Shown: in pieces, positions 1 to 64,000 of the stretch
How the letters are laid out: the number at the start of each line of letters is the position of its first letter
How positions within the stretch are numbered: the stretch's first letter is position 1
Virus record (IMG/VR): IMGVR_UViG_3300027782_000025
Span: 62,001 to 126,000 of that record
Reading direction: 5' to 3' (one strand)
Length of the DNA: 64,000 nt
Notes under the pieces: generated by a model
Seen by the model: only the letters and a program-made list of their open reading frames with translations
The model's database searches: none
What the model was told of the DNA's origin: nothing
Made by a program: the position numbers and the translations under genes

Positions 1-155
1 AATGATTTTATATCCATAGACTCGACCATATAAAAATTTTTACCATTTATTTGGCTACGGCTTAAAACGACACCTTGACGGCTAATTACGCGGCCGTCTT
101 TAGTTAATAATGCGCCAGTTATACCAGCCGGAAGTGCTACATATTTATTTAACAT
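1..155 (-). CDS. hypothetical protein, 5' part only (runs off window start)
   Basis: ATG at 155 with AAGGGA upstream; open frame MLNKYVALPAGITGALLTKDGRVISRQG... to window edge; not in ORF track. Confidence 0.55.
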   Translation of the reverse strand, partial: MLNKYVALPAGITGALLTKDGRVISRQGVVLSRSQINGKNFYMVESMDIKS

Positions 156-213
156 TATTAGTCCCTTATTCTTTCAAATTTACTCTATCGATATTTTAAT
201 TTTGCAGGATACC

Positions 214-621
214 ATGTTTGACAATAAATTACAGCCGATTCTAGAAGCGCTTGATAAAATAAAGAATGTCGTAATACTCTTGGCGCACAAGCGCCATATA
301 TTGCTCGGACTTAGCAAGCACAATGATTTTAGAAAGGATAAATGGACCTTCATTGGCGGCACTATAAAAAATAGTGAAAACCCGTTCCAAGCCGCTCTTA
401 GAGAAGCTAAAGAAGAATGTGGCTTAGAAATTAAAATTAGTAATGAGAGCAAGATAGTTGGTAATGTCATGTTTATGCTAGCTACTCCAAGATATAGCTC
501 GCTTAAACTAAAACATAATTCTGAATTTAAAGCCATGGGCTTCTTCGATAAGGCAGGCATTAAGAGTCTTAAACTCGCGCCTAAAGTCTTGGAAACCATT
601 AAAGAATTCCGCGTTTTTTAA
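214..621 (+). CDS. Nudix hydrolase
   Basis: Nudix box GGTIKNSENPFQAALREAKEECGL; ATG at 214 preferred over TTG 202. Confidence 0.9.
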   Translation: MFDNKLQPILEALDKIKNVVILLAHKRHILLGLSKHNDFRKDKWTFIGGTIKNSENPFQAALREAKEECGLEIKISNESKIVGNVMFMLATPRYSSLKLKHNSEFKAMGFFDKAGIKSLKLAPKVLETIKEFRVF

Positions 622-2393
622 CCTACCCAAGTATCGCCGTTATAGAAGAACAATCTGGTGCCGTTGTACCAGAAATCACCAAATATCGGATCTCTTCCGA
701 GTAAGATCTTTAATCTAGGTTCGATTTGGTTTGTGTAAACATTCGGATCATTCCCTAATTCGGTAGTATTAACAATCAGCTTACAAATACGATGAGTAAG
801 ACTCCCAGTAGAACCGAATCTCTCGATAGCCGATATAGGAGTAATTCCTTGAATGCTTTCTAGATCGATTTGCAAGCCAAGACCTTGGTCAGCTTCAGTA
901 ATAAATCTGTTGGTGTCTGAAGGATTTAAAGCATTTATCCGATATTTATGCAGACCTGTAAGCCCAGAGCCGGTGCTACCGCGCATTGCTTCAGATTGTC
1001 CAATGGTCGGACTATATTTTGACATGCGCGACACGCCAAAGCTGCTTATTCTTGTGGCGCCTATACTAAATACAGTAGAAAAGTTATTGGCGATCGGCAA
1101 AGTCTGAAATTGCGTGAAAAAATTATCGATTTCGGAAGTCGGAGCGTTCCAAACAGACGCCAAAGCTACATGACCACGTCCAAATTGCTGATTAAATAGT
1201 ACTTGGTCTGTACCATCAGCCATCAATAAATTATTAACAGTCTGAATTGCTACAATATCGTTATAGCTGAAATCTCTAGATAGATCTAAAACCCCAAATT
1301 CAACAGGTGTAGTGCTCGCCGCATCATCAGTTACATTATAGGTAGAAAAGTGAAATCTAAGGGTGTTTTGTGAAGCCCCAACGAGTTGTACTTTATTAAT
1401 CCAGACAGGGTAATTGAGGCCAGTAATATCACCAGTCGGCTCATCACTACCTGGAGCGATAATATTGAATTCTTTAAAGATGTTTTTAGGGATTTGAATA
1501 CCGTCTGCCGACATTCTGGTAGAACTAGAATCGAAAGGATAGTTAAATGTGTCAAGCCAAGTATCGATATTACTGTCAAGCTGTGGTATAAGGGAATAGG
1601 ATGACTCTGTAAGCATGCCAGTACCATGGGTAACAGCAATCGGACTATAGTCATCTGTAGCGGTCACACTACCACCCTGACTATCGACAATATCATAAGT
1701 CGCAGATAGCATCGAACCACCAGAGGTTAACTCAGAAGGGGCTAGCAGATCAAGGAATGCTCTGTTGACTTCAAGATCCGTATCAAGTGTTCTAAAAGTT
1801 ATGAAGCCAGTAACAGTTTGGCTTTCATTCTGATTTATAGCCTCGCCTGGTACCTCTGAATCAGGCACATATTCTAGTCTCGATATCTGATATGTAAGAT
1901 CGCTGTTGATTTGGTATTCGGCCATCAATATATATGTTTCTTCTGGTGAACCAGCTATTGAAGCGGTAAATAATGCTCTAATAGTGCCCGTGTAGCCAGC
2001 TGTGGTATCATTAGTACCATTCTCTCTAATTAGTCTTGCCAGTCTTACTTTTTCCCATTTGGACGGCATAGAAATCGTTAAATCCCAGATCCAGCCTATC
2101 GGCACATCTGTCTGAAGGGCACCGGATGTTACTTTTGGCTGTATAATAAATGGGAATAGTGTCTGACTTCCTAGCCGATACTGAAGATTATCAACAGCTT
2201 TTGCTATTACCAATTGCCTAACTGTTATATCAGCTAGTGGACGGTTTAAAACTTCATAAAATGCTGGGTCGGTAGCAGTCAGCCACCTAATATTTAAAGT
2301 TATATCACCGCCAGTTAATGCTGTGAATAATGTGCCAGGAGCTTTCGTCGGAACCACTATCGGATTAATCGTAGGAATCGGACCATCCTCCAA
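618..2393 (-). CDS. putative virion structural protein (baseplate/tail)
   Basis: 591 aa, beta-rich acidic composition; N-terminal 'VLNRPLADI' and C-terminal 'GDFWYNGTRLFFYNGDTW' motifs typical of tail/fibre proteins; TAAATATA motif just upstream. Confidence 0.55.
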   Translation of the reverse strand: MEDGPIPTINPIVVPTKAPGTLFTALTGGDITLNIRWLTATDPAFYEVLNRPLADITVRQLVIAKAVDNLQYRLGSQTLFPFIIQPKVTSGALQTDVPIGWIWDLTISMPSKWEKVRLARLIRENGTNDTTAGYTGTIRALFTASIAGSPEETYILMAEYQINSDLTYQISRLEYVPDSEVPGEAINQNESQTVTGFITFRTLDTDLEVNRAFLDLLAPSELTSGGSMLSATYDIVDSQGGSVTATDDYSPIAVTHGTGMLTESSYSLIPQLDSNIDTWLDTFNYPFDSSSTRMSADGIQIPKNIFKEFNIIAPGSDEPTGDITGLNYPVWINKVQLVGASQNTLRFHFSTYNVTDDAASTTPVEFGVLDLSRDFSYNDIVAIQTVNNLLMADGTDQVLFNQQFGRGHVALASVWNAPTSEIDNFFTQFQTLPIANNFSTVFSIGATRISSFGVSRMSKYSPTIGQSEAMRGSTGSGLTGLHKYRINALNPSDTNRFITEADQGLGLQIDLESIQGITPISAIERFGSTGSLTHRICKLIVNTTELGNDPNVYTNQIEPRLKILLGRDPIFGDFWYNGTRLFFYNGDTWVG

Positions 2394-2404
2394 AATGTAT
2401 ACAA

Positions 2405-2413
2405 TATATTTAC
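2405..2413 (-). promoter_or_regulatory. putative late promoter (GTAAATATA)
   Basis: same 11-mer GTAAATATATT upstream of the portal gene and of the 9.8 kb virion operon; resembles T4 late promoter TATAAATA. Confidence 0.55.
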
Positions 2414-2446
2414 TGGCCCACTTATTCGGGAATAAAACAGTATTTA

Positions 2447-4105
2447 ATGTATGTTTTGTCGGGGATAGAAATGTTTGAATCTGATTTTCATGAATTAATC
2501 GAAGAATATAATCTTAAAAAGATAAATAATAGTCATTATATATTCGACTATATCAAGGATAATCCCCAATTATCAGTGCTAGACCTAAGCATTATAACCG
2601 GACATGATCCTAAATTAATTAGAACATATATGCGTGACCTTGGCATAAATCTTAACAAGCATAATAGAAAAAGTAAACAAAGAGACCAAGGTATAACCAC
2701 AAGAATACCAGACATCGATTATCCTACCAACTGGCTCGATCGAGAATGGCTTAATAGGGCTACATTGGTAATGGGGGCCAGAAAAATAGCAAGGCTAGTA
2801 AATGTGTCTTTTCAGCGTGTCAGTATGGTGATAAAACAATATGGCTTACAAGGCAACGCAAAAATCCGAGACCTACCTAGACATCAATTTAAAAATCATG
2901 CATGGCTTCATCATCATTATAATATTTTGCATTATAGTAAAAAACGATGTGCTTTATTAGCCAATGTAAGCTATAGAACGATGAATGACTGGTTTGCTCA
3001 ATTCAAAATCGCCAACCGAAAAGCAATATTTAGATTACCTCAGAGGCTAATATGGCTAGAGAAATATTGGAACGATCTTAAGAACTCTGACTATTTTAAA
3101 TATGTGGTGCTTTATAAACATAAGATAAGGATTACCCTAAAGAATAATAAGGTTATTCAATTATTATTTAAAAGACCTAAAGGGATGAGTCTAAGCCCTG
3201 GCGATATGATTATTCAAAAATCGAGATTTAAACCAACTCGTATACCTAGGATACTTCCAACATTCACTGAAGTAGGCTTTGTAAAATTAACTGGGTTACA
3301 TTCAGGATTTTCTAGGGCTACTTTCAATGATGCTGGGCAAGTAGAGCAGCATTTAGCTATCATGGAGCTGGCTAAACATATAAATAAACATAGATTCGCT
3401 AGCTATAGATATCCACAAGAAATGGTCGATAGAGCTAAAAAGATGCTCGCTCTTTTCTATGAAGAATTAAAGATCAATAGCGAAGCAAGATATACAGATT
3501 TATGCGTTGAACACCCTATTTATGTCCTCTCACTGCATTTTTTGAGACCAAGATATTTAAACATATTAACTATTAAAGAAAAAGACACATTTAAGATATT
3601 GTTAAGGCTAAAAAAGCGGCATCAGTTAAATGTCGATTATCATGGCTACCTAAGAACATATTTAACACATGGCGGCCAGATTTTTAATTACGATAACCTG
3701 CCTACCGACCCTTTTTGTCCAGCGCATCTAGCGATTTTCTTTAGCTTAACGAAATATAGTAGTCGCTTTGTCGACTTGTATCCAAGTGTAGAATATGCGT
3801 TGGCTTTCGACCTAGCAGGTTTGACCTATACATATATCAACAATAAACATTTTGATGTAGGCATGTGCGCTGGTTTATATTCTATGATGGGTAAAAAGCC
3901 AGAAACTGTAAAATCTTTTAACGATCAAGATATATTAATAAACGCACCTTTTGGGATGCTGAATGATAATATAAAAATTAAAGCCATCCGTAAAAGTGAA
4001 TTTAAGAAATATGATAAGACTTACTCGATAACTGGTGTCTATCCTATAAAGCCAGTATGTCAAATCAGCCTTAGATCAATCATCGTCTTAATTACTTATT
4101 ATTGA
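2447..4105 (+). CDS. multi-HTH DNA-binding protein, possible degenerate methyltransferase-like C-terminus
   Basis: three HTH-like segments (SVLDLSIITGHDPKLIRTYM; GARKIARLVNVSFQRV; SKKRCALLANVSYRTMNDW); basic. Confidence 0.45.
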   Translation: MYVLSGIEMFESDFHELIEEYNLKKINNSHYIFDYIKDNPQLSVLDLSIITGHDPKLIRTYMRDLGINLNKHNRKSKQRDQGITTRIPDIDYPTNWLDREWLNRATLVMGARKIARLVNVSFQRVSMVIKQYGLQGNAKIRDLPRHQFKNHAWLHHHYNILHYSKKRCALLANVSYRTMNDWFAQFKIANRKAIFRLPQRLIWLEKYWNDLKNSDYFKYVVLYKHKIRITLKNNKVIQLLFKRPKGMSLSPGDMIIQKSRFKPTRIPRILPTFTEVGFVKLTGLHSGFSRATFNDAGQVEQHLAIMELAKHINKHRFASYRYPQEMVDRAKKMLALFYEELKINSEARYTDLCVEHPIYVLSLHFLRPRYLNILTIKEKDTFKILLRLKKRHQLNVDYHGYLRTYLTHGGQIFNYDNLPTDPFCPAHLAIFFSLTKYSSRFVDLYPSVEYALAFDLAGLTYTYINNKHFDVGMCAGLYSMMGKKPETVKSFNDQDILINAPFGMLNDNIKIKAIRKSEFKKYDKTYSITGVYPIKPVCQISLRSIIVLITYY

Positions 4106-4386
4106 GCTTTCGATTCTAAGCACAATAGCTGCTGAAGCAGAGGCGTTACTTTATTAAGGTATTGGATGCCCCAATACTCTACAATAAGCTTACATCTGTC
4201 TTCATGATTCATATCTTCTAATTGCACGCAGTAGCCTTTAAGTTCGTCAGTCGGCTTATTGCCGGATTTTAACAATGAATCGATCTTATTTTTAAGATCA
4301 CGCCATTGTTTGGCTTTTATAGCCTCAGCTGACGCGGCGCGTTTATTAGCTTGTCTTATACCATCCAGACCTCGTTCAATCTTCAT
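4099..4386 (-). CDS. hypothetical protein
   Basis: ORF coupled to upstream gene by TGATG overlap. Confidence 0.6.
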   Translation of the reverse strand: MKIERGLDGIRQANKRAASAEAIKAKQWRDLKNKIDSLLKSGNKPTDELKGYCVQLEDMNHEDRCKLIVEYWGIQYLNKVTPLLQQLLCLESKAQ

Positions 4387-4748
4387 CACACATGCTCCCT
4401 GATGACTATGACATCACCAAAATTTTCTTTAAAATTTATCTGACCATTATTATCTACAACACAGATTTCCCTAATAGTCTTAAGGAATTCCTGTTCGAAT
4501 TGAATTTCAGTAGAAAGCTTTCCATTTCTCACAGGGACGATATAATGTGTACCAACCGCGTCCTTATAAACTTCGTTAATCTTCTTAACGTAATGAATTA
4601 GCCTTGCGTTATCCATGCCAGCGGTTTCGACATAGACCGCTACTCTTATCCGCTCATTCGTATCAGCGACCATTCTATCGACTTTTTCATTGACTATAGA
4701 AACTTCTTTTATGATCGGTTTTTTATTATTTATCTTCTGCTGTTTCAC
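4386..4748 (-). CDS. hypothetical protein
   Basis: 120 aa, GTG start overlapping stop of baseplate gene. Confidence 0.65.
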   Translation of the reverse strand: MKQQKINNKKPIIKEVSIVNEKVDRMVADTNERIRVAVYVETAGMDNARLIHYVKKINEVYKDAVGTHYIVPVRNGKLSTEIQFEQEFLKTIREICVVDNNGQINFKENFGDVIVIREHV

Positions 4749-7700
4749 TACCTTATCTCCAATAATGATGGTATTGACCCATCAAGTCCCATCGAACGAA
4801 TACCAAGATTAACAGATAAATTCAGATACGATTCAATCTTTAACATATCGTAATCAGTCTGTAAACTTCCATCCTCATTTATGTACAATCTAAAATCATT
4901 ATTATATTCGGAATTAAGTATCGGACAGGATAAACGATAACCCTGCTCGATAAGAATTCCAGACCCTAATAAGAATAAGACTTCAACATCTGATGTAAAA
5001 CCAGCTGGTAAGCCTAGGTCTTCCAAAGCCTCAAGATAATCATATGATACGGTTGCATCTATAAGCTGGACGCCTCTGACGCACGGGTAACCATTAGCAT
5101 AATCGAGACCGTCATAAACATATGGAAAGATCGGAACATCTACATTTATCTTACCATCATAATCAACACTCGAATCAAAATCGCAAACTTGATCAAAGGT
5201 AATAGCTGGATTGCTAGACGCATCTTCCATATAAACCTTATGGATGATGCTATTATTCTGAAGGCCGATATAAGGTCCTAAGTTTTGTATGTCTGCCTCA
5301 ATGTTGTTGCCATAAATCGTATATGCCACATCATCGAATAATATGCTTGAATTACCATCCTCATCATACACCTGCTTAACATTTAAAAAAGAAGGCTCGA
5401 CGGGGCCGCATGCTCCTTTTGGGCCACAATATGTGCTATAAGCATCATCCCAAGGTCTGGCTCTAAAAGATGTGCTTAAAAAATCGACTTTAAGTCTGTT
5501 TAAAGTCGCAAATCTGGTCCCAGGAAAATGCATAATTGGCTTATCTATGCTTATGGCTCTTCTAGTTAATGCCTGATTTCTACGCTGATCAGGATCAAAG
5601 GCATAACAACTGTCGAAATAATGTAGAGTGTGTTGTTTATTCTTATCAGGATAGTTTTTGTATAACTTTCCCAGCAGGTCATTAAATTCTAGAAATGTCG
5701 GTTGATCAATAGGCTGATTAAAATAAGTGCCAGCCAGTCTATCCTTATAATATTCTAGACCCTCTTCTGGGCTCTTACCAGAGAAGACCAAATAATTAGA
5801 AAAGGAGTTCTGCGCTGGCTTTCTTGTGCCAAAATTCGAGGGCCTTGTGGTGAATGGATAAGTATAATATACTCCAGACCCTAATCTCAAGCCACACATA
5901 ATCGACCGAAATTCTTCTGGTATGCCAAGATCCTGCACGTAAAGAACAGAGTCATCCACCCTTCCGCGGTATGAATAGTCAGTCTTATTATCGGGAGTTA
6001 TGAGAGTCTTCCCAGAACTCGTCGACTGTCTATTCATTTTATAAAGCAGGTCTGAACGATTGTTAGTTGTTAGATCCACATATTTTTTGTTTAACCCCAA
6101 CTCTACATCATAGCTTGGATTTGCCTTGCTGTCCGACGGTTGACCAGCCAACTGATTTGCGTTTGGGTCAGGTGAAACTATTTTATCGTCGATGGTAAAT
6201 TTGGAACCTGTTATAATTCGATTTTGAGCAAAAGGCGCATAAATAAACTTATTTTCTTCTTGAGGAACATTTGGCATGATCCTTTCAGTGGTCGGTCGAA
6301 ACGGAATCCTATCAAGTAATTCTGTTACTGCGAATTCTGCAGATAATCTATCAAGCTTGACTTGTCTTAGGGCTATATCTTCCGGTTTATAACCTAAATT
6401 TTCAGGCGAATAATCAAAACATTCACTGACACCGGTGGGAAAACGAGGATTAATCGCCGGCGGTACTTGTAGCTTTCCGATATCAGTGTCATAACGCTGT
6501 ATGACATCGCCACCAACCCCCAAGTCGGTTACTTCATAATCTTCAAAAAGATTAACCCTTTGCCTGATCGTCCTTAATAGACTATGTAGAGCCTTTACTT
6601 TATTTAAAAAATCTATGGCGAAATTAAGCGTCGTGGGGTCTATTTGCTCGGTTGTACCGCTTAGAAATAATTCTAAATCGAAATAATTACTACGTCTGTT
6701 GACTAAGTCAGCTGGAACATCATATTCTGCCTTATGGTAAGCAGCATACATGTAAACCGCCTCTGTTGAATCTATCGGCGAATCAAATGAAAAATAAAGC
6801 TTGTTCTTAGGCCGTTCATATCTAACAGAGGTTAAATCTTGAGGTATGGCAGCATATTCATCGATTTGCGTATAAGTCTGAGTGTTAGAGCTTGACTTAT
6901 TAGCTTCTAGGTAACCATTAAGATTCTTTATGATATCTTGAGTCGCCGAGAAAGGAGGGCTTTGGCCTTGATTGCGGATTCTAACTTCTGGCGTTTCTTG
7001 GCCAGTTAAAAGAACGGAACTTATGCCTCGGATCGGATATGATGATAAGATGTCAAATAAGAATTTTGGATAAATCGAACCATCGACAGCTTCGTATATT
7101 TCTTTCTGGTCATTTGATGTCCAGCGCTTCGCATAATTCGCTGGGTCATCGTATATGTCCACACATATTTCTTTTAAAGCCTGATCGGCTAAAGAATTTT
7201 TTAAAACTTTAATAGCATAGAGACTAATGTCGCCGCCATCGTTTAATATCACTTGATCTTCGGCGTCGATCTGTTTTTTAGGTCTAAACAATGGATAAGA
7301 ATAATAAGCTAAAAATTTTTCGTTGGCCGATGTATCAAATCGGTAGAAGATGACCTGTCCTGGGAGATCGCTGGTGTCAGAACTTACTGATCCAACCACA
7401 GTTTCGAACTGAATGACTTTCGATTCTATAACCTCCTGCCCTGCATAGATAGCCGGTAGTTTTTCGTTAGGCCTTATAAGTCTCTTATTATCTAATGAAT
7501 ACCACAAATTAGATAAAAGGATGTCGAAACCGAACAGATTAAAAATCGACACAATAGCTTGCTTTGAGCCCTTGAGTTGCTGGAAAGACGTTGTCTTTTG
7601 GAGTACAGCTCTTCTCTGCCTATCTAGACTCTTTGGGAAAAAGGGTATATCCCACCCTAGCTGATAAGATAAATATGGTAATAATTCAGCTGGGGCCTCA

Positions 7701-8551
7701 TAGATCCAATTCACAATTTCTAAGAGGTCTTGCTCATCATATACATCTTGAATGGCTGTTGTAAATGAACGATAGAATGCGATTGTTTTATCGACTTCTG
7801 GCGAACTATCCGTAAGGTACGGCTGTGGTGTAAGCCGTTTAAATTCACTAAGGATATGGCCAGGGTGATTCATCCTAAAAGTATTAAATGCCAAGTCTAT
7901 CAATAATGTATCGATACAGATATACTGTGAAAAAGATCCGGCATTTAACAAATTTCTTTTATAGTATTTTGTCTCATAAACAACATTATAATAACCATCT
8001 GGCAGTAAAACGATATCCGTCAGCTGATCGACAGAAAAGTCATAATAAGCTGCGCCTTCTAAATAAAGTATGCTAGCTTCGACACCACTTAACGTTCGGT
8101 ATGTAAAAAAATCACCGGTTTTAGCGTTGGCGATACCATTTACATCAGTAATCCCTTCTTCATTATCTTTAAAAAATTTCACTTTATCAGATCTGAGATT
8201 TATTATTCTTGAATTAAATGTTTCTCCTATGATATCTATAGCATATAATTCTTTGTCTGGGAATCGACGATTGCCATTTGGTGTGATATATTGATGACCA
8301 ACGATCCTTGCTTCTGAAGGTACGTTTTCAATTTTTATCCTTATTCCTTCTACGGTGTAATCCACACCCGTAGTGGGATCTGTTCTCGTCAAGAACACTT
8401 CAGAATTAGGAATAAATACGCCTGCCGCGTCAAATCTCTTAGGTATAACAAGAATCATCGGAAGTGATATAGGACGATATCCTGTCGTGTTGTCGTTAAC
8501 CGGGAAAAGCGCAAACGACGGTTGAAATTCATTAATGTCAGAAATTATCAT
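4748..8551 (-). CDS. baseplate wedge protein (P2 gpI / T4 gp7-like domain)
   Basis: APAELLPYLSYQLGWD...RQRRAVLQKTTSFQQLKGSKQAIVSIFNLFG matches the Tail_P2_I pattern; later 'FLNKVKALHS' also typical; GGGAG RBS. Confidence 0.75.
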   Translation of the reverse strand: MIISDINEFQPSFALFPVNDNTTGYRPISLPMILVIPKRFDAAGVFIPNSEVFLTRTDPTTGVDYTVEGIRIKIENVPSEARIVGHQYITPNGNRRFPDKELYAIDIIGETFNSRIINLRSDKVKFFKDNEEGITDVNGIANAKTGDFFTYRTLSGVEASILYLEGAAYYDFSVDQLTDIVLLPDGYYNVVYETKYYKRNLLNAGSFSQYICIDTLLIDLAFNTFRMNHPGHILSEFKRLTPQPYLTDSSPEVDKTIAFYRSFTTAIQDVYDEQDLLEIVNWIYEAPAELLPYLSYQLGWDIPFFPKSLDRQRRAVLQKTTSFQQLKGSKQAIVSIFNLFGFDILLSNLWYSLDNKRLIRPNEKLPAIYAGQEVIESKVIQFETVVGSVSSDTSDLPGQVIFYRFDTSANEKFLAYYSYPLFRPKKQIDAEDQVILNDGGDISLYAIKVLKNSLADQALKEICVDIYDDPANYAKRWTSNDQKEIYEAVDGSIYPKFLFDILSSYPIRGISSVLLTGQETPEVRIRNQGQSPPFSATQDIIKNLNGYLEANKSSSNTQTYTQIDEYAAIPQDLTSVRYERPKNKLYFSFDSPIDSTEAVYMYAAYHKAEYDVPADLVNRRSNYFDLELFLSGTTEQIDPTTLNFAIDFLNKVKALHSLLRTIRQRVNLFEDYEVTDLGVGGDVIQRYDTDIGKLQVPPAINPRFPTGVSECFDYSPENLGYKPEDIALRQVKLDRLSAEFAVTELLDRIPFRPTTERIMPNVPQEENKFIYAPFAQNRIITGSKFTIDDKIVSPDPNANQLAGQPSDSKANPSYDVELGLNKKYVDLTTNNRSDLLYKMNRQSTSSGKTLITPDNKTDYSYRGRVDDSVLYVQDLGIPEEFRSIMCGLRLGSGVYYTYPFTTRPSNFGTRKPAQNSFSNYLVFSGKSPEEGLEYYKDRLAGTYFNQPIDQPTFLEFNDLLGKLYKNYPDKNKQHTLHYFDSCYAFDPDQRRNQALTRRAISIDKPIMHFPGTRFATLNRLKVDFLSTSFRARPWDDAYSTYCGPKGACGPVEPSFLNVKQVYDEDGNSSILFDDVAYTIYGNNIEADIQNLGPYIGLQNNSIIHKVYMEDASSNPAITFDQVCDFDSSVDYDGKINVDVPIFPYVYDGLDYANGYPCVRGVQLIDATVSYDYLEALEDLGLPAGFTSDVEVLFLLGSGILIEQGYRLSCPILNSEYNNDFRLYINEDGSLQTDYDMLKIESYLNLSVNLGIRSMGLDGSIPSLLEIR

Positions 8552-8592
8552 GAAAACTCCCTTGTACGTAAAATATTTTTTAGGGATAACAT

Positions 8593-9087
8593 ATGATCAC
8601 AGATAAGGGTAATATTGAATTCGTCGACACCTTTGGAACTATATATCGCGTCGATTGGGAAAAGATAAACACTGATTTTCAAATTATTACAGTCACTGAT
8701 ACACCCTTTAAATATGGCAAAAAGGCTAAACACATAGCAACCGGACAATCACCCAATCTAACTTTTTACGCCCTAGGACGCAGAACAAAGGTAGTTCAAT
8801 TATTAAAAACTGGTCAAGATACTCCGATTAATCAGCAGGTGCTTTTAGACGAAGACATTTATGTTCCAGTTTCACCCAATGCTTTAAAAAAAGATAATCC
8901 TTTTAAGTATATCATAGACTATGAAGCTCAGGATATGGTCGAATGTTACTGTTTAGAAGGAAGCCATTTTACCAATGATGTACCAATTCTCGGCGAATCC
9001 TTCACCATTTGGCCAGAGCTCGATAACAATGGAGACGTCGTTCCAAACGTGTTGAATCTGGTTTACGAAGATGTTTGGTCTAATTAG
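8593..9087 (+). CDS. hypothetical protein
   Basis: 164 aa ORF, AGGGA RBS. Confidence 0.6.
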   Translation: MITDKGNIEFVDTFGTIYRVDWEKINTDFQIITVTDTPFKYGKKAKHIATGQSPNLTFYALGRRTKVVQLLKTGQDTPINQQVLLDEDIYVPVSPNALKKDNPFKYIIDYEAQDMVECYCLEGSHFTNDVPILGESFTIWPELDNNGDVVPNVLNLVYEDVWSN

Positions 9088-9520
9088 TTAACGGTATGGT
9101 TAGGACAAAATTGGTTATAGCCACAGACCCGCCCGTTATGAAATCGATCCTATCGAATGTCAGATCGGCGCCAGTGTTAGTGAGACCAACTGTTCCGTCT
9201 AAAATAGTTATCTGATCTCGATTATATAATCTAAAATAACCAGCTGTGCCATCGTTTAGGACTGCCATATCAGCTTTAATCGATGGTACTATGCCGGTGG
9301 CATTATTAAAATTACCAAAACCGCCAATTGGAAGGTTTATAGTGACCAGCAACACACCGGTAGGCGATATATCTGGAAAATCAGGAATTTTTCCGGTTCT
9401 TATTTCTAAATAAGCAGCAGGTAGTCTTGATCCACTATCTAATAAGTCGTTTAGAACATTACCTATAGAATTTCTAGAAATTAACGATAATTTTAATGTC
9501 ATGAAGAGATCCTTTGCCAA
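9080..9520 (-). CDS. small virion structural protein
   Basis: pattern LEIRTG..P...TGVLLVTI...GTAGYFRL...LDGTVG..GADLTFD...GGSVAIT seen in phage tail/virion proteins. Confidence 0.6.
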   Translation of the reverse strand: MAKDLFMTLKLSLISRNSIGNVLNDLLDSGSRLPAAYLEIRTGKIPDFPDISPTGVLLVTINLPIGGFGNFNNATGIVPSIKADMAVLNDGTAGYFRLYNRDQITILDGTVGLTNTGADLTFDRIDFITGGSVAITNFVLTIPLTN

Positions 9521-9741
9521 AAAGCAGACAATATAGCGTACTCACGGCGCACTACTATCCTTTTAAATAGCGTGTTCGAAATAGCATTATAATAGTAATC
9601 ATCTCTGCAGGTGCAAGGGTCCGGTTCGAAAGCCGTTGGTTCGACAATCGTGCCGCCGTATGGTTCCACAATTCTCATGCTCGGGCCGCCAACATCATTA
9701 TTTAGCCGCCTATTATATAAATCTGCTAAGAATTCATTCAT
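9499..9741 (-). CDS. hypothetical protein (probable virion-associated)
   Basis: ATG 9741 (ORF track extends to 9807, across the promoter motif); 'DDYYYNAISNTLFKR' fibre-like motif. Confidence 0.5.
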   Translation of the reverse strand: MNEFLADLYNRRLNNDVGGPSMRIVEPYGGTIVEPTAFEPDPCTCRDDYYYNAISNTLFKRIVVRREYAILSAFWQRISS

Positions 9742-9790
9742 ATGGGAAGCACCTATTACCAATATTCTACGTATTATTCTCCACACGTAT

Positions 9791-9803
9791 AATATATTTA
9801 CAA
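9791..9803 (-). promoter_or_regulatory. putative late promoter (TTGTAAATATATT)
   Basis: identical 13-mer at 57159-57171 upstream of portal. Confidence 0.6.
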
Positions 9804-9825
9804 CCAAGGTAGGAAAGGATTAGAC

Positions 9826-10740
9826 ATGGATAGTATTAAATATAAAGAACTAATATTAAAATTCGACAAAAAAACGACTAACGCAGAATATAACGATGAA
9901 CAAATAAGTGAAATCTTAGAATCAAGTGAGACCGCCGAGGAAGGCGATTATCAAGAAGCTAAATATAGTTCTAATTATAAAGGATACAAGCCGACCCATA
10001 ATGAATATGTTTTTACAAGGAAGGGGGAATTTAAAGCCTTCAAGAGATACGACGTTCTTAAAAAGCTTCTTAAAACTGTGTCGACTAGACTTCAAAAAAA
10101 TGACGATGAGCTTCCTACAGAAGACGACAAAGCACTATTTCTAACGGCTTTAAAGCAACAAGAGCATATTTGTAGACATAACACTAGGTTAGTGTACATT
10201 GCTATGAAATACTATCTAAAGAAAAGAAATGTAGGGTCTAACGAGGTGCTTTATGAATCAGATGCTTACTATGCGCTTTTTCTATCGGTCTGCAAGTTCG
10301 ATTACACCAAAGGATATAAATTAAGCACATATTTTATGACCGTTGCTTTTAATCATTTTAAAACTACAGATCGAAATATTAGAAAACACTCTAACTGTAG
10401 TGCGGTCGGCTTGAACCCCATGCATGTCGACAAAAGGCGATTATACTCAGAAAATGGGACGACCTATAGAGGCTTGAATACGATAGAGAGCACAGAACTG
10501 AGACCTGAACAAAACGCCTATGATTCCGAATCATCAGAATACATCTCTGAAGCTCTTAATGGGCTTACACAGACTGAAAAGACAATAATTATTGATTTTT
10601 ATCTTAATAACACAGATATAAGGAATGGCCACGGCGCAATACGCAAAAAGTTAAATTTAAACAGGAATGCTTATAAAGTCTCATTAAAATCTGGCCTTAG
10701 AAAGCTAAGACAATACGATGTTTTAGAGCATCTTATATAA
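9826..10740 (+). CDS. RNA polymerase sigma70-family factor
   Basis: region 2 HNTRLVYIAMKYY...LSVCKFDYTKGYKLSTY; region 4 LTQTEKTIIIDFY...LKSGLRKLR; AAGGA RBS. Confidence 0.88.
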   Translation: MDSIKYKELILKFDKKTTNAEYNDEQISEILESSETAEEGDYQEAKYSSNYKGYKPTHNEYVFTRKGEFKAFKRYDVLKKLLKTVSTRLQKNDDELPTEDDKALFLTALKQQEHICRHNTRLVYIAMKYYLKKRNVGSNEVLYESDAYYALFLSVCKFDYTKGYKLSTYFMTVAFNHFKTTDRNIRKHSNCSAVGLNPMHVDKRRLYSENGTTYRGLNTIESTELRPEQNAYDSESSEYISEALNGLTQTEKTIIIDFYLNNTDIRNGHGAIRKKLNLNRNAYKVSLKSGLRKLRQYDVLEHLI

Positions 10741-12285
10741 TGGTAAGTTAAAATCATTTATATGCTTTGGCAATCTTGTATAGCTACTCATCAGGCGTAA
10801 GTATTCATCCGCTGCACACTTCTTTATCTTTATCTCGCCTTCGCGTATTATGCGATTGTAAGACTTAATATCGATATGTTTATCAGCACCTATCAAGCTT
10901 GGTATCTTGTAAAAACTTCTGAATTCATCGATCATGATTATTTCGGCATTGGTTTTACTCATTTTTTTGATGCGCGCAGCATACTCCTTTACATAGCAAT
11001 CGAAGACGTGGTCTGTTTGGATGTCATAGATGTTAAATAAATTATCGATGTGTTCTTTGTCATCAAGCCTATACTGTTTTAAATATTCTTCACCATAGTT
11101 TATTAGAGAATCACCATATAAGTAAAAACTATTTAAAGAATATAATATAAATTCATGAAGACTCGGCACCAAGCATACCACTTTTACGTCTTTTAAGGCA
11201 CAAAATTCATCTAATCTATTAATTAGCCGGTGCCCAAAGATTACATTCAAAGATGCTGTGTCGTCAGAGGATGCCTTGCAAACTGCTTCTAAAGAGATTG
11301 CTTGGCGATCACTAAAGTGGTGGCTATATTTCTTATAAAAAGCATCGATGGTTAAATCTGTAGAGTTAAACTCATAGATACTACTTGTTGCGTTTGTCGA
11401 AAATGCTACGGCGGTTGAAACGAGCTTTACGTGATCCTCGCATAATCCTGTCACAATAAGATGTAATTTATGTCGATGATGATCGGTCAAGATTTTTAAA
11501 ACCGATTGATTAACTCTATAGTTAGAAGCCTTGAAAGGACCGGCATAATGCAGTAGACCCTTGCCAAAGTTAACATGCTCAATATGCTTTATAAGTCCTT
11601 CATATCCGCTTGGGATCATATTACTTAGTACATGTCTTGGTTTAACGTTCATAACATCGCAATCTATAACATTATAATATAAACGTAGCTTATGAATTGC
11701 AGCTAAAACGCATCCTTGGTCAAAACACGAGATTAACGATCGGATCTTTGGATCCTTAGAGGCCATCCAGACATATTCTTTAATCGTGTTTAAAATTACA
11801 ACATCCCGATTAGGATTAAACCCTATAACGCCAGCATTGACGGCTACCTTTTCACGAGCAAATGCTACATCGATTTCTAATTTCGAATATAATTCTTTTT
11901 TATTAAAGCAAGCTTCAGGACTGAATTTATCAGCAAATAGTGTAAAATTCTTTTCTGCGGCTCGGATGATCTGACTGATATCGGAGATTACAACAATATC
12001 GGCATCGAGCCAGATATATGTTTCATTAGGATCTAACTCATCAAAAATGAATTCCTTACACCAAATGATCTGACCTGATTCAAAAGCCGGCATATTCGTA
12101 AAATCTAAGACTCGAATATCAATGTCTATGTGCCTGATCAAGGTATCATAATCATCCGGATTTAAATCATAAACAAAAAGTATAAAATGATTATCATGAT
12201 ATCTTCTGATAGATTTATATAATATTAAAAAATCTTCTAAGAATCTTGTAGATATAGCACTTACAAAACTAGCTTTGGTATCCAT
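10723..12285 (-). CDS. glycosyltransferase (GT-A, GT8-like) with additional C-terminal domain
   Basis: WLDADIVV DxD motif, VNAGVIGF, FDQGCV, LHYAGPFK. Confidence 0.8.
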   Translation of the reverse strand: MDTKASFVSAISTRFLEDFLILYKSIRRYHDNHFILFVYDLNPDDYDTLIRHIDIDIRVLDFTNMPAFESGQIIWCKEFIFDELDPNETYIWLDADIVVISDISQIIRAAEKNFTLFADKFSPEACFNKKELYSKLEIDVAFAREKVAVNAGVIGFNPNRDVVILNTIKEYVWMASKDPKIRSLISCFDQGCVLAAIHKLRLYYNVIDCDVMNVKPRHVLSNMIPSGYEGLIKHIEHVNFGKGLLHYAGPFKASNYRVNQSVLKILTDHHRHKLHLIVTGLCEDHVKLVSTAVAFSTNATSSIYEFNSTDLTIDAFYKKYSHHFSDRQAISLEAVCKASSDDTASLNVIFGHRLINRLDEFCALKDVKVVCLVPSLHEFILYSLNSFYLYGDSLINYGEEYLKQYRLDDKEHIDNLFNIYDIQTDHVFDCYVKEYAARIKKMSKTNAEIIMIDEFRSFYKIPSLIGADKHIDIKSYNRIIREGEIKIKKCAADEYLRLMSSYTRLPKHINDFNLPLYKML

Positions 12286-12286
12286 A

Positions 12287-13099
12287 ATGATCTCTATTAT
12301 TACTTTGTATTCTTCTGACCGAGCTCACCAGCTCCAGCAACAAGAAACCTTTATGATTAGATACGAAGACTGGCGCAAGTGCGAAAGGATTATTGTGCTT
12401 GACGGCGATGAGATTCCATCTTCGATAAAAGCCAAAGTCATTAAATATGATAGAGAAGGTAAACCATTCAACTTTAAATTAGCATGGGATATGGGCGTTA
12501 GAGCTGCAAGCCAAGAAAGGCTTCTACTGATTGATTCAGACAGATTAGTCGATAAAAGCTTTTTAAATGCCTCTAAGAAGGTATTAGATTATCAAATATG
12601 TTATCCAAGGCAGCTCAAAAATTTAACAGAACCAATAGAAGATATCGAAGCTTATGACATGAATATTAGAATAAAAGCACAATCTATATCACATCGATAT
12701 GCTTGGCAAACCGGTAGAAACCCAGCTTCTGGTAATATGGCTTTAACCTCTAGAACTTATAATCATATTAATAGAAAGATAGACGAGCAACAAATGTCTT
12801 GGGGCTATACAGATTTAGATTTTACAGAGACTGCACGGAGAGCTAAAATATCATTTAATCCAATTAAAAGCGTAGCGACACATTTAAAACATGAGTATAC
12901 AATATCTTCCGGAGCCTTCACCTCTTTAAATCTAAAAAATGGTATCGCTCATTTTAAGAAATTCGATTTACCATTGCCGCGCCATCTTAAAAATTATATA
13001 GATATTCATGATTTAGATGTTGACCTTATAGAAGCGATGACTTTTGAAGAAATTATGGCAGGCAAGCTTTATACAGGCGCTAAAAGAAAATCGATATAA
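12287..13099 (+). CDS. glycosyltransferase family 2-like
   Basis: ISIITLY start, FNFKLAWDMGVRAA, LLLIDSD, WGYTDLDF (WGxED-like); ATG 12287 (track TTG 12275). Confidence 0.8.
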   Translation: MISIITLYSSDRAHQLQQQETFMIRYEDWRKCERIIVLDGDEIPSSIKAKVIKYDREGKPFNFKLAWDMGVRAASQERLLLIDSDRLVDKSFLNASKKVLDYQICYPRQLKNLTEPIEDIEAYDMNIRIKAQSISHRYAWQTGRNPASGNMALTSRTYNHINRKIDEQQMSWGYTDLDFTETARRAKISFNPIKSVATHLKHEYTISSGAFTSLNLKNGIAHFKKFDLPLPRHLKNYIDIHDLDVDLIEAMTFEEIMAGKLYTGAKRKSI

Positions 13100-13890
13100 T
13101 TAATCGATAGTGACTTTTCGATGTGTTCTACTGACATTGATTCTGAATAATGTAATCTCTTAATGCGAGTCATTAAATTTGCTGAAACGAATGGGTTAAC
13201 TTGAGAATGATGTATCTTTCTTGAAATTACAGAAAATCCCAATAATCCAAACACTCTTTCATAAAACTCTAGTGGCAATACTACTTTTATATTATCCCAA
13301 GGCTTTATCCCCAATTTCATTGATTCGCTTGGTGTTAGAGATAAATGAGCGAATGCTAAATTAATTGGTGAAAAATCATGTGTACCATTAACCGCTGAAA
13401 ATGGATGCGTTCTTATAAAGATCCTACCATCGCTGTGGATTACGGTTTTTATTTCTTCTAATATTTCGATAAAGCCTGACAAATCGGTATGATCTAATAC
13501 ATCATAAAGTATCGCCAATTTAAAAGGTGCTAAATCTACAATCTTGGCCCAATCATCATAACAATTAGCGGTTTTTGTTTTAGCTTTGTCATATCCTACA
13601 GCCTTCCTGCCGGTACTATTTAGTGCAGCTATTAAATCACCATCTCCGCAGCCATAATCTAGCATCTTTACATCTAACGCAGCGGCCGGCAGCATAGAAA
13701 CCTGTTCGATGCCCCTTATTATCTTGGCGCCACTGACTACAGAAGCCATTTGGTCAAACTCTGAAGATCCACGAGGCCAAAGCTCTGAATATATGTCTGG
13801 ACAATCATGATTTGAATCGGTTATGTCAAAACCACCAGACAAGCCTGGTAGTGATTTTATAGCAGCGATTAAAATCTGTAATGTATCCAT
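13069..13890 (-). CDS. class I SAM-dependent methyltransferase
   Basis: MLDYGCGDG motif I, LYDVLDH, GRIFIR. Confidence 0.85.
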   Translation of the reverse strand: MDTLQILIAAIKSLPGLSGGFDITDSNHDCPDIYSELWPRGSSEFDQMASVVSGAKIIRGIEQVSMLPAAALDVKMLDYGCGDGDLIAALNSTGRKAVGYDKAKTKTANCYDDWAKIVDLAPFKLAILYDVLDHTDLSGFIEILEEIKTVIHSDGRIFIRTHPFSAVNGTHDFSPINLAFAHLSLTPSESMKLGIKPWDNIKVVLPLEFYERVFGLLGFSVISRKIHHSQVNPFVSANLMTRIKRLHYSESMSVEHIEKSLSINYIDFLLAPV

Positions 13891-13893
13891 AAT

Positions 13894-15018
13894 TTAGTTT
13901 AGGATGATCGACCATCTTACTATTATAACGAAATCCGAGCTTTTTTTAATCGGTGTCGTCAATATTCTTTGCGAAAACATTTTAAAGCCATCTCTATATA
14001 TCCCGATGGTATTTCCAGAGTTTGGCATCAAAATGGTACCATCAGAATTCGTAGGCGTCCTGTCCAGAGTTATGTCTCTTCCGCCTATTTGCTTATTGAC
14101 AACCAAATAGAATGGGTTTAATTGACCCAGAAAATCAGGGTTATTTTTAGTGGAATCATAAGATTGAAGCTGGATCTGATCACCTTCTTTGATAACATCA
14201 GGGTTTAATACCGATGGGTCCAGACTTATCGTAGCACTATCATTAAAAATTGCCTTAATTGGATTACCATCAACGCTGCCTGTTAAAAACAGCATCCTAG
14301 GATCACAGTCACATGTTCCAATGCTACCGATTTCTGCTGCTCCGACTAGAGAGACTTCAGTAAGCGTGAAATAATCACTGGCGGTAGTACCAAAACCATT
14401 ATATTCGTCTTTTTCAAGGGTCGTTTCGAACACGACAATGTTATTTATAGCTCGGACATTAGGCCCATCATTCTCGACCAAGGGAGACCCTGCTGGCTGG
14501 TAGGATGGCTGAAAATAAATTCTCTCTATTCTTTTTAACGGCCTTGATGGTTCAGATACAGGAATCGGATTAATTAGACTTCCATTTCTTAATAATTGAG
14601 TCTGCGCATTACCTATCGAACTATTATCAGTTCCTGAATTTAATGCCACCGGAACATATGCTCCTGTGATCGAATCATATGCATAATACCTTGCGTCAGC
14701 TTGATCTAGCGGGGTACCGTTGGTGTCAAATGAAGCCCCAAAACAGATGTATTTAACAGCTGATTCGTCGATGTCTATGCTATGAGTTACCCATTCTCCG
14801 CTGCCGGTACCACCAGTAGGGTCCCATACTTTAGAATAGCATAGTCTGTGCGACAGGATTTCTTTTGCAAAGATCTTTACAATATTTGGCTGCTTTATCT
14901 TTTCGATTGTTCTACCGCGTACGTCTCTGATCTCGAATTCTAATTCACCACGGTAAGTTCGGTAAGGACCTTTAATGGGGTGTTCGCCATATTGTTCAGA
15001 AAAATTCATCGTATTCAT
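13894..15018 (-). CDS. baseplate/tail-fibre attachment protein
   Basis: GELEFEI...NIV start, VVFETTLEKDEYNG...LTEVSL, MFSQR...IKKSSDFVIIVRWSI C-terminus typical of baseplate/tail-collar proteins. Confidence 0.65.
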   Translation of the reverse strand: MNTMNFSEQYGEHPIKGPYRTYRGELEFEIRDVRGRTIEKIKQPNIVKIFAKEILSHRLCYSKVWDPTGGTGSGEWVTHSIDIDESAVKYICFGASFDTNGTPLDQADARYYAYDSITGAYVPVALNSGTDNSSIGNAQTQLLRNGSLINPIPVSEPSRPLKRIERIYFQPSYQPAGSPLVENDGPNVRAINNIVVFETTLEKDEYNGFGTTASDYFTLTEVSLVGAAEIGSIGTCDCDPRMLFLTGSVDGNPIKAIFNDSATISLDPSVLNPDVIKEGDQIQLQSYDSTKNNPDFLGQLNPFYLVVNKQIGGRDITLDRTPTNSDGTILMPNSGNTIGIYRDGFKMFSQRILTTPIKKSSDFVIIVRWSIILN

Positions 15019-15026
15019 TATTTCAC

Positions 15027-15659
15027 CTATATAATAACGTTCTCAGTGCTAAATGTCGCGTTCGGTATGCGTCTGATGGAGACATAAAATAAATCGTTCG
15101 CATCTAACTCATTAGGACTAATATCAATAAATTTTTGGCTACCGACAGTGACGATAGACACTTCTCTTGGATCTAAATTATGCGTCACATTAACGGTCAT
15201 AAATATTCTACTATCTGAAAAAATGTACGGATACATATTAGATGGGATAGGGATTCTGAAGATACCGCTAATTGTAGATCTACCCCCAAAGACGACTTCG
15301 GGTGCTAACGATTTTAAAATAATAGTCGCTTGATTAGTGTACCAATCAGCTAGAGTAATGCTCTGGCCTTCAGAAGTCAATAAAATAGTATTAGCAATAT
15401 CTTGCCATTCATTATTAAAATATGCTTTTAAGGCGTTTTCATTAAGATCAAACCAAACGGTACCTTCGCTGTATTCCGAAGGCGATTGAAATGAAGCTTG
15501 GTGGGTTAATAACCCTATCAGATAAAGCCTTAAATGGTCATACCTTGCTTGAGTTCCAGGGGCTGGGTACCCATCATGCGCTTGCCCTGTAAGACCCACA
15601 TCAGCCGCGAAATCTATGAGAGGGGCTGGAAATCTTATTCTATAGTCAGGTAATGTCAT
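15027..15659 (-). CDS. putative virion structural protein
   Basis: 'EGTVWFDLNENALKAYFNNEW' fibre-type motif; in structural operon. Confidence 0.5.
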   Translation of the reverse strand: MTLPDYRIRFPAPLIDFAADVGLTGQAHDGYPAPGTQARYDHLRLYLIGLLTHQASFQSPSEYSEGTVWFDLNENALKAYFNNEWQDIANTILLTSEGQSITLADWYTNQATIILKSLAPEVVFGGRSTISGIFRIPIPSNMYPYIFSDSRIFMTVNVTHNLDPREVSIVTVGSQKFIDISPNELDANDLFYVSIRRIPNATFSTENVII

Positions 15660-16643
15660 TTAGGTGTTCCTAGCAATCTTAGCGCCGGTTTCTTCATTAT
15701 CTACTTTTAGTGAGTCAGGCCCGACTTTTGATACAATATCATTCACAGCGCCTTCTTGTGTTCTCAGAGATTCTTGTCTTTGTTTAAATGATCCTGGTGC
15801 TTCGCCGTTTGAAAGATCTATGCAATCAAAGAGCTCCTCCTTAAAACTGTTTCCGTTTTCTAGCGACGAGAGAGGTATCAGTTTTATCTCTTGCTTTGCG
15901 CCGGTAGTAGCATTAATTACGTGTATTACTAGAGACTGACCGTCCTTGGTACGCGACAATTCGAATCCACGGGCTTTCAATTTAGTTCGTGTAGAGCCAG
16001 CATCAAGAGCTTCTATAAATTGGTCGAAATATGCTTGTGGTTGGACATTCGTTTCAGTAGCAATGCCCTCCAACGCTTCTTGGAGCTTTAATTTAAATCT
16101 CGTAATTTTTTGAATAAAACCTTCATCTTCATTGCTCGGCTCTTCGGTAGTCTTTATAATGGCGCTTATTTTGTTAATCTTAGGAGCAGATGATACCTTA
16201 GGATCCTTAGACGCTAGTGTACTTCTTTTCTTATAGCCATCTGTGGGGCTCATATAAGTTTTATATTGTTCTTCTTTCACAGGCGCTACTTTATCGGGCC
16301 CTCGTCGATTACGCTTTTTATTACGATGAACTGGTGACAGATTGGTTTTATATTGTGCTTCGAATACAGCTTCAATTTTATCTCTAAAGTTCATTTTGCT
16401 CTCCGTTTGCTTTTCGTCGTTAATGCCCTTGGTATTCACTCTAAGACTGCAGCCATTTCTAACCTTTTTTATCGTTACTTGCTTATCTTTCGATTTATCT
16501 AATCTTCTAATTACAGATTTTACATGTGGTATATCACTGTTTATATTTAAAGTGGTAGCGTCAAGGTCAGTTATCATTTGACTTGTGCTAATACCATTCT
16601 CTGCACACCAAGCTTTTATGAGATCAATAAGGTCCATCTGCAC
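15660..16643 (-). CDS. hypothetical protein (possible internal head protein)
   Basis: 327 aa charged; several [ILV]-x-E-[AS] sites. Confidence 0.55.
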   Translation of the reverse strand: MQMDLIDLIKAWCAENGISTSQMITDLDATTLNINSDIPHVKSVIRRLDKSKDKQVTIKKVRNGCSLRVNTKGINDEKQTESKMNFRDKIEAVFEAQYKTNLSPVHRNKKRNRRGPDKVAPVKEEQYKTYMSPTDGYKKRSTLASKDPKVSSAPKINKISAIIKTTEEPSNEDEGFIQKITRFKLKLQEALEGIATETNVQPQAYFDQFIEALDAGSTRTKLKARGFELSRTKDGQSLVIHVINATTGAKQEIKLIPLSSLENGNSFKEELFDCIDLSNGEAPGSFKQRQESLRTQEGAVNDIVSKVGPDSLKVDNEETGAKIARNT

Positions 16644-16992
16644 CTGGGTTTGTGGTTTTATTCATGTAATTCTGAAGGTCCAGTGGTGAATCTGAATCCA
16701 TCTGAGATGCAATACCATCTATCGTTCCGCTTTGATCGTTAGCAATATTAATATATTCATCTTCTTTACGCTTAAGATAATCATATATTTTAAAAACCCT
16801 ATCGAAACTACCTAGATATTTTAAAAGCGCTTCAGCATATTTTATGTCCTTCGCAGAGAACGGATATGACTGATTTTGGCCGCCGGCGGCAACATTCTCG
16901 TTACTGCCGAACATATGAAGTGGGTCTATAGATCTCGTTTCTTGTGCCATTGATCCACCAGTTATTAATTGATCATTTTCATTTATGTTCAT
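16624..16992 (-). CDS. hypothetical protein
   Basis: 122 aa beginning MNINEN; ATAAATATA abuts the ATG. Confidence 0.6.
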   Translation of the reverse strand: MNINENDQLITGGSMAQETRSIDPLHMFGSNENVAAGGQNQSYPFSAKDIKYAEALLKYLGSFDRVFKIYDYLKRKEDEYINIANDQSGTIDGIASQMDSDSPLDLQNYMNKTTNPGADGPY

Positions 16993-17000
16993 ATATTTAT
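16992..17000 (-). promoter_or_regulatory. putative late promoter (ATAAATATA)
   Basis: TAAATATA at head of minus-strand operon. Confidence 0.45.
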
Positions 17001-17083
17001 CTTTTTCCTCAAATGGTACATAAATTATTTAAGAATCGGTAGCAAAGGACTACCATCGGCTGAGGCCGTAAAGGAAAATTCAC

Positions 17084-17803
17084 ATGAACCAGATCTTATT
17101 AACTTTTCTTATGCTGGTGGCCCAAGCGCCAGAGCCAAAAGTGACAGTTACACCGGCTGTATCGGTGCAAGCCTGCCGATTGTTAAAGCTATCTGCTGAA
17201 ACTAACGGAAAGCAGATAAAATGGATAGCACCTGCGAGTGTCGATCTTATAGTTTCCGAAAGCGGAAAATGGGCAGTATTTCAATCTCTTAAACCCGGTG
17301 TATTTCAAGTAGCGGTTTACACGGCTTTAGGTGATGTGCCCAGTGAACCAGCTATTATTACGGTAACAGTGACTGGCTCGCCAGAACCAACACCAAATCC
17401 AGATCCGGTGAACCCTCCGACCCCGACACCTATACCTGATCCTAACTCTGCAGAAGAGATAAAGAAGGACCCACTGTACCAAAGGCTAGCACCAATTTAT
17501 GCTGCTAGCGGTGATGCTAACAAGTTGGACCAAAAGAATAAATTAATTATAATTTATCAACAAGCGATTGTCGTTCTTCAGAAATATGAGTTTGGCTCGG
17601 CTTCTGACTTCATCGCACAGACCCATATCATAGCTGCTCAATATTTGGCCCCTACAGCCTTGAAGGCAATGAGGACAACTATCGGTGAAGAGCTAAATAA
17701 TATTTTGCCTACCGATCCTAATGTAAAATTAGACAAAGCTACTGTAGAGTTATGTCAAAAACAATTTACAAGAATTATTAAAATCTTGGAGACAATCAAA
17801 TGA
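17084..17803 (+). CDS. exported protein: signal peptide, beta domain, Pro-rich linker, helical domain
   Basis: MNQILLTFLMLVAQA signal-like; PEPTPNPDPVNPPTPTPIPDP linker; AAGGA RBS. Confidence 0.7.
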   Translation: MNQILLTFLMLVAQAPEPKVTVTPAVSVQACRLLKLSAETNGKQIKWIAPASVDLIVSESGKWAVFQSLKPGVFQVAVYTALGDVPSEPAIITVTVTGSPEPTPNPDPVNPPTPTPIPDPNSAEEIKKDPLYQRLAPIYAASGDANKLDQKNKLIIIYQQAIVVLQKYEFGSASDFIAQTHIIAAQYLAPTALKAMRTTIGEELNNILPTDPNVKLDKATVELCQKQFTRIIKILETIK

Positions 17804-18792
17804 GTGAATTTAACTTAGCTGATGTCGGCGGAAGACGCCTTATGAAAGGCGATTCATCTGAGAGTATATGGTCTTTTGGCTACATCATGCCAGAGGATCG
17901 TACCGACGAAGAAAAAGAATTCGACACCGAAGTAAAGTCCAAAATGATAGACTTCCAAATCACTGGCGCCCAAGAGCCTAGTGACAGGGCTTTTCTCTGG
18001 GAATGCGCAAAAGTAGCCAATGGCGGAAATAATTTTCGGACGTTTTACCAACAGACTGGTTCATGCGTCGGAAATGGTGGTGGCCAAGCGCTTTGGTATT
18101 TGTCAGCGGTAGAAGTAGTAAGACTAAGGGACCCAGAGCAAGTACTAATGCCATTTTGGCTCTTGCCATACGGCCGAAGTCGATATTACGCTGGTAGCCG
18201 AGGAAAAGGCGAAGGCTCGTTCGGATCGGCGTTTGCTGAGGCTATGCGTAAGGATGGCGTTCTCGAAGCAAACCGTGAAGGCCTGCCGCAGTGTACCGAC
18301 CAAGGTGGTCTGACATGGGGTAAAACCGCTGAAATGAATTGGAGCGATGGTGGAAAGATTGATCAAAAATGGCTCGATTTGAGCAGGAAACACTTGCTTA
18401 AGTCCACAGCTCAGGTAAAATCAGCTGTTCAAGTTCGTGAAGCATTGCTGAATTATTATCCTTGCACTATTGCCAGCGATTGGGGTGGTCATATGACGCC
18501 GGCTGTCCAAGGATCGCCTCCGGTAAGACTCAATAAAAGAGCCGATACTTGGATGCACCAAATGTGCGTCATCGGCACTGTAAATCATCCTACGCTTGGC
18601 TGGATATATTATATCCTAAATAGTTGGGGAGTTGATGCTCATGGCCAACCACCAGAGGGCGGTTACGGCGAACCACCTGGTGGTTTTTGGGTAAATGAAA
18701 GCGATATGGATAGAATCGCCAAGCAAGGCGACTCCTTCGCATTCAGTCAATTCGAAGGCTTCCCAGCCCAAAAACTTGATTGGACAATCTAA
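17800..18792 (+). CDS. papain-like (clan CA, C1-type) cysteine peptidase
   Basis: QQTGSCVG (oxyanion Q, catalytic C), WMHQMCVIG (H), ILNSWG (N); ATGA coupled to upstream gene. Confidence 0.88.
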   Translation: MSEFNLADVGGRRLMKGDSSESIWSFGYIMPEDRTDEEKEFDTEVKSKMIDFQITGAQEPSDRAFLWECAKVANGGNNFRTFYQQTGSCVGNGGGQALWYLSAVEVVRLRDPEQVLMPFWLLPYGRSRYYAGSRGKGEGSFGSAFAEAMRKDGVLEANREGLPQCTDQGGLTWGKTAEMNWSDGGKIDQKWLDLSRKHLLKSTAQVKSAVQVREALLNYYPCTIASDWGGHMTPAVQGSPPVRLNKRADTWMHQMCVIGTVNHPTLGWIYYILNSWGVDAHGQPPEGGYGEPPGGFWVNESDMDRIAKQGDSFAFSQFEGFPAQKLDWTI

Positions 18793-18801
18793 AACTATAA
18801 G

Positions 18802-18830
18802 AAAGGCGCATTCGAAACAATGCGCCTTTT
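18802..18830 (+). terminator. intrinsic terminator
   Basis: AAAGGCGCATT-cgaaac-AATGCGCCTTTT hairpin about 10 nt after peptidase stop. Confidence 0.8.
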
Positions 18831-18871
18831 CCATATTATAATATCCTATAATCCAACGCTATTGGAGTATC

Positions 18872-19378
18872 ATGATGCGAAACAACGTGCCTCTTATTCA
18901 TGAATTAGAAGAATTCAACAGCAAGACGCTAATTATAGAACTAGATCTTTGCCATTTTTTCCCTAAATCTCCTAACGTTCCAAAAGATATGGATCGATCT
19001 GTGGTTTTTGACCCAAAATATTACTTTGTAACATCAGGCGAAGCGATAGAAAAAATGAAGTTTATGCTTATAGATATTGACTTTAAACTTACACAGCTAT
19101 TAAATATCATCCTGAAATCAATTATGGGCTCTATAAAAGGCAAAAAACCAGAAGCATTGGCACATCTTAAAAGCGGGCAAAAGCTGCCTAAGGCTCTACT
19201 ACCTTACAAAACGTATTATGATTTTGTCGGCACATGCAAAAAAGAGGCTAAGATTCTTTTGACCTTATTAAGAAAATTCAGGGGAACTAACTGCTTTTTA
19301 GAGACTGAATGGGATAGTCACCGTTTATTGTGTATATCAAAAAATCCAAGAATGAAGGACGAGGTAGATGAAGAATAG
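18872..19378 (+). CDS. hypothetical protein
   Basis: 168 aa, GGAG RBS. Confidence 0.65.
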   Translation: MMRNNVPLIHELEEFNSKTLIIELDLCHFFPKSPNVPKDMDRSVVFDPKYYFVTSGEAIEKMKFMLIDIDFKLTQLLNIILKSIMGSIKGKKPEALAHLKSGQKLPKALLPYKTYYDFVGTCKKEAKILLTLLRKFRGTNCFLETEWDSHRLLCISKNPRMKDEVDEE

Positions 19379-20066
19379 AGGGATATATATTGTTTTAGAG
19401 GGTATCGATGGATCAGGCAAATCAACATTAGCCAACAAACTAAATGAGTATCTTGTCGAGAGGCACCCCAAAAATAATATCGTCACGACATACCACCCCG
19501 GTAGCACAGCACTAGGCAATCACCTCCGCAAACTGGTAAAAAATCCAGCACAATTCGACCGCAATATCAAAATAGACAATCTGTCAAGACAATTATTACA
19601 TTTCGTCGACACAATCGCATTTAATAAAACGATACTAGAACCAGAATTGAATCGTGGTAGCATCGTAATAGCAGATAGAAGCACCTATATCAGTTCGATC
19701 ATCTACGGCAAGGCGACCGGCCTCACTGTTAACGACATTTCAAAACTGTTTATGGTATACCCGCCGAGGAAGGCAGATCTTGTATTCGTGTTCGATTGTC
19801 CTTGGCGAACCGCAAAAGAAAGGATGATCGGTAGAGACCAAGAAGACTTCTACGACAACCAAAAAGACGACTTCTTTGATTCGGTATCAACAGCATATAA
19901 AACCCTAACCACTTCCTCCTTAGAGCAGTCAGTATTGATAAATCAGATTGTTTCATTAAATAATCTAAAAACCATCGATGCGGATAGAGACGCAGATATG
20001 ATTTTTAATGAAATGATTCCTAGCATAGAAAGGGTGATCGCCAATATGGGGGTTGAAAATGATTAG
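19368..20066 (+). CDS. tmk: thymidylate (dTMP) kinase
   Basis: YIVLEGIDGSGKST P-loop, IVIADR, SSIIYG. Confidence 0.92.
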   Translation: MKNRGIYIVLEGIDGSGKSTLANKLNEYLVERHPKNNIVTTYHPGSTALGNHLRKLVKNPAQFDRNIKIDNLSRQLLHFVDTIAFNKTILEPELNRGSIVIADRSTYISSIIYGKATGLTVNDISKLFMVYPPRKADLVFVFDCPWRTAKERMIGRDQEDFYDNQKDDFFDSVSTAYKTLTTSSLEQSVLINQIVSLNNLKTIDADRDADMIFNEMIPSIERVIANMGVEND

Positions 20067-20487
20067 ACTTGAAATGCAATTGTTGCATCCTGACGCCAAA
20101 ATACCGAGCCGTGGTCGAGTCACCGATGCCGGATATGATCTCTATAGCATCGAAAAGATGATTCTGCCACCTCAGGTCGCTACTATTATACGGACCGGTG
20201 TTAAGATAAGTGCACCGCCAGGTTATTACTATACGATCGAAGGCCGCAGTAGCCTGTGGAGTAAAGGCGTTTTTCCCAACCGCGGCGTTATCGACGCAAC
20301 GTTCACGGGCGAGATCGTTGTATCACTTATAAATGTCAATAGCGAAGACTATATAGTAAATATCGGGGACCGAATAGCCCAGATACTGATCCATGAACAG
20401 CATTCAGCTTATTTCGATGTCGTTGCGGATTTTAGCCCAGAATACAATGTCCGTGGTGTAAACGGCTTTGGTAGTAGCGGTAAATGA
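20053..20487 (+). CDS. dut: trimeric dUTPase
   Basis: DAGYDL, GRSSL, GVIDATFTGEI, GDRIAQ, RGVNGFGSSG motifs I-V. Confidence 0.96.
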   Translation: MKMIRLEMQLLHPDAKIPSRGRVTDAGYDLYSIEKMILPPQVATIIRTGVKISAPPGYYYTIEGRSSLWSKGVFPNRGVIDATFTGEIVVSLINVNSEDYIVNIGDRIAQILIHEQHSAYFDVVADFSPEYNVRGVNGFGSSGK

Positions 20488-20494
20488 GGGTAAT

Positions 20495-20800
20495 ATGGAA
20501 CCTGATCAGCTTTACTTGGTATCTTATGTTCACGTACAAATCGAGAATCAAGACAGTTACACGGATTTCTCTCTTTATTTCGCTGGCTTGGTAGAAACTA
20601 AAGAAGAGGCCGAAGTCCTAGCACGAGCCTGCTCTTTAAATCTCAAGAATGGTACTATTATCCCAAAGATTCTAAGTTTCAACGACGATATGTCTTTGAT
20701 TGACATGATGTATGATGCATCGGAGAAATTCCAAAAAATATTATTGCAGATGCGTGAAATGCATGACAGATTTTCTAATTTTAAAAAGAAGAAGAAATGA
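20495..20800 (+). CDS. hypothetical protein
   Basis: ATG 20495 with GAGGG RBS (track start 20468). Confidence 0.6.
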   Translation: MEPDQLYLVSYVHVQIENQDSYTDFSLYFAGLVETKEEAEVLARACSLNLKNGTIIPKILSFNDDMSLIDMMYDASEKFQKILLQMREMHDRFSNFKKKKK

Positions 20801-21144
20801 TCCAAAAATGGTTCTCACAAGAAATAGAAATACCTCTCATGCCATTTGGTATGAGCGCCAAGATTATTGGTCTTAATGATAGTGAAGATCCTAAGACACA
20901 TAATTCCAAGATAATATTAGCTATCACGGATACCGAAGGTAATACTATAGAATATATAGTTTATTCCCATATAGTTAGGACGATTTCCACCTCATCTCCT
21001 ACAGCAGAAGAGATATACGATAGATATCAATTAATGCTGTCTAAATATATCAAAACTTATTCGAGCATCAAATTTGGTTTAATTAATTTTAAGAAATTTA
21101 CTATAAACAATGAGATGAAGGACACAGAAAGCCATTCCTTTTAA
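20797..21144 (+). CDS. hypothetical protein
   Basis: 115 aa, ATGA coupling. Confidence 0.6.
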   Translation: MIQKWFSQEIEIPLMPFGMSAKIIGLNDSEDPKTHNSKIILAITDTEGNTIEYIVYSHIVRTISTSSPTAEEIYDRYQLMLSKYIKTYSSIKFGLINFKKFTINNEMKDTESHSF

Positions 21145-21221
21145 TCAAATGGCAAACTGTGGCTCGGAATATTAACAGATTAAAATGCTCGCAAAAAAGA
21201 TGTATCCTGTGACCTTGAGAA

Positions 21222-23723
21222 TTATGTTGCTATGGTAATCTGACCATAGGAGAATTCACTAAACAATATAACCTGCGATTTAATATCCATCCGACGGATC
21301 TTAGCACCAGGCCAGAGTTTGAGACCACATTTTCCAAATGGTTGATTTGTAGGGTTAAAATCGATTGGGTAATATGGTGTATTGATCGATACCGGCGTCG
21401 TTAATAAAGAATTTAACGCAGGACTAGGTGGGATTAATAATCCATTCCACCAAATCCAAACTTGCCCGTCACGCAACATTACCTCTATCTTGTTCCAATA
21501 TTCACCCGAATCTCCGCCACTAACTGCGCCACCATCGTAAAACTTAAATCCACGCGGTGTCGCTGCGGGCTGCGTACCGACGCCTGACCATACGCCAGAC
21601 TGCGAATATACCGCACTAACAGCATAGCCTGGCGCTAGGCCACGCACAAAATCATCTACCTCATCAGTTGGAGAGTCGAACTGGTATGGGAGACTCATGT
21701 CTAATTGTCCGACCATAAATTGCAATGTAACCAAATTAGTGGTTTGGTCGAAGCCATATTGTAATCGCACAACTGGATTGTCATAGTCTTGATGTAATAA
21801 TTCTACAACATCACCAATATTACCCTCATATGGCTTATTGTCAGGATAACCGTTAGCTAGCACCAACACATCACAACCGCTTATCGTCAGCGACGAAGGA
21901 ACACCTAACACAGGATTAAGAATTTCAGAAGGAAATACGAATTTTTTATTATAGTTGTATACCAGATTCTCATCAGCGCCTGGATTTAATATTCTTATGG
22001 TGCCGAAGGGAGGTAATTCTGTAAAATCGGCGCCACAAACCATAACATAATTTAAACCATTAATATTTCCGATGGAAACAACCTTCATATACTTTTCAGT
22101 AGTGCTGTCGATTTTGGCTCTAAGTAATATGTCGATTGGAGGAAACACGCCGACATAATCAATAATCTCTGGTCTTCCTATATCTGCTCTTATAAGTGCA
22201 TTAGTCATGCTTTCTCTATGCCATAAATAAACGGGCCTCTCCGAAAAATTACCGCCAGAGTAAATGCTCTTGACGATCTTCATGCCTGGCATTAAAGTGT
22301 CTATAACAGCTCTATGTTGCTGATTATAGTCGCCGTCTGGCGCTGTGCCGCCAGCTACGATTTCGTCGAACATTAGCAATGGGTCATCTAATCCGGTGAG
22401 ACCCCACTGGCTCGGTTCAAAATCTCTTGAAGCTGTTTCGGTTATAGCACTAGTTCGAGGATCAAATGTGCCCGCTGGTTCGATTTCTTCCCTCGCTACT
22501 ACAATATCACCAAATTGAACTGAACCTATGTTGGTCCATACATAGTTCGGATTTAAACTTGGTTTCTTAGAAAAGAAATAACGATATTGGGTTTGCCCAG
22601 CGATTTCACCGACCTGATAAGCATAGAGGTCAATTAATGTACCAACTGGTAGTAAGTCGATAGTCTGATCTAACACTAAGACTTGAGGATTAACACCTGA
22701 TTGTGGATTTTGCGGATTTATGATCTGCCAGACGTTTCTAGCCGAGTAACAGTCGCCAGTTGCAAGAGATTTATCGAGGTTCCATTCTCTAACCATGTAG
22801 ACATTTGTACTTAATACTTCGTTTGTATAATCTACAATTACTGCAGGTTTTTTGGTTATTAAAATACCCTTATATAAGAGTGCTCCCAAGCCGTCCGCAT
22901 TGATATTTGGATCCATCTTAAATGTTATGGCATTGCCGTTCAGATCAAGACCAGTATACCAAATCACCTCTGGAATGCCTCTAGCGCCTGGAGTAAATGC
23001 CCAGCCGATTTCCGTCACAGAACTATTTAAAGAATTCCTCTTTAAGATTAATTCGAATTCAGCCAAACCAGGAGTAATAGCGTCATCATATCTCTTAAAG
23101 ATAAGCGCTGGATAAATGCCTTTGTTGCCCAAGGTCTTAGCGGGGTTTGTGGTATCAACAATAGTTGATTCTGGGAATAGATATACTTTCATTTCACCAT
23201 AAACATCGGTGCCAACTAGCTTGCCGGCGCATGTTGGTGGTCTGATCGCGGCCACTTCAGTCTCATCCTGCACCCAAAAAATCTGATTGCATGATTCACA
23301 AGCGCAATTCAATGGGATCGGGCTATCGACTGTAAACCTGACCACGTTTCCGATACGTTCTAGACTGATGAATTCAGTACCAGCGGCCAATATTATATCG
23401 CCCTGCATCCAACCGCCGTCGTTTGGAAATCCGGCGCCTTGGAATCCAAGTACGCCCAGTCTTGTCTGCAAAATAGCATCGACTTTACATTTATCATCGG
23501 CAGACATCAAACCAGGCGAATCACATGTAGCAACAGGTACTGGATCTTCAGCAATATGTGTTGGGCCGTGAAAACTAGGATAAACAACTTGGCTGTCACG
23601 GTAATAGAGGGTTCTTAACTCTGCATCATATTGGTATCCAGTGGTTATACCATTTGGTCCTAGAACCTGGATAAATTGTGCATCTTTTAATTGGGAATGA
23701 TTCGGTATCTGATATAGTGCCAT
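21222..23723 (-). CDS. putative tail/fibre structural protein
   Basis: 833 aa; 'ATCDSPGLMSADDKCKVD' fibre-type motif; C-terminal beta-sandwich/lectin-like segment (WNKIEVMLRDGQVWIWWNG...GKCGLKLW). Confidence 0.6.
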   Translation of the reverse strand: MALYQIPNHSQLKDAQFIQVLGPNGITTGYQYDAELRTLYYRDSQVVYPSFHGPTHIAEDPVPVATCDSPGLMSADDKCKVDAILQTRLGVLGFQGAGFPNDGGWMQGDIILAAGTEFISLERIGNVVRFTVDSPIPLNCACESCNQIFWVQDETEVAAIRPPTCAGKLVGTDVYGEMKVYLFPESTIVDTTNPAKTLGNKGIYPALIFKRYDDAITPGLAEFELILKRNSLNSSVTEIGWAFTPGARGIPEVIWYTGLDLNGNAITFKMDPNINADGLGALLYKGILITKKPAVIVDYTNEVLSTNVYMVREWNLDKSLATGDCYSARNVWQIINPQNPQSGVNPQVLVLDQTIDLLPVGTLIDLYAYQVGEIAGQTQYRYFFSKKPSLNPNYVWTNIGSVQFGDIVVAREEIEPAGTFDPRTSAITETASRDFEPSQWGLTGLDDPLLMFDEIVAGGTAPDGDYNQQHRAVIDTLMPGMKIVKSIYSGGNFSERPVYLWHRESMTNALIRADIGRPEIIDYVGVFPPIDILLRAKIDSTTEKYMKVVSIGNINGLNYVMVCGADFTELPPFGTIRILNPGADENLVYNYNKKFVFPSEILNPVLGVPSSLTISGCDVLVLANGYPDNKPYEGNIGDVVELLHQDYDNPVVRLQYGFDQTTNLVTLQFMVGQLDMSLPYQFDSPTDEVDDFVRGLAPGYAVSAVYSQSGVWSGVGTQPAATPRGFKFYDGGAVSGGDSGEYWNKIEVMLRDGQVWIWWNGLLIPPSPALNSLLTTPVSINTPYYPIDFNPTNQPFGKCGLKLWPGAKIRRMDIKSQVILFSEFSYGQITIAT

Positions 23724-23724
23724 A

Positions 23725-24600
23725 TTACTTTACCGATTTATCGGTCTCCTCTTTGCTTTCTGCCTGCTGGTTCTCTTGATGCTGTATCGCACGCTTAACG
23801 AAGTCAGTGGCTTTATCCAAAATCCAATGTCTACTTTCAAATGTAGCATTGTTTCTAGCGTACGGTATATTTTTACCGAACTTATGGTATTCAACTAGAT
23901 CATCAGGTACTATTAACCCACCGTATCTCATTTGAAATGCCAATGGTAATAATCCAATTAATTGGTTAAAACTTGCTTCTTTATTATCGACTTTTAAGCT
24001 AGCCGGCTTAGTAGCCTCAGTGTAATCGTTCGCACCTTCATCGCCATGAGCAAACACACCGAAAATTTTTCCGGCATAATGGTTCTTTAAATCATTTTTA
24101 TATTTCCCAGATAATTCATGCTTAGCGGTCAATTTTGAATTTTTTATGTCGTCACCGAATATTTCCTTAGCCTTTTCTACCGGCAGAGTCAAATTAATAC
24201 AAACCAACCGATCAAAAAAGGACTTTACGACCGAGGTGACAGTATACCAATGGATCGGGGTGAATGTTAATATGATGTCTGCAGACATTAAACCATTATA
24301 GACATCCTTCTCATACATGTAATCTTTAACGTCGTCTTTTAAAGAGTAACAGCTGCATGGGAAATGGCACTGAAATCCATTGGCAGTAGATATACATCCT
24401 TTGCATGGCTGTATACGCGGCTCATCGTCTATCACTGTAAGATCATATAGTATATAGTCAGCTTCTGGGCCATCGTTTATAATGTGGCTCACGATCTTGC
24501 TAGTTTTAGACTTACCGCCAGAACAACTGTTTTCATTTCTAGGAGAACCACTTATAATAGCGATCTTCTTCCTAGAATTAGCAAAGGTTAATGGTATCAT
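23725..24600 (-). CDS. flavodoxin-like / iron-sulfur flavoprotein (FMN reductase family)
   Basis: IAIISGSPR, IQPCKGC...QCHFPCSC, TPIHWY...KSFFDRL. Confidence 0.85.
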   Translation of the reverse strand: MIPLTFANSRKKIAIISGSPRNENSCSGGKSKTSKIVSHIINDGPEADYILYDLTVIDDEPRIQPCKGCISTANGFQCHFPCSCYSLKDDVKDYMYEKDVYNGLMSADIILTFTPIHWYTVTSVVKSFFDRLVCINLTLPVEKAKEIFGDDIKNSKLTAKHELSGKYKNDLKNHYAGKIFGVFAHGDEGANDYTEATKPASLKVDNKEASFNQLIGLLPLAFQMRYGGLIVPDDLVEYHKFGKNIPYARNNATFESRHWILDKATDFVKRAIQHQENQQAESKEETDKSVK

Positions 24601-25628
24601 AAGGCCTCAATAATGTATCTTCTGAGTCTCGGGCTGTAATATGTTATGGTTTTTTTGCCAGCTTCAGCTATCATTTCATCTTGTTCAGCTACCATATCGT
24701 CAACTATCGGCAGGTCGTCATATTCTGACTTTAGCGGCGCCATTTCTATGCGATCGTCATAATTAGACGCCTTTGTATAATCGATGTTAGGTGCTTTAGA
24801 TGCGACTTGTGCTGGTGCAACAGGCTTAACTTGTGCTGGTGCAACAGGCTTAACTGGTGCTGGTGCAACAGGCTTAACTGGTGCTGGCACAGGCGGCACT
24901 GGCTTAACTGGCGTTGGTAAAACAGGTACGGGGGCAACAGACGGAGCAGCTTGGATGACTTCATTATCTATGGTGTCAGCATATTCCTTTTCTGCTTTTA
25001 ATTGCTGTGTCTCTTTATTTTTAAGATTTTCAGCCTTGTCTTTAATCTGTGCGTATCTGTCTTTGACCTCTTTGTCTTGCGGTGTCGCAAGCGTTTTATC
25101 GCTCGGTACCTCTTTAGCTAGCTTTACAGTCTCTATATCGTAGGCTCTTTCTACATTTCTGATGTCTTTGTTAGCATCTACTGCTTGCGGCGCGGCTTTA
25201 AGCTGCGCAGCCCTATGAACCCTAGCTTTCGATGCCTTCTCAGCGTCCTTACTAAGAACACCATATACAGGAAATAAGACGCCAGTCTTGAGATCAGCTA
25301 TATGGTCAGAGTCATATGTTCTATAAGCTTGATCAGAAAATATGTGCGGCAGCGCTCTCGCCCCAAACCTGTACCTTCGCTTTAATCCCCTAATATTACT
25401 TAATTCTGGTAATAATTTTCTTAGATCTAATTGATCCCTTTTACTTATATAATGTAGGTTTATGCCGCCAACTAGTTGATTTCCGGTACTGGGGTGCTTA
25501 TATGTTCCTAAGACAAGCACATCAGGCTTAGGGTCGGTATGATAATTTTCGTAATCGAACTGCCAACGATGCCCTTCGCCAGCTTCGAATATTATATGGC
25601 CTGGAATGGTCAAAGAGTTCAAAATCAT
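24597..25628 (-). CDS. DNA end protector (T4 gp2-like) domain with Pro/Ala-rich tail
   Basis: DPKPDVLVLG...GGINLHYI...AYRTY resembles gp2 'GLNLHYL' family; low-complexity C-half. Confidence 0.55.
   Translation of the reverse strand: MILNSLTIPGHIIFEAGEGHRWQFDYENYHTDPKPDVLVLGTYKHPSTGNQLVGGINLHYISKRDQLDLRKLLPELSNIRGLKRRYRFGARALPHIFSDQAYRTYDSDHIADLKTGVLFPVYGVLSKDAEKASKARVHRAAQLKAAPQAVDANKDIRNVERAYDIETVKLAKEVPSDKTLATPQDKEVKDRYAQIKDKAENLKNKETQQLKAEKEYADTIDNEVIQAAPSVAPVPVLPTPVKPVPPVPAPVKPVAPAPVKPVAPAQVKPVAPAQVASKAPNIDYTKASNYDDRIEMAPLKSEYDDLPIVDDMVAEQDEMIAEAGKKTITYYSPRLRRYIIEAL
24805..24888. repeat. 24-bp tandem repeat x3.5 (KPVAPA[PQ]V)
   Basis: act[tg]gtgctggtgcaacaggctta units. Confidence 0.9.
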
Positions 25629-27553
25629 ATGATAATGTTTCTTCTATCTTTTATGCATTCTATAATCAAGTTATGCCGAATCATTGTATTATATCTAAGC
25701 AATTCATTTAATTGCTCCATCATTATTTTTCTATCTATTTTATCTTCGATGATCAGAGGCACCAATTTGCCATTAATGCTTTCACTTAGTGAATCATCTT
25801 GAGCAAGTGATTTTCGTTCAGCTAAAACGACCATCTCGAACTTTTGAGTCGCGCTAGCTAGATCACCCGTTACTTTTTGCCTAGATATTGATTGACCGTT
25901 CGCTTTTGCCATTCTAGAAGGATTAATAGGGATCTTTACTATTCTCTCTTCATCCCCTTCACCAATTATGAAGCCTTCCTCGAATTCTTTAGCCTCTGCA
26001 GCCATTTCTTCGACTATGCCTGGGACCCTCAGAGCTTGGCATCCTTCCCTCAGCCATATACTTTCCCATGTTTCATCAGTACCTGGTACTAATTCGATTT
26101 CTGGGTCTTCATAAGGCGACCACCAACCAGGCATCTCTCGGGGGATTTTTAAATTTTCACGCATGTCGCCTCTACCTGGATAATCTGAGGCGATCTGGCC
26201 ATAGGATCTAATTAAGAATCTAAATTGGTTAGATGTCATATACCCTTTGATATTATCTAACTTTTTTGCATCGACATCTAAAAATTTAGTACCTCTTAGT
26301 ATATCACGCAAATCATAATTTAAACACATTTTTAAGACATGGTTGAAAAGTTCTTTAGGTTTTGGAGCTTCAGAATCCTCTTCGACCCTAGTATCTGCAA
26401 GTTGCATTTCTTCTGCTTCGCCTGTTTCGGCTGATGGTCTACCACCACTAATGCTAGCTATTTTGGTCCTTGTCTTTCTGTCAGGTGTGGTTATTGTATG
26501 GCCAGGTTTTAATCCTGTCTTTGTGCCCAAAATCATAGCCGATGCCCCTTCGGCACGTGATTCGAGCTTTTCTAGATCTTGTTTAGCTAATTCTATTCTT
26601 TCTTGGTCTCCTTCTTCGTAAGCAGCTGCTAGTTCGCTTCCAAACATATAATATTCGCTGCTATAATGTCCAAATGGATTTCCGCTAGCACGGTCTGTTT
26701 TTGATTCATATCTATATTCTTCAGATACTACATCAATAGCTCTGTAAATCTCTTCTGGATTAGTCATCTGTAACAATGACGGTATACCATATACTTCTTT
26801 TCTAATCCAACTGCTCTCGGCTTCTGCTCTAAGTTTTATCGCTCTCTCTTGGCGTGCTTGGAAAGCCTCCTGCGATTCGCCAGCATTGGGTGTTTTAGCC
26901 GTTACAGGCAGGCGCACTTTTACTTGACCGGCAGGCGTCACGTAATAGACGGATTTATCACTCAACAACATATCGATCCTTGTATCGCTTCCTACACCAC
27001 CGACCATAGCACCTTCTACTTGAGTAGCCGCCCAAGATATAAATGGACTAAGAGATCTATCGGCACCAGGCTGTAATAATTTAACTAATGCCACAGAGCC
27101 ATTTTGATAGCAATCCTCTACCAAATTCTCATCCATATACTTTCCTGTAGATGATGCTACTTTTTTTGCAGCCCTCTTTGCAATTCTATATAGAGGTGAT
27201 CCAAATTTACCAGAAGCCGGTCCTTTATTACCGCCTCTCTGATGAAAATTCGAACCATCACTTAACCCAGCAAAGGCAATGTATACTTCAGAATCAGTCC
27301 ATCTAGGGGCTTTACCACCAGGAACGAAGTCTTCTGGTGCTTCATAACCAACACGTGATGTCCAAGGCTTATTAACCCACCGTGAATTCACAGTCATTGG
27401 GCCGACAGTATGATAAAGACAGTCCTCAGCAAATTCTCTATTATAATTAGAAGAGTACGGATCCTTCCATTGCGCTTGGGATTTATCACCAGCCACAGCG
27501 GCCTCTTTTAGAACCTTCGCCAGCTTATGCGATAATTTATTTAAAAAAGACAT
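25625..27553 (-). CDS. atypical large sigma70-family factor with insertions
   Basis: region 2 PLYRIAKR...VEDCYQNGSVALVKLL...DRSLSPFISWAATQVEGAM; region 3-like ASIS...MQLADTR; region 4 MTSNQFRFLIRSYG ... ISRQKVTGDLASATQKF; AGGAG RBS. Confidence 0.65.
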   Translation of the reverse strand: MSFLNKLSHKLAKVLKEAAVAGDKSQAQWKDPYSSNYNREFAEDCLYHTVGPMTVNSRWVNKPWTSRVGYEAPEDFVPGGKAPRWTDSEVYIAFAGLSDGSNFHQRGGNKGPASGKFGSPLYRIAKRAAKKVASSTGKYMDENLVEDCYQNGSVALVKLLQPGADRSLSPFISWAATQVEGAMVGGVGSDTRIDMLLSDKSVYYVTPAGQVKVRLPVTAKTPNAGESQEAFQARQERAIKLRAEAESSWIRKEVYGIPSLLQMTNPEEIYRAIDVVSEEYRYESKTDRASGNPFGHYSSEYYMFGSELAAAYEEGDQERIELAKQDLEKLESRAEGASAMILGTKTGLKPGHTITTPDRKTRTKIASISGGRPSAETGEAEEMQLADTRVEEDSEAPKPKELFNHVLKMCLNYDLRDILRGTKFLDVDAKKLDNIKGYMTSNQFRFLIRSYGQIASDYPGRGDMRENLKIPREMPGWWSPYEDPEIELVPGTDETWESIWLREGCQALRVPGIVEEMAAEAKEFEEGFIIGEGDEERIVKIPINPSRMAKANGQSISRQKVTGDLASATQKFEMVVLAERKSLAQDDSLSESINGKLVPLIIEDKIDRKIMMEQLNELLRYNTMIRHNLIIECIKDRRNIII

Positions 27554-27577
27554 GCAATGCTCCTATTAGTTATATAA

Positions 27578-27587
27578 TATATTTAAC
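27578..27587 (-). promoter_or_regulatory. putative late promoter (GTTAAATATT)
   Basis: TAAATA about 27 nt upstream of the 642-aa sigma-like gene. Confidence 0.4.
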
Positions 27588-28257
27588 TAATCCATATTTT
27601 CTTTAATTTGCGTAGTGCCTTAGACACAGCATTAATATCTTTCTTCTCAGCCTCTCCGATAGCGTTGGTTACTTTACCGACTGGCTCAGATAAATATGTT
27701 AAAAATTCCATATAATCTATGTTGTTCTTTAATATCAATAATTGACCAGCAGACTTTAGCTTGTTAAGCATAAATATTTTAAAATTATTGCCAGCGAGAT
27801 CACTTAATATATTGTGGCTTTTTTTAAATAGCAAGCTATCTAGCATTATATTTCCAGAATATTGAGTCCTATAAAACGTCCCATTTTCAGGATTGATTTT
27901 TATCCCATTACCAAAGGCTGATCCAGTATAATCATCGTTTTGCACTTTCGCTTTTAATTTTTCCACAGACGCCCTGTTAAGGACAGAATCAGGAGTTAGT
28001 GTGAAGATTAAATCATTACTCGAATTTTCCAAAGCAGTCACGTAAGCCTGAATTTCATTAGTCGAATGGAATAAGTCTAGAACTTTAATATCTTTCTTGG
28101 TACTCCTATCGCTTTCGCTCAATTGACGATAATCAGATATCTTGTTAACAATGATTAATTCATCACCATCGACCTTTATCTCATCGTATAAAAGCTTTAA
28201 GTATTTATCTCGAACATGGTGGAAGACATCTATGACTGCGATATAAGAAGTATTCAT
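27583..28257 (-). CDS. degenerate glycosyltransferase family 2-like protein
   Basis: GT2 N-terminal pattern (YIAVI...ELIIVN...ALENSSNDLIFTLTPDSVL) but DxD replaced by TPD. Confidence 0.5.
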   Translation of the reverse strand: MNTSYIAVIDVFHHVRDKYLKLLYDEIKVDGDELIIVNKISDYRQLSESDRSTKKDIKVLDLFHSTNEIQAYVTALENSSNDLIFTLTPDSVLNRASVEKLKAKVQNDDYTGSAFGNGIKINPENGTFYRTQYSGNIMLDSLLFKKSHNILSDLAGNNFKIFMLNKLKSAGQLLILKNNIDYMEFLTYLSEPVGKVTNAIGEAEKKDINAVSKALRKLKKIWIS

Positions 28258-28273
28258 GATAAATATATATACG

Positions 28274-28303
28274 AAGATGGCCGCTATTTCTAGCGACCAT
28301 CTT
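28274..28303 (-). terminator. stem-loop, probable terminator
   Basis: minus strand AAGATGGTCGCTA-GAAA-TAGCGGCCATCTT, 13-bp stem with one G-U, GNRA loop, 20 nt after stop of 531-aa gene. Confidence 0.7.
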
Positions 28304-28322
28304 AAAGAATCCTTTTTACTAA

Positions 28323-29918
28323 TTATTTAGGATATTCTTTTGGTTTGCCAGTGAGACCATTCTTAGGCTGGCGGTTGTTTAAACCTTTGGCGGTGACTTC
28401 CTTGAAATCGGACATTGAAGGCTCTTTACTGCCTTCTTCTGTCTTCTTTCCTTCAGCTTTATCGATCATATATCCGGTCTTCATGACTTCTTGAGTGTTC
28501 TCAAAAAGAGGATTAAAGCTTGGATATCGATTCTTGAGCATAGTTAGCGCTTGGCCGACTTTCTGCTTGCTGCTGGTGATTTTGCAATAACCGGCGTTGC
28601 AATCCCAAGATTCGTTTAATTTTGCGCCAATAATCCTTCGACCATAACGTGCATTCTCTTTAATAATGTTTCGTGCTTCGGTGAAAAATCTAGTGAGTTT
28701 ACGCTGTAATCCTTCAGCCATATCATCCTTTTTGCCACCACCACACTTTCCGCTACCACATGAACCGTGAGCTTCTTTGCACTTGCAGAATGGTGGGCAC
28801 TTGCATTCTCCACCTTTAGCACATTCACAACCACTATCTTCGTCGCCACCGTAGCCCCAGCCTTCACCGGTCGATGGCCTCTTGCTTGGATCGAGTCTAG
28901 AAGGGTCATTTGGGTCATATGGCGCTTCTGGCGCTTCTGGTCTAGTCGTAGAGAAATCTCTCCTAGCAGGTTCGGGGTAAGGATTTTCGCGGAAATTGGT
29001 GCCAGTCATAGGGTTATCTTCGGGGTCTAACGGAGTGCCGTCTTCGCCAAGGCCCCAGCCATCCCCCATACCACAATTACCCTCTGGAGACTCATCTTCG
29101 AATTCATCTTCGCCGCCGATGCCATAGCCATGATTTGATGGATTATCGTCGGGATTTAACTTAGAAGGATTTGCTGGATCAAATGGCATTTCTGGCTTTT
29201 CCGCAGGCTTCTCATATAACTCATGGCCTGGATTTTTGTGATACTTTTTTGTATCGATGTCAGCGGGAGTCCATTCTTCGCCCATTCCCATACCCATGTC
29301 GGATTCTGAGATGTAGAATCTGTGGATGCCGTCATGATGCTCGGTAAAAACGAATTCTTTATTATTCTCGATCAATTGGCGAAACATGTCTTCAGATAAC
29401 GGATAATCAAAGCCGTTGGCTCGGCAGACATTTTTAAATTCTAGCATATTGACCGAACGACGGGTACCAGCATATTGGTTAAACATGTCTTGGAGATTAT
29501 ATTCTTCTCCAATCATACTGCCGATTGAATCTGGATTCCAGCCTTCTAATTTAGGTTCAGGAGCAGCGCCAGTGTAATCATAGCCTGTTGCGAATTCGCC
29601 AGAAGCACCATCGTTGGTTGGGCCGTCTGGCCAATCGTGTCCGACCTTTTCTTGGAAGCCGTCCGAAGCTTCGCCGTGGGAGCTGCTGGTTTCAGAACCA
29701 GCAACCACACCTTTATCATTAACTCTGTTTTTATTTTTAGGATGCGTTTGTTCGGTGCCGCCGTGGCCGCCCTTAAGTTGGCGTCTCTCACCACCCACAA
29801 CGCCTGCGCCTGAGCCTTCTACTCTCTTCATCTTAGGAGATCCTGGCTTGTAACCAGCAGCGTCAAAAGGTGGTTCATAATTTTCACTAATTCTTCTTCG
29901 GTCATTATTACTAGCCAT
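28323..29918 (-). CDS. Gly/acidic low-complexity protein with metallothionein-like Cys cluster (probable internal head protein)
   Basis: 531 aa; internal duplication PxxP[FY]DPxxPSxL[ND]P...G[YW]GxGG; CECxxGGxCKCPPFCKC; many [IL]-x-E sites; AAGGAG RBS. Confidence 0.65.
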   Translation of the reverse strand: MASNNDRRRISENYEPPFDAAGYKPGSPKMKRVEGSGAGVVGGERRQLKGGHGGTEQTHPKNKNRVNDKGVVAGSETSSSHGEASDGFQEKVGHDWPDGPTNDGASGEFATGYDYTGAAPEPKLEGWNPDSIGSMIGEEYNLQDMFNQYAGTRRSVNMLEFKNVCRANGFDYPLSEDMFRQLIENNKEFVFTEHHDGIHRFYISESDMGMGMGEEWTPADIDTKKYHKNPGHELYEKPAEKPEMPFDPANPSKLNPDDNPSNHGYGIGGEDEFEDESPEGNCGMGDGWGLGEDGTPLDPEDNPMTGTNFRENPYPEPARRDFSTTRPEAPEAPYDPNDPSRLDPSKRPSTGEGWGYGGDEDSGCECAKGGECKCPPFCKCKEAHGSCGSGKCGGGKKDDMAEGLQRKLTRFFTEARNIIKENARYGRRIIGAKLNESWDCNAGYCKITSSKQKVGQALTMLKNRYPSFNPLFENTQEVMKTGYMIDKAEGKKTEEGSKEPSMSDFKEVTAKGLNNRQPKNGLTGKPKEYPK

Positions 29919-29939
29919 GATATCTCCTTAAATGACAAT

Positions 29940-29948
29940 TATATTTAT
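29940..29948 (-). promoter_or_regulatory. putative late promoter (ATAAATATA)
   Basis: TAAATATA about 22 nt upstream of 531-aa gene. Confidence 0.45.
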
Positions 29949-30523
29949 ATTTGTCTAGTGACCCGCATTTGTTCTATCATCAATTGGATCGATCTATCGA
30001 GATCGTCTGTAAACATTGCACGAATACCATCATGCTTCTTATTCTTTAATCTCCTCTTTTTCTTACTACCTTTACCATTACCATCATAATCGGGCTGAAA
30101 AAGCATTGGTAATGCGCCGGTAGAAATAGCACCGGTGCCGCACATGGTTTCATTATACATCTCGACGTTAATTGGGGAATATAATTCTGAACCATCCTTT
30201 TCAAGATCCGTTCTTACGTCGTCAGATAATCGTACATCTGATAAATTAGTCACAAGCGGCATTGATGATGCCATATTTGTAATAGTTTCATTATTATCTC
30301 TTACCGTATCCCCAGGAGATCCAATTAACTGAGGATCTTGGGGAGCAACATTCTTTGCACGGCTGATCATCGGCTCTTCAGCGCTAATGGAATAAGTAAT
30401 CTGATCCATAAGGCCAGCTATAGCTTCGACTAATGTACCTTCTCCATTAGCTCTCACTAATTCTACGCCGCCTGTCCGATTTAATCTCTTATGGGCTTTT
30501 TTGGTATTCTTTTTAATAGCCAT
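29945..30523 (-). CDS. hypothetical protein
   Basis: 192 aa ORF in operon. Confidence 0.6.
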   Translation of the reverse strand: MAIKKNTKKAHKRLNRTGGVELVRANGEGTLVEAIAGLMDQITYSISAEEPMISRAKNVAPQDPQLIGSPGDTVRDNNETITNMASSMPLVTNLSDVRLSDDVRTDLEKDGSELYSPINVEMYNETMCGTGAISTGALPMLFQPDYDGNGKGSKKKRRLKNKKHDGIRAMFTDDLDRSIQLMIEQMRVTRQI

Positions 30524-30990
30524 TTTGTCTCAGGAATTTTACCCTGAACCTCTATATCTTCAACATTTAAATATTCTATATAGGCTTTGCCTTCGGCAAG
30601 CATATATTCGTATTGTATTTTTCCGTCGAGAAACTTTAGCAACAAATTGTTAATATCGGCATTGTCAGCCAACAAAATCGTTCTTCGCGGATAGGTTAAA
30701 GTATTTCCTGTGAAATATCGTTCGATCGATGCAATATATTCTGTATTTTCATCCCTTATGACAGCGCTGGGAAAATTAATAACTAAAAATTCCATCAGCT
30801 TTTCTTTTAAACCAGCAACTTCTATATCGGGCAATAATTCTACCATTATCCTTGCATTATTACTGCAGCTCTTAGATGCTCTGAATTTTTCGATAAAGAC
30901 ACCGTAGAGATTTTCGTCGGTTTCTTTTAACCATTGCTGCCAGAGTGGATGAGATGCTAAAGAACAATATAGCTCAGTTTTTATTTTCAT
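30481..30990 (-). CDS. hypothetical protein
   Basis: 169 aa, ATGA-coupled to fibre gene. Confidence 0.6.
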   Translation of the reverse strand: MKIKTELYCSLASHPLWQQWLKETDENLYGVFIEKFRASKSCSNNARIMVELLPDIEVAGLKEKLMEFLVINFPSAVIRDENTEYIASIERYFTGNTLTYPRRTILLADNADINNLLLKFLDGKIQYEYMLAEGKAYIEYLNVEDIEVQGKIPETKWLLKRIPKKPIRD

Positions 30991-33900
30991 AGAATCAGCC
31001 AGTACACACCAACTTGTCCTAGATAAAAATCCTTCATCATAAATCTAAAACTACTTACGCTCGGCAGCATCACAGTTTTTCCATCTATGCTAGGCATAGC
31101 AATTAAAGTACCAGTTATACCAGTCGCTTTTTCAGCGTCTATAATCAGATAAACATCTCCTATTTCATTTTCTATTTTAGTCGACTTGCTAAGATCTAGC
31201 TTTTGAAGGTCGACAGCGGCAAGGATTATTACCTTGTCCTTATATGAATCGGCTCGTTCAATCGAAATGCTGATTTTACCGCTCGAATTTTTTGGATTTT
31301 TAGAAGGTATCCAAACCCTTATATCGCCACCGTCATGCATAAATTCGACATACTTATTCTTATACCTATTGGCAGCATCCGCCAACGATTTGAAAGAACC
31401 CTCAGAAAGTAATGACTTTACTATCGCTTTTGAATTATATTGGTAGAGCACTCTTATATCTGCTCTATAATAACCATCGATCCTTGATGACATGTTATCG
31501 ATTTTAACTCTATACTGATTTGTCGGCAAATTTAGCGTTATGGCCGTATCTTCATTGGCATTGGTCTTAACATTTACTTCGATCGACGATACCGTTTCAT
31601 AATTAGCATCCTTAATAGTCACACCGCTAATAAGTTTATTAGTAGCAATCGCTCTAAAATTATTAGTCGAACTAGCTACAGTTATGTTCTTATAGGCCGG
31701 TATAAAAGCATTGGTAGAATATTTAAAAGAATAACCCCACCTGTTTAATGAATCAGTCGATAACAAAGACGCATAAAACTTAGCTATTGGAATTGTACCG
31801 TCAGCGCATGCCAATGTCGCATTCGTAGCAGACAGTTTATTAAAATTAAGACCAAAACAATTGTTAAAACTTGCACTAGTTGAGCTCATACTTATTGCGG
31901 CGTTTAATTGAGCTGATAAATATGAACTATCGAGAGCGGCTTTTCGGCCGGCATTGGCGGTGTTTATAACGCCACCCAGAGCGCCATTGGCACTAAAGAA
32001 ATAAACCGGAAGAATATCTGCAGTAGCTTTAAACAATGGCGAATTACAAGTCGGACTGTTTAATAAATCCACCAAATCACTGATAGCCATAGTTGCTCGA
32101 CCCATAACACCTGGCGAACACTCATTGGGCTTAGCTAATGCCGAAATTTTGGTCTGAGCCGACCTAGTTCCTGTGTCAAACGGCGCGACAGCCGTCACCA
32201 TGCTAGTCTCCAAAGTCGCATCGATATTATCATTTATGTAATTAGGCGGATTCAGAGAACTATCTAGATATCTGGCCGTATAATAAACACCGGCGGCCGG
32301 TTGGTTAACAGGATTTGGACTATAACTACTATTACAACCGATAATCATCCTTTCAGCGCTAAAGAAAGAGCCAGTCTGATCTTTAGCGCTGCTGAAACCT
32401 AGAGCACTACTGACTTTATTGACGATTAGCTTAAGACCTAAATCATTAGTCGGAAATAATTGGCCAGCAACGTTTAATCTAAAGCCCGGCACCACGATAC
32501 TCGGCAGTCCTGGGTTTTGCTTCCCTGTTTTAAGATCCATGGTCGGCTGAAATTCTATATAAGATATGGGAGAAGTGTCAGGGAAAGACTTACCAATCGA
32601 TTTTTTGACTGCTTCTCTTATATTAGAAACAGATATGGTTTCTTCATTAAAATAATAGCCTTCATTACCGTTAAACGGATAACGCACGGCATCATTGTCA
32701 TCCACAATTCTATATAGTTCACGCGACAATAATTTACCCTTTAGCTTTAATAGTTCAGCACAGCTTACGATATTGCTTGAATTAGCGTTAGGGAAATTAC
32801 TCCTATATTCTTGGCTTCCGGTTCGTGCATCCTGATACATATTGAATTGGCCGCCATCAGCTTTGCATCTGTCTCTTAAATCTATCCAGTACCTCTCCAA
32901 TCCATCCATCTGAGGAAAAATCGCATAAGCAAGATCAAACGTTAATTGACGACCAGTTAGATTCTCTGGAACATTGCCTGTAAACCCAATATCGAAAGTA
33001 TACTTCCCTGGGGCCACTAATCTAGGATCATTATCAGCTGGTGGCCATGATGGTTTAGTCTGAACATCTCCAAAAATACCAGTAAGATCAAAAGTAGACC
33101 TGTTAGAAACTAATTCGAATACTGGATCATTATGAGGTAATCGAGCATTCTTAGAATACTTCGGTACACTCGGAAGAGCCTCTAATATTTTCGGTACCGT
33201 AGACCTTGTAATCGATACCTTAATGGGTAATATCTGTGATAATGAACCATCAGCATCATTGGTTACAAACACATTTAGCACAAAATCGCCAGCTACTGTT
33301 GGTGTTAGATTAAATGAAAATGTATTTGGGGTCACGAATGTAACAGCCAAAGAAGAAGTAGGAAAGGCTGTAGATAGAGTCTTACCGACATCATCGATAA
33401 TACCAACCAGTACGGTACCGTTTGGATATCCAACAGCTAGTAAATTAAACGGCCCGAGTGTGAAAGGCTCATCTAAATAAGCATTGATATTTTGACCACT
33501 ATAAAGTGGATATGTTAGAAAAAGCCCAGAAGATGGCGGAGCAGCAATAGTTACTTTATTTAACGTTACTGAAGAGCTAGAAGATAACATCGGGGCCATT
33601 GTCATCGTATTTCCCGCAGCGACTTGAACGCTTCTTAGCGAGCAAGCATTTACATAAATATCATAAGTTCCAGTTTTTGAATATGCGGTGATAAGGAATT
33701 TGCCTACATTGTTGGTATCGACCCCATAAGCGATGGTTTGTGCGAAATCTGGTAAGAAGAATCTTTCCCAAGAGCCACCACCATCTGGTGATACTATAAC
33801 ATCGATATCACCCACGATAATAAACACGCCATTACCATAAGACAGATTTAGCTTAACACGCTCATACACATCAAAGGCAAATGCTAGTGATAAGCTCCAA

Positions 33901-36900
33901 CTATTTAAATCTTTACTAATATATGCGCCATTTGAAGCCAACAATAAATAAACCCCATCTCCACAGACTATATCGTAGAACTCACCTTTACCATAAGGTG
34001 GTATAGAGTCTGATGGAAGTTTAAATTCTATATAATTAACCCCATTTCCAGATCTATAGCCAACAGATTTTACACCAGTTATTGTCTTCGTAGGAATTAT
34101 TAAGAACTCACCGTTACAAAAGTTCAATCGACAATCGAAATTAAAGATAGCAGAGTCATTATCAAGGTATGTTATACCATCGTTTGATGTAAGAATTCTA
34201 GTTCTCGGTGGTACTTCTTTGGTAGGATTATAAGAATAAGCAGCAGCGACATAAATTTTATTTCCGTATTTGGCATCCTGTATTAATTCAGCATTATCAT
34301 CTATACCATCTAGTTTTCGGAAGGTAAAATTAGCACCGCTATCTAAAGAATATATAACACCAAATGTGTCTAATTGCTCGACACTGTTGATCACTTTCAT
34401 CGAATAACCAAAATATAACACTCTATCTGGACCGACTACCAAACCGATTTTGCCGTTAGGCCTCGGTCTGAGTGAATATCGCTGACTTGACGCTCCAACC
34501 CAATTTATGGCGTCAGACGAACTAACTACATATTGCTCTTTCGTGTCTCCGACACCTATCGCAAAAAACTTATTCTGCCCGTAGGCTAAATCTACATAAT
34601 TGAATAGCCTCGGCATCCGATAAGTGTCCCACTTGCTGCCGCAAGTGATTGGTATAGAGGGAACTAGGCTTCCAAGGTTTGCTGTCTGAACAGACATCCC
34701 GATAGGCAAAGCACCAGATGTACTATTAAAAGTACTCGATATGGAGAGTTGGGTGCTTGTAGATGTAGAAAGGCCTAACGCAGAAGTTTTTAGCTTTTTA
34801 CTAGCATAATCAGAATCAGAATATACTAATAAGCCTGTACCGTCTGGGGCTAAATAACCAATGACCCAGCTAGCGCTCGGAAATCGCTGTCCTCTATCAA
34901 ATAGACCAGTAAAACCGAGATATTGACTGCCAGTCGCGAGGGAAGCATTAACCGACGGAAAAGGTATAGCTGTTAGAGTGCTAGGTGGAGTGTAGTTAGC
35001 TAGATAAACGATATATGCCGCATCTGTGCCTACACACAAAGCGCAAATGCCCATGCCATTAGTCTGGGGATTGCACCCGCCTTGTTCTACTCCAATAACG
35101 CTAAGATTTACCATAACGCCAGAAGCTGTTTTAGCTTCTAGCATCGAATTGCCAGGTTTGACAAATTTTGCATAGTCATATTTAGTAGAAAATGATAGGT
35201 CCGAAAAAGGTGACCAACCAGATATTCCATTCCATCCTAGCATAGAATCTAAATATGAAGGTTGTTGACCAAATTTACAAAACTCTGAAGAGTCGTACGC
35301 TATTGGCTTTCCGCTCGAATTTACGTATCTTGATATAAACTTTGTTGGTATTTTCGGGTCCGTAGAATCAAACCTCGAAAATTGAATAATTGCATGCACA
35401 CCCCAAGGAAAGTTCATAGCACCCTTGCCGCATGGGGTACCGTCAGACTGTAACGGTGGTTGCGGCATTTTACCTGAGTAATAAGGAGGATACCTAACGC
35501 TAGCAGTAAAAGTCAAGACACCATTGACGGATGAGCCTAATTGAACATAATCTGAACAAGTCAGAGAGAACGCATCAAATATATTCTGCGTATCAACGTC
35601 GCCTTGGGGGTATAACTGCCCAAAAGTAGCTCCGCCATCGCTCGAATAATAAAAAGCCGCTTTTTTCCGCGCCCAAGGTGATGTATTATTATTATTTTTA
35701 CCAAAATCATAACTATTATTAAATACTACCATGACCTCTAATTTTTGGCCGAGGTGAGTTGGGCTTACAGCTATTAACGAAGAAAAAGCTGTCCCAATCA
35801 CATCAGGACTGTTAGTCTGTATCGGAAACCCATCTAGAGGCTTACTCAATAGCCAATTTTTACCATCAGCACTGCTAGCGACATATGCTTTTGCAAATGA
35901 TAAATCTCCAGGATATTTCGTATTAATTGTCTTGATGGCCACCCAAAATTTACCACCTTCATATCTAAATTCTGATAAAGTTCTTTGGAATTCTTCATCA
36001 AGTGGTAATTTGATTTTAAAATCGATAGCGCTGGCTGTTGTTGGGCATTTGAATGATGCTGTGGGTGTGGCGGTTGGTGTGGCCGTTGGTGTGGCCGTTG
36101 GTGTAGCAGCAGGGGTAACTGACGGTGTCGGAGTAGCGACTGGCAAGCATATTATTTCATGGTATGTGTTTAGTCCGCTTGTCGTCTTACCGACTAAAAC
36201 ATACATCCCTTGTAAACTAGATAAGCCGCCGCTGATAGTAACATATTCACCGACCTTAAAGCTAGAGGTGACGGCACCGACTTCATAAAACACAGACTTT
36301 GTCTGCGGTATACCGGTCTTACCAGAAAGCCAAAAAACGGTATTTGAAGCATTCGTAACTGCCTTGGATGTCATGCCTCTAACGATACAGCCACTGCCGA
36401 TTAGTTCGGTACCTGCTGGCCAATCGGTAAAACAATTAAGAGTCGTAGCTGGCGTTGGCGTCGTCGGCGTAGGGGTAGCTGGCGTTGGTGTCGTCGGCGT
36501 AGGGGTCGAGTTCCCAGGTGTTGGCGCTGGATACTGTGGAAAAGGCTTTCCATCTGAGCAGATGTCCGGAGCACCAGCCGCGGTGTGATTAGGTGCATCT
36601 AAAGTGCTTAATAAAGTGGTACCGGAGGCAAAAGCAGCTTCATTACTGTCACGCCCATGCATAATGACCTTAGCGCCGCCGGCTGTTGCTGCCGCTGCAA
36701 CACTTTCAATATGCTTCCTAGTATCAATGTTACGTGTAGCCGATTCTACATATTGCAGGGCACAACATAGAGCTTGCTTTTGCTTTTCAAAGAGATTAGA
36801 CATCGTCACAAGCCAAAACTCTACTACTGATTCATAGCTGCTACGAAGATATTCGACTTTACGATCATATAAATTTTTAATCGGATCTGTGATCAGATTT

Positions 36901-37781
36901 AAATTTACATAATAGGCTGGCTGCATAGCATTACTGCCACCATTTAAGCAACCGGTGAATTCGATGCTATTATTCGCAGGGACATTGGTGGCGACATTTG
37001 CAGCAACGCCGACAGCAACGCCGTCAGTCACCAAAATAAGTGGGCTTTCATTTCTGGTTACAAAAAAATCGCTGGCTGATGAATCGAGTTTACCTAGACT
37101 CTTACGAGTTAGCAAGACGCTATAATCATTTGGTTTAGTAGGATCATCAACGACTTCTAAATCTGTAATTATAAGCTTAGAGTTAGGGTTTTGAGATACT
37201 ACAAATCTCTCTGATGACAAAGCTAATTTCGTTAATGGAGCAGCACCTTTAGCACCCTTGGTGCCTTGTGGGCCAGATAAAATCGAATTTTCGCCAGGGA
37301 TACCAGATTCACCCTGTTCACCACGATCACCGACTTTGCCTGTCAGATTTAACCTACCATAACTCTGAAGATAAGCTAATAAAATGTCCTTTCTGAATTC
37401 AAAGTCAAAGCCATAAGTATTTTCTTGTATTTTATATGGTTCTGAGGTGCTGTCTAGGAGAGGCGTAACATATGACACATCACCATGTATTTCGATAAAT
37501 CTATCTGAGCGCAATTCTAGAAAACCGCTCGAAAAGGAAGAAGTACAATGCTGACCGATGATTGTAGATCTTGGGAATGGGTATACCAACCTATTAAGCT
37601 TTTTAAAATCTAAAGCCGACATAGCCCCATCTCTATAGATCGTAGCTAATTCTAAAATCTTCGTTTCAGACAACAGCTCGTTCCAAGTCCGCATTCTAGA
37701 ATCATATTGATAAATAATGCCTGGCTCGAGCTCATATATCTGCCCGTTGGTGGGATTGTCTGGAAATTTGTTATTGTTCAT
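30987..37781 (-). CDS. large tail fibre / receptor-binding protein with collagen repeat, PT linkers and Asp-box beta-propeller
   Basis: FPDNPTNGQ N-terminus, GAMSALDFKKL motif, (GXY)n, PT-rich linkers, multiple S-x-D-G-x-x-[WF] Asp-boxes; ATG 37781 overlaps upstream stop (track start 37796). Confidence 0.75.
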   Translation of the reverse strand: MNNNKFPDNPTNGQIYELEPGIIYQYDSRMRTWNELLSETKILELATIYRDGAMSALDFKKLNRLVYPFPRSTIIGQHCTSSFSSGFLELRSDRFIEIHGDVSYVTPLLDSTSEPYKIQENTYGFDFEFRKDILLAYLQSYGRLNLTGKVGDRGEQGESGIPGENSILSGPQGTKGAKGAAPLTKLALSSERFVVSQNPNSKLIITDLEVVDDPTKPNDYSVLLTRKSLGKLDSSASDFFVTRNESPLILVTDGVAVGVAANVATNVPANNSIEFTGCLNGGSNAMQPAYYVNLNLITDPIKNLYDRKVEYLRSSYESVVEFWLVTMSNLFEKQKQALCCALQYVESATRNIDTRKHIESVAAAATAGGAKVIMHGRDSNEAAFASGTTLLSTLDAPNHTAAGAPDICSDGKPFPQYPAPTPGNSTPTPTTPTPATPTPTTPTPATTLNCFTDWPAGTELIGSGCIVRGMTSKAVTNASNTVFWLSGKTGIPQTKSVFYEVGAVTSSFKVGEYVTISGGLSSLQGMYVLVGKTTSGLNTYHEIICLPVATPTPSVTPAATPTATPTATPTATPTASFKCPTTASAIDFKIKLPLDEEFQRTLSEFRYEGGKFWVAIKTINTKYPGDLSFAKAYVASSADGKNWLLSKPLDGFPIQTNSPDVIGTAFSSLIAVSPTHLGQKLEVMVVFNNSYDFGKNNNNTSPWARKKAAFYYSSDGGATFGQLYPQGDVDTQNIFDAFSLTCSDYVQLGSSVNGVLTFTASVRYPPYYSGKMPQPPLQSDGTPCGKGAMNFPWGVHAIIQFSRFDSTDPKIPTKFISRYVNSSGKPIAYDSSEFCKFGQQPSYLDSMLGWNGISGWSPFSDLSFSTKYDYAKFVKPGNSMLEAKTASGVMVNLSVIGVEQGGCNPQTNGMGICALCVGTDAAYIVYLANYTPPSTLTAIPFPSVNASLATGSQYLGFTGLFDRGQRFPSASWVIGYLAPDGTGLLVYSDSDYASKKLKTSALGLSTSTSTQLSISSTFNSTSGALPIGMSVQTANLGSLVPSIPITCGSKWDTYRMPRLFNYVDLAYGQNKFFAIGVGDTKEQYVVSSSDAINWVGASSQRYSLRPRPNGKIGLVVGPDRVLYFGYSMKVINSVEQLDTFGVIYSLDSGANFTFRKLDGIDDNAELIQDAKYGNKIYVAAAYSYNPTKEVPPRTRILTSNDGITYLDNDSAIFNFDCRLNFCNGEFLIIPTKTITGVKSVGYRSGNGVNYIEFKLPSDSIPPYGKGEFYDIVCGDGVYLLLASNGAYISKDLNSWSLSLAFAFDVYERVKLNLSYGNGVFIIVGDIDVIVSPDGGGSWERFFLPDFAQTIAYGVDTNNVGKFLITAYSKTGTYDIYVNACSLRSVQVAAGNTMTMAPMLSSSSSVTLNKVTIAAPPSSGLFLTYPLYSGQNINAYLDEPFTLGPFNLLAVGYPNGTVLVGIIDDVGKTLSTAFPTSSLAVTFVTPNTFSFNLTPTVAGDFVLNVFVTNDADGSLSQILPIKVSITRSTVPKILEALPSVPKYSKNARLPHNDPVFELVSNRSTFDLTGIFGDVQTKPSWPPADNDPRLVAPGKYTFDIGFTGNVPENLTGRQLTFDLAYAIFPQMDGLERYWIDLRDRCKADGGQFNMYQDARTGSQEYRSNFPNANSSNIVSCAELLKLKGKLLSRELYRIVDDNDAVRYPFNGNEGYYFNEETISVSNIREAVKKSIGKSFPDTSPISYIEFQPTMDLKTGKQNPGLPSIVVPGFRLNVAGQLFPTNDLGLKLIVNKVSSALGFSSAKDQTGSFFSAERMIIGCNSSYSPNPVNQPAAGVYYTARYLDSSLNPPNYINDNIDATLETSMVTAVAPFDTGTRSAQTKISALAKPNECSPGVMGRATMAISDLVDLLNSPTCNSPLFKATADILPVYFFSANGALGGVINTANAGRKAALDSSYLSAQLNAAISMSSTSASFNNCFGLNFNKLSATNATLACADGTIPIAKFYASLLSTDSLNRWGYSFKYSTNAFIPAYKNITVASSTNNFRAIATNKLISGVTIKDANYETVSSIEVNVKTNANEDTAITLNLPTNQYRVKIDNMSSRIDGYYRADIRVLYQYNSKAIVKSLLSEGSFKSLADAANRYKNKYVEFMHDGGDIRVWIPSKNPKNSSGKISISIERADSYKDKVIILAAVDLQKLDLSKSTKIENEIGDVYLIIDAEKATGITGTLIAMPSIDGKTVMLPSVSSFRFMMKDFYLGQVGVYWLIL
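36445..36504. repeat. 30-bp tandem repeat x2 (PTPTTPTPAT linker)
   Basis: gtagctggcgttgg[ct]gtcgtcggcgtaggg twice. Confidence 0.85.
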
Positions 37782-39259
37782 GTTAAATAAAACCAATTCT
37801 TATTATTTAGTGTAACCACTCTTGAATTAGTAACAGCAATACTACTTCCACCCTGCGTTGGTGGCACGGCCCCACGCGTCCCGCGTGGTGATGGCGGCGG
37901 CGGCGGCGGATCTACAACCGGTGTAGGTGTCAATGGCGTGGGTGTAGGCGTCGGAACATAGGGCGGCGGTACTACGGGTGTAGGCGGTGGGGCTGGAGGA
38001 AATATAGGCGTCGGTGTCGTCGGCGGCTCTGGTGGTTGAAGCGGCGTTGGTGTGCCAGTAGAAGTAGGTGTAGGCGTTGGTTTTGGCGGTACTGGCGGAG
38101 GGTCTGGAAACTGCGTAGCAGAACCGCAAGCAAAAGTTAAACAAAAATCTTGTGCTGGTAAAGCAAATTCAGCATCGCTCAGTTTCTGCGATAGATCTGC
38201 TAAGATCTTGCGAGCCTGATTATCAATGCTAGTTATATATTCCTTAGCTCTGGCACCTAATTCTGCATCAATTTTATTTAAACTCGCCTGATATTCGCTA
38301 ACCACCGCTTTGATATAATCTGATAATGTTAAACTAGAATCGAATTGGACAGGTACATCACTAGAATCTGTAGATCCAGTTGGTAATCGTAGTACAGTTA
38401 AATCAAGCCTTGTAAAATCTCCCGCTGGTTGCTGAAGCTGCCAATCGCTTAGTTTAACTTCATTACAATCTCTAGCATCCGCAGGATAACGCAGATACCT
38501 TTGTAATAAAGAGGCTGACAGCCTATTCGCGGCTCCATTTTGGATATCTAGTTCACTCTTTGTAAAGATCATCTGGTGCCCGCCGCCTTCAAACCCAAGC
38601 AGATTCAAGTCAACAATAGCACTATCAGATAATTCATTAGGTAAGTCATGATATAATATGCCATTGAGATTATAAATAGTCTTCCCGTTGAGTCCTATTC
38701 TTCCATCTACCCCTAGCGGACCTAGGTAATCAAAACCGTGTTTCCCTGGTGGCCCCTCTAGGCCTTTGGGTCCGGTGTCGCCTTTAGACCCTGGTAGATC
38801 AATCGTCAAAGAGTTTAGAAAATTATCGCTTAACGAAAAGTTTAATGCCGGCGGTGTCGGTCCATCAGGAACCAGTATAGCTTTTGATGGCGAACAGTTC
38901 GCAGTGTCTGGTGTCCTGCCGACTGGTGTAAAAACTGAACATGTTATATCGATAGAATCACTAACTAATGTTATATTCCCAGATATTGTGCCGTCGGCGC
39001 CAATGCCAGTTAGACCCGCTTTTGGATCTACTATGATCGAAAAACTACCAGGCGTATCGGTTTGTATAGTATCTATAAAGGCTTTGTCAATTTTGTTGAG
39101 ATAGCCGATTATTTCAGACGAAGCTACTTCAGGCGACTGAGCGACACCTTGACGTTCCCATAGATCATTTGATTTATTATAAACCCATCTAGTATCTCTA
39201 GAATAGTCAATAAATACTTGACCATCATACGGGTATTGTGGTAATAAATTATCAACCAT
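37778..39259 (-). CDS. collagen-repeat tail fibre protein, paralog of N-terminus of the adjacent large fibre
   Basis: LPQYPYDGQVF start, GSKGDTGPKGLEGPPG collagen, Pro/Thr-rich C-terminus. Confidence 0.7.
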   Translation of the reverse strand: MVDNLLPQYPYDGQVFIDYSRDTRWVYNKSNDLWERQGVAQSPEVASSEIIGYLNKIDKAFIDTIQTDTPGSFSIIVDPKAGLTGIGADGTISGNITLVSDSIDITCSVFTPVGRTPDTANCSPSKAILVPDGPTPPALNFSLSDNFLNSLTIDLPGSKGDTGPKGLEGPPGKHGFDYLGPLGVDGRIGLNGKTIYNLNGILYHDLPNELSDSAIVDLNLLGFEGGGHQMIFTKSELDIQNGAANRLSASLLQRYLRYPADARDCNEVKLSDWQLQQPAGDFTRLDLTVLRLPTGSTDSSDVPVQFDSSLTLSDYIKAVVSEYQASLNKIDAELGARAKEYITSIDNQARKILADLSQKLSDAEFALPAQDFCLTFACGSATQFPDPPPVPPKPTPTPTSTGTPTPLQPPEPPTTPTPIFPPAPPPTPVVPPPYVPTPTPTPLTPTPVVDPPPPPPSPRGTRGAVPPTQGGSSIAVTNSRVVTLNNKNWFYLT

Positions 39260-39273
39260 TTAAATTCTCTTGT

Positions 39274-39441
39274 TTATTCGTATTCTTCATCTAATTCATC
39301 TAAATAATCATCATCCACCTCGTCTTCATCTTCAAGATCGTCTTCGTCTATCTCTTCGAAGTCAGAATAGTCATCTTCGGGATTCTCGTCATCACCAAAG
39401 AATTCGAAATCTTCTTCATCATCTCTTTGTGGTATTGGCAT
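39274..39441 (-). CDS. 55-aa highly acidic microprotein (not in ORF track)
   Basis: GGAGG RBS; MPIPQRDDEEDFEFFGDDENPEDDYSDFEEIDEDDLEDEDEVDDDYLDELDEEYE; fills the gap between flanking genes. Confidence 0.75.
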   Translation of the reverse strand: MPIPQRDDEEDFEFFGDDENPEDDYSDFEEIDEDDLEDEDEVDDDYLDELDEEYE

Positions 39442-39453
39442 AATCCCTCCGTT

Positions 39454-39855
39454 CTATTTATTCTCTGTTATTACACGATCCGACAATTTATTTTCGATGA
39501 AATATCCTATTATCAGCAGCGGAATTTGCTCCAATATTCTCCTATCGACTAGTACTCTTTTTCTAGTCATATTAATATAAACCTTATGTCGAATTAGTCT
39601 TTTATATCTTCTAAAATATGTTCCGTGAATGTTTTGTTCAAACGTACTTCTTCGTAAAGCATCATAGAAATCACAAGCATCATCCATATCATGGTATTGG
39701 ATGAGATATTTAACAATATTAACTAGAGTTTCATAAATAGTTTTTATAGGCCAATTTCTGTCGATTTCTGATAGCTTTTCTGCCAACGGATATAGGTATT
39801 TCGGTGTGTCTTCATATCTTATGTCTGGTTTTTCCGACGGAATAATATTTATCAT
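39454..39855 (-). CDS. hypothetical helical protein
   Basis: ATG 39855 or 39876; overlaps NTase 3' end. Confidence 0.55.
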   Translation of the reverse strand: MINIIPSEKPDIRYEDTPKYLYPLAEKLSEIDRNWPIKTIYETLVNIVKYLIQYHDMDDACDFYDALRRSTFEQNIHGTYFRRYKRLIRHKVYINMTRKRVLVDRRILEQIPLLIIGYFIENKLSDRVITENK

Positions 39856-40501
39856 ATAATTTATCACCAATCTCATACATTTTTGTTATGTATCCATTAG
39901 CCCTTAGTTTTTTATATGTAAGATTTTCGGTGCCCATTTCGCCAGAGTTTTCTAAACCACATAGCCTATATCTTGCTACTTTTTCTTGTACACGCTCTAT
40001 GTGCGCCATATTATCTTGGCTGGGTTCCAACTTATAAAGATCATCGATAATCTTTTTGATTTTATAATATTTATACTTTGAAGGTTTTTCGACTCTTTTT
40101 TGAGGGCTAGGGCTTTTTATCCAAGTATCATCTATTAGACTATACACGGCGTTTGCTACTAATTCAGCATCTATATCTTGAAAATAAACTTCTACGTCAT
40201 AATTAAGAACATCGACTTGATGCCTGTCATTCCAAATGGTCTTTATTTGGTTAAGAAAATCCTCTACATATGTCTGCCCAATATCTAATTCATCGAATTT
40301 CACTATGAAGTGAAGGTCAAGATCAGAATGACTGGTATAATTATATCCGGCTAGACTGCCAGTAAATATTATGTCGTTTACTTTATCCTTCGGAATTTTT
40401 GAGTCCCTAAGTATGCGGTGTGATAATTTTAATAGAGCATCTCTAACTTCTCGGCGCAACCGATTATTAACCCATATGTCTGTATTCAATTTAGAATGCA
40501 T
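39812..40501 (-). CDS. Pol-beta superfamily nucleotidyltransferase
   Basis: FTGSLAGYNY...SDLDLH...DVEVY (GS, DxD, third acidic residue). Confidence 0.85.
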   Translation of the reverse strand: MHSKLNTDIWVNNRLRREVRDALLKLSHRILRDSKIPKDKVNDIIFTGSLAGYNYTSHSDLDLHFIVKFDELDIGQTYVEDFLNQIKTIWNDRHQVDVLNYDVEVYFQDIDAELVANAVYSLIDDTWIKSPSPQKRVEKPSKYKYYKIKKIIDDLYKLEPSQDNMAHIERVQEKVARYRLCGLENSGEMGTENLTYKKLRANGYITKMYEIGDKLYDKYYSVGKTRHKI

Positions 40502-40517
40502 TAATAGATCCTCTGAT

Positions 40518-40526
40518 TATATTTAA
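40518..40526 (-). promoter_or_regulatory. putative late promoter (TTAAATATA)
   Basis: TAAATATA ahead of GAGG RBS of NTase gene. Confidence 0.5.
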
Positions 40527-40541
40527 GTGACGGAGATCAAA

Positions 40542-40958
40542 ATGAGAACATTAGAAGTGCTTCTATCGGTTTCAAACAAACCCAAAACCGATAACGGCAT
40601 AGTAAAGACTGATGTTAAATTTTCGTGGCTAGATGGAAGCCCTATACCATTAAGTTTTAATAATCTTTGTGTCATAGGATTAAAAACGCTTTTTAAAAAG
40701 AGAGAAATCGTCGACGGCCCGATAGAAATCATCATGCGTGACATCGCTAATATTGATGAACCGGTTACAAAGATAAACAACATACGGGGAAGACGTTTCT
40801 TCATGACAACCGAAGATAACAAAGCATATTTTTGGCTGTGTAATGGTATAAAAACCGACTTGTTTTTTAATCTGGAAAAAGAGGAGCAAGAGATTTTGAA
40901 TTGGCTCCTGCCCCCTAGAGAAGGCGAAACGAAATGGTTTGATCTTATCGCCTATTAA
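40542..40958 (+). CDS. hypothetical protein
   Basis: ATG 40542 with GGAG RBS (track GTG 40527). Confidence 0.6.
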   Translation: MRTLEVLLSVSNKPKTDNGIVKTDVKFSWLDGSPIPLSFNNLCVIGLKTLFKKREIVDGPIEIIMRDIANIDEPVTKINNIRGRRFFMTTEDNKAYFWLCNGIKTDLFFNLEKEEQEILNWLLPPREGETKWFDLIAY

Positions 40959-42069
40959 CATCAAAATAGAGATCACCATCGGTCACTTTAGACCTATGAA
41001 TAATGTAACCGTTATCCTCTAAATAACTATTTATCGTTACACCAGCGCCTATTCCGTTGTAGCTTATGCAATTTTTATCGAAGATATGAAATGAAAAAAT
41101 TCCATCGCTACCTCTGATTTTACCGTACCAATCTCTAGCAAAATCAAAATTATCAACATGTTTATTAGTAGAATCGTGACATCTTGCACACGACTTGCTG
41201 GTTACCTCTATAAAATCGGCATCATACTTAACCGGCACTATACCAAAGCCTTCTTCGATCGTGACTGTTGTCGGCCCGTCTGATTTGCCATTCCATGATG
41301 TACCGACTGCAGAGCGAAATGGCCTACTCTTTAGTAGACTAGCAGCCTTTTCTTTTGATATGCCGGGAAGAATAATCCTCTGTATTTTAGAACTAAAAAC
41401 CCGTCGATTTGGCTGAGAATCTTCAAGGATCATTGCGTCTTTATTCAGCATATCTGCACCAACATAAAGCCTTACTAACTCATCATCCTTCCTATAATCG
41501 GTAAAATTCTTAACAATTTGTTCGCGTAATTCCGAAGCGCTATTATAAGGCCGCAAAGTGTCAATAATCCATGTCTCTTTGCTCTTGGTACGTGTCCTTA
41601 TTTCGAAGCAATCACCAATTTGGTATAGTATTTCTCCGAACACAGTCCCCCTAGGATATATCCAATTATAACCATCATTGGCTATGTATTCGTATGCTAT
41701 TGGAATGGTTTTACCATCTAATTTAGGAAGGCTCATAAATTTAATAGTCGAGACGCCGTCTGTGCGGTGCGTCCCAGCAGGCTTACCCCATGGGAATTCT
41801 TTATTTCCATTGCCATGCGGCTCTGAGCGATTGGCACTTATGTTATAGATAGGGCTGTGAATACCCCTCAAAGAGCCACGGAAGTCTTGGTACGCCATAG
41901 GTAACGTTTCAGTATCATAGAATCTAATCTGATCAGAGAAGAGTATCTTAGAAAGGCTTTCAGACTCTATTTTTGGTAACCCCAATATGATTTGCTTTGC
42001 TTTGATCTGATCGTAGAAAAAATCCTGCGAAACTGCTGCCGTTACAGCCAGAAAAATAACTCCATACAT
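40945..42069 (-). CDS. exported protein with CxxCH heme-binding motif
   Basis: signal-like MYGVIFLAVTAAVSQ; KSCARCHD; AGGAGG RBS. Confidence 0.65.
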   Translation of the reverse strand: MYGVIFLAVTAAVSQDFFYDQIKAKQIILGLPKIESESLSKILFSDQIRFYDTETLPMAYQDFRGSLRGIHSPIYNISANRSEPHGNGNKEFPWGKPAGTHRTDGVSTIKFMSLPKLDGKTIPIAYEYIANDGYNWIYPRGTVFGEILYQIGDCFEIRTRTKSKETWIIDTLRPYNSASELREQIVKNFTDYRKDDELVRLYVGADMLNKDAMILEDSQPNRRVFSSKIQRIILPGISKEKAASLLKSRPFRSAVGTSWNGKSDGPTTVTIEEGFGIVPVKYDADFIEVTSKSCARCHDSTNKHVDNFDFARDWYGKIRGSDGIFSFHIFDKNCISYNGIGAGVTINSYLEDNGYIIHRSKVTDGDLYFDVNRR

Positions 42070-42100
42070 AATACCGACCTCCTGCTATTAGGCAGGATTG

Positions 42101-42466
42101 TCAGGAATCACTATCCTGATCATCAGACTCCTGCCTCATATCTTTATAATACTCAGCGAAGGCCTTCAAGGCCATGCCGGTGAGGCCATGGATAGGAGCT
42201 ATAAATTCAGCATTGCATATTTCTAGGCGCTCAGCGACTTCAAAGACATCCTTGCCGTTGTCGCTCTTTCCGTTTAATTCGACACCTAATAATTTATATT
42301 TTAATTCTTCTATAATTTCAGTGACATCCTTGCCTACTAAGTTATTTTCCATCTCTACAAGTATTTTACCATTTCTTCCATATAATTTATAATGTATACC
42401 GTATAAATTTGTGGTGGCTTCGATTTCATATTCCTGATACTCTGAATCGTCTTCAGGCTTATCCAT
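42101..42466 (-). CDS. hypothetical protein
   Basis: 121 aa, GGAGG RBS. Confidence 0.65.
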   Translation of the reverse strand: MDKPEDDSEYQEYEIEATTNLYGIHYKLYGRNGKILVEMENNLVGKDVTEIIEELKYKLLGVELNGKSDNGKDVFEVAERLEICNAEFIAPIHGLTGMALKAFAEYYKDMRQESDDQDSDS

Positions 42467-42468
42467 TT

Positions 42469-43887
42469 CTACCTCCAGCTTTCATTTCCTTCTTCTTCGT
42501 CGTCGTCCCCAAGATGGCGTTCATCATCGCCTAATTCTTCGTCGCCATCATTATAGTCTTCCTGATATCCTGCTTCATTTTCGTCATTATCCTCTTCTCG
42601 CATTGATCTTTCGAGCAATTCTATAAGAGCCTGTTCTGTAGTCGTCCCTTTAGATGGACGACCTTCGGCCATATTATCAGCTAGACCCATCATAATGACA
42701 TGTAATTCCTTAGGATGGGCTGACGCCATGTGCATAACCACATGTGCTAGCTTTGATTTATGCTGAGCAGGAATAATAGACAATAATTCCTTCCAGATTT
42801 TAGGTCCGATCTGGATTTGCGGAAATTCGTTCGCCAAAGTATCTGCCAATCTTATAGCTTCTTTAGAAATCTTTTTATCGACATCAGTAAACTGATGCTG
42901 GGCCAATAAGGTCATTAAGCCTTTAACTAATTCTTGTAAGAGAACAGGAAAGCAAGCAGCTTCAGCTTGAACGGTATCGCCTTTCACCTTAGCTGTTCCC
43001 ATCGCCTGTCCTAAAGATGCGCCGAGCATCATATTCAGATCATAAATCCAATAATGATGAGATGCACCTCTGCCAAAAGCCGAATATAATTGTTGCAGCT
43101 CTGGCGATAGGCGGCCAACCGCATCCATCACTTCTTCTTCAAAATGTCCATTGTGCATGTTATGAATAGCGGATCCTTGGGACAGCAGATTCATCATATG
43201 ACGTTTACCAACTTGCTCTTGAAGCTCCGGAGTCATTTGAACCTTCTCATCGCCGCTCTCATTGTCATCATCATTATCATCTGGTTCAGGCTGTGGCTGC
43301 CTTAGAAATGCTTTTAGAGTCTCTTCGGGACATCCGTATAATTTAGCAACTGCTCTTACTGCTATCTTTTCTAACTGTTTTTTAAATGGCTGTTCTAATG
43401 ACATCATTTTCTGTAGTGCTCGACCAGTTAGCTGACCTAATTGCTGGCGCCGGCGATCTGGAGGTAAATCTTTTAATTCTGGAAATGTTTTAAACAAAGT
43501 GCTATTACTGTCATTATAACCTTGTTCTGCTAATTTAGAACCATGCTTTTTAACCATTTCATGGTCTGTAAATGATACGCCTGGGTGGCCCTTTTCCCAC
43601 ATTTCTTGTGTTCTTGGATGTGTGAACTCACGATATGCTTCATTAATAATGGTCTTTTTAAAGGCTTTTGGCTTTGGTTTAACGTCTGGTGCAGGATTTT
43701 TAAAAGGGTTTTTGGTAGGACTCTCACTTGGCGGAGCTTTAGGCACTATGACCGGTGCTGTTGCTGGGCCAGAAGAGCCCATTGCTTCATCATCATCTTC
43801 ATGCTTTTTTGTAGGATCTGCAAAGACATTTGGATCTTCAGTTAAAAATTTAGCGATGTCATTAACGTCATACTTATCATTCTTCAT
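42469..43887 (-). CDS. helical phage protein with acidic linkers, probable internal head protein
   Basis: 472 aa; FLTED and IINEAY near N-terminus; acidic tail. Confidence 0.6.
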   Translation of the reverse strand: MKNDKYDVNDIAKFLTEDPNVFADPTKKHEDDDEAMGSSGPATAPVIVPKAPPSESPTKNPFKNPAPDVKPKPKAFKKTIINEAYREFTHPRTQEMWEKGHPGVSFTDHEMVKKHGSKLAEQGYNDSNSTLFKTFPELKDLPPDRRRQQLGQLTGRALQKMMSLEQPFKKQLEKIAVRAVAKLYGCPEETLKAFLRQPQPEPDDNDDDNESGDEKVQMTPELQEQVGKRHMMNLLSQGSAIHNMHNGHFEEEVMDAVGRLSPELQQLYSAFGRGASHHYWIYDLNMMLGASLGQAMGTAKVKGDTVQAEAACFPVLLQELVKGLMTLLAQHQFTDVDKKISKEAIRLADTLANEFPQIQIGPKIWKELLSIIPAQHKSKLAHVVMHMASAHPKELHVIMMGLADNMAEGRPSKGTTTEQALIELLERSMREEDNDENEAGYQEDYNDGDEELGDDERHLGDDDEEEGNESWR

Positions 43888-43916
43888 ATCATACTCCGTT
43901 GCTAATGGTTAAATTA

Positions 43917-44357
43917 TTAAGACCTTATGGTATTATTAAACCTCTTATATAATTTATCCATCATAGCCATATAGGTATCTTTTCCACCAAGTGTCAGACG
44001 GACGATGTCTGAATCATCTACAATCCCGCCTCGGTCTGGGAAGTATTCCTCACAAGCCACGGTTTCTTCATGGGCATAAAAAAGGTGGGGAACGAGAGAC
44101 GGCACAACCAGCTTATTGCCATCGGTTAAAATGTGATGCTTCTTTTCCGGACCATAAAATTCGATGATTTCTAAATTACCTGTCTTTACTACGAATTCAT
44201 TCGATCGGTGAGTATGATAGTGCAAAGAACAATAACCACCTTTTTCAATATTTAATAGATGCTTACTATATCTCTGACAGGTAAAAACTACATCCGTGTT
44301 TCCCCATATCTTGTTGTTTTCATACCCATCATATAAATAGTAAGGAATTTCTGACAT
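43917..44357 (-). CDS. cupin (mannose-6-phosphate isomerase-like)
   Basis: KIWG...CSLHYH...EFVVKTG...PSLVPHLF. Confidence 0.8.
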   Translation of the reverse strand: MSEIPYYLYDGYENNKIWGNTDVVFTCQRYSKHLLNIEKGGYCSLHYHTHRSNEFVVKTGNLEIIEFYGPEKKHHILTDGNKLVVPSLVPHLFYAHEETVACEEYFPDRGGIVDDSDIVRLTLGGKDTYMAMMDKLYKRFNNTIRS

Positions 44358-44379
44358 TATGATCTCCTGCCAAAAGATA

Positions 44380-44616
44380 TTATCTATTTATCAACGTAGG
44401 TGTCTTGCTATTAGCAGAGGCTAACTGCTCTATTTTTTTGACCATTTGCCCAGCGTTTCTAGCATATCGTCGTTTTATTTCACCAACACGCCCATCGCCT
44501 GTTAAATACTGATAAATGTTACCGTTAGGAAAAGCGATCTTTACTTTTCCTGTGCCATCCCAATAGATCATGGTCGGCTTGGCGATACTAGTTTCTAATA
44601 ACATACTAATTTTCAT
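44380..44616 (-). CDS. small protein, KTSC-like N-half
   Basis: IYWDG...VKIAFPNGNIYQY; starts MKISMLLE. Confidence 0.5.
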   Translation of the reverse strand: MKISMLLETSIAKPTMIYWDGTGKVKIAFPNGNIYQYLTGDGRVGEIKRRYARNAGQMVKKIEQLASANSKTPTLINR

Positions 44617-44630
44617 TATGATTTACCATT

Positions 44631-45662
44631 TTAGTAATCTCTATCCTTTTTTTGCTTAGATGACTGGACCAAGATTTCCCTTGCTAAATCTCCAGCACTA
44701 TGTATGTCGGCTGAATTTATATCAGCCGCTAGCCCATATATGTTAAATAATATCGAGCCAGTGCCTACTGGCCTCACATCTTTGATGCTTCGATAACCAT
44801 CAATAATTTGCTTATCAGCCAAATAAGAATACATCTCACCAATGTGTTTGATCTCTGACATCTGATCTAAACTAAACTCCATTATTATTTCCTGCCTATA
44901 GTTATTATAGAATCTAATGCTATCTTCTGTAAATTGGATACCTCCGCCACCGGTTTCAAAGACCGCTACATTATAAACCCTATTAAATTCATTGTCATCG
45001 ATCTGCAATTTAAACCCGCCTCCAAAGTCTCGCCACCTATAAGATATAGCCTCATCGTTTAAAAATCTCATACCATTAATGTAATTTGCATATTTCGGAT
45101 AATCTACCGTCACCTCGTTAGTGGTCCTTTTCGCGAATTCATCGAGGTTTTGTGGTGTGGTTAAGTCTTCTATGGCTGTTCGCACTATGAAACCATTCGG
45201 CCTTAATACATCGATGTTTTTAGGGGTGACTGTAATGATTCGTTTAGGATCTCCTTTTTGGGCGCCATTAACAGGTAGTTTTAACTTATCACTCAACACG
45301 AATTTTTTAAAACTTGCCCAATCGGTCGAACCTTTTGTAGCTGCCATTTTGGCTTTAGCTTGATCTATACTTAGTAACCTCTTTTGCTCATGCTCTTGTA
45401 CTTCACGAGCTAGTTTCTGTTCCGCTTCTAAAGCCGCATCGAGATCTTCTTGAGTCCGAGCATATTTTAGAATAGCTTCCTTTTCCCATAATATAGAGTT
45501 TATTAGTGAGCTAATATTCTCGTCCGCCAAGCTATGGTTTCCGGTATCTCTAAAATCTATCGCCCTCTCTAACTTATCTAGCATTTGGGCCATACCGGCT
45601 TTAAGGCGGTCCAAGTCATGCCTGCTTATCGTAGCTTCTGTAATGATTTGTTTTATTTTCAT
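44631..45662 (-). CDS. hypothetical protein, probable internal head protein
   Basis: starts MKIKQIITEA; coiled-coil N-half. Confidence 0.65.
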   Translation of the reverse strand: MKIKQIITEATISRHDLDRLKAGMAQMLDKLERAIDFRDTGNHSLADENISSLINSILWEKEAILKYARTQEDLDAALEAEQKLAREVQEHEQKRLLSIDQAKAKMAATKGSTDWASFKKFVLSDKLKLPVNGAQKGDPKRIITVTPKNIDVLRPNGFIVRTAIEDLTTPQNLDEFAKRTTNEVTVDYPKYANYINGMRFLNDEAISYRWRDFGGGFKLQIDDNEFNRVYNVAVFETGGGGIQFTEDSIRFYNNYRQEIIMEFSLDQMSEIKHIGEMYSYLADKQIIDGYRSIKDVRPVGTGSILFNIYGLAADINSADIHSAGDLAREILVQSSKQKKDRDY

Positions 45663-45672
45663 AGTTAATTCT

Positions 45673-47562
45673 TTAGACTAAAGCCTCCAAACGTTGAATC
45701 CGTCTCAATCGCCTTGTCGCGATTTGCCGAGTGTCTTGATGCGTGCTTTGGGATAGCTGTAATAATGTCTCTTTATCTCTTGTCTCTCGCGCTATATCGA
45801 TTTGCGTGATTTCATCGTATGAATTTATATTTAAAATAGTCTGAATTAATATTCTTACTGCCCTTACTGTCTTTTGATCAGCAAACCTGCTGCTATTGAC
45901 TGCAGGCAAATTATCATAAATATATCTCAGTTGCTCATGTTCGAGGCTAAGTATAATTTTAAGGACATTGTTTAAGGCATTCGAAAATAAATTTTCACCA
46001 GATCTCATATGCCTGCTGTTTAAACATGGCGCTATTATTCTTGCCATATCGATAGAGTTTTGTTTTGAAGCAATAATGCTATTATTTTGCGCGATTTTAT
46101 AATAATATTCTATGAACTTCATCGCCATATTAGAGAATACCTCTTCATTATATGTCTCACTAAAACACATATCCGAGTATAACTTATATAAATCATTTAT
46201 AGGAATGCAATATAGAATCGTCTCAGGATATAGGCCATCTCTCGCATCGCCGACAGAACCATCGGCTGCAGCTTTACATATGTGCTCGGCATAGGGCGTT
46301 AAAGCACTGCTCACAGCATTAAAATTTGAAAGCGCTAAAACGTATCTTCTGTATAAAAGATGAAACTCAGAAATTGGTAGTTTTAAAATCGTCTCTAGAA
46401 ATGATTCTGGGTCATAAACACTACGATATGATGCTAAGCATGCATTGTCAGTACCAGCCAGCTCTAACCATTGGCCTTGCCCTATCCCTTTAGATTCAAA
46501 TGCGGCATAATTACTAATCATTTTATTATAAAGTTTAAGCTGATACCCAGTACCAGTCAACCTAGTGTAAATGCTCTTTAATGTGGTATACCTCAGATTA
46601 CTTATGTCCATTTCTAATATTTGAGACATATTGTCACCGATTAACTTTAGTAAGATTTCATCAGCTTTATCTTCAGACATGAATTTTGAAAATCGGTTAA
46701 AATATTCTTTATCCCAATCAATTCGGTCTACGAATTTTGCGACATATTTCGTGTTCTCTTCTAAAATCTTTAAAAAATCATCTCCTGTCACCTTATAATC
46801 AGTAGTAACCAACCAATCGAGAACAGCTTTCTGATATTTTGGAACTGGCTGTCTATTTTGTCTACCTTTTATTTCAGATATTTTATTATAATCGATAATT
46901 CTTATATCGACAAATGGTCTATTACTAGCATTTCTCATACTCATCACCGACTGGCCCTTGGTATCGAATATATATGATCTGATACAATTCTGCATTAGTT
47001 TTCCTTCTAACTCTGCATCATCCCTATGGAGCGGTACAAAGAACCACTGACCAATCTGGACTGTACCCTCTGTTTCGATACCATGTTTATGAACACCGTA
47101 ATTGGCTGAAATATTTTGTATTCTTTCATGCCATTCCTGAGAGCTAGCCATGGCTCTTTCTAATGATAGATCCTTTACATCCTCTAAGTCCATCTCATTC
47201 GCTTCGAAATAATCAAATATTCCATTTTCTATTGGGACTTCATCTTGAGCTTCTTTCCATACCTTTAAAATCCACTGATAGTATCTCCGGCTTAGTTCTT
47301 GGGCTCTCTTTTGCATCTGTTCATATCTAATGTGGCCTTCGGACTTCTGGGTTTGCTTAGCAAAAGGATCTAAGTCTTGGACTAAAGAAATGGCTTCAGG
47401 CGTGATTTCTGTGATTACATTTGTAGCAAGACCGAATAGTAATTTTTCGGCGTTTTTAGCATCTATGTTTATAGCGGCATTAATATTAGCTTCGCCTACT
47501 TGTTCGCCATATTTTTTGTTTAAATAATTAAATTGGCTTTCTAATATTATCGACAAATTCAT
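45673..47562 (-). CDS. PcfJ-like domain protein, probable internal head protein
   Basis: SQEWH...LEGKLMQNCI...SMRNASNRPFVDI...EIKGRQN; starts MNLSIILES. Confidence 0.7.
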   Translation of the reverse strand: MNLSIILESQFNYLNKKYGEQVGEANINAAINIDAKNAEKLLFGLATNVITEITPEAISLVQDLDPFAKQTQKSEGHIRYEQMQKRAQELSRRYYQWILKVWKEAQDEVPIENGIFDYFEANEMDLEDVKDLSLERAMASSQEWHERIQNISANYGVHKHGIETEGTVQIGQWFFVPLHRDDAELEGKLMQNCIRSYIFDTKGQSVMSMRNASNRPFVDIRIIDYNKISEIKGRQNRQPVPKYQKAVLDWLVTTDYKVTGDDFLKILEENTKYVAKFVDRIDWDKEYFNRFSKFMSEDKADEILLKLIGDNMSQILEMDISNLRYTTLKSIYTRLTGTGYQLKLYNKMISNYAAFESKGIGQGQWLELAGTDNACLASYRSVYDPESFLETILKLPISEFHLLYRRYVLALSNFNAVSSALTPYAEHICKAAADGSVGDARDGLYPETILYCIPINDLYKLYSDMCFSETYNEEVFSNMAMKFIEYYYKIAQNNSIIASKQNSIDMARIIAPCLNSRHMRSGENLFSNALNNVLKIILSLEHEQLRYIYDNLPAVNSSRFADQKTVRAVRILIQTILNINSYDEITQIDIARETRDKETLLQLSQSTHQDTRQIATRRLRRIQRLEALV

Positions 47563-47627
47563 GTTTATATCCTTCTTTCAAAACCTTTTTGGCTATTTTA
47601 TCACGATACTGCGTGACCTGACGCACA

Positions 47628-48176
47628 TTACTTTACGTCTGATAGACCTAATCTTCGCGCCATAGCTTCTTTATTAGATTCATTCGGATGCATAGCTGCC
47701 GCTTGATTGCTACCAAAGCTAGCCATATTTTGTTGGTAATACGCTTCAAATTCCTCGATAGAACAAATGCCTTGTTGCTCTCCCTGCGCTGTTTTTATTC
47801 TATAAGTGACTCCTTCATCATCTGCGACCCACTTCGCGGACGGCGAATTAAAAATCTCAGGAAATGATAACTTTGTCTCTTTAATTTCGTCTTTATCCCA
47901 CGACATATTTTTTAAATATTTTTCTTTAAATTGCTTGACCATTTCGGAGTTAATATGCGGTAAAAAGAATTTCTGGTATATTGGTAGAAAATTATTGACA
48001 TGAGCAACACCATTCTGGTTGCCTTGTTGACTAATTATTTGATATTGGATCTCTCCGTCAGGTCCGATGAAATACTTGCCAAAAGCACCGTAGGCTAGTG
48101 GTGGAAATTTAAGAGACTCGATATCTATCGTTTCCGAAAGTAGCTTTTTTTCATGCAAAATAGACGATATATTCAT
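47628..48176 (-). CDS. hypothetical protein with internal duplication, probable internal head protein
   Basis: ATG 48176 MNISSILHEKKLLSET (track GTG 48209); two ~35-aa repeats. Confidence 0.6.
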   Translation of the reverse strand: MNISSILHEKKLLSETIDIESLKFPPLAYGAFGKYFIGPDGEIQYQIISQQGNQNGVAHVNNFLPIYQKFFLPHINSEMVKQFKEKYLKNMSWDKDEIKETKLSFPEIFNSPSAKWVADDEGVTYRIKTAQGEQQGICSIEEFEAYYQQNMASFGSNQAAAMHPNESNKEAMARRLGLSDVK

Positions 48177-48261
48177 TATAAAGATCCGATAAAACAAATG
48201 AAATTTCACTACTTATTTATCTTTTCTTGTAGTTAATTAACGCAAGCAGATACTAGTATAC

Positions 48262-48298
48262 AAAAAAACCCGAGCTTTGCGGCTCGGGTTCTTTTTTT
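48262..48298. terminator. bidirectional intrinsic terminator downstream of major capsid gene
   Basis: AAAAAAACCCGAGC-tttgcg-GCTCGGGTTCTTTTTTT. Confidence 0.9.
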
Positions 48299-48325
48299 AA
48301 CCGATTCTTGTTAAAGAACCAAGTC

Positions 48326-49900
48326 TTAGAGGTTAGAAACGTTGATCACACCGTAGTACAAGCCACCGTCTTCGATCAACTTCTTACCATATCGGGTCAT
48401 GATGCCCTTGTTAGGTGTGAAGCTATTAGGATCAAGAACAGTAGGAGTGCTAAGCAAAGGAATGTAAGGAGCATAGAAATAACCCGCATCCAATACACTA
48501 TTACCCTTGAAGCCGAGCAAGATCTTGCAATTAGGGAAGAGAGGATCTTTATAGAGCCTGATCTTGCCTTGGATGGTACCAATGTTCATGATACCGATAT
48601 CAATGCCATCGGTTGTAAGAGCATCGCTTGCACGGAAATCGTTAAGCTGCTCAAACTTGGAAGCGATATCGGAACTCATAACAGCCCAGTTAGCAGGACC
48701 ACGAAGAGTGGTTCTGTGGATAATGTTCGCAACTTCGAGTGTCTTATAAAGCAACGCGATGTTACGATCAGTAAAGTTAACTGAAGCTCCAGCTGCAGTG
48801 GCGAAGTTATGGGTAGCACGAATCGAAGAAGCGATAATCAAGTCATTGATAATTTCGCGGTCGATTTCTGCAACCATTTCGTCAGCCATTAAATCAGTCA
48901 AGGTGCTCTCAGCATCAATGTTATGCACTGATTTGAGATCTTGAGCAGCTTCTAATGACCAGCTGGTCTTAAGCTTGCGGGTAACAGCAGCAACGCTATC
49001 ACTGTCAATGCTCAAGGTTACTTCTGGCTGGAATGGGTTAGCTTCGAGATCGTACTCATAATTAACGCGTGCTACGGACCCAGTTGGGAACGAGCCGGAT
49101 TGCAATGATACGGTTACAACTCCGGTGCTGTGATTGAAAGAGGAATTGCCGGTATCAACAGCAAGAATGCTGGTGAAATCGGTGCAATCGCCGATCAAAA
49201 CCACATCAACCGCGCCAGTAGAGTCAAAACCAACTCGGAGGCAAGGTGTTGGATCATCACAATTAGGGTTTGCTGCTGCTTCGCTAGGGAAGACTTCTAC
49301 AACCACGGTGCCAGCAAGAACTGGACGATGACTCAAAGTACCGCTAACACCAGTAAGCGAACCATTGATGGTCGCGTCTTCACCCTTAACTTCTTGGGAA
49401 GAATAATAAGGATCAAGTGCCCAGCCATTATTTCGTGAGAAATTTTGAGCTGTGTTTTGGCGCATGATCTGGGTGCCAGCTACCGTTTGGCCTTTAGTAA
49501 GAGCATAACGATACCTGATGTAGAAAATCAAACTAGCTGGTTGACTCATGGGCTGAACACCAACAAGGTTATCAGCGATAAGTTTAGGATAGGATTTTCG
49601 GATGAGGGGCAATGCAAAGCGAGTAAAGTCCGCAATGTTTGCAGTGGTGGTTTGATCTTCGAGAATCATCGATCGGTTGCCTGGGTTCCAAGCATTGAAT
49701 TGATTTTCGAGGATAGACGCCATAAGGCCGAATTTGCTCTTCGCAACTTCACGGCACTTGGAAAGAACTGGAGTCCATTTCTTTACCAAGGTGTTTTTAC
49801 GACCTTCGTTGAGCACTGCTGCTCGGTGAAGATCGGCAGATTCGGTGATAAAACGGTTTTGGCCGCCGGCCAAGTGTTGGCCATTAGACTTATTCAACAT
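48326..49900 (-). CDS. major capsid protein (T4 gp23-like)
   Basis: KWTPVL, LENQ, LIADNLVGVQPMSQP, TRKLKTSWSLEAAQDL, EIDREII, DAGYFYAPYIPL, GIMTRYG. Confidence 0.97.
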   Translation of the reverse strand: MLNKSNGQHLAGGQNRFITESADLHRAAVLNEGRKNTLVKKWTPVLSKCREVAKSKFGLMASILENQFNAWNPGNRSMILEDQTTTANIADFTRFALPLIRKSYPKLIADNLVGVQPMSQPASLIFYIRYRYALTKGQTVAGTQIMRQNTAQNFSRNNGWALDPYYSSQEVKGEDATINGSLTGVSGTLSHRPVLAGTVVVEVFPSEAAANPNCDDPTPCLRVGFDSTGAVDVVLIGDCTDFTSILAVDTGNSSFNHSTGVVTVSLQSGSFPTGSVARVNYEYDLEANPFQPEVTLSIDSDSVAAVTRKLKTSWSLEAAQDLKSVHNIDAESTLTDLMADEMVAEIDREIINDLIIASSIRATHNFATAAGASVNFTDRNIALLYKTLEVANIIHRTTLRGPANWAVMSSDIASKFEQLNDFRASDALTTDGIDIGIMNIGTIQGKIRLYKDPLFPNCKILLGFKGNSVLDAGYFYAPYIPLLSTPTVLDPNSFTPNKGIMTRYGKKLIEDGGLYYGVINVSNL

Positions 49901-49919
49901 TAAAAAATTCTCCTCAGAA

Positions 49920-50648
49920 TTAGATTAGGTTCTCGTCAAGATTAGCCGCAATGCTATTGATATTATAACCACCGGCAACAATAGCTGGTTGCTTAGGTGG
50001 AGTGGATGGGTCTTGGCTTTCTACTAATGTTGGCCTGGTGGTAGTAGGGTTTTGGGAAAGACTCTTCCTTGGCAACAGGTTAGGCCTGCTTGCTTTGGGA
50101 GCTCTATTCTCAGTAACCGTCTTAGTACCAACCAACATACGTTTGAGTCTGATATTCTCAGATTCAAGTCCCTGTGATTCAGCTAGAATTTTGCGAGCAA
50201 TAGAAGTCTGCTTGTTCGCTAGTTCATTGGCCTTATCGCAGGATTCAACAAGTTGCCTAATTTTGGCTTTTGCAGCTTCAAAACTAGTCTTCAGCTTGCC
50301 ATCGTTTCCAACATTCAGCTCGATGCCTTCTACTAGAGCGGCAATTTTATTGAGCTTGCTGGTACTTTTGGACTCTGAAGATACTGACTGCTTTCGAAGC
50401 TGAGCTTCGATAGCGGCACCCTTGGTTTCACAGAATATTTGTACGCGTCGAGCCAAATCACGTTTGTACGTTTCGGTTTCTTCAACGCAAATCTTTTTGG
50501 CCTTGCTAATCTTGGTGACAAATTCTGCCTCCAAAGATTCTTTGATAGTTGATTTGTAAGATTCTAAGGATTCGATGATCCTACCAGTAAATTCTGGTTG
50601 AACTCCAGCTTTTTGCAACAAATCTTTTAATTCAGCGATAGCTTCCAT
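49920..50648 (-). CDS. prohead scaffold protein (gp22-like)
   Basis: coiled-coil, between protease and MCP, multiple [IL]-x-E-S sites. Confidence 0.7.
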   Translation of the reverse strand: MEAIAELKDLLQKAGVQPEFTGRIIESLESYKSTIKESLEAEFVTKISKAKKICVEETETYKRDLARRVQIFCETKGAAIEAQLRKQSVSSESKSTSKLNKIAALVEGIELNVGNDGKLKTSFEAAKAKIRQLVESCDKANELANKQTSIARKILAESQGLESENIRLKRMLVGTKTVTENRAPKASRPNLLPRKSLSQNPTTTRPTLVESQDPSTPPKQPAIVAGGYNINSIAANLDENLI

Positions 50649-50699
50649 CTTTATACTCCTAAACGTTGATCTGAAATTATTTTTGACAAAAAACGCAAT

Positions 50700-51422
50700 T
50701 TACGAAAGACCGAAAAATTTATTAATCTCTTCAACCACCATGTTTTGGTAAACAGACGGCGAAAATTTCTTTTTCATAGCCTTTAATGGAGTCATTCTTT
50801 TTTTAAGATCCTCTTGGATATTAAGAATAGCACCATTAACGCTAGGCTCAGCCACAGCATCCCAAGTCACGAATGTGTAGCCTGGTAAAACCCTATAAGT
50901 CTCTTGGCCATTGCTTTCGCTAACTACTTCCATATCGCCAACACCACGAGAGCTGATGCCGACTCTCACTTTATGTTCGAATAGGCCACGCAAGCAAGCA
51001 CCGCAAGGTAATTTATGAAGTATCTCTGCTTCACCAAAAACCTTTCGTCCTTCCATCCAGACATTCGTCATTAGATGGCTAACTCTATCAAGGTGAATTT
51101 TAGCATCACTAGGATGATCGAATTCGCCAAGTACTGCTCTAGCCTTGATATCTTCTTGGATTTGCTTGATAGCTGGCGCTAAGACTTCATTGGTCGAATA
51201 ATAGCGACCATTGCCGTTAGGTTGATCGCCCATCTGGATAAGACCTGTCACTCGTAGAACTGGAGTACCATTTCCATTGCGATCTTCCCTGATAGCATTC
51301 TTCTTATCTAAGATTTTAAATTCATGAGTATCCCTGATCAGCTTCATGCCGGCAGGGATTACTCCTGTTTCTGCGATTACTCTTCGATTCTGAAAACACG
51401 ATGTTCTTCGACTAGGTATCAT
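50700..51422 (-). CDS. prohead maturation protease (T4 gp21-like)
   Basis: NGNGRYY, LGEFDHP, RVSH, GISSRGVG, TWDAVAEPS; ATG 51422 with GGAG RBS (track 51452). Confidence 0.95.
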   Translation of the reverse strand: MIPSRRTSCFQNRRVIAETGVIPAGMKLIRDTHEFKILDKKNAIREDRNGNGTPVLRVTGLIQMGDQPNGNGRYYSTNEVLAPAIKQIQEDIKARAVLGEFDHPSDAKIHLDRVSHLMTNVWMEGRKVFGEAEILHKLPCGACLRGLFEHKVRVGISSRGVGDMEVVSESNGQETYRVLPGYTFVTWDAVAEPSVNGAILNIQEDLKKRMTPLKAMKKKFSPSVYQNMVVEEINKFFGLS

Positions 51423-51432
51423 TATTTGCTCC

Positions 51433-54400
51433 TTAAAGGTCAATATTGTCAAGATCGTCGCGATCGCCGATTCCCTCGACTGATTCGTCGTTCTTACGCT
51501 TGTTGACCTTCGGTTTTACATCTGTGCGTGGGTCTTCTTCGGCTTGTTTATGATACTTGGGCTTGCTAGGGTCCGTAATATCATTATCTTCATTAAGACC
51601 GTCGAAATCTTCGTCTTCGTCCTCAGTATCGATGTTGTCATCGTCCGACTCGTCTTCATACTCTTCATCATCGGCCGATTCATCATCCGCATATTCTTCA
51701 CCGTCAGCGAGTTCATCACCGTCCTCGATGGCTTCGTCATCCATTGACTCACCGCCATCAATTAGTTCCTCATCACCAAATTCATCATCGAGATCTTCTT
51801 CTTCCATTCCGGACATTTCCATGTCGTCATCTTCGATGTCTGAAGCATCCATATTCATTTCATCATCGCTTTCAAGACCCAATTCATCCTTAATCTCGTC
51901 GATTTCATCATGAATGCTATCAATTTCAGCTCTCATTTCATGGTCTGATCCACCTTCATCGCCGTATTCGTCTCCGCCTAGTTCGAGATCTAATGAACTC
52001 ATGTCGCCATCGGAGCCATCTTCGAGGCCATCTTCTTCGCCGGCCATGTCATCAGTGCTTTCAAACTCATCTTCGCCACCAATTTCGTCGGCGTCATCAA
52101 GGTCGCCTTCGCCTTCAAGATCTTGATCTACATCGCCCATGTCGACTCCTTCTTCGTCGTCGACAGCCGAAAAATCAGGCATATCTTCTTCCTCCGAAGG
52201 CGATGATATGGAAGGCTCAGTAGCTTCTACAGGTTTCATTGCATCAATTTCTTCTTCGAATTCTTCATTTAAAAAGTTTCGTTCAGATTCGGAGATTGGT
52301 GAAAGCTGGTCGATACTACCTGCTAACCACTCACGAAATAATGAAGAATTTCCTTTGATTACCCTAGCAGCAGCTAAAGCACTATTTTGAACTTTTTTAG
52401 GAACGGGTATTTCGACTGTTCCGTCTTCTGACATAACGACTGCAGGTAATTCTGCATTACCATGGTCAAGAGCAAACTTGGCGCCATTGAAGACCCCATA
52501 AAGGACATCGCCGTTTTTAGAAGTCCAGCGGATAGCGTTTTCGCTTACTGGCTTTGCAGCCTCTTCATTTTTCTTACCAGCCTTGCCAAATGAATTTCTG
52601 CTTAGCCCGCGTTTTCGCATTATCGGGGATTTCCTCTGGCTTTCCTTGACTGCAGCCCGAGTGTTTTGGTAAGTGTCGACTATTTGATTAACAGCTAGAG
52701 GAAGCATAGATTGATTTAGATTCAAAACGACCTTTCGAATGCAAGATTCAACGATCTTGGGAAGTCCTTTTACCAATTGTTCATTGGTCAAATTATTAGC
52801 TATTACATGCCTGTCGACCATCTTAACTATCATTTGGATCTTTGAATTATCATTAATCGCAGTCTTACCATATTGACCCATTATAGCTCTATCGCCTTTG
52901 GAAACATTGTAGGCATACTGATCAGTAGATTCGTTTATCGGTCGTTTATTTTTATTACGGCTTTCTAGTCTTGGGGGGCCACCTGGGGCTGCGCCTGGAG
53001 CTGGTGCTGCACCTGGGGCTGCGCCTGGAGCTGGTGCTGCGCCGGGAGCGGGAGCTGCACCAGGGGCTGGTGGTGCGCCGGCTGTAGGTGGCTCGTCGAG
53101 TAGTGCAGATAAATCATCTTCGCCGCCGGCTTCGTCTGGCATGCCAAGATCGTCTTCACCTTCTTCACTTGCTGCTGAACTCTTCCCGCCGATTTGAATC
53201 AGAGGAGAATTAATATTTATAACTGGTGCGCCCGAAGGAGCTTCTTCCTCTTCGGTATCGACTTCTGGCAGCCCAGAATCAGTGGTATTTGGCATTTGAT
53301 CGAAATCCGCAAGATTTTCATTCGAAGTCACTTCCTCTTGGATAGTGGCTATCAAATCTTCCGCTTCATAAATCGTTGCATCATCAACAGCCTTATCTTT
53401 CAGCTTGTTTATTAAGCCGTCGAGCTTACTCTTTAATTCATGGTTTTCCATGATTCTAGGAGTCTTATCTCTTAGCTGGCTTAAAGTAGTCGCAAGCGCT
53501 TCCGCAGCTATTTCTCTGTTTCCGATGGTTTCAAAAATAAGGTCCAAGAATTTATTATAAACTGGTTCGAATTCCTGAGCTTCAGATAATATAGCAACAT
53601 TCTGTGCAAGATTATAATTTTCAACAGCGCTTGCAATATTCTTCCATTCTTTAACGATCTTGCTGCGATTTACTCGCAGGTTCGTCTTATGGAATAATGT
53701 CGCCACATCTTCACATAATTGTGGGTTAAAGATCGCCTTTGCTGCAAGTGCGTTAGAAACGAGTTCTTTGGTTTGCGATCTATTCAAGAGAGTAAATTCT
53801 TCGTACTCTTCTAAAAATGGTGCAACCAAATTAACCGCTTTGTCTACATTACCTTCGGATATCAAAGAGGCAACATCATAAATGCGCCCTTGAAAACCTT
53901 GGCTAAGATATGCTTCCATCGCTACTTTACGCATAGTCTTTGCTGTTAACTTCTTAGTAGCCCATTTTGAAACGGGCAGATTAAACTGTTCGCCATCAAT
54001 GAAATGGCCACCAATAGCGTGATTATCTTCAACAATCACTCTGGTAGAAATCGATTCTACCACACAAGCAACGATTTTTTTCTTGATGTCTTCGTTAATT
54101 TGTTCTGGAGTTCTTACCTTAATACGGCGCACAACGCCGTCTTTACTGCAAACCATCCCAGATTCTGGGATAACGCGGCCGGTAAAGCGTTGAGCCTTCA
54201 TACGTCCAAAAGTAGATTGCATACCCTTTTGGTCATTCCGTTCAATAGCGTTAATCAAACGCAAGCATGATTCTTCGAAAAGACCAGCTTTTTGACTTTC
54301 TACTATAGAGATAGGTTGAATATCGGTGATATTTATTGCACCATGTGACTTATGGTGTTTAGCGATATAAAAGGTGTTAGATCCTACATCTTCGATGTAA

Positions 54401-54576
54401 AGATCTTTCGAATAAAGCGCAGCCAAGCGCCAGTTTTTATTTGTTGCCTTGCCTAGTTCCTTAACTTTAGATTCAAAAAAAGCTACTTTAGCCTGAGCTG
54501 AATCGTTAAGGGCTCCCAAGAACTTTCGGCTATCCATTCGGATTGGACTAAGCGCTTTGTTCTGGTTCTGAGCCAT
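51433..54576 (-). CDS. large acidic prohead core protein
   Basis: 1047 aa between portal and protease; long D/E tract; many [ILV]-x-E sites; PA linker. Confidence 0.6.
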   Translation of the reverse strand: MAQNQNKALSPIRMDSRKFLGALNDSAQAKVAFFESKVKELGKATNKNWRLAALYSKDLYIEDVGSNTFYIAKHHKSHGAINITDIQPISIVESQKAGLFEESCLRLINAIERNDQKGMQSTFGRMKAQRFTGRVIPESGMVCSKDGVVRRIKVRTPEQINEDIKKKIVACVVESISTRVIVEDNHAIGGHFIDGEQFNLPVSKWATKKLTAKTMRKVAMEAYLSQGFQGRIYDVASLISEGNVDKAVNLVAPFLEEYEEFTLLNRSQTKELVSNALAAKAIFNPQLCEDVATLFHKTNLRVNRSKIVKEWKNIASAVENYNLAQNVAILSEAQEFEPVYNKFLDLIFETIGNREIAAEALATTLSQLRDKTPRIMENHELKSKLDGLINKLKDKAVDDATIYEAEDLIATIQEEVTSNENLADFDQMPNTTDSGLPEVDTEEEEAPSGAPVININSPLIQIGGKSSAASEEGEDDLGMPDEAGGEDDLSALLDEPPTAGAPPAPGAAPAPGAAPAPGAAPGAAPAPGAAPGGPPRLESRNKNKRPINESTDQYAYNVSKGDRAIMGQYGKTAINDNSKIQMIVKMVDRHVIANNLTNEQLVKGLPKIVESCIRKVVLNLNQSMLPLAVNQIVDTYQNTRAAVKESQRKSPIMRKRGLSRNSFGKAGKKNEEAAKPVSENAIRWTSKNGDVLYGVFNGAKFALDHGNAELPAVVMSEDGTVEIPVPKKVQNSALAAARVIKGNSSLFREWLAGSIDQLSPISESERNFLNEEFEEEIDAMKPVEATEPSISSPSEEEDMPDFSAVDDEEGVDMGDVDQDLEGEGDLDDADEIGGEDEFESTDDMAGEEDGLEDGSDGDMSSLDLELGGDEYGDEGGSDHEMRAEIDSIHDEIDEIKDELGLESDDEMNMDASDIEDDDMEMSGMEEEDLDDEFGDEELIDGGESMDDEAIEDGDELADGEEYADDESADDEEYEDESDDDNIDTEDEDEDFDGLNEDNDITDPSKPKYHKQAEEDPRTDVKPKVNKRKNDESVEGIGDRDDLDNIDL
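52981..53040. repeat. 30-bp perfect tandem repeat x2 (AAPAPGAAPG)
   Basis: acctggggctgcgcctggagctggtgctgc twice. Confidence 0.9.
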
Positions 54577-54636
54577 AATAATACTCCCATTAAAACAGTG
54601 AAAAGTTATAATTAATTTTTGCTAAAAAGTATATGC

Positions 54637-57135
54637 TCATGATTTTGGTAAATCATGCTCTGTGATATCAGCACCTTGTGATTCAGTGATCGGATGCCCT
54701 TTAGCTCTCATCAATATGTCATAATTTTCCTTAATGACTTCATCCCTGATAGCTTTAGGCACTGACCATTCTACTAATAAATCATTATCTTGGTTTGGAT
54801 CATGAATTATATTAGTCATTGGTTTTGGTTGGTTTCTAGAAAGACCATCCAATTCCTTTGATTCTATTAAATATTCATATTTAGTGTTCAAAGTCTTTGT
54901 ATCGTCATAACTAAATCCGCGCCTCTCATGTATCTTTTCTAAATATGTTCTAACCCTTCCTGACACTTCTTTGCGCTTCATTTCGTTAATCAGCTTTTTA
55001 TGAGCCTTGGCGTCAAAGCCGCCCTCACCAAGCGGCGGTAAACCTCCAGCGTCAGCACCACCAGGAGGAGCACCTGCGTCAGCACCACCAGGAGGAGCAC
55101 CTGCGTCAGCACCACCAACAGGAGGAGCGCCACCTTCAGCACCTTCTGGTGGCGCACCGCCTTCTGGAGGAGCATCACCAGCGCCTTCTAAACCACCCAT
55201 AGCACCGCCGCCGCCGCCACCGCCACCGCCACCGCCACCTCCGCCTTCTTCACCACCTTCTTCGCTTTCAGGAGACTTACTAAGCATTTCTAAATCTTTT
55301 AATTCTTGAATTTCGTCAGGAGTTAGATCGGTAAAATGGGTAACGATCCATTCTTTTGGGAACCAGCCAAGATCTTTAAGATCAGACATTACACCTACTC
55401 TTGTTCTCCAAGATTCGATCCTATATAATTCTTCCATGGCACTAGTAGCGGTAAGTGCTATTTCGAAGCCTTTAAGATCTTCAACAGAAAAACCTTTAAG
55501 TGCTAAATGGACAATAGCCACCTTTGTTAAGCCGTTTGCCACTTCTCTCTGAATATACTGAACGGCTTTAGCGAACTCGCTATGGCTCTGTGATAAGGAT
55601 TTTTCGCTTGACTCTCCAGCACCTTCCCCGATACCTACCCTAGCAAATGGTATTTTCATAGGCGCTACCATCTTCTTTTTAAAATATTCGATATCTGCTA
55701 TTTTATCGACATTTTCACCGCCTTGTAGTATTTCAACATCAGGGCCAGTGCCGTCGCTACGTCTAGGCAGAAAATAATCATCTTCTTGAATTAGAGGACT
55801 ATATCGTTCATCAAAAGAGCCGGTGGTAGGGTTATAAAACCTCTGCCTCTTAAAATTCCTAGCAATCATCTGCATATATTCTGGAACTTCTTTGGGCGGT
55901 ATCATTCCAACAGGTATTATAAACTTGCGTCGTTCCGGTGCTCTTGTGATCCTATAAATCAAAGCGGCATCTTCCATCAACCGCAATTGCTTAAACGCCT
56001 TCCTACCGCCATCTAGTATTGACTTGCCGTAGGGGGCATAAAAGTTTTCAAAATTAGTTAATCGGAGATGCATAACTTGCCAAGGATGCAAGAATATGGG
56101 CTTTGGCCACATGCTATCCATGTGAAAGAATCCAATTAGATCACCATAACGGGTCTCGATCCTTGTGAAGTTATACACATTCATAAACTTAAGAGCCGCT
56201 ACCGATGTGCGGTCAGCGTCAAGCGTTATCTCAAACGGCATATCACCGTACTTGCACAGATACCTAATTGTAGGCCGGCAAAGAGTATCCCAATTTAAGG
56301 TATTATAAAACAGGCTTTCGAGTTCCCGCTTTAGGCGGATCGAACGTGCTCTAATAATTAAAGTGTGTTTACGCTCAGGGTCTACCAAGCTATTATGTAC
56401 TATCAGAAAATTAGGGCCTGTCCCGACAGCAAAGTTATGATGCTCAGGAACCTCTATATCGTATACTTTATCTGCCTTCCCAGCAACTTCTACGGCTTTC
56501 ACTACCTTCTCACCATCTTCTTCGGTCGGTGCATCGATGGGTGTACCGGTTATATCTGCATTAATTATAGTAAAAGAACGTATCCGCTGCCCCGCCTTTA
56601 ATTCAGATGCTCTAACATATTCATCTGTCTCAGTTAAGTAAAGATGCTCAGCAGTATTCGTTATGATGGTGCCATCTTCGAAGATAACTCTAATAGTATC
56701 AACATCAATGCCAGTGACTCTGGCGCCCTTAGCGACAGCTGGAACGAATTTCTGGTTGGCGATATCATACGCTATGACGATGAACTCATGCTCGCTACCG
56801 GCCTGAGCCAATTTTTCTATCGTGATCGTAGATCCATTAACTAATAATATTGGAGTACTACCCACTAAACAGGCTTCATCTGCATATAGATCGAGAGCTA
56901 AGCTTATTTCGCCGGTTTGATCCATCTGCTCATAGTCTTTATATCTCTCTAGGCGATTTATCTGAAGATTTGTTTGGTCTAAAATAGCGGCTTGCTGGTT
57001 AAAATCTAAAAAATCACCACCGGATGTCAATCTATCGAGGTTAGTCTGATCTTGAAAGATCCTTTCCGACTGATATATTCTATTCTGCCTTGTCAGGGCT
57101 CGTAATCTATCGAAAATTAACCAATTGCTAGCCAT
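54637..57135 (-). CDS. portal protein (T4 gp20-like), intein-containing
   Basis: ISLALDLYADE, LCKYGD, PYGKSIL, QLRLMEDAALIYRITRAPERR, EDDYFLPRR, DIEYFKKK; ATG 57135 with GGAG RBS (track 57147). Confidence 0.95.
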   Translation of the reverse strand: MASNWLIFDRLRALTRQNRIYQSERIFQDQTNLDRLTSGGDFLDFNQQAAILDQTNLQINRLERYKDYEQMDQTGEISLALDLYADEACLVGSTPILLVNGSTITIEKLAQAGSEHEFIVIAYDIANQKFVPAVAKGARVTGIDVDTIRVIFEDGTIITNTAEHLYLTETDEYVRASELKAGQRIRSFTIINADITGTPIDAPTEEDGEKVVKAVEVAGKADKVYDIEVPEHHNFAVGTGPNFLIVHNSLVDPERKHTLIIRARSIRLKRELESLFYNTLNWDTLCRPTIRYLCKYGDMPFEITLDADRTSVAALKFMNVYNFTRIETRYGDLIGFFHMDSMWPKPIFLHPWQVMHLRLTNFENFYAPYGKSILDGGRKAFKQLRLMEDAALIYRITRAPERRKFIIPVGMIPPKEVPEYMQMIARNFKRQRFYNPTTGSFDERYSPLIQEDDYFLPRRSDGTGPDVEILQGGENVDKIADIEYFKKKMVAPMKIPFARVGIGEGAGESSEKSLSQSHSEFAKAVQYIQREVANGLTKVAIVHLALKGFSVEDLKGFEIALTATSAMEELYRIESWRTRVGVMSDLKDLGWFPKEWIVTHFTDLTPDEIQELKDLEMLSKSPESEEGGEEGGGGGGGGGGGGGGAMGGLEGAGDAPPEGGAPPEGAEGGAPPVGGADAGAPPGGADAGAPPGGADAGGLPPLGEGGFDAKAHKKLINEMKRKEVSGRVRTYLEKIHERRGFSYDDTKTLNTKYEYLIESKELDGLSRNQPKPMTNIIHDPNQDNDLLVEWSVPKAIRDEVIKENYDILMRAKGHPITESQGADITEHDLPKS
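55049..55117. repeat. 27-bp tandem repeat (GAPPGGADA) in portal tail
   Basis: gcgtcagcaccaccaggaggagcacct x2.5; adjacent poly-Gly. Confidence 0.85.
56392..56871 (-). mobile_element. mini-intein (160 aa, no homing endonuclease) in portal
   Basis: starts CLVGSTPI (block A), TAEHLY (block B TxxH), VYDIEV..HHNF (block F), ends VHN followed by Ser. Confidence 0.95.
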
Positions 57136-57158
57136 ATGCCGCTCCAAGCCCTAAAATA

Positions 57159-57171
57159 AATATATTTACAA
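57159..57171 (-). promoter_or_regulatory. putative late promoter of portal/head operon (TTGTAAATATATT)
   Basis: identical 13-mer at 9791-9803; T4-late-like. Confidence 0.6.
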
Positions 57172-57253
57172 TAGCCAAATAACCTTAAAGCCGAATTAAT
57201 AACGGCTTAAATAATTTTAAATCGTTCTATATAATACAATTAAACCAATAATA

Positions 57254-59224
57254 TTATTTTCTCTTTTGTCTATAAAATTTAGGAGGCGTAACCAAAGGTC
57301 TACCTCCTACGGAAGGTATAGCTCCAAGCTGATATGTAAATTGATCAAGAACACGCTGAGCTGCTATTTCTGGCAAATCGATTGGCTCCATGCTCATTGG
57401 TATTAACAAGCTCGATCCGCCTTTTTCAATAAACGACTGCTGGTCGACTACACGTTGTTCATCAGTCAATATGGTCGGGCCAACCATCGATCTAAAATCA
57501 GTATTGTGATTAGCTGGTGAGACGATTCCACCATCGTCGATAAAAGCGTCGCTAGTACCGATGAAGGCAAGAGCTGTTGCAATTACTAGATCGTCGAAGT
57601 TGCCTGCACCGTCTTCTGCCTCAGTTTTAGATGTATCCCGCCCTGACTTGTCTCTTTTTCGAACATACGTCTGAAATTGCTTCAGTAACCTCTGAGAATA
57701 AACCCTATATCCTGAGTCATCCTCTCTAATATAATCGATCAGAAATTTATTCATTGTTGGCTTACTAGAAGCAGTTGTCGCATAACCATATGGCGCCACT
57801 TTTAAGGCTCTAGGCCGGCGCTTTTTACCACCTGCTTGTGGCTTATCATTAATGTCTTTACGGCGCCATAATCTGGGATACATAAAATCATGACGCAATG
57901 CATCGATGATAATATCTCCACCATTATTTCGCTCTATAACCGCTAGGGCGTTGTTATAATATCGTCCAATCCTGTCGATATATTTTGCTAATTCCCTCGG
58001 TAATACTCTTGCCATAAATTCAGCAGCTTGCTCCCTGGTGTCGAGATCGAACACCTCTATGGTACTATAATCCCTGCCTTTACCAGTTGCTATATCGACA
58101 CCCATTACATATCGATGAGCTGGTTTGCTTTCTTCCAGTATGATCTTGCCTCTTCGTCTCTCAGGAGACCGGTTTATTGGTTTATGCCATATCCAAAAAC
58201 CCTGATCAGGGTCGATGAAAGAAAAATCAAGCTCGCTAACGACATTATTGGTCGGATGTGTGAAGGTCTGAAGACCATTGACTTTTTCTACAGGCGGTTT
58301 AATCGTTAGAGCAACTGCAGCAAGAGCGTTTTTATCAAGCACGGTGTTACCTGAGCCGATAAAGGCCGCCAATACTTCCTGTTCAAATTTCCAGCCTTCC
58401 CCCTGCTCTTGCAAAGCTTGCCATTGTTCTTCGAGCCAAGGTGACCAATATGGACCATATTTTGATATTTCGGCTTTCCCTGAACATTGACGTAGATTGT
58501 CCCTCGGAGCTATACGCTTCTTATCTAATGATAGCGGGTCAGTATATTCTATAGACCAGTCCATATCCCACCAATTTATAATAATCGGATTAAATGGACT
58601 AACTCCAGCTTCTGCATCTGTCCATGCGCTCCAGTACCAATTACCAACACCATTGCTAGTGCTAATGCAAATAACCGAACCCCCGTGCTGCAAGGTCGGC
58701 CAACCTGCTGCCCATAGGACATCCATATTAGGGATAAACGCGGCCTCATCGATAATATTTAAGGATGCCGCATGGGATCTTAACACTTCTGGATGCGAAG
58801 TAAGAGACTGAATCTTGGAGCCGTTAGGAAAGAATACTTCATGCTCATTTTGCTTCGTAGGAGTCCAGATCTCGCGCATCCAAGGAGGTAAGTTGTTAAA
58901 CAAAAAATAAATATGCTCGCGCAAGAAGGACATTGCATCTTCATTACGTCTTGAGACTATCAAAATGGTCTTATGAGCATTAAACATGGCAAACCAGAGA
59001 GCGAAAGCTCCGGATATCTTTGAGACACCCGCTTGGCGACATTTTCTGAATATGTTAAGTCGGTTTTTTCTAAAGCATGTCAGAGCATGTAACTGGTATT
59101 TAAATGGATCGAAAGGAATAACACCAGCCGAGGGATGCTTAATCTTTCCGAAATTACGCAAAAACCAAGCTACGGATTTTTGGCAACGTTTAATAACTTC
59201 TAATTTAGCTTGTTCTGGCGTCAT
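57254..59224 (-). CDS. terminase large subunit (T4 gp17-like)
   Basis: FKYQ, KCRQAGVS (Walker A), IIDEAAF (Walker B), ISTSNG, YVMGVDIATG, IERN, FDDLVIA. Confidence 0.96.
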   Translation of the reverse strand: MTPEQAKLEVIKRCQKSVAWFLRNFGKIKHPSAGVIPFDPFKYQLHALTCFRKNRLNIFRKCRQAGVSKISGAFALWFAMFNAHKTILIVSRRNEDAMSFLREHIYFLFNNLPPWMREIWTPTKQNEHEVFFPNGSKIQSLTSHPEVLRSHAASLNIIDEAAFIPNMDVLWAAGWPTLQHGGSVICISTSNGVGNWYWSAWTDAEAGVSPFNPIIINWWDMDWSIEYTDPLSLDKKRIAPRDNLRQCSGKAEISKYGPYWSPWLEEQWQALQEQGEGWKFEQEVLAAFIGSGNTVLDKNALAAVALTIKPPVEKVNGLQTFTHPTNNVVSELDFSFIDPDQGFWIWHKPINRSPERRRGKIILEESKPAHRYVMGVDIATGKGRDYSTIEVFDLDTREQAAEFMARVLPRELAKYIDRIGRYYNNALAVIERNNGGDIIIDALRHDFMYPRLWRRKDINDKPQAGGKKRRPRALKVAPYGYATTASSKPTMNKFLIDYIREDDSGYRVYSQRLLKQFQTYVRKRDKSGRDTSKTEAEDGAGNFDDLVIATALAFIGTSDAFIDDGGIVSPANHNTDFRSMVGPTILTDEQRVVDQQSFIEKGGSSLLIPMSMEPIDLPEIAAQRVLDQFTYQLGAIPSVGGRPLVTPPKFYRQKRK

Positions 59225-59718
59225 ATGTCATCATTTTCGCCTAGTGGTTGGCTTAAAATTCTTTCTAGCATGTTCGAATCAATTCCAGCGCTAACAGTAT
59301 TTTGCTGAATATTGATGCTAGACTTGGTAGCGGCCAAAGTTTTAGCGTTAGCTTCGATCATTTTAACGGCCGTAGTATTAATATTCGACTTTACTTCGAT
59401 CGCCTTTACAAGCGATTCAATTATACCAGTAGACAATTTAGAGCCTGTTCCGATAGCACTTTCTACTTGATCGCGCAACATGTTTATAAGATCTTGAGTT
59501 TCAGCCCGATCTGCCTTGCATGCCTTTAAAACATCATCAGTAACATCATCTAACCTACGCAAGTATTTGGTTATATCGACAGCTTCTGGTTCAACGCTTG
59601 CGTTATTAGGATTTAATGTAGATATAACATGTGGGGCTACATTGGCTAAGTCTAGTGTAGAGGGAACTTGGTCGCTGGCCTTGTCTAAATCTCTAAATAA
59701 ATCATTTAGTTCTGTCAT
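59221..59718 (-). CDS. putative terminase small subunit
   Basis: 165 aa helical protein directly upstream of and coupled to TerL; 'NIQQNTV' C-terminal strand. Confidence 0.55.
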   Translation of the reverse strand: MTELNDLFRDLDKASDQVPSTLDLANVAPHVISTLNPNNASVEPEAVDITKYLRRLDDVTDDVLKACKADRAETQDLINMLRDQVESAIGTGSKLSTGIIESLVKAIEVKSNINTTAVKMIEANAKTLAATKSSINIQQNTVSAGIDSNMLERILSQPLGENDDI

Positions 59719-60151
59719 CCGATTTTTCCTCGGCGTTTTTATCTATCAACGACACTGATAAATTAGAAGATGCTAACTTTTCATGCAATTCTGTCACAGT
59801 AATCTTCTGGTCATCTATCAATTTTAACAATTTATCGAGTTTACCTTCAGTATGGACAGTATTGGCTTTTTTGCGTTGTGTCCTTGTGCTCTTTTTATGT
59901 GCTTGCTTGGTAGCTCCATGACTCATTTGGTCAATGGGCTTTTTTTTGGGGTGCACTCTTCCAGCAAGATCAAATGGCTTTACCCTGCTATGTCCAGTCG
60001 GATTATCGATCCTGTTCTTTTTGCCGACTCTAGTTCGTCTGCGTACTCTTTCTATAACTGAGCCGCCCATAGATTCAGCTATAAAACTATTAAATTCTTC
60101 CAAGGTTAATGACTGATCAGCGATTTTTTCTACTATTAGATCGTATTTCAT
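59702..60151 (-). CDS. basic hypothetical protein
   Basis: 149 aa; LIVE / FIAES sites then Arg/Lys-rich core. Confidence 0.6.
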   Translation of the reverse strand: MKYDLIVEKIADQSLTLEEFNSFIAESMGGSVIERVRRRTRVGKKNRIDNPTGHSRVKPFDLAGRVHPKKKPIDQMSHGATKQAHKKSTRTQRKKANTVHTEGKLDKLLKLIDDQKITVTELHEKLASSNLSVSLIDKNAEEKSDDRTK

Positions 60152-60152
60152 T

Positions 60153-61106
60153 TTACTCTTCCTCTTCGTCGAGTATTACTTTTTTGCGCTCAAGGGAGTT
60201 ATTGGTGGACCCTCGGTTTATTGGCGAATCGGTAAATTCTGTGCTTCTTAATTTGAGTAATTTTAAAAAACCAGTAATTATAAATCTCGATAATTTAGTT
60301 TTTTCTATCAATTTTCCGACTAAACCATCATGTGGTTTATCATCAGTCCGTATCAATAGATCCAAAGCTTCGATAATAATTATATGTTCTTCATTATATT
60401 GGCATATGTTCTTGGCTTCTCCGAGAAATCTAGCCATAACGTCGTTTTGAGTTTTAGTCTTGGTGCCGACATGATTCAAATAGGCATCACTATTCTTCCT
60501 ATCACGTCCCTCTTTTTTGATGTATGCCAATATGACTGTTCTCGCTACTTGCGACCACATATTGAATACTTTACTTGCGCCTTTATATAATATAGTGGTA
60601 GAGCCACCAAATAATCCTTGCTTCGGCTCAATGATCGGTGCTTCTGAAAAGGTCGAGCTGCATACTTTACACTTTTTGATGAGCTTAACTGTTTCTTCTA
60701 ATCTAAGTATACCATATTCTAATTGGCTTGGCGAATACAAAATTGAATCGCTTGGTCTGTCCGGATTGTAGCATCTACGGCAATGCGGCCTAGCTTTATA
60801 TTTATATAGTACTTTTTCGACTTGGCACCAAGCGGTGTTGACAAGATCTCCCATGGAGGAGTCTTCCTGGCCTGGATAGATCATATGGAGGCCTTGCTTC
60901 CTGATGATCTGCCTGATTAATTCTGAGGCGTTGGACATAATAGCATCGCGTAGACTAACATCAGTACATCCTGTCCAAATGTACTTGGTTAAATTCCATT
61001 CTACTATTTCATTTATAAAATATAAGCGTTTAGGTACTTCAGAGGCATCACTTACCAAATAATGCGCTGGGCACTTTAAATCTGGATCTGATGAGTTCGC
61101 TTCCAT
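60153..61106 (-). CDS. gp55-like late sigma factor with zinc-ribbon insertion
   Basis: YFINE..., GDLVNTAWCQVEKVLYKY, SKVFNMWSQVARTVILAYIKKE; position after UvsW-like helicase; CRRC/CKVC; true start may be downstream of 61106. Confidence 0.6.
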   Translation of the reverse strand: MEANSSDPDLKCPAHYLVSDASEVPKRLYFINEIVEWNLTKYIWTGCTDVSLRDAIMSNASELIRQIIRKQGLHMIYPGQEDSSMGDLVNTAWCQVEKVLYKYKARPHCRRCYNPDRPSDSILYSPSQLEYGILRLEETVKLIKKCKVCSSTFSEAPIIEPKQGLFGGSTTILYKGASKVFNMWSQVARTVILAYIKKEGRDRKNSDAYLNHVGTKTKTQNDVMARFLGEAKNICQYNEEHIIIIEALDLLIRTDDKPHDGLVGKLIEKTKLSRFIITGFLKLLKLRSTEFTDSPINRGSTNNSLERKKVILDEEEE

Positions 61107-62640
61107 CTAGTACACCATTCGGAAAGATCACGGTAGACGGATAGCCTATGTGATCTATTATCTTCAACCTTGCTTTAGAGTGGTTATATAGGTATTTGTT
61201 ATTTCGAAAATAAAAATCATATATAACACTCTTTCCGCGTTTATTTAGCCGCAAGGCTCGACCTATTTTTTGCTCGAAATCCGATTGTAATTTACCACCA
61301 GTAGCCACAATCAACCTCTCGCATCCGCCTTTTAAATCCAAACCCCGATTGATTATTTTTCCACCGATAAGAATCTGGAACTTCCTATCCTCAAAGTCCC
61401 TAATTACTTCCCTGCGTGTATTCTTATCAGTCTTACCGAAAATAAAATGTGCTGGATAACCAGCACTATTAAACAATTCGAGCAAACTACGGCCAAGAAC
61501 CTCTCTATCTACTAAAATTAGTACTCCATCACCTTCTGGTAATTTATTAGTAGCTATACGATATATTAAGGAATGAAAATCGGCGTTTTCAACCATAAAA
61601 TCATTTATAGCTATATCATAGGCCGTCGACTCCTTGATATCGCCCAGACCGCCGACACAAAACATCTTGTACTCACAAGGAATAATCCTTCCAAGGCTGG
61701 TTAATAAAGCCCTGTCGACTCTGTGAATAATCGACCCTAGATGCTCCTGCACCACCAAAGCTTCAACCGGCTTAGAAGGATCAGTAGGAGTACCACTAAA
61801 ACCATATCTTCTACGGCCATGAAAGTGATTCCTAAAAAGATTTTTATATGATTCACTGCAAGCCTTGTCGCATTCATCGACTAGTAACATTTCAGCTTTA
61901 TGAATATAATCTAATAATTCATTAGCATTCGCCTTGCGGGTCTCGAATGCTTTAAGCTGATTCTCGAACCTATTGTAACGCTTGGTATATTGGTGTTCAT
62001 CCTCGCCTTTAAGATGCTTGGGCGGTACCGGTGCCGCTTTAGGCGGTGTAAGAGACTGTATCGAACCTACGACAATAGTCTGACCATTCGGCTTATGCCC
62101 AGCATAAAACATCCCTACTTCGTCCTTAATATCTCGTAACAATAAACGTGATCGCGCCTGTTCTACAACAATTGTCTGATCAGCCAGAATGACCGTAGGG
62201 CAGTCGAAGATCTTGCAAATCGCACACGCCACTTCTGTCTTACCGGCGCCAGTTGGTAAAGCAATGATCCCACATTCATTGGTAATCGCTTCTTTTATCG
62301 AAGTCAGCTGGTATTCTTCAAGGGTAATATCTGGTAACATGTCAGGCGTGACGATATCAACAGTCGGTACAGGGTATCTCCAAGCATCTCTTGCATCGGT
62401 TATAGAAAGCGGTAAATTATGCTTCTTACACACTTCGATCACTAGAGCCAACAATGGCCTAGCGATTTTCTTTCTTGAACGATTATATTTTCTATAGACA
62501 CCATCCCATTGCCCTCGCTGGTTAGGATCTATGTAGGTCCCAGGCCTTGAGACGCTGAAAGCCTCCCATAGAACATTATCTTCATGCTGGGTGATGTTTT
62601 CAAAATAAACAAAATTATTGTCGCGTATGATTGCATTCAT
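61048..62640 (-). CDS. uvsW: SF2 DNA helicase (UvsW-like)
   Basis: EYQ, LPTGAGKT, LVDECD, FSGTP, RGLD, QKIGRALR. Confidence 0.88.
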   Translation of the reverse strand: MNAIIRDNNFVYFENITQHEDNVLWEAFSVSRPGTYIDPNQRGQWDGVYRKYNRSRKKIARPLLALVIEVCKKHNLPLSITDARDAWRYPVPTVDIVTPDMLPDITLEEYQLTSIKEAITNECGIIALPTGAGKTEVACAICKIFDCPTVILADQTIVVEQARSRLLLRDIKDEVGMFYAGHKPNGQTIVVGSIQSLTPPKAAPVPPKHLKGEDEHQYTKRYNRFENQLKAFETRKANANELLDYIHKAEMLLVDECDKACSESYKNLFRNHFHGRRRYGFSGTPTDPSKPVEALVVQEHLGSIIHRVDRALLTSLGRIIPCEYKMFCVGGLGDIKESTAYDIAINDFMVENADFHSLIYRIATNKLPEGDGVLILVDREVLGRSLLELFNSAGYPAHFIFGKTDKNTRREVIRDFEDRKFQILIGGKIINRGLDLKGGCERLIVATGGKLQSDFEQKIGRALRLNKRGKSVIYDFYFRNNKYLYNHSKARLKIIDHIGYPSTVIFPNGVLDGSELIRSRFKVPSALFGK

Positions 62641-62661
62641 AGCTTAATAATACATCGATAA

Positions 62662-62919
62662 TTATTTTCCGGTTATAGTTTTAATGTGTTCTTGGTGCTT
62701 TTCTTCTGGCAGGTACCATGGTATCTTAGGCGTCGTTTTTTGTATAGGCTGGTCACTATTTATCCAGCCGTCCCTTATAGAGTATCGGCCAGAAAAGCAA
62801 GCACACTCTATAGAACAAAAGCTTATCTCTTGGTTACTCTCAGATATGATCCTATCGCAGCACGCACAATGGGTATGGATATTGTCTATTCTACAACATT
62901 TATCGTTTAGTGTTGACAT
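62662..62919 (-). CDS. small Cys-rich (zinc-binding) protein
   Basis: CACCDRII...FCSIECAC. Confidence 0.55.
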   Translation of the reverse strand: MSTLNDKCCRIDNIHTHCACCDRIISESNQEISFCSIECACFSGRYSIRDGWINSDQPIQKTTPKIPWYLPEEKHQEHIKTITGK

Positions 62920-62975
62920 AATATCTATTTAAGCTATGTCTGTGTATCGTCGTAACATAATAAGCTATGTTTGAT

Positions 62976-64000
62976 CTAGCTCAATTCGCAACTGTCACCG
63001 TCACAGAATTTACTACCAAGGGCCTCATTGATAAACTCGGAATAGTCGGCGTCTCTAATGCCCTTATTATATTCGTCGACTTCTTCTTTGGTACAAGGGA
63101 TATAGGGGGCCTGTGGATAATTATGGCCAGTATGTGGGAGGAAGCTAATGCCCTTGGTTTGGTCTTCGTAAACCTCGAGCACCTTACTGATCTCCTTCGC
63201 CTCATTTTGCTTAAACTTGATAGTGCAGCTAACCTGATTGTCTGCCCAATAACGCTGATAATCGGTAGCATTGGCCATCTGCTGCCAAATACCTGCCTCG
63301 TCAACTGCTTTCACCCTCTCGTCGGTAACACCGAAGTACACCACAACGGTCCTATCTTTATCAGTGATAGATGGCTCGATTCTGTAGCCGGCATCAGATA
63401 AGATTTTAACTAGCACACTATCTTTAGCCACCCTAACAGTACGCCAGTAAGTGCCAGCCTCAGGATAATGAATGCCTGGGGTCGCGCCAGCAAGCAAGGA
63501 TACCGATCCAGAAGGCTTGACACTTGTGACTTTGATAGACTTTTGAATACACAACCAATCAGCATATATCGAATCCCATCGCTTAATCTCTTGGAATCCG
63601 GCATCACAGAATTCAGTAAGCATCTTACGCCTGCCGAATTTAGCGAACGCTTGAACTATGCCTGACTGCGATAAACCAATACGCCTATTCCTAAGCATAA
63701 CATGATTGGTGCGGGCATTGTGGGTAGGAAGTAAAGTGACAGTCTTAGCATAAAGATATGCGAATTTTAAAGTCCTCATGTAATCATCGACATTATCGTG
63801 ATTGGCAGGAAAAGTCTCGCAGAGGCAACATAGTTCGTACGATTCTAACGACTGCTCACAGCATGGGTTAGTACCCATCACCCTACCGTCAATACCCGGC
63901 TGTCTGCCATCTATCATTCTACCATAATCCCTAATATTATCTAGCCAAATTAGGCCTGGCTCTCCATTGGCAGCTATCTGTTCGCCTATCTTATCATAAT
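62976..64000 (-). CDS. nrdJ: class II (adenosylcobalamin) ribonucleotide reductase, 3' part
   Basis: frame continues to window edge (NGEPGLIWL); GTNPCCEQSL, RRIGLS, TSVKPSGS, WADNQVSCT, C-terminal CDGDSC. Confidence 0.93.
   Translation of the reverse strand, partial: YDKIGEQIAANGEPGLIWLDNIRDYGRMIDGRQPGIDGRVMGTNPCCEQSLESYELCCLCETFPANHDNVDDYMRTLKFAYLYAKTVTLLPTHNARTNHVMLRNRRIGLSQSGIVQAFAKFGRRKMLTEFCDAGFQEIKRWDSIYADWLCIQKSIKVTSVKPSGSVSLLAGATPGIHYPEAGTYWRTVRVAKDSVLVKILSDAGYRIEPSITDKDRTVVVYFGVTDERVKAVDEAGIWQQMANATDYQRYWADNQVSCTIKFKQNEAKEISKVLEVYEDQTKGISFLPHTGHNYPQAPYIPCTKEEVDEYNKGIRDADYSEFINEALGSKFCDGDSCELS

What the first reader, a model, noticed from the sequence alone, without database searches (positions are those of the whole stretch)
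25625..27553. Giant sigma70-like protein in a late structural operon: candidate virion-packaged sigma factor
Seen: recognisable sigma70 elements in the right order. Region 2 (~27196-27003) reads PLYRIAKR...VEDCYQNGSVALVKLL...FISWAATQVEGAM (compare sigma LxxIAKxY...DLIQEGxIGL...FxTYAxxxIRGA[IM]). A region-3-like 'ASIS...MQLAD' follows. Region 4 is split into MTSNQFRFLIRSYG (~26239) and ISRQKVTGDLASATQKF (~25890) by a >100-aa insertion. The gene lies behind a TAAATA motif, is coupled to a gp2-like gene, and has [LI]-x-E sites at both ends (VLKE|AA; LSE|S, IIE|D) like those T4 gp21 cleaves in head proteins. Established: T4 packages and injects processed internal proteins. Inference: a sigma factor made late, packaged, trimmed and injected to redirect host RNA polymerase at the start of infection.
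Basis: partly seen in the sequence, partly recalled or inferred. Interest (0 to 1): 0.85.

Follow-up and report, generated by a model that had tools for sequence, protein, structure and literature searches.

The report
Sigma-like phage protein paired with gp2
A 642-residue protein of an uncultured freshwater T4-like jumbo phage carries a real but very divergent sigma-factor core-binding domain, lacks a normal sigma region 4, and is always encoded overlapping or abutting the DNA-end protector gp2, so it may be a transcription factor delivered with the phage DNA, though that is unproven.

Summary
The ORF (window 25625-27553, minus strand, 642 aa) is real. It founds a phage-only family: 70 clusters at 50% identity, all metagenomic and unnamed.

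**Confirmed.** Sigma70 region 1.2/2 is present at residues ~78-196.
- The family N-terminal profile aligns to E. coli sigmas at hhalign E 5e-5.
- 14 of 56 members hit Pfam Sigma70_r2, one above the curated cut-off.
- The only two PDB profile hits are FliA and SigB, in register.

**Not confirmed.** Region 4 is not supported. Residues 398-642 fold confidently (pLDDT 90, pTM 0.89) into a domain with no helix-turn-helix and no match in PDB, AlphaFold DB or ESM Atlas. The supposed ">100-aa insertion" is the best-conserved part of that domain. "Region 3" lies in a disordered linker.

**Context for the injected-sigma idea.**
- The gene is directly followed by a gp2 homologue (overlapping or abutting) in 8 of 8 further loci examined, as in the window.
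- A 17-residue N-terminal helix ending hydrophobic-x-Glu is conserved in 46 of 56 members.
- The phage encodes a gp21-type (S77) prohead protease.
- A TAAATATA element, enriched upstream of genes, precedes this gene and the portal gene.

None of this proves packaging. I rate "injected sigma-like factor" as the best single reading, at about 0.35.

The parts
25625..27553 (-). ORF of 642 aa (71.9 kDa, pI 5.6): divergent sigma70-family protein, founder of an unnamed phage-only family
27578..27585 (-). TAAATATA promoter-like element. It overlaps the stop codon of the upstream glycosyltransferase gene and ends 24 nt before the ATG.
   Evidence: 14 of 50 genomic copies lie within 40 nt upstream of same-strand starts, including the portal gene
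27560..27564 (-). AGGAG ribosome-binding site, 6 nt before the ATG
   Evidence: read from the sequence
27503..27553 (-). Residues 1-17: conserved amphipathic N-terminal helix ending L-K-E. Candidate propeptide or capsid-targeting signal.
   Evidence: hydrophobic-x-E ending at residue 14-19 in 46 of 56 members; helix 3-23, low pLDDT, not packed; T4 IPI leader for comparison
27209..27472 (-). Residues 28-115: family-specific, highly conserved, mostly non-helical N-terminal module (WKDP..YDR..AED.LYHT.GP...PRW...PGG.AP.WT). Its last third already aligns to sigma region 1.2.
   Evidence: mean conservation 0.60, the highest in the protein
26966..27322 (-). Residues 78-196: sigma70 region 1.2 / 2.1-2.4 (sigma-2 domain). 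D147, N151-G152 and L156 correspond to the core-binding DLIQEG..GL motif; F171 and W174 to the F..Y of region 2.3.
   Evidence: structural hit to the RpoS region 1.2-2 fragment 5h6x_B, Z 5.8, rmsd 2.8 A over 83 residues (within noise on its own)
26789..26995 (-). Residues 187-255: lineage-variable insertion, absent from about half of the family
   Evidence: occupancy 0.48
26543..26788 (-). Residues 256-337: conserved acidic helical region. Sigma-3-like by position only.
26363..26542 (-). Residues 338-397: predicted disordered linker with a conserved short motif (G..TG....I.T.DR......S).
25628..26362 (-). Residues 398-642: compact family-specific alpha/beta domain ending in a prefoldin-like helix / beta-hairpin / helix. 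No helix-turn-helix and no known fold match.
24597..25628 (-). gp2 (DNA end protector) homologue. Its start overlaps the stop of the sigma-like gene by 4 nt. It has a proline-rich PVKPVAP repeat linker.
   Evidence: adjacency (overlap or abutment) conserved in 8 of 8 further loci
50700..51452 (-). gp21-type prohead serine protease (Peptidase_S77), the enzyme that would cut hydrophobic-x-E sites
   Evidence: phrog_207, 7e-39; PF03420, 3.3e-15

Best explanation
The gene encodes an enlarged, highly divergent member of the sigma70 superfamily. It keeps the sigma region 1.2/2 domain, the part that clamps onto the beta-prime coiled-coil of RNA polymerase core and reads the -10 element. It has replaced, or degraded beyond recognition, the region-4 helix-turn-helix with a family-specific C-terminal domain, joined through a long flexible conserved linker.

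It forms a fixed two-gene module with the gp2 DNA-end protector inside the late/structural gene block of a clade of freshwater T4-like jumbo phages that encode no RNA polymerase of their own.

Most likely mechanism (inferred, not shown):
1. The protein is made late from a TAAATATA-type promoter together with gp2.
2. It is taken into the head, its 17-residue N-terminal helix being a targeting peptide removed by the gp21-type protease after L-K-E.
3. It leaves the virion with the DNA end and gp2.
4. It then binds host core RNA polymerase through its sigma-2 domain, so that transcription of the incoming genome starts without new protein synthesis.

Shown: sigma-2 homology, absence of a sigma-4 fold, gp2 coupling, conserved N-terminal motif, presence of the protease, promoter-like element.
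Inferred: RNA polymerase binding, late timing, packaging, cleavage, injection, target promoters.
For: **Sigma-2 homology:**

**No phage RNA polymerase:** no beta or beta-prime in the 274.6-kb record. A sigma-like protein would therefore have to use host core enzyme. Group 2 jumbo phages are known to work this way (PMC7824862).

**gp2 coupling:**
- The gene is directly followed by the gp2 homologue, overlapping or abutting, in all 8 further loci examined as in the window, down to the most distant members P0081 and P0084.
- In T4, gp2 sits in the head at the DNA ends and acts on entry (PMC3012670).
- In T4, gene 2 is likewise overlapped by its functional partner, gene 4.

**N-terminal helix:** it ends hydrophobic-x-E at residue 14-19 in 46 of 56 members and is not packed in the model. 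T4 IPI has an equivalent 19-residue leader ending ITE.

**Protease and promoter:**
- An S77 protease is present.
- TAAATATA precedes this gene, the portal gene and 12 others.
- AAATAT-like elements sit at the same place in several homologues.

**Possible targets:** the left arm of the genome carries at least 16 copies of a ~30-nt promoter-like element that is not sigma70-like. Such promoters would need a dedicated specificity factor.
Against: - No direct evidence of packaging, cleavage or RNA polymerase binding.
- No homologue exists in any cultured phage, so there is no proteomics.
- No other ORF in the 274 kb shares the N-terminal signal, whereas T4 internal proteins share theirs.
- [LI]-x-E sites are not enriched overall.
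- No sigma-4 domain, so recognition of two-part promoters is unexplained.
- The phage has two smaller sigma genes, one with a canonical region 4. These could account for its phage-specific promoters.
- Foldseek does not recover sigma factors significantly from the whole-protein model.
- The host is unknown.
Confidence: 0.35

Rival explanations
1. Intracellular late sigma factor, a giant functional analogue of T4 gp55. It is not packaged. It binds host core enzyme through sigma-2 and directs transcription from the TAAATATA promoters of the structural genes. The C-terminal domain would replace the gp33/sliding-clamp coupling or region 4.
For: - gp55 is also a sigma-2-only factor that reads a single -10-like element (textbook knowledge).
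- No gp55 homologue (phrog_234) is detectable in the 274 kb.
- A T4-late-like element is enriched upstream of genes, including the portal gene.
- Sigma-2 homology.
Against: - It does not explain the invariant coupling to gp2 or the conserved N-terminal leader.
- A late sigma placed behind its own late promoter needs another way to start.
- No similarity to gp55 itself.
- The record is only about 70% complete, so a gp55 gene may lie in the missing part.
- Two other sigma genes are available for this role.
Confidence: 0.2
2. RNA polymerase hijacker or decoy. The sigma-2 domain is used only to occupy the beta-prime clamp helices of host core enzyme, shutting off host sigma factors or tethering polymerase. 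The protein does not itself specify promoters, whether or not it is packaged.
For: - The core-binding motif of region 2.2 is kept (D147, N151, G152, L156 invariant or nearly so).
- The tryptophan pair of region 2.3 that drives promoter melting in primary sigmas is not kept (alignments).
- No DNA-binding region 4.
Against: - FliA-type sigmas also lack the tryptophan pair and are functional. The family's F-I-S-[WY]-..R.I.GAM closely matches the FliA region 2.3/2.4.
- 600 residues with four conserved modules is a lot for a plug.
Confidence: 0.12
3. Head-completion or DNA-end-associated structural protein that works with gp2 in packaging or head-tail joining. It would take the place gene 4 has next to gene 2 in T4. 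The sigma-2 domain would be exapted for binding DNA ends or single strands, with no role in transcription.
For: - It has the same position and overlap with gene 2 as T4 gene 4.
- T4 genes 2 and 4 are thought to act together (PMC3012670).
- The neighbours are structural genes.
Against: - No similarity to T4 gp4.
- gp4 of group 2 phages is a TnsA-like nuclease (PMC7824862), and such a gene lies elsewhere in a related locus (L009 1360-2370).
- Conservation of the RNA polymerase-binding residues of region 2.2 is not expected for a DNA-end binder.
Confidence: 0.15

Closest known systems
Sigma70-family factors of group 3 (FliA/WhiG, SigB/F/G)
   Same: Region 1.2 end and regions 2.1-2.4 align in register. 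This includes PLLT.EE-like, DL..G..GL-like and F.TYA..RIRGAM-like motifs.
   Different: - About 2.5 times larger.
- An 80-residue conserved N-terminal module and a leader helix.
- No region 4 helix-turn-helix and no recognisable region 3.
- A novel 245-residue C-terminal domain.
T4 gp55 (late sigma, phrog_234)
   Same: A phage sigma reduced to the sigma-2 function. It is associated with a single A/T-rich -10-like promoter element in a T4-like phage.
   Different: No detectable sequence relation. gp55 is 185 aa, a middle gene and not linked to gene 2.
T4 head-packaged, injected proteins (IPI-III, Alt)
   Same: - A short N-terminal leader ending hydrophobic-x-Glu (for IPI).
- A gp21-type protease in the genome.
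- Late-gene context.
- Alt is of similar size and acts on host RNA polymerase on entry (textbook knowledge).
   Different: No homology. The leader is not shared with other proteins of this phage. Packaging is not shown.
T4 gene 4 - gene 2 module
   Same: The gene immediately upstream of gene 2 overlaps its start. The partnership is conserved.
   Different: The partner here is a sigma-like protein, not the gp4 nuclease.
Promoter-specificity subunits of jumbo-phage non-virion RNA polymerases (phiKZ gp68, AR9 gp226), and virion RNA polymerases of N4 and phiKZ-like phages
   Same: Large, barely recognisable sigma-like proteins of jumbo phages. As a concept, they represent delivery of transcription machinery with the virion (PMC7598289, PMC9209446, listed).
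   Different: Those phages bring their own polymerase. This phage has none in 274 kb, so it would bring only the specificity factor. No sequence or fold comparison with gp68 or gp226 was made here.

Membership tests
Sigma70 superfamily | Region 2 (Pfam PF04542) with the core-binding 2.2 motif | tested here: met
   - The target itself is sub-threshold (13.3 bits, E 0.018).
- The family profile aligns to E. coli sigmas at E 5.4e-5.
- 14 of 56 members hit PF04542; P0084 scores 32.8 bits against a cut-off of 24.
- D147, N151, G152 and L156 are conserved.
Sigma70 superfamily | Region 4 helix-turn-helix (PF04545 / PF08281) | tested here: not met
   - There is no HTH in a pLDDT-90 model and no sigma-4 fold hit.
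- hhalign gives E 0.35.
- Only two distant members show weak HTH hits. In P0081 (E 0.013) the hit aligns onto residues 539-572. In P0039 the HTH is an insertion.
- A degenerate remnant cannot be excluded.
Sigma70 superfamily | Region 3 and the 3.2 linker | tested here: inconclusive
   A helical block (256-337) followed by a 60-residue disordered conserved linker has the right topology. No significant alignment was found.
Sigma70 superfamily | Binds RNA polymerase core and confers promoter-specific initiation | not testable with these tools
   Needs biochemistry.
T4 gp55 late sigma (phrog_234) | Sequence membership | tested here: not met
   No phrog_234 match anywhere in the genome. hhalign against T4 gp55 gives E 0.25.
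T4-type head internal / injected proteins | Short N-terminal leader ending in a gp21 site (hydrophobic-x-Glu) | tested here: met
   Residues 1-17 end L-K-E. The site is positionally conserved in 46 of 56 members. The T4 IPI leader is given for comparison.
T4-type head internal / injected proteins | gp21-type (S77) prohead protease encoded by the phage | tested here: met
   Window 50700-51452: PF03420 at 3.3e-15 and phrog_207 at 7e-39.
T4-type head internal / injected proteins | Targeting leader shared by several packaged proteins | tested here: not met
   An HMM of the leader finds only this ORF in the six-frame translation of the 274-kb record.
T4-type head internal / injected proteins | Presence in virions in processed form, and ejection | not testable with these tools
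   No cultured relative.
gp2 DNA end protector (neighbouring gene) | Sequence membership (phrog_429 / T4 gp2) | tested here: met
   - BLASTP against T4 gp2 gives E 2e-5, with a shared G.NLHYI motif.
- phrog_429 gives 8.5e-4 and 2.9e-4, and it is the only hit in the genome.
- The homologues from the other loci do not reach PHROG thresholds on their own.

The most novel reading that the evidence does not exclude
A virion-delivered sigma factor. The phage would package only a promoter-specificity subunit, physically associated with gp2 at the leading DNA end. That subunit would capture host core RNA polymerase on entry and direct it to the phage-specific ~30-nt promoters of the left-arm early genes. 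This would be a third strategy, beside 'use host holoenzyme' (T4) and 'inject your own polymerase' (N4, phiKZ, crAss-like phages).
Probability: 0.25. Interest if true: 0.9.

Novelty: new variant of a known kind. Interest (0 to 1): 0.62.

Why it matters
Phages are known either to rely on host holoenzyme for their first transcripts or to inject a complete RNA polymerase. A packaged sigma-like factor would be an intermediate solution not yet described.

Even without packaging, three things are of interest:
- The family shows how far a sigma-2 domain can be embedded in a new architecture: no region 4, a new C-terminal domain, and a fixed partnership with a DNA-end-binding protein.
- It gives an unannotated, widespread protein of freshwater jumbo phages a testable function.
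- The C-terminal domain has no structural relative in PDB, AlphaFold DB clusters or the ESM Atlas.

Tried and rejected
- **Target alone against databases.** Nothing in Pfam, PDB sequences or cultured phages by tblastn.
- **Whole-protein profile against PDB.** Only noise.
- **Whole-protein model (pLDDT 73.5, pTM 0.43).** Foldseek against PDB and BFVD is not significant; sigma factors appear only among E>1 hits. The VIA wide search is dominated by generic helical bundles; the RpoS fragment ranks 36.
- **Split region 4.** Rejected after folding the C-terminal part alone and after hhalign. That run proposed a different, equally insignificant register.
- **Target as T4 gp4 or gp55 homologue.** Rejected.
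- **Family HMM in the nearest phages by capsid protein** (LR756511, Stenotrophomonas RAS14, Bacillus SP-15). Nothing found.
- **Bacterial and archaeal genomes.** Nothing found.
- **Shared capsid-targeting leader in other ORFs.** None found.
- **T4 late promoter TATAAATA.** Not enriched.
- **Metatranscriptome contigs.** Two lake RNA libraries cover parts of the gene. They carry no strand or timing information and may be DNA carry-over, so they were not used as evidence of expression timing.
Full report
**What the window is.** The window is bases 62001-126000 of a 274,625-bp IMG/VR virus record estimated at about 70% complete. It comes from freshwater or lake metagenomes.

It is a distant T4-like jumbo phage:
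- gp23-type major capsid protein at 48326-49900 (phrog_138, 1.6e-80)
- portal at 54637-57147
- large terminase at 57254-59224
- gp21-type prohead protease at 50700-51452 (phrog_207, 7e-39; Pfam Peptidase_S77, 3.3e-15)

The nearest capsid protein in GenBank phages is only 37% identical, in the uncultured 595-kb phage LR756511. No RNA polymerase beta or beta-prime is detectable. This fits the 'group 2' jumbo phages, which lack a polymerase and encode sigma factors (PMC7824862).

**The ORF and its family.** The ORF at 25625-27553 (-) is 642 aa.
- Word-based search finds 17 relatives. An exhaustive HMMER scan finds 70 cluster representatives at 50% identity, 54 of them below 1e-30, mostly 550-950 aa.
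- None carries a name or a precomputed Pfam domain.
- Five further loci lie on IMG/VR contigs of 146-408 kb.
- There is no relative in 50,697 GenBank phage records, in the three nearest phages by HMM, or in 185,579 prokaryotic genomes.

It is therefore a phage-only family, known so far only from metagenomes and without a name or Pfam assignment in the sources searched.

**Region 2 is real.** Independent lines agree:
- Pfam Sigma70_r2 against the phage's own six-frame translation picks three places. Two are small sigma genes; the third is this ORF (window 27020-27175, 13.3 bits, E 0.018, model positions 7-59 of 71).
- PHROG 15865 'sigma factor' hits residues 121-184.
- Scanning each of 56 aligned members, 14 hit Sigma70_r2, in register (residues about 113-173). 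The most distant member, P0084, scores 32.8 bits, above the curated 24.
- In NCBIfam the four families hit by most members are all sigma factors: TIGR02937, FliA/WhiG, FliA, SigB/F/G.
- hhalign of the family against five E. coli sigmas gives E 5.4e-4 with the whole-protein profile. With the N-terminal profile it gives E 5.4e-5, probability 66%. The alignment covers residues 78-196 against RpoS 64-167, that is the end of region 1.2 through region 2.4.
- The N-terminal profile has exactly two hits in 177,635 PDB sequences at E<=10, FliA and SigB, both in register.
- The whole-protein AlphaFold2 model has the expected helices (87-95, 120-136, 142-159, 171-185). It aligns to the RpoS region 1.2-2 fragment 5h6x_B at Z 5.8 and rmsd 2.8 A over 83 of 96 residues. 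On its own that is within noise.
- Language-model neighbours include 28 of 100 clusters carrying Sigma70_r2.

The core-binding motif of region 2.2 is conserved (D147, N151, G152, L156). Region 2.3/2.4 reads F-I-S-W-..-V-E-G-A-M, closest to the FliA F-E-T-Y-A-G-I-R-I-R-G-A-M.

**Regions 3 and 4 are not supported.**
- The 'ASIS...MQLAD' letters lie in residues 338-397. AlphaFold2 leaves this segment disordered (pLDDT 26-45). It does carry a conserved short motif (nearly invariant G343, G347, R359, S367).
- The C-terminal 248 residues, folded alone with 56 sequences, give a confident model (pLDDT 90.3, pTM 0.89).
- MTSNQFRFLIRSYG is one helix of that model. ISRQKVTGDLASATQKF is the start of a 29-residue helix. 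That helix pairs, through a beta-hairpin, with the 33-residue C-terminal helix, a prefoldin-like arrangement (row 9).
- There is no helix-turn-helix between them.
- Nothing significant is found by Foldseek (best E 0.79) or VIA (best Z 6.1) against PDB, or in AFDB clusters or the ESM Atlas.

One caveat applies. In the distant member P0081, a weak full-length Sigma70_r4_2 hit (E 0.013) aligns onto residues 539-572 of the target. The long helix may therefore descend from the region 4.2 recognition helix. In P0039 the HTH is an insertion.

**Context.**
- The gene's stop overlaps the start of the next gene by 4 nt. That gene is the phage's only gp2 homologue: BLASTP against T4 gp2 gives E 2e-5; phrog_429 gives 8.5e-4 and 2.9e-4; and it is the best six-frame hit of T4 gp2.
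- The gp2 homologue directly follows the gene, overlapping or abutting, in all eight other loci examined (L009, L013-L017, L021, L022). This holds although the sigma-like proteins fall to 22-30% identity.
- Six of these loci (L009, L013-L017) also keep a very conserved 833-aa protein a little further downstream (50-61% identity). It has only weak fibre-like leads.
- In T4 the gene overlapping gene 2 is gene 4. T4 genes 2 and 4 are thought to act together, with gp2 in the head at the DNA ends (PMC3012670). The target is unrelated to gp4.

**Signals.**
- TAAATATA lies at 27578-27585 (-), 24 nt before the ATG, and overlaps the stop of the upstream family 2 glycosyltransferase gene.
- In the genome, 14 of 50 copies are within 40 nt upstream of a same-strand start. 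About 1 is expected from position alone, uncorrected for AT-rich intergenic composition. The 14 include the portal and the 531-aa gene.
- Several homologues have AAATAT-like elements at the same place.
- T4's TATAAATA is not enriched.
- No gp55 homologue is found, but the record is incomplete.

**The N-terminus.** Residues 1-17 form an amphipathic helix (M-x-x-[ILF]-x-x-[KR]-[LI]-x-x-[KR]-[LF]-x-x-[LI]-x-E).
- The hydrophobic-x-E ends at residue 14-19 in 46 of 56 members.
- The helix is not packed in the model.
- T4 IPI has a 19-residue leader ending I-T-E. The cleavage specificity of gp21 and the 76-residue mature IPI are from my own knowledge.
- Against a targeting role, no other ORF in the record shares the leader.
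- [LI]-x-E sites as such are at chance frequency (10 against 8.1 +/- 2.6).

**Interpretation.**
- I consider it established that this is a divergent sigma70-superfamily protein with an intact-looking sigma-2 domain (about 0.9).
- I consider it probable that it binds host core RNA polymerase (about 0.7).
- What it does with the polymerase is open. All of this is circumstantial, so I give it 0.35.
- The rivals are a giant gp55-like late sigma (0.2), a head-completion or DNA-end protein with an exapted sigma-2 domain (0.15), and a polymerase decoy (0.12).

An observation that makes the question experimentally sharp: the left arm of the genome (outside the window) has at least 16 copies of a ~30-nt promoter-like element, TTGTTACA-N9-TGGGTTYGAAACAC. 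Each follows a hairpin and precedes a small gene. The element is unlike sigma70 promoters. Which of the three phage sigma-like proteins reads it is testable in vitro.

**Novelty.** This is a new architectural variant of a known kind (sigma70 superfamily). It has a structurally unmatched C-terminal domain and a gene partnership I found no mention of in four full-text literature searches.

Noticed in passing
G000:C1:700-27000 (left arm of the same phage record, outside the window): At least 16 copies of a ~30-nt conserved promoter-like element: (ACCCCCG)TTTGTTACAaGgtTTTGGGTTyGAAACACAC, then AGGAG and ATG. All precede small plus-strand genes, and each lies just after a GGGGTTGC...GCAACCCC hairpin. 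It is not sigma70-like and is probably an early or middle promoter class read by a phage-specific factor.
   Followed up: partly
window 27578-27585, 29940-29947, 40518-40525, 57161-57168, 2405-2412 and 9 more in the genome: TAAATATA is strongly enriched just upstream of start codons: 14 of 50 copies, against about 1 expected from position alone. It precedes the portal gene and the genes around the finding. The canonical T4 late box TATAAATA is not enriched.
   Followed up: yes
window 9826-10740 (+) and G000:C1:17497-18153 (+): Two further, smaller sigma-factor genes (304 and 218 aa; phrog_351 at 1e-10 and 4e-14). The 218-aa one has a canonical Sigma70_r4 (41 bits). No gp55-type late sigma (phrog_234) is found in the 274 kb.
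   Followed up: partly
window 28323-29918 (-): A 531-aa acidic, Gly/Pro/Glu-rich protein with a Cys-rich cluster (C.C....C.C..C.C). It lies behind its own TAAATATA and is followed by a hairpin at about 28273-28303. It is partly conserved upstream of the sigma-like gene in locus L017. It may be another internal or ejected protein.
   Followed up: no
window 21222-23723 (-): An 833-aa protein much better conserved than its neighbours: 50-61% identity in loci where the sigma-like protein is about 30%. It has no Pfam or PDB match (one faint PHROG hit, E 0.07) and only weak receptor-binding or fibre-like leads (Mtd_N, lectin).
   Followed up: partly
window 24746-24964 (-), inside the gp2-like gene: The gp2 homologue has a proline-rich tandem PVKPVAPA(P/Q)VKPVAP linker between its gp2-like N-terminal part and a short conserved C-terminus. 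T4 gp2 has its homologous part at the C-terminal half instead.
   Followed up: no
window 23725-24600 (-), 27583-28257 (-), 43917-44357 (-), 10723-13890: Metabolic-looking genes lie inside or beside the structural block:
- an FMN reductase/flavodoxin-like protein
- a family 2 glycosyltransferase directly upstream of the sigma-like gene (also present in L009)
- a cysteine-dioxygenase-like protein
- a glycosyltransferase 8 / methyltransferase cluster
   Followed up: no
window 30987-37796 (-): A 2269-aa protein with an N-terminal collagen-like G-x-x stretch and Thr/Pro-rich linkers, presumably a fibre. Its N-terminal part (residues 11-399) and C-terminal part (residues 2084-2252) are conserved in L017 just upstream of the module.
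   Followed up: no
window 25675-26672 and 28075-29229: Contigs from two lake metatranscriptome libraries match parts of the sigma-like gene and its upstream genes at 99% identity or more. This is consistent with transcription in nature, but DNA carry-over cannot be excluded and there is no timing information.
   Followed up: partly

What the first reader, a model, noticed from the sequence alone, without database searches (positions are those of the whole stretch)
42469..48176. Shared N-terminal capsid-targeting-like signature on a run of unrelated genes: an injected protein payload
Seen: four consecutive, otherwise unrelated genes just downstream of the MCP terminator start MNISSILHE/LLSE|T (48176), MNLSIILE|S (47562), MKIKQIITE|A (45662) and MKISMLLE|T (44616). 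Related starts occur at 43887 (IAKFLTE|D), 60151 (MKYDLIVE...FIAE|S), 16992 (MNINE|N), 25628 (IIFE|A), 27553 (VLKE|A) and 29918 (RISE|N). The MCP has FITE|S and MILE|D. Established: T4 internal proteins carry a ~10-aa N-terminal capsid-targeting peptide ending in [IL]-x-E that gp21 removes. Inference: a set of cargo proteins (PcfJ-like, KTSC-like, gp2-like, sigma-like) is loaded into the head and delivered with the DNA, possibly for anti-defence or host takeover.
Basis: partly seen in the sequence, partly recalled or inferred. Interest (0 to 1): 0.72.

Follow-up and report, generated by a model that had tools for sequence, protein, structure and literature searches.

The report
Capsid-targeting-like leaders on huge-phage cargo genes
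In an uncultured freshwater huge phage with a T4-type head, four unrelated genes right after the capsid gene start with the same 8-16-residue tag ending in a T4-type protease site. This most likely marks them for loading into the phage head, as in T4, and could let a phage's packaged proteins be read from sequence.

Summary
Four consecutive minus-strand genes after the major capsid gene start MNISSILHE..LLSE|T, MNLSIILE|S, MKIKQIITE|A and MKISMLLE|T. The strict pattern is expected 0.01 times per genome. In a leave-one-out test each leader ranks 2nd of 248 N-termini. The four proteins are otherwise unrelated.

The phage is a 274.6-kb IMG/VR contig from a large freshwater clade. It has a T4-type head module: intein-bearing portal, S77 gp21-like protease, scaffold and gp23-like capsid protein. 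The capsid propeptide site [IL][ILF]E|D is conserved in 45 distinct relatives.

Homologues down to about 27% identity keep the leader and the Glu. Ten further unrelated proteins in relatives carry it, against 0.3 expected.

A second, longer leader (..IAxLITEDPDVLxE) sits on the 472-aa gene in the cluster and on 13 proteins of a 395-kb relative.

The cluster is accessory and mosaic, like the T4 internal-protein loci.

Best reading: T4-style capsid-targeting propeptides removed by the prohead protease. Packaging, cleavage and injection are inferred, not shown.

Of the functional labels, only PcfJ-like has even weak support among the cluster genes.

This is a new variant of a known kind.

The parts
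54637..57135 (-). Portal protein (gp20-like, 832 aa) carrying an intein. It is the first gene of the head operon, and the late-promoter-like motif TAAATATA lies 33 nt upstream.
   Evidence: Pfam Portal_T4 E 2.9e-66 and Intein_splicing E 2.8e-9. Motif.
51433..54576 (-). 1047-aa acidic, low-complexity protein between portal and protease. It is conserved across the clade and is a candidate prohead core or internal protein. It has 21 [IL]xE sites.
   Evidence: No family hit. Homologues in all four complete relatives. pI 4.3.
50700..51422 (-). Prohead protease, T4 gp21 type (peptidase S77). Its own N-terminus carries a conserved ..[IV]IAE|T site.
   Evidence: Pfam Peptidase_S77 E 3.3e-15; phrog_207 E 7e-39. 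N-termini of 35 relatives.
49920..50648 (-). Scaffold-like coiled-coil protein (242 aa, starts MEAIAE|L). It has 8 [IL]xE sites against 4.2 expected.
   Evidence: Position between protease and MCP as in T4 gene 22. Site count.
48326..49900 (-). Major capsid protein, gp23 type (524 aa). It has an N-terminal propeptide with FITE|S and the maturation-type site MILE|D about 40 residues before GVQPM.
   Evidence: Pfam Gp23 E 1.9e-78. Alignment to T4 gp23. Site conserved in 45 distinct relatives.
48267..48290 (-). Terminator-like hairpin after the MCP gene, conserved in the near relative L002.
48212..48219 (-). TAAATAAG, a 6-of-8 match to the late-type motif TAAATATA, 43 nt upstream of the first cargo gene. 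A possible weak late promoter (inference).
47628..48176 (-). Cargo candidate 1 (182 aa, no family). Leader MNISSILHEKKLLSE|T (nt 48129-48176). The gene is absent from near relative L002 as a precise indel (47562..48206).
45673..47562 (-). Cargo candidate 2 (629 aa). Leader MNLSIILE|S (nt 47539-47562). N-terminal helical part with a PcfJ-like alpha/beta core (about residues 163-270), and a C-terminal HEAT/ARM-type solenoid.
   Evidence: Pfam PcfJ E 1.9e-4, below cut-off. Model pLDDT 80.6 and fold hits. Homologues keep the leader.
44631..45662 (-). Cargo candidate 3 (343 aa, no family, no fold match). Leader MKIKQIITE|A (nt 45636-45662), disordered in the model.
44380..44616 (-). Cargo candidate 4 (78 aa; mature part 70 aa, pI 10.2, the only one resembling T4's small basic internal proteins). 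Leader MKISMLLE|T (nt 44593-44616).
   Evidence: KTSC hit only E 0.24.
43917..44357 (-). Cupin-fold protein (146 aa) inside the cluster, without a leader.
   Evidence: Pfam Cupin_1 E 2e-6; phrog_7851 E 5.4e-14.
42469..43887 (-). 472-aa acidic protein with the second leader type: MKNDKYDVNDIAKFLTE|DPNVFAD (nt 43837-43887).
40945..42466 (-). Two further genes of the same tightly packed cluster (121 aa acidic; 374 aa) with no leader and no family.
59702..60151 (-). 149-aa basic protein (pI 10.1) next to the terminase genes, starting MKYDLIVE|K ... EEFNSFIAE|S. A weaker leader candidate.

Best explanation
The shared N-termini are capsid-targeting propeptides of the T4 kind. The genes are probably made late with the head proteins. 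The short amphipathic leader (M-[KN]-[IL]-x-x-[IL]-[IL]-x?-E, or the longer ..IAxLITEDPxV.. form) would give the protein affinity for the scaffold core of the assembling prohead. The gp21-type protease would then cut after the Glu of the [IL]-x-E site and release the mature protein inside the head. From there it can leave with the DNA at infection.

The set behind the capsid gene is an accessory, exchangeable cargo locus, analogous to the T4 ipI/ipII/ipIII and alt loci.

Shown here:
- the leader exists, is non-random and is conserved under selection;
- it sits on unrelated proteins;
- the phage has the T4-type protease and a capsid propeptide site of the same form;
- the locus is variable and mosaic.

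Inferred:
- binding to the core;
- cleavage at the marked Glu;
- presence in virions;
- ejection into the host;
- any anti-defence or takeover function.
For: 1. T4-type head machinery: S77 protease, gp23-type MCP, gp20-type portal.
2. The MCP maturation-type site [IL][ILF]E|D is invariant in form across 45 distinct relatives and lies where T4 gp23 has FLTE|A. The protease's own N-terminus has a conserved IAE|T site.
3. T4's processed head proteins, read from NC_000866, have the same architecture: ipII/ipIII MKTYQEFIAE|A, gp24 MAKINELLRE|S, gp22 MLKEQLIAE|A, gp67 MEGLIE|A, Alt MELITE|L.
4. Enrichment: strict pattern 4 observed against 0.01 expected; leave-one-out ranks 2 of 248 four times.
5. 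Conservation of the leader with divergent mature parts:
   - g121 family: MNLSIILE / MNISLILE / MLISSLILE (35% identity);
   - g120 family: MKIKQIITE / MKIREILLE / MKINNIINE, and ..QRLIEE|A at about 27% identity;
   - g119 family: MKISMLLE / MKIISIIE at 31% identity.
6. The same leader occurs on 10 other distinct proteins within 10 kb of the MCP in relatives, against 0.3 expected.
7. A distant phage contig (L169) has six neighbouring genes with ..ILLE|A..VILE|D..LLLE|A..SITE|D..LILE|N and ..MIAE|H leaders.
8. The second leader is on 13 proteins of complete relative G002 against 0.63 expected. In G005 it is on a gene between protease and scaffold.
9. The locus behaves like the T4 IP loci. The cargo genes are absent from four complete relatives. 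The 182-aa gene is a precise indel. An extra 110-aa gene with an identical leader is present in L172.
10. dS between the window and L002 jumps from 0.13 (MCP) to 1.9 or saturated (g121, g120) and back to 0.13 (g119).
11. None of the genes behind the early-type promoter motif carries the leader.
12. The leader of g120 is disordered in the model.
13. Published basis: the first 10 residues of IPIII suffice for packaging, and T-even internal proteins are diverse apart from the CTS (PMC9026906, PMC3012670).
Against: - There are no virion proteomics, N-terminal data or culture.
- The leaders share architecture, not sequence, with the T4 CTS.
- Three of the four mature proteins are acidic to neutral and large (166-621 aa, pI 5.4-5.7), unlike T4's small basic IPs, though Alt is also large.
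- A hairpin terminator separates the cluster from the MCP, and the putative promoter is only a 6-of-8 match.
- Two complete relatives (G003, G004) show essentially no shared leader, so the system is not uniform in the clade.
- One leader-like hit (genome 238217-238786) sits in a sugar-metabolism operon.
- dN/dS is below 0.2 everywhere, so there is no gene-wide sign of positive selection.
- The protease-leader complex prediction gave no verdict.
Confidence: 0.6

Rival explanations
1. The leaders are protease-removed propeptides of structural or assembly components of the head (core, vertex, decoration or inner-body-like proteins). On this reading they are not a payload delivered to the host. 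The proteins would stay in the capsid or be degraded, as T4 gp24, gp22, gp67 and gp68 are.
For: T4 structural proteins gp24, gp22 and gp67 have the same kind of short [IL]xE N-terminus. The scaffold-like protein here starts MEAIAE|L. A type B leader gene lies between protease and scaffold in G005. g121 is a large HEAT-repeat protein that could be architectural.
Against: The leader-bearing genes are accessory. They are absent from four complete relatives that keep all core head genes. They are present or absent between near-identical phages and mosaic in dS. That is not expected of essential structural parts.
Confidence: 0.2
2. The shared N-terminus is a signal for another destination or process, independent of the prohead protease. 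Candidates are membrane or assembly-site recruitment, tail or baseplate incorporation, a chaperone tag or a degron.
For: No direct link between leader and protease was shown, and the complex prediction gave no verdict. Type B leader genes in G002 are scattered over the genome. One type A-like hit is in a sugar-metabolism operon.
Against: Every leader ends in, or contains, the same [IL]-x-E form as the conserved MCP maturation site. The Glu is the most conserved leader position in homologues. The gene position is directly behind the head operon.
Confidence: 0.1
3. The similarity is a by-product of nucleotide-level constraints. These could be A/T-rich codons after the start codon for efficient translation initiation, or a conserved DNA junction used for cassette recombination, with no function for the peptide itself.
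For: M-K/N-I/L starts are common in this 40% G+C genome. The 182-aa gene indel ends exactly at the next gene's ATG, where both genes read ATGAAT.T.TCG. L172 has two genes with an identical type B leader.
Against: The four leaders use different codons and are no more alike in DNA than in protein. The constraint extends to residues 6-9 including Glu, and is kept in homologues of 27-45% identity. Interior and position-specific nulls give 0.01-0.3 expected. Recombination at the leader would complement a peptide function rather than replace it, as proposed for the T-even IP loci.
Confidence: 0.05

Closest known systems
Phage T4 capsid targeting sequence (CTS) of internal proteins IPI/IPII/IPIII, and the Alt propeptide (Mullaney and Black 1996; reviews PMC9026906, PMC3012670)
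   Same: - Short N-terminal leader ending in [IL]-x-E on otherwise unrelated proteins.
- gp21-type S77 protease and gp23-type capsid protein in the same genome.
- Variable, exchangeable accessory loci.
- T4 leaders read here: MKTYQEFIAE|A (ipII, ipIII) and MELITE|L (Alt).
   Different: - The leader sequence is different: MK[IL]Sx[IL][IL]xE, with no Y/Q/F core.
- Cargo genes are clustered directly behind the capsid gene.
- Cargo is mostly large and not basic.
- The phage is a huge phage; complete relatives are 354-408 kb, and MCP identity to T4-like phages is only about 29%.
- A second, longer acidic leader (..IAxLITEDPDVLxE) has no T4 counterpart beyond the LITE core.
- Nothing here is experimentally shown.
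Phage P1 Dar antirestriction system (DarB N-terminal capsid targeting signal; PMC9024508)
   Same: An N-terminal signal (the first 30 residues suffice) directs a large accessory protein into the head for delivery with the DNA. The cargo is large and non-structural.
   Different: There is no sequence relation. P1 loading is stepwise and depends on other Dar proteins. P1 lacks a separate scaffold system. No shared short leader across many cargo proteins is described there.
phiKZ / 201phi2-1 / SPN3US giant-phage head proteolysis and ejection proteins (PMC9026906, PMC5694885, PMC10052503)
   Same: Huge phages in which many head-internal and ejected proteins carry propeptides. A gp21-related protease cuts these after Glu.
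   Different: As summarised in PMC9026906, those sites all lie C-terminal to Glu with very few other determinants, and many of their propeptides contain multiple sites. Their capsid and protease are only distantly related to T4's. Here the head module is plainly T4-type and the leaders are 8-20 residues.

Membership tests
T4-type CTS-bearing internal head proteins | The genome encodes a gp21-type (S77) prohead protease and a gp23-type capsid protein with a cleaved propeptide. | tested here: met
   Pfam Peptidase_S77 E 3.3e-15, Gp23 E 1.9e-78. Propeptide site conserved. Cleavage itself is not shown.
T4-type CTS-bearing internal head proteins | N-terminal leader of about 10 residues ending in [IL]-x-Glu. 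| tested here: met
   Leaders of 8, 9, 8 and 16 residues. The Glu is invariant in homologue alignments.
T4-type CTS-bearing internal head proteins | The leader is shared by proteins that are otherwise unrelated. | tested here: met
   No BLASTP hit among them at E 1e-3. Leave-one-out rank 2 of 248.
T4-type CTS-bearing internal head proteins | Leader sequence similar to the T4 CTS (MKTYQEFIAE). | tested here: not met
   Only M1, K2 and the [IL]-x-E end are shared. Same architecture, different sequence.
T4-type CTS-bearing internal head proteins | Small basic mature proteins (IPI-III are about 8-20 kDa). | tested here: not met
   Mature 166, 621 and 334 aa with pI 5.4-5.7. Only the 70-aa product is basic (pI 10.2). 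T4 Alt is also large, so this feature is not universal.
T4-type CTS-bearing internal head proteins | Locus is variable between related phages. | tested here: met
T4-type CTS-bearing internal head proteins | Protein present in virions with the leader removed; leader sufficient to package a reporter; protein ejected with the DNA. | not testable with these tools
   Uncultured phage, no proteome. The complex prediction gave no verdict.
PcfJ-like proteins (PF14284), for the 629-aa gene | Score at or above Pfam's gathering cut-off (25 bits). | tested here: not met
   21.7 bits, E 1.9e-4, covering profile positions 66-146 of 147. Residues 163-270 of the model match a 128-aa AlphaFold DB protein at TM 0.67 and 30% identity. 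It is a probable distant relative but is not filed as a member.
KTSC domain (PF13619), for the 78-aa gene | Significant match to the family profile. | tested here: not met
   E 0.24, 11.6 bits against a cut-off of 25.

The most novel reading that the evidence does not exclude
This clade of freshwater huge phages may use at least two distinct, portable N-terminal address tags to load a large and rapidly exchanged set of proteins into the head. They are the 8-9-residue MK[IL]Sx[IL][IL]xE tag and the roughly 20-residue ..IAxLITEDPDVLxE tag, the latter on at least 13 proteins in one 395-kb genome. If so, the injected proteome of uncultured huge phages could be read directly from sequence. The two tags might specify different sub-compartments, copy numbers or release timing. 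In a distant relative some cargo continues with a twin-arginine-like motif right after the cut site, which would imply onward export in the host.
Probability: 0.3. Interest if true: 0.75.

Novelty: new variant of a known kind. Interest (0 to 1): 0.55.

Why it matters
If the leaders are genuine head-loading tags, they give a sequence-only handle on which proteins uncultured huge phages deliver with their DNA. That class includes the known anti-restriction and host-takeover factors of T4 (IPI*, Alt) and P1 (Dar). The cargo here has no recognisable families, so it would be a pool of candidate first-minute effectors. The tags could also be tested as packaging signals for foreign proteins, as was done with the T4 CTS. 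The finding extends a mechanism documented for T-even phages, and for P1, to a distant, abundant environmental clade, and adds a second leader type.

Tried and rejected
- Complex prediction of the protease (29-row alignment) with residues 1-40 of the 629-aa protein: score 0.02, 'no answer'. This is evidence neither for nor against.
- Family searches for the cargo proteins (Pfam, PHROGs, PDB sequences, ESM Atlas) gave nothing usable except the weak PcfJ hit and LRV/HEAT leads.
- Fold search of the 343-aa model found no match.
- Single-protein scans of IMG/VR with the 629-aa and 343-aa proteins found only the near relative L002.
- An all-against-all N-terminal BLAST clustering at E 0.5 was too noisy to use because of single-linkage chaining. 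It was replaced by reduced-alphabet k-mer, regex and leave-one-out tests.
- Bare [IL]xE near the N-terminus as a criterion was rejected as being at chance level.
- Gene-wide positive selection was not found; dN/dS is below 0.2.
- Exact T4 late promoter TATAAATA: the enriched upstream motif here is TAAATATA, and the cargo cluster has only a 6-of-8 match.
- Literature search for the type B motif strings found nothing relevant.
- Metatranscriptome contigs: a few 99+% identical pieces cover g121, g122 and the MCP at similar low depth in one lake RNA library. DNA carry-over cannot be excluded and contigs have no strand, so this is only weakly supportive.
- No alternative genetic code was needed. 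All genes are open under table 11.

Full report
**Where the window lies.** The window is bases 62001-126000 of a 274,625-bp IMG/VR virus contig estimated about 70% complete. By capsid protein it belongs to a large clade of uncultured phages. The contigs and RNA runs that hold it come from lake and freshwater samples. Eighty related loci were fetched with MCP identity of 73-100%, including complete genomes of 354-408 kb. The nearest deposited record is a 595-kb uncultured phage at 37% MCP identity. T4-like isolates are at about 29%.

**The head module.** The genes lie on the minus strand in this order:
- terminase large subunit (57254-59224);
- a gp20-type portal with an intein (54637-57135);
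- a 1047-aa acidic protein (51433-54576);
- an S77 gp21-type prohead protease (50700-51422);
- a scaffold-like protein (49920-50648);
- a gp23-type major capsid protein (48326-49900).

A terminator-like hairpin follows the capsid gene. Behind it is a tightly packed run of genes of 182, 629, 343, 78, 146 (cupin), 472, 121 and 374 aa.

The first four genes of that run start MNISSILHEKKLLSE|T, MNLSIILE|S, MKIKQIITE|A and MKISMLLE|T.
- I called 256 genes on the whole contig. Under position-specific N-terminal composition the strict pattern is expected 0.01 times. It occurs four times, all adjacent, and never at interior positions.
- A profile built from any three of the leaders ranks the fourth 2nd among 248 N-termini. 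The first rank is always another gene outside the window (genome 58154-59584, MKLSILYE|S, 476 aa).
- The four proteins have no BLASTP similarity to each other.
- The four leaders use different codons. The constraint is therefore on the peptide.
- A bare [IL]xE ending at residue 8 or 9 is not enriched: 13 observed against 8.8 expected.

**Why a T4-type capsid-targeting propeptide is the best reading.**

*The processing machinery is present.* The capsid protein has a conserved site of the same form. In 45 distinct relatives the sequence just before the conserved mature start DQTTTANIADF is [MVIL][IL][LF]E|D. This lies about 40 residues before GVQPM, where T4 gp23 has FLTE|A. The protease's own N-terminus has a conserved IAE|T.

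*T4's processed head proteins have the same architecture.* These were read here from NC_000866:
- ipII and ipIII: MKTYQEFIAE|A;
- gp24: MAKINELLRE|S;
- gp22: MLKEQLIAE|A;
- gp67: MEGLIE|A;
- Alt: MELITE|L.

The literature states three relevant points (PMC9026906, PMC3012670). The first ten residues of IPIII suffice for packaging. Residues 4 and 7 matter for targeting, and residues 8 and 10 for cleavage. T-even internal proteins are diverse apart from the CTS.

*The leader is conserved where the rest diverges.*
- 629-aa family: MNLSIILE, MNISLILE or MLISSLILE down to 35% identity.
- 343-aa family: MKIKQIITE, MKINQILKE, MKIREILLE. The most distant members have MKINNIINE|A and ..QRLIEE|A at about 27% identity.
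- 78-aa family: MKISMLLE and MKIISIIE at 31% identity.
- 182-aa family: E9 is not conserved (most homologues read H-K). The conserved site is [IL]L[SI]E at residues 15-16, so the leader is probably 16 residues.

*The tag is portable.* Ten further distinct, unrelated proteins within 10 kb of the MCP in relatives begin MKL..[IL][ILYF]E, against 0.3 expected. A contig of a more distant phage that carries a 35% homologue of the 629-aa protein has six neighbouring genes with these leaders:
- MSYIKKLDILLE|A;
- MSYFNDILGVILE|D;
- MSYINELDLLLE|A;
- ..MMDSITE|D;
- MLISSLILE|N;
- MKLNAMIAE|H.

**A second leader.** The 472-aa gene in the cluster starts MKNDKYDVNDIAKFLTE|DPNVFAD. This belongs to a distinct family with consensus ..IAx[LFM][IL][TS][ED]DPxV[LFV]xE.
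- In the complete 395-kb relative G002, 13 otherwise different proteins carry it at the N-terminus, against 0.63 expected.
- In G005 one such gene lies between the protease and the scaffold gene.
- In L172 an extra 110-aa gene with an identical leader sits beside the 478-aa one.
- The core LITE matches T4 Alt's MELITE.
- Where the first acidic residue is Asp, a downstream [LFV]xE is usually present. According to the T4 literature, Asp at that position blocks cleavage but not targeting.

I found no description of this motif in the searched literature. That search covers only open-access text.

**The locus behaves like an accessory cargo locus.**
- None of the type A cargo genes has a homologue in four complete relatives that keep portal, the 1047-aa protein, protease, scaffold and MCP.
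- Against the near relative L002, identities are: MCP 100%, protease 98%, the 629-aa protein 79%, the 343-aa protein 70%. The 182-aa gene is missing as a precise indel that ends at the next gene's ATG.
- Synonymous divergence jumps from 0.13 (MCP) to 1.9 or saturation (629-aa and 343-aa genes) and back to 0.13 (78-aa gene). This points to allelic exchange by recombination rather than uniform fast evolution.
- dN/dS stays below 0.2, so all of these are functional genes under purifying selection.
- The slot directly after the MCP varies. It holds the 182-aa gene (window, L172), nothing (L002) or a 484-aa Mom-family gene without a leader (L170). In most other relatives it holds unrelated 480-730-aa genes.

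**Expression context.**
- A motif TAAATATA is enriched upstream of genes, including the portal gene that heads the head operon.
- A different motif, TTTGTTACAGG ... ACACTTTTTAGGAG, precedes small genes at the left end of the contig.
- I read these as late-type and early-type promoters by analogy with T4. This is inference.
- No gene behind the early-type motif has the leader.
- The cargo cluster has only a 6-of-8 match (TAAATAAG) 43 nt upstream of its first gene.
- One lake metatranscriptome holds 99+% identical contigs over the 629-aa gene, the 182-aa gene and the MCP at similar low depth. DNA carry-over cannot be excluded.

**What the cargo is.**
- 629-aa protein: the model has pLDDT 80.6. 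It has an N-terminal helical part with a small alpha/beta core (residues about 163-270) that corresponds to the sub-threshold PcfJ hit, and a C-terminal HEAT/ARM-type solenoid.
- 343-aa protein: the model has pLDDT 77, with residues 1-9 disordered. It has no fold match.
- 182-aa and 78-aa proteins: no family. Only the 78-aa product is small and basic like the T4 IPs.
'gp2-like' is a weak hit on a gene outside the cluster.

**Limits.** Nothing here shows that the proteins are in virions, that the protease cuts them, or that they enter the host. Two complete relatives show no shared leader. One leader-like hit is in a sugar-metabolism operon. The complex prediction returned no verdict.

**Probabilities.** These are readings of the same leader, so the two sub-cases fall inside the first figure rather than adding to it.
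- About 0.6 that these are prohead-protease-processed head-targeting leaders.
- About 0.35 for the sub-case that the products are delivered effectors.
- About 0.2 for the sub-case that they are structural or core head proteins only.
- About 0.15 together for the two readings in which the leader is not a protease-processed head tag: another destination or process (0.1), or a nucleotide-level constraint with no peptide function (0.05).

**Novelty.** The mechanism is known from T4 and, in another form, from P1 and the phiKZ-like phages. New here:
- its apparent use in a distant, abundant clade of uncultured huge phages;
- a different consensus;
- a cargo cluster placed directly behind the capsid gene;
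- a second, longer leader type present on many proteins.

I rate it a new variant of a known kind.

Noticed in passing
window 42469-43887 (-); G002 = loci L088-L107; G005 110216-110995 (in loci L127-L144): A second shared N-terminal leader, ..IAx[LFM][IL][TS][ED]DPxV[LFV]xE. It is on 13 otherwise different proteins in a complete 395-kb relative (0.63 expected). In another relative it is on a gene between protease and scaffold. It is on two genes of the window's genome. The core LITE equals the start of T4 Alt (MELITE).
   Followed up: partly
window 54637-57135 (-): The portal protein (832 aa against 524 in T4) carries an intein (Pfam Intein_splicing, residues 98-248, 37.4 bits against a cut-off of 35.8). 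In relative G005 the protease gene is 640 aa, which suggests an insertion there too.
   Followed up: no
L169:84-1196 and L169:1787-2920 (+): In a distant phage contig, two paralogous leader-bearing proteins continue right after the predicted cut site with AEGPSRRDFNKS followed by a mildly hydrophobic stretch. This resembles a twin-arginine (Tat) export signal that removal of the leader would expose. It is unexplained.
   Followed up: no
window 47562-48206, compared with L002:3599-3633, L170:4726-6180 and L172:14287-14619: The slot just after the capsid gene and its hairpin is a hot spot for gene gain and loss. It holds the 182-aa gene (window, L172), nothing (L002) or a Mom-family 484-aa gene (L170). 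Most other relatives have unrelated 480-730-aa genes there. T4 has the homing endonuclease segD at the same place.
   Followed up: partly
window 40945-50648 compared with L002: Synonymous divergence is mosaic along the cluster: MCP 0.13, 629-aa gene 1.9, 343-aa gene saturated, 78-aa gene 0.13, 472-aa gene 0.96. This indicates recombination between divergent lineages within a few kilobases.
   Followed up: partly
genome 1-31000 (left of the window); window genes starting at 2393, 9762, 27553, 29918, 40501 and 57135: There are two enriched upstream motifs. TTTGTTACAGG about 20 nt before ACACTTTTTAGGAG precedes small genes at the contig's left end (early-type). TAAATATA lies 13-85 nt upstream of 16 genes, including the portal gene (late-type, compare T4 TATAAATA).
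   Followed up: partly
window 24597-25628 (-): A 343-aa protein with a weak PHROG hit to the DNA end protector (T4 gp2-like; phrog_429, E 8.5e-4). It starts MILNSLTIPGHIIFE|A. The hit is too weak to call.
   Followed up: no
window 51433-54576 (-): A 1047-aa protein between portal and protease. It has a conserved N-terminal roughly 480 residues, a proline/alanine repeat (APAPGAAP...) and a long poly-acidic tail. It is conserved in all four complete relatives and may be a core or inner-body-type head protein.
   Followed up: no
genome 187408-206511 and 242682-271508 (right of the window): There are very large genes (4418, 1944, 1768, 3921 and 1309 aa) sharing repeated domains. Several tail-fibre-like paralogues have related N-termini (MDIGTILRLQGP, MELSTIIRLKV, MSIKIQVRRDT). 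These are paralogy, not the leader.
   Followed up: no

What the first reader, a model, noticed from the sequence alone, without database searches (positions are those of the whole stretch)
60153..61106. gp55-like late sigma factor interrupted by a zinc ribbon
Seen: segments resembling gp55/sigma region 2 (GDLVNTAWCQVEKVLYKY and SKVFNMWSQVARTVILAYIKKE; compare gp55-family NPFAYFTQI...AF...I.KEK). They are separated by ~70 aa containing CRRC (60771-60782) and CKVC (60660-60671). Established: uvsW next to gp55 is common in T4-like cyanophages, and T4 gp55 has no such Zn module. Inference: a late sigma with an inserted metal-binding domain near the -10 recognition surface that may replace a co-activator or alter promoter reading.
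Basis: partly seen in the sequence, partly recalled or inferred. Interest (0 to 1): 0.62.

Follow-up and report, generated by a model that had tools for sequence, protein, structure and literature searches.

The report
Phage sigma factor with zinc-ribbon insert
An unannotated gene of an uncultured giant phage encodes a T4 gp55-like RNA polymerase sigma factor whose promoter-melting domain carries a conserved four-cysteine zinc-ribbon insertion and an extra C-terminal helix-turn-helix domain, a new variant of a known kind of phage transcription factor.

Summary
ORF 60153..61106 (-) encodes a 317-aa protein with the quoted motifs and two CxxC pairs at the stated coordinates.

It has no Pfam, PHROG or GenBank-phage match. 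It does have several hundred unnamed relatives on metagenomic phage contigs of up to about 400 kb.

An AlphaFold model (pLDDT 77) finds T4 gp55 (7d7d_F, Z 9.6) as the best of 48,161 PDB chains. Many sigma region-2 domains follow, at about 2 A rmsd, all skipping residues ~104-177.

Relatives lacking the insert read LYKFDxxPGHxKxFNMWSQ. As a profile they match the gp55 family collinearly (hhalign E 7.7e-5, probability 62%).

The four Cys are invariant in all 40 aligned homologs and present in all 79 IMG/VR loci. The insert sits in the loop equivalent to the ECF-sigma L3 specificity loop, flanked by equivalents of gp55 DNA-pocket residues.

Unlike gp55, the protein has a C-terminal HTH domain (weakly sigma-4-like). 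No clamp-binding motif, gp33 or gp45 was found.

G(T/C)AAATATA is enriched upstream of genes, equally in phages with and without the insert. The insert therefore probably does not set core promoter specificity.

Many relatives carry inteins at W93|C94 and W184|S185.

Verdict: a real sigma factor and a new variant. What the zinc ribbon does is unknown.

The parts
60153..61106 (-). Whole ORF (317 aa plus stop): gp55-like sigma factor with zinc-ribbon insert
   Evidence: About 370 homologs at 55-98% identity. AlphaFold model pLDDT 77.
61026..61106 (-). Residues 1-27: variable N-terminal tail predicted as disordered. It overlaps the 3' end of the helicase gene by 59 nt.
   Evidence: pLDDT below 50. 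Variable length in homologs.
60798..61025 (-). Residues 28-103: N-terminal half of the sigma region-2-like domain (helices 32-44, 50-71, 84-98). Ends in LYKY. Contains invariant N32, D87, W93, Q95, E97 and Y103.
   Evidence: VIA matches to gp55 and to sigma-2 domains. hhalign mapping to gp55 N13, E77 and F86. Invariant columns.
60576..60797 (-). Residues 104-177: zinc-ribbon insertion of about 74 aa. Absent from shorter relatives, from gp55 and from cellular sigma-2 domains.
   Evidence: Insert-less relatives read LYKFDxxPGHxKxFNMWSQ. Sigma-2 structural alignments span model 32..200 with only about 91 aligned residues. Folded alone, the best matches are weak: Z 2.8 overall, rubredoxins Z 2.1-2.4.
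60771..60782 (-). First zinc knuckle, C109-R-R-C112
   Evidence: Invariant Cys in 40 of 40 homologs.
60660..60671 (-). Second zinc knuckle, C146-K-V-C149
   Evidence: Invariant Cys in 40 of 40 homologs.
60462..60575 (-). Residues 178-215: long helix SKVFNMWSQVARTVILAYIKKEGRDRKN (sigma 2.3/2.4 and gp55 H4 equivalent) plus a short following helix
   Evidence: hhalign of relatives maps S185 to gp55 T99, Q186 to Q100 and IKKE to IKKE. Functional roles of the gp55 residues come from PMC7892883. Relatives carry an intein exactly at W184|S185.
60225..60443 (-). Residues 222-294: C-terminal four-helix HTH domain, weakly sigma-4-like. Absent from T4 gp55.
   Evidence: VIA matches: 3mzy Z 6.1, 4g6d Z 5.7, 6ono Z 5.7. 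Otherwise only weak HTH and homeodomain sequence hits.
60156..60224 (-). Residues 295-317: C-terminal tail predicted as disordered. It follows the conserved EFTDSPxN and ends in an acidic run.
   Evidence: pLDDT below 50. Conservation of S288, D293 and S294.
61048..62640 (-). UvsW-like helicase immediately upstream. It overlaps the sigma gene and is probably co-transcribed with it.
   Evidence: ResIII and Helicase_C. phrog_16. Collinear BLASTP match to T4 UvsW. Helicase-sigma adjacency recurs in L005, L006 and L007.
57161..57168 (-). TAAATATA copy 14 nt upstream of the portal ORF: candidate promoter element of the type this sigma may read
   Evidence: 14 of 50 genomic copies lie 0-50 nt upstream of a gene start in the sense orientation.
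29940..29947 (-). TAAATATA copy 22 nt upstream of ORF 28323..29918
27578..27585 (-). TAAATATA copy 25 nt upstream of ORF 25625..27553
40518..40525 (-). TAAATATA copy 17 nt upstream of ORF 39812..40501

Best explanation
The ORF encodes a phage sigma factor of the gp55 type, that is, a minimal sigma built around a region-2-like domain. It belongs to an uncultured giant T4-related phage in which no multisubunit RNA polymerase gene was found.

Shown:
- It has the sigma-2 fold, and gp55 is the closest solved structure.
- A conserved Cys4 zinc-ribbon module of about 74 aa is inserted cleanly between ...LYKYxxRPH and G.SKVFNMWSQ.... This is the loop between the clamp-helix-binding helix and the -10-recognition/melting helix.
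- That loop corresponds to gp55 residues 87-94. By my own recollection of the sigma-E sequence, it also corresponds to loop L3 of ECF sigmas.
- A C-terminal HTH domain follows.

Inferred mechanism:
- The acidic helix 84-98 (D87, E97) docks on the host beta-prime clamp helices.
- N32, Y103, F181, W184, S185 and Q186 form pockets for flipped non-template bases of an 8-bp -10-like element, G(T/C)AAATATA. This element lies about 20-25 nt before the start codons of the portal and other genes and has no -35 partner.
- The C-terminal HTH takes the sigma-4/gp33 place on the beta flap, or contacts upstream DNA.
- The zinc ribbon lies beside the non-template-strand track. It adds a contact, to DNA or to the beta subunit, that stabilises the open complex rather than setting the core motif.
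For: Structure:
- VIA-align against 48,161 chains: 7d7d_F is the best hit (Z 9.6, rmsd 5.2 A, 122 of 137 residues aligned, model 29..257). That chain is T4 gp55.
- It is followed by sigma-B 8x6g_H (Z 8.6, rmsd 2.2, 91 aa), sigma-70 1sig (Z 7.6, rmsd 1.9) and about 25 further sigma factors.
- The Foldseek PDB top hit is sigma-S 5ipl_F, probability 0.93, E 0.089.
- The BFVD list is dominated by phage sigma factors, all with weak E-values.

Sequence:
- Insert-less relatives (alignment A2) against the gp55 family (alignment A3): hhalign E 7.7e-5, probability 62%, 114 collinear columns over gp55 residues 5-129.
- Functional gp55 residues N13, E77, F86 and T99 (PMC7892883) align to invariant N32, E97, Y103 and S185.

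Insertion:
- Shorter relatives lack it.
- The four Cys are invariant.
- Zinc-ribbon-bearing sequences cluster on the tree.
- Inteins in relatives sit at W93|C94 and W184|S185, marking these motifs as critical.

Context:
- UvsW-like helicase, sigma, then terminase synteny is conserved.
- No RNAP beta match in the genome.
- TAAATATA: 14 of 50 copies lie just upstream of genes, against 6.9% for composition-matched permutations. Related 8-mers are enriched 13-25-fold in 79 related loci.

Complex prediction: with E. coli beta-prime 225-345 the result is weak support only. Score 0.32 (runs 0.57, 0.00, 0.32); best control 0.00; partner pLDDT at least 41; the runs agree in at least 1% of contacts. The mark was reached by 58 of 80 solved complexes and 2 of 110 mismatched pairs.
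Against: - No Pfam Sigma70_r2/r4 or PHROG gp55 model matches the protein itself. The full-length profile fails against the gp55 family and against PDB sequences.
- The gp55 link rests on a predicted structure and a moderate profile-profile score obtained through relatives.
- Z 9.6 is not far above what helical models reach by chance (note).
- The sigma-4 likeness of the C-terminal domain is weak (Z about 6).
- Timing of expression, RNAP binding, zinc binding and the promoter assignment are all untested.
- The genes downstream of the motif could not be shown to be structural, apart from the portal.
- The genome also encodes at least two conventional sigma-70-like proteins that could read the motif instead.
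Confidence: 0.8

Rival explanations
1. It is an ordinary two-domain (ECF-like, sigma-2 plus sigma-4) member of the sigma-70 family that acquired an insert. It is not a gp55-type factor. It would read a bipartite -35/-10 promoter, with the C-terminal HTH binding the -35 element.
For: - Collinear structural matches to full-length sigma-32, sigma-28, sigma-S and ECF sigmas cover both domains.
- The C-terminal domain matches sigma-4 structures at Z 5.7-6.1.
- T4 gp55 has no such domain.
Against: - gp55 is the top structural hit, and the only family reached by profile comparison.
- Pfam Sigma70_r2 and r4 do not match, although they do match another sigma in the same genome.
- No -35-like conserved positions appear upstream of the enriched motif.
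Confidence: 0.25
2. The zinc ribbon changes promoter specificity: it reads bases, as the ECF L3 loop does. Phages whose sigma carries the insert would then use a different late promoter from those whose sigma lacks it.
For: - The insert sits in the loop equivalent to L3, which PMC6372665 describes as a modular determinant of -10 specificity in ECF sigmas.
- It is flanked by residues equivalent to gp55 pocket residues F86 and T99.
Against: - The same upstream 8-mers are enriched to a similar degree in 79 insert-bearing loci and in 25 insert-less loci: AGTAAATA 25x vs 21x, GTAAATAT 18x vs 16x, CAAATATA 15x vs 17x.
- The consensus is the same, G(T/C)AAATATA.
- Subtle flank preferences were not resolvable.
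Confidence: 0.15
3. It is not a sigma factor. It is a helical DNA-binding regulator or structural protein with a zinc ribbon, and its resemblance to sigma-2 is a common helical arrangement.
For: - No sequence model of any sigma family hits the protein directly.
- The aligner's own note says helical models often reach Z 8-13 by chance.
Against: - Nearly all top-20 structural hits are sigma-2 domains, at 2-3 A rmsd over about 90 residues.
- Independent libraries (PDB by Foldseek, BFVD) also return sigma factors.
- Motif-level agreement with gp55 functional residues.
- Conserved position next to a UvsW-like helicase. From memory, gene 55 sits beside uvsW in T4-like cyanophages.
Confidence: 0.07

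Closest known systems
Bacteriophage T4 gp55, late-promoter sigma factor (PDB 7D7C/7D7D; PHROG 234)
   Same: - Best structural match (Z 9.6).
- Sigma-R2-like helices followed by a long helix.
- Collinear profile match through insert-less relatives.
- Equivalents of N13, E77, F86, T99, Q100 and the IKKE motif are conserved.
- The phage apparently relies on host RNAP.
- The candidate promoter is a single A/T-rich 8-mer resembling TATAAATA.
   Different: - 317 aa against 185 aa.
- A Cys4 zinc ribbon of about 74 aa is inserted in the H3-H4 loop.
- An added C-terminal HTH domain.
- No LDFLY-type sliding-clamp-binding motif.
- No gp33 or gp45 homolog found in the partial genome.
- The PHROG 234 model does not match.
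- The enriched motif is G(T/C)AAATATA. TATAAATA itself is not enriched (3 of 44 copies upstream).
ECF (group 4) sigma-70-family factors, such as E. coli sigma-E and M. tuberculosis sigma-L
   Same: - Two-domain layout: a sigma-2-like domain plus a C-terminal HTH.
- Sigma-2 fold at 2-3 A rmsd.
- The insert occupies the loop equivalent to the L3 specificity loop.
   Different: - Pfam Sigma70_r2 and r4 do not match.
- The loop is replaced by a whole zinc-binding domain.
- No -35-like element is seen.
- The linker and C-terminal domain are only weakly sigma-4-like.
Zinc ribbons of TFIIB/TFB and rubredoxin-like knuckle domains
   Same: - Two CxxC knuckles on beta-hairpins.
- Located in a transcription initiation factor.
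- Weak structural likeness to rubredoxins (Z 2.1-2.4).
   Different: - No significant structural or sequence match to any specific zinc-ribbon family.
- It is inserted inside a sigma-2 domain rather than placed at the N-terminus.
- About 33 residues separate the knuckles, and about 26 conserved residues follow the second knuckle.

Membership tests
T4 gp55 late sigma family (PHROG 234) | Sigma-R2-homology fold (helices H1-H4) | tested here: met
   7d7d_F (gp55) is the top hit of 48,161 chains: Z 9.6, 122 of 137 residues aligned.
T4 gp55 late sigma family (PHROG 234) | Match to the family's sequence model | tested here: not met
   - phrog_234 does not match the protein or the genome.
- The full-length profile fails against the gp55 alignment.
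- Only insert-less relatives reach the family: hhalign E 7.7e-5, probability 62%. Two of 16 hit phrog_234 at E 0.024.
T4 gp55 late sigma family (PHROG 234) | Conserved DNA-pocket and clamp-helix-contact residues (N13, E77, F86, T99) | tested here: met
   They align to N32, E97, Y103 and S185, all invariant in 40 homologs. Roles of the gp55 residues are from PMC7892883. The alignment goes through relatives, not the protein itself.
T4 gp55 late sigma family (PHROG 234) | Extended H4 plus H5 helix-loop-helix | tested here: inconclusive
   The model has a long helix 180-204 and a short helix 207-214. The gp55 alignment extends to gp55 residue 141, but at an overall rmsd of 5.2 A.
T4 gp55 late sigma family (PHROG 234) | C-terminal sliding-clamp-binding motif, and dependence on gp45 and gp33 | tested here: not met
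   - The tail reads EFTDSPxN...acidic, with no LDFL-type motif.
- PF02916 (gp45) and phrog_254 (gp33) are absent from the 274-kb record.
- The record is only about 70% complete.
Sigma-70 family (Pfam Sigma70_r2, Sigma70_r4) | Match to the region 2 and region 4 sequence models | tested here: not met
   No hit at E up to 10. The PF04542 genome scan hits other ORFs, not this one. C-terminal segments give only weak generic HTH hits.
Sigma-70 family (Pfam Sigma70_r2, Sigma70_r4) | Sigma-2 fold | tested here: met
   8x6g_H Z 8.6, rmsd 2.2, 91 aa. 1sig Z 7.6, rmsd 1.9. 4x8k, 3ugo and others.
Sigma-70 family (Pfam Sigma70_r2, Sigma70_r4) | Sigma-4 domain that binds the beta flap and the -35 element | tested here: inconclusive
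   Z 5.7-6.1 to sigma-4 structures, which is within the range of chance for small helical domains. No -35-like conserved positions.
Sigma-70 family (Pfam Sigma70_r2, Sigma70_r4) | Binding to the RNAP beta-prime clamp helices | tested here: inconclusive
   Complex prediction with E. coli beta-prime 225-345 gives weak support: score 0.32, best control 0.00. The host is unknown.
Zinc ribbon / rubredoxin-like zinc knuckle domains | Two CxxC knuckles conserved across the family | tested here: met
   Four Cys invariant in 40 of 40 homologs. Two CxxC pairs in 79 of 79 loci.
Zinc ribbon / rubredoxin-like zinc knuckle domains | Knuckles on beta-hairpins forming the ribbon fold | tested here: inconclusive
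   Strands are predicted around both knuckles. The best structural matches are weak: Z 2.8 overall, rubredoxins Z 2.1-2.4.
Zinc ribbon / rubredoxin-like zinc knuckle domains | Metal binding | not testable with these tools
   Needs metal analysis of purified protein.

The most novel reading that the evidence does not exclude
The family is a self-sufficient, single-chain late sigma. It joins in one polypeptide a gp55-type melting domain, a zinc ribbon that clamps the non-template strand or bridges to the beta subunit, and a flap-binding HTH that does the job of gp33 or sigma-4. Late transcription in this widespread clade of giant aquatic phages would then need neither a sliding clamp nor a co-activator. 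The zinc ribbon would be a bacterial-virus counterpart of the zinc ribbons that archaeal and eukaryotic initiation factors use.
Probability: 0.15. Interest if true: 0.75.

Novelty: new variant of a known kind. Interest (0 to 1): 0.58.

Why it matters
gp55-type sigmas are the minimal promoter-melting factors known. In T4 they work only with a co-activator and the replication clamp.

This is a large, highly conserved and entirely unannotated family from giant uncultured phages. It keeps the gp55 core but adds a metal-binding domain in the loop that sets -10 specificity in ECF sigmas, and a second HTH domain.

The family offers a natural experiment: relatives exist with the insert, with a shorter insert, and without it. 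That lets one ask how sigma-2 domains can be elaborated and how late transcription can be uncoupled from replication.

It also gives an annotation for several hundred hypothetical proteins and a candidate late promoter for this phage clade. The recurrent inteins at two Trp-containing motifs independently mark the residues most likely to be essential.

Tried and rejected
1. Direct sequence annotation gave nothing. Tried: Pfam, PHROGs, a PDB profile search with the full-length family, and tblastn against 50,697 GenBank phages with the protein and with two insert-less relatives.

2. hhalign of the full-length family against a single gp55 sequence and against the gp55 family failed (probability below 1%). 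The insert and the low diversity of that alignment are the likely cause. Only the insert-less relatives gave a signal.

3. A gp55-gp33 fusion. The C-terminal domain looked like gp33 by eye, but hhalign against gp33 alone and against a 19-sequence gp33 alignment gave probabilities of 1.2% and 0.6%. Rejected.

4. The downstream 149-aa ORF as a gp33-like co-activator: hhalign probability 0.3%. Rejected.

5. A specific family for the zinc ribbon. The domain folded alone finds nothing above Z 2.8 and no Foldseek match.

6. Showing that genes behind the TAAATATA motif are structural. Of the ten proteins scanned, seven had no PHROG match and three gave only uninformative hits (two families of unknown function and one weak ABC-transporter match). 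The portal, identified earlier, is the only motif-bearing gene known to be structural.

7. Flank analysis of the motif with a loose core (NAA[AT]ATA) was swamped by noise. The stricter core showed no -35-like element and no clear difference between insert-bearing and insert-less groups.

8. Complex prediction with the E. coli beta-prime clamp helices gave only weak support: score 0.32 against controls at 0.00. It is not used as a main argument.

9. The protein-atlas feature search gave only sub-threshold leads. A viral Sigma70_r2 cluster appeared at rank 22, score 0.81.

10. The literature searches found no description of a zinc-ribbon-bearing gp55 or of inteins in sigma factors. This is an absence in an open-access library, not proof of novelty.

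Sequencing-run and read tools were not used.

Full report
**1. The observation**

ORF 60153..61106 on the minus strand is open for 317 codons.
- The two quoted motifs are residues 86-103 and 178-199.
- The CRRC and CKVC motifs are residues 109-112 and 146-149.
- The ORF overlaps the end of an upstream helicase gene by 59 nt. The next ORF follows at once, so it sits in a tightly packed minus-strand gene block: RNR, helicase, this gene, two small ORFs, large terminase, then an intein-bearing T4-type portal.
- The plus-strand ORFs across the region are short and have no support.

**2. Where it comes from**

The window is part of a 274,625-bp IMG/VR virus record, estimated 70% complete. That implies a phage of roughly 390 kb.
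- GC content is 40%.
- The terminase is at most about 29% identical to anything among 50,697 GenBank phages. The best hits are two uncultured phages of 484 and 595 kb.
- No RNAP beta-subunit domain is found in the record. The phage therefore probably uses host RNA polymerase.

**3. Sequence searches**

Pfam, PHROGs and tblastn against GenBank phages give nothing for the protein.
- The word search finds 370 relatives, all unnamed or 'hypothetical', at 55-98% identity, on contigs of up to about 400 kb.
- In an alignment of 40 of them the mean column identity is 60%. The four Cys are invariant, and so is most of SKVFNxWSQ..RTV.LA.IKK.GRD. That is a very high level of constraint for a phage protein.

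**4. Structure**

The AlphaFold model (pLDDT 77; above 88 across residues 100-200) shows, in order:
- three helices;
- a beta-rich segment holding both CxxC pairs;
- a long helix;
- a disordered linker;
- a four-helix C-terminal domain;
- a disordered tail.

An exhaustive structural comparison with 48,161 PDB chains ranks 7d7d_F first (Z 9.6, 122 of 137 residues aligned). A sequence look-up confirms that this chain is T4 gp55. Next come sigma region-2 domains of sigma-B, sigma-32, sigma-28, sigma-E, sigma-70, sigma-S, sigma-A and others.
- Several align at 1.9-3 A rmsd over about 90 residues.
- Those alignments run from model residue ~32 to ~200, so they skip about 75 residues in the middle.

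Foldseek against the PDB puts sigma-S first (probability 0.93, E 0.089). The viral BFVD library returns mostly phage sigma factors, including annotated gp55 proteins, all with weak E-values. The C-terminal domain matches sigma-4 structures at Z 5.7-6.1. That is suggestive but within chance range. By sequence it gives only weak generic HTH or homeodomain hits.

**5. The insertion is real**

A profile search of 1.84 billion representatives found 116 clusters.

Among them are proteins of 185-300 aa that read LYKFDxxPGHxKxFNMWSQ. The two halves of the window protein are joined there by a short loop, with no Cys.
- Others carry a shorter CxxC...CxxC insert (P0221).
- Others carry a non-Cys insert at the same place (P0209, P0166, P0176).

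In IMG/VR:
- all 79 loci found with the long form have two CxxC pairs;
- 25 loci have no insert;
- 7 loci have a shorter zinc ribbon.

On a tree built with the insert removed, 40 of 42 zinc-ribbon rows fall in one group nested among insert-less rows. The trait is clustered (0 of 500 shuffles as low), although well-supported branches still force at least two changes, and deep long branches are unreliable. gp55 and cellular sigmas lack the insert, so gain is the parsimonious direction.

**6. The link to gp55 by sequence**

The insert-less relatives, as a profile, match a 22-sequence gp55 alignment with hhalign E 7.7e-5 and probability 62%. The match is collinear over gp55 residues 5-129.

The cryo-EM paper on T4 late transcription (PMC7892883) assigns these roles:
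- E70, D74 and E77 contact the beta-prime clamp helices.
- N13, F86, H95, Y97 and T99 line the pockets that hold flipped non-template bases at -12, -9 and -8.
- R114 contacts the template strand.

In the alignment N13, E77, F86, T99 and Q100 correspond to N32, E97, Y103, S185 and Q186 of the window protein. All are invariant. IKKE aligns with IKKE.

The zinc ribbon is therefore inserted in the loop equivalent to gp55 residues 87-94, between pocket residues. Lin et al. (PMC6372665) describe the ECF-sigma loop L3 as a modular determinant of -10 specificity. That L3 is the same loop rests on my own recollection of the sigma-E sequence.

**7. Differences from gp55**
- The family has a C-terminal HTH domain that gp55 lacks.
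- Its tail carries a conserved EFTDSPxN followed by an acidic end, rather than the LDFLY-type clamp-binding motif.
- No gp45 or gp33 homolog was found in the partial genome.
- The idea that the C-terminal domain is a fused gp33 was tested and rejected. So was the idea that the next ORF is gp33-like.

**8. The zinc ribbon itself**

Folded alone (pLDDT 75) it has strands at both knuckles and two short helices. Its best matches are weak: Z 2.8 overall, with rubredoxins at Z 2.1-2.4 and an MCM zinc finger at 2.2. Foldseek gives nothing.

It is a two-knuckle, zinc-ribbon-like module without a close solved relative. Its own conservation is high: 70% mean identity, with invariant R110, P118, S121, Y131, I133, Q163 and G168. 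This argues for a specific contact surface rather than a mere structural staple.

**9. Candidate promoter**

TAAATATA occurs 50 times in the genome.
- 14 copies lie 0-50 nt upstream of a gene start in the sense orientation.
- That is the highest share among all 56 permutations of the same letters (mean 6.9%).
- One of these copies lies 14 nt upstream of the portal ORF.
- The T4 motif TATAAATA is not enriched (3 of 44 copies).

Pooled related loci show AGTAAATA, GTAAATAT, CAAATATA and CAAAAATA enriched 13-25-fold upstream of genes. The enrichment is nearly the same in the 79 insert-bearing and the 25 insert-less loci. The consensus is G(T/C)AAATATA, about 22-26 nt before the start codon, with no -35-like positions.

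This fits a gp55-like single-element promoter. It argues against the insert setting the core motif. Which of the phage's sigma-like proteins reads it is not shown.

**10. Other evidence**
- A complex prediction of residues 28-215 with E. coli beta-prime 225-345 gave weak support only. Score 0.32 (runs 0.57, 0.00, 0.32), best control 0.00, partner pLDDT at least 41, run agreement at least 1% of contacts. The mark was reached by 58 of 80 solved complexes and 2 of 110 mismatched pairs.
- The helicase-sigma-terminase order recurs in a 62%-identical relative. The helicase-sigma adjacency also recurs in an insert-less relative, with a T4-type portal nearby.
- The helicase aligns end to end with T4 UvsW.

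**11. Inteins**

About 39 of the 116 representative clusters are 400-1200 aa long because they carry inteins. Pfam Intein_splicing and LAGLIDADG_3 were confirmed in most of seven examples.
- There are two sites: after W93 (...AW|C...HN|CQ...) and after W184 (...FNMW|C...SHN|SQ...).
- At least two proteins carry both.
- Inteins usually sit in essential, conserved sites. The second site is immediately before the residue equivalent to gp55 T99.

**12. Conclusion**

The protein is a sigma factor of the gp55 kind carrying a conserved zinc-ribbon insertion and an added HTH domain.
- Strict membership of the gp55 family fails on the sequence model, the size and the clamp-binding motif. I therefore file it as a new variant of a known kind, not as a member.
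- The function of the insert is unknown. My best guess is an extra contact that stabilises the open complex (low confidence). A role in core promoter specificity is disfavoured.

Noticed in passing
Relatives P0123-P0201 (representative clusters); sites correspond to window residues W93|C94 (about 60825/60826) and W184|S185 (about 60552/60553): About a third of the representative clusters of this sigma family carry LAGLIDADG-type inteins at one or both of two sites, each directly after a conserved Trp. The window's own copy is intein-free. I found no report of inteins in sigma factors in the searchable literature.
   Followed up: partly
window 9826..10740 (+): A 304-aa ORF containing KFDYTKGYKLSTYF, a near-canonical sigma-70 region 2.2-2.3 motif. 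The Pfam Sigma70_r2 match is weak (E 0.05). It is probably a second, conventional sigma factor of the phage.
   Followed up: partly
G000:C1:17431-18153 (+), outside the window (L002:1381-2103): A 240-aa ORF with a clear Sigma70_r4 match (E 1.6e-10) and a KFSTYF region-2 motif. It is a third sigma-like gene in the same phage, suggesting a cascade of several sigma factors.
   Followed up: partly
window 54637..57147 (-): The T4-type portal protein (836 aa) carries an intein (Intein_splicing, residues 102-252). In the relative L005 the large terminase carries an intein with a LAGLIDADG domain instead. Inteins appear rife in this phage clade.
   Followed up: no
window 59702..60151 (-) and 59221..59718 (-): Two small ORFs (149 and 165 aa) lie between the sigma gene and the terminase, with no informative family match. 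Counterparts occupy the same position in L005; the first of them shares T.E[DE]FN...R.RRRT with the window's 149-aa ORF. They could be a small terminase subunit or DNA-binding partners. The gp33 likeness of the first was tested and rejected.
   Followed up: partly
window 60797..60804 (-): One TAAATATA copy lies inside the sigma ORF itself. It encodes part of the conserved LYKYK (codons TAT AAA TAT AAA). It lies 646 nt upstream of the next start, so it is probably a coding coincidence, not a promoter.
   Followed up: yes
Pooled loci L019-L130, upstream regions: A second family of 8-mers, GTATTT[GAC]A, is enriched about 12-18-fold upstream of genes in both insert-bearing and insert-less phages. 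In at least one case in the genome it lies directly upstream of TAAATATA (GTATTTCTGTAAATATA at G000 position 46936). It may be an extended promoter element or a separate promoter class.
   Followed up: no
G000:C1:187408-200664 (+) and 255774-267539 (+), outside the window; window 30987..37796 (-): Very large ORFs (4418, 3921 and 2269 aa) in this phage genome. They were not examined.
   Followed up: no
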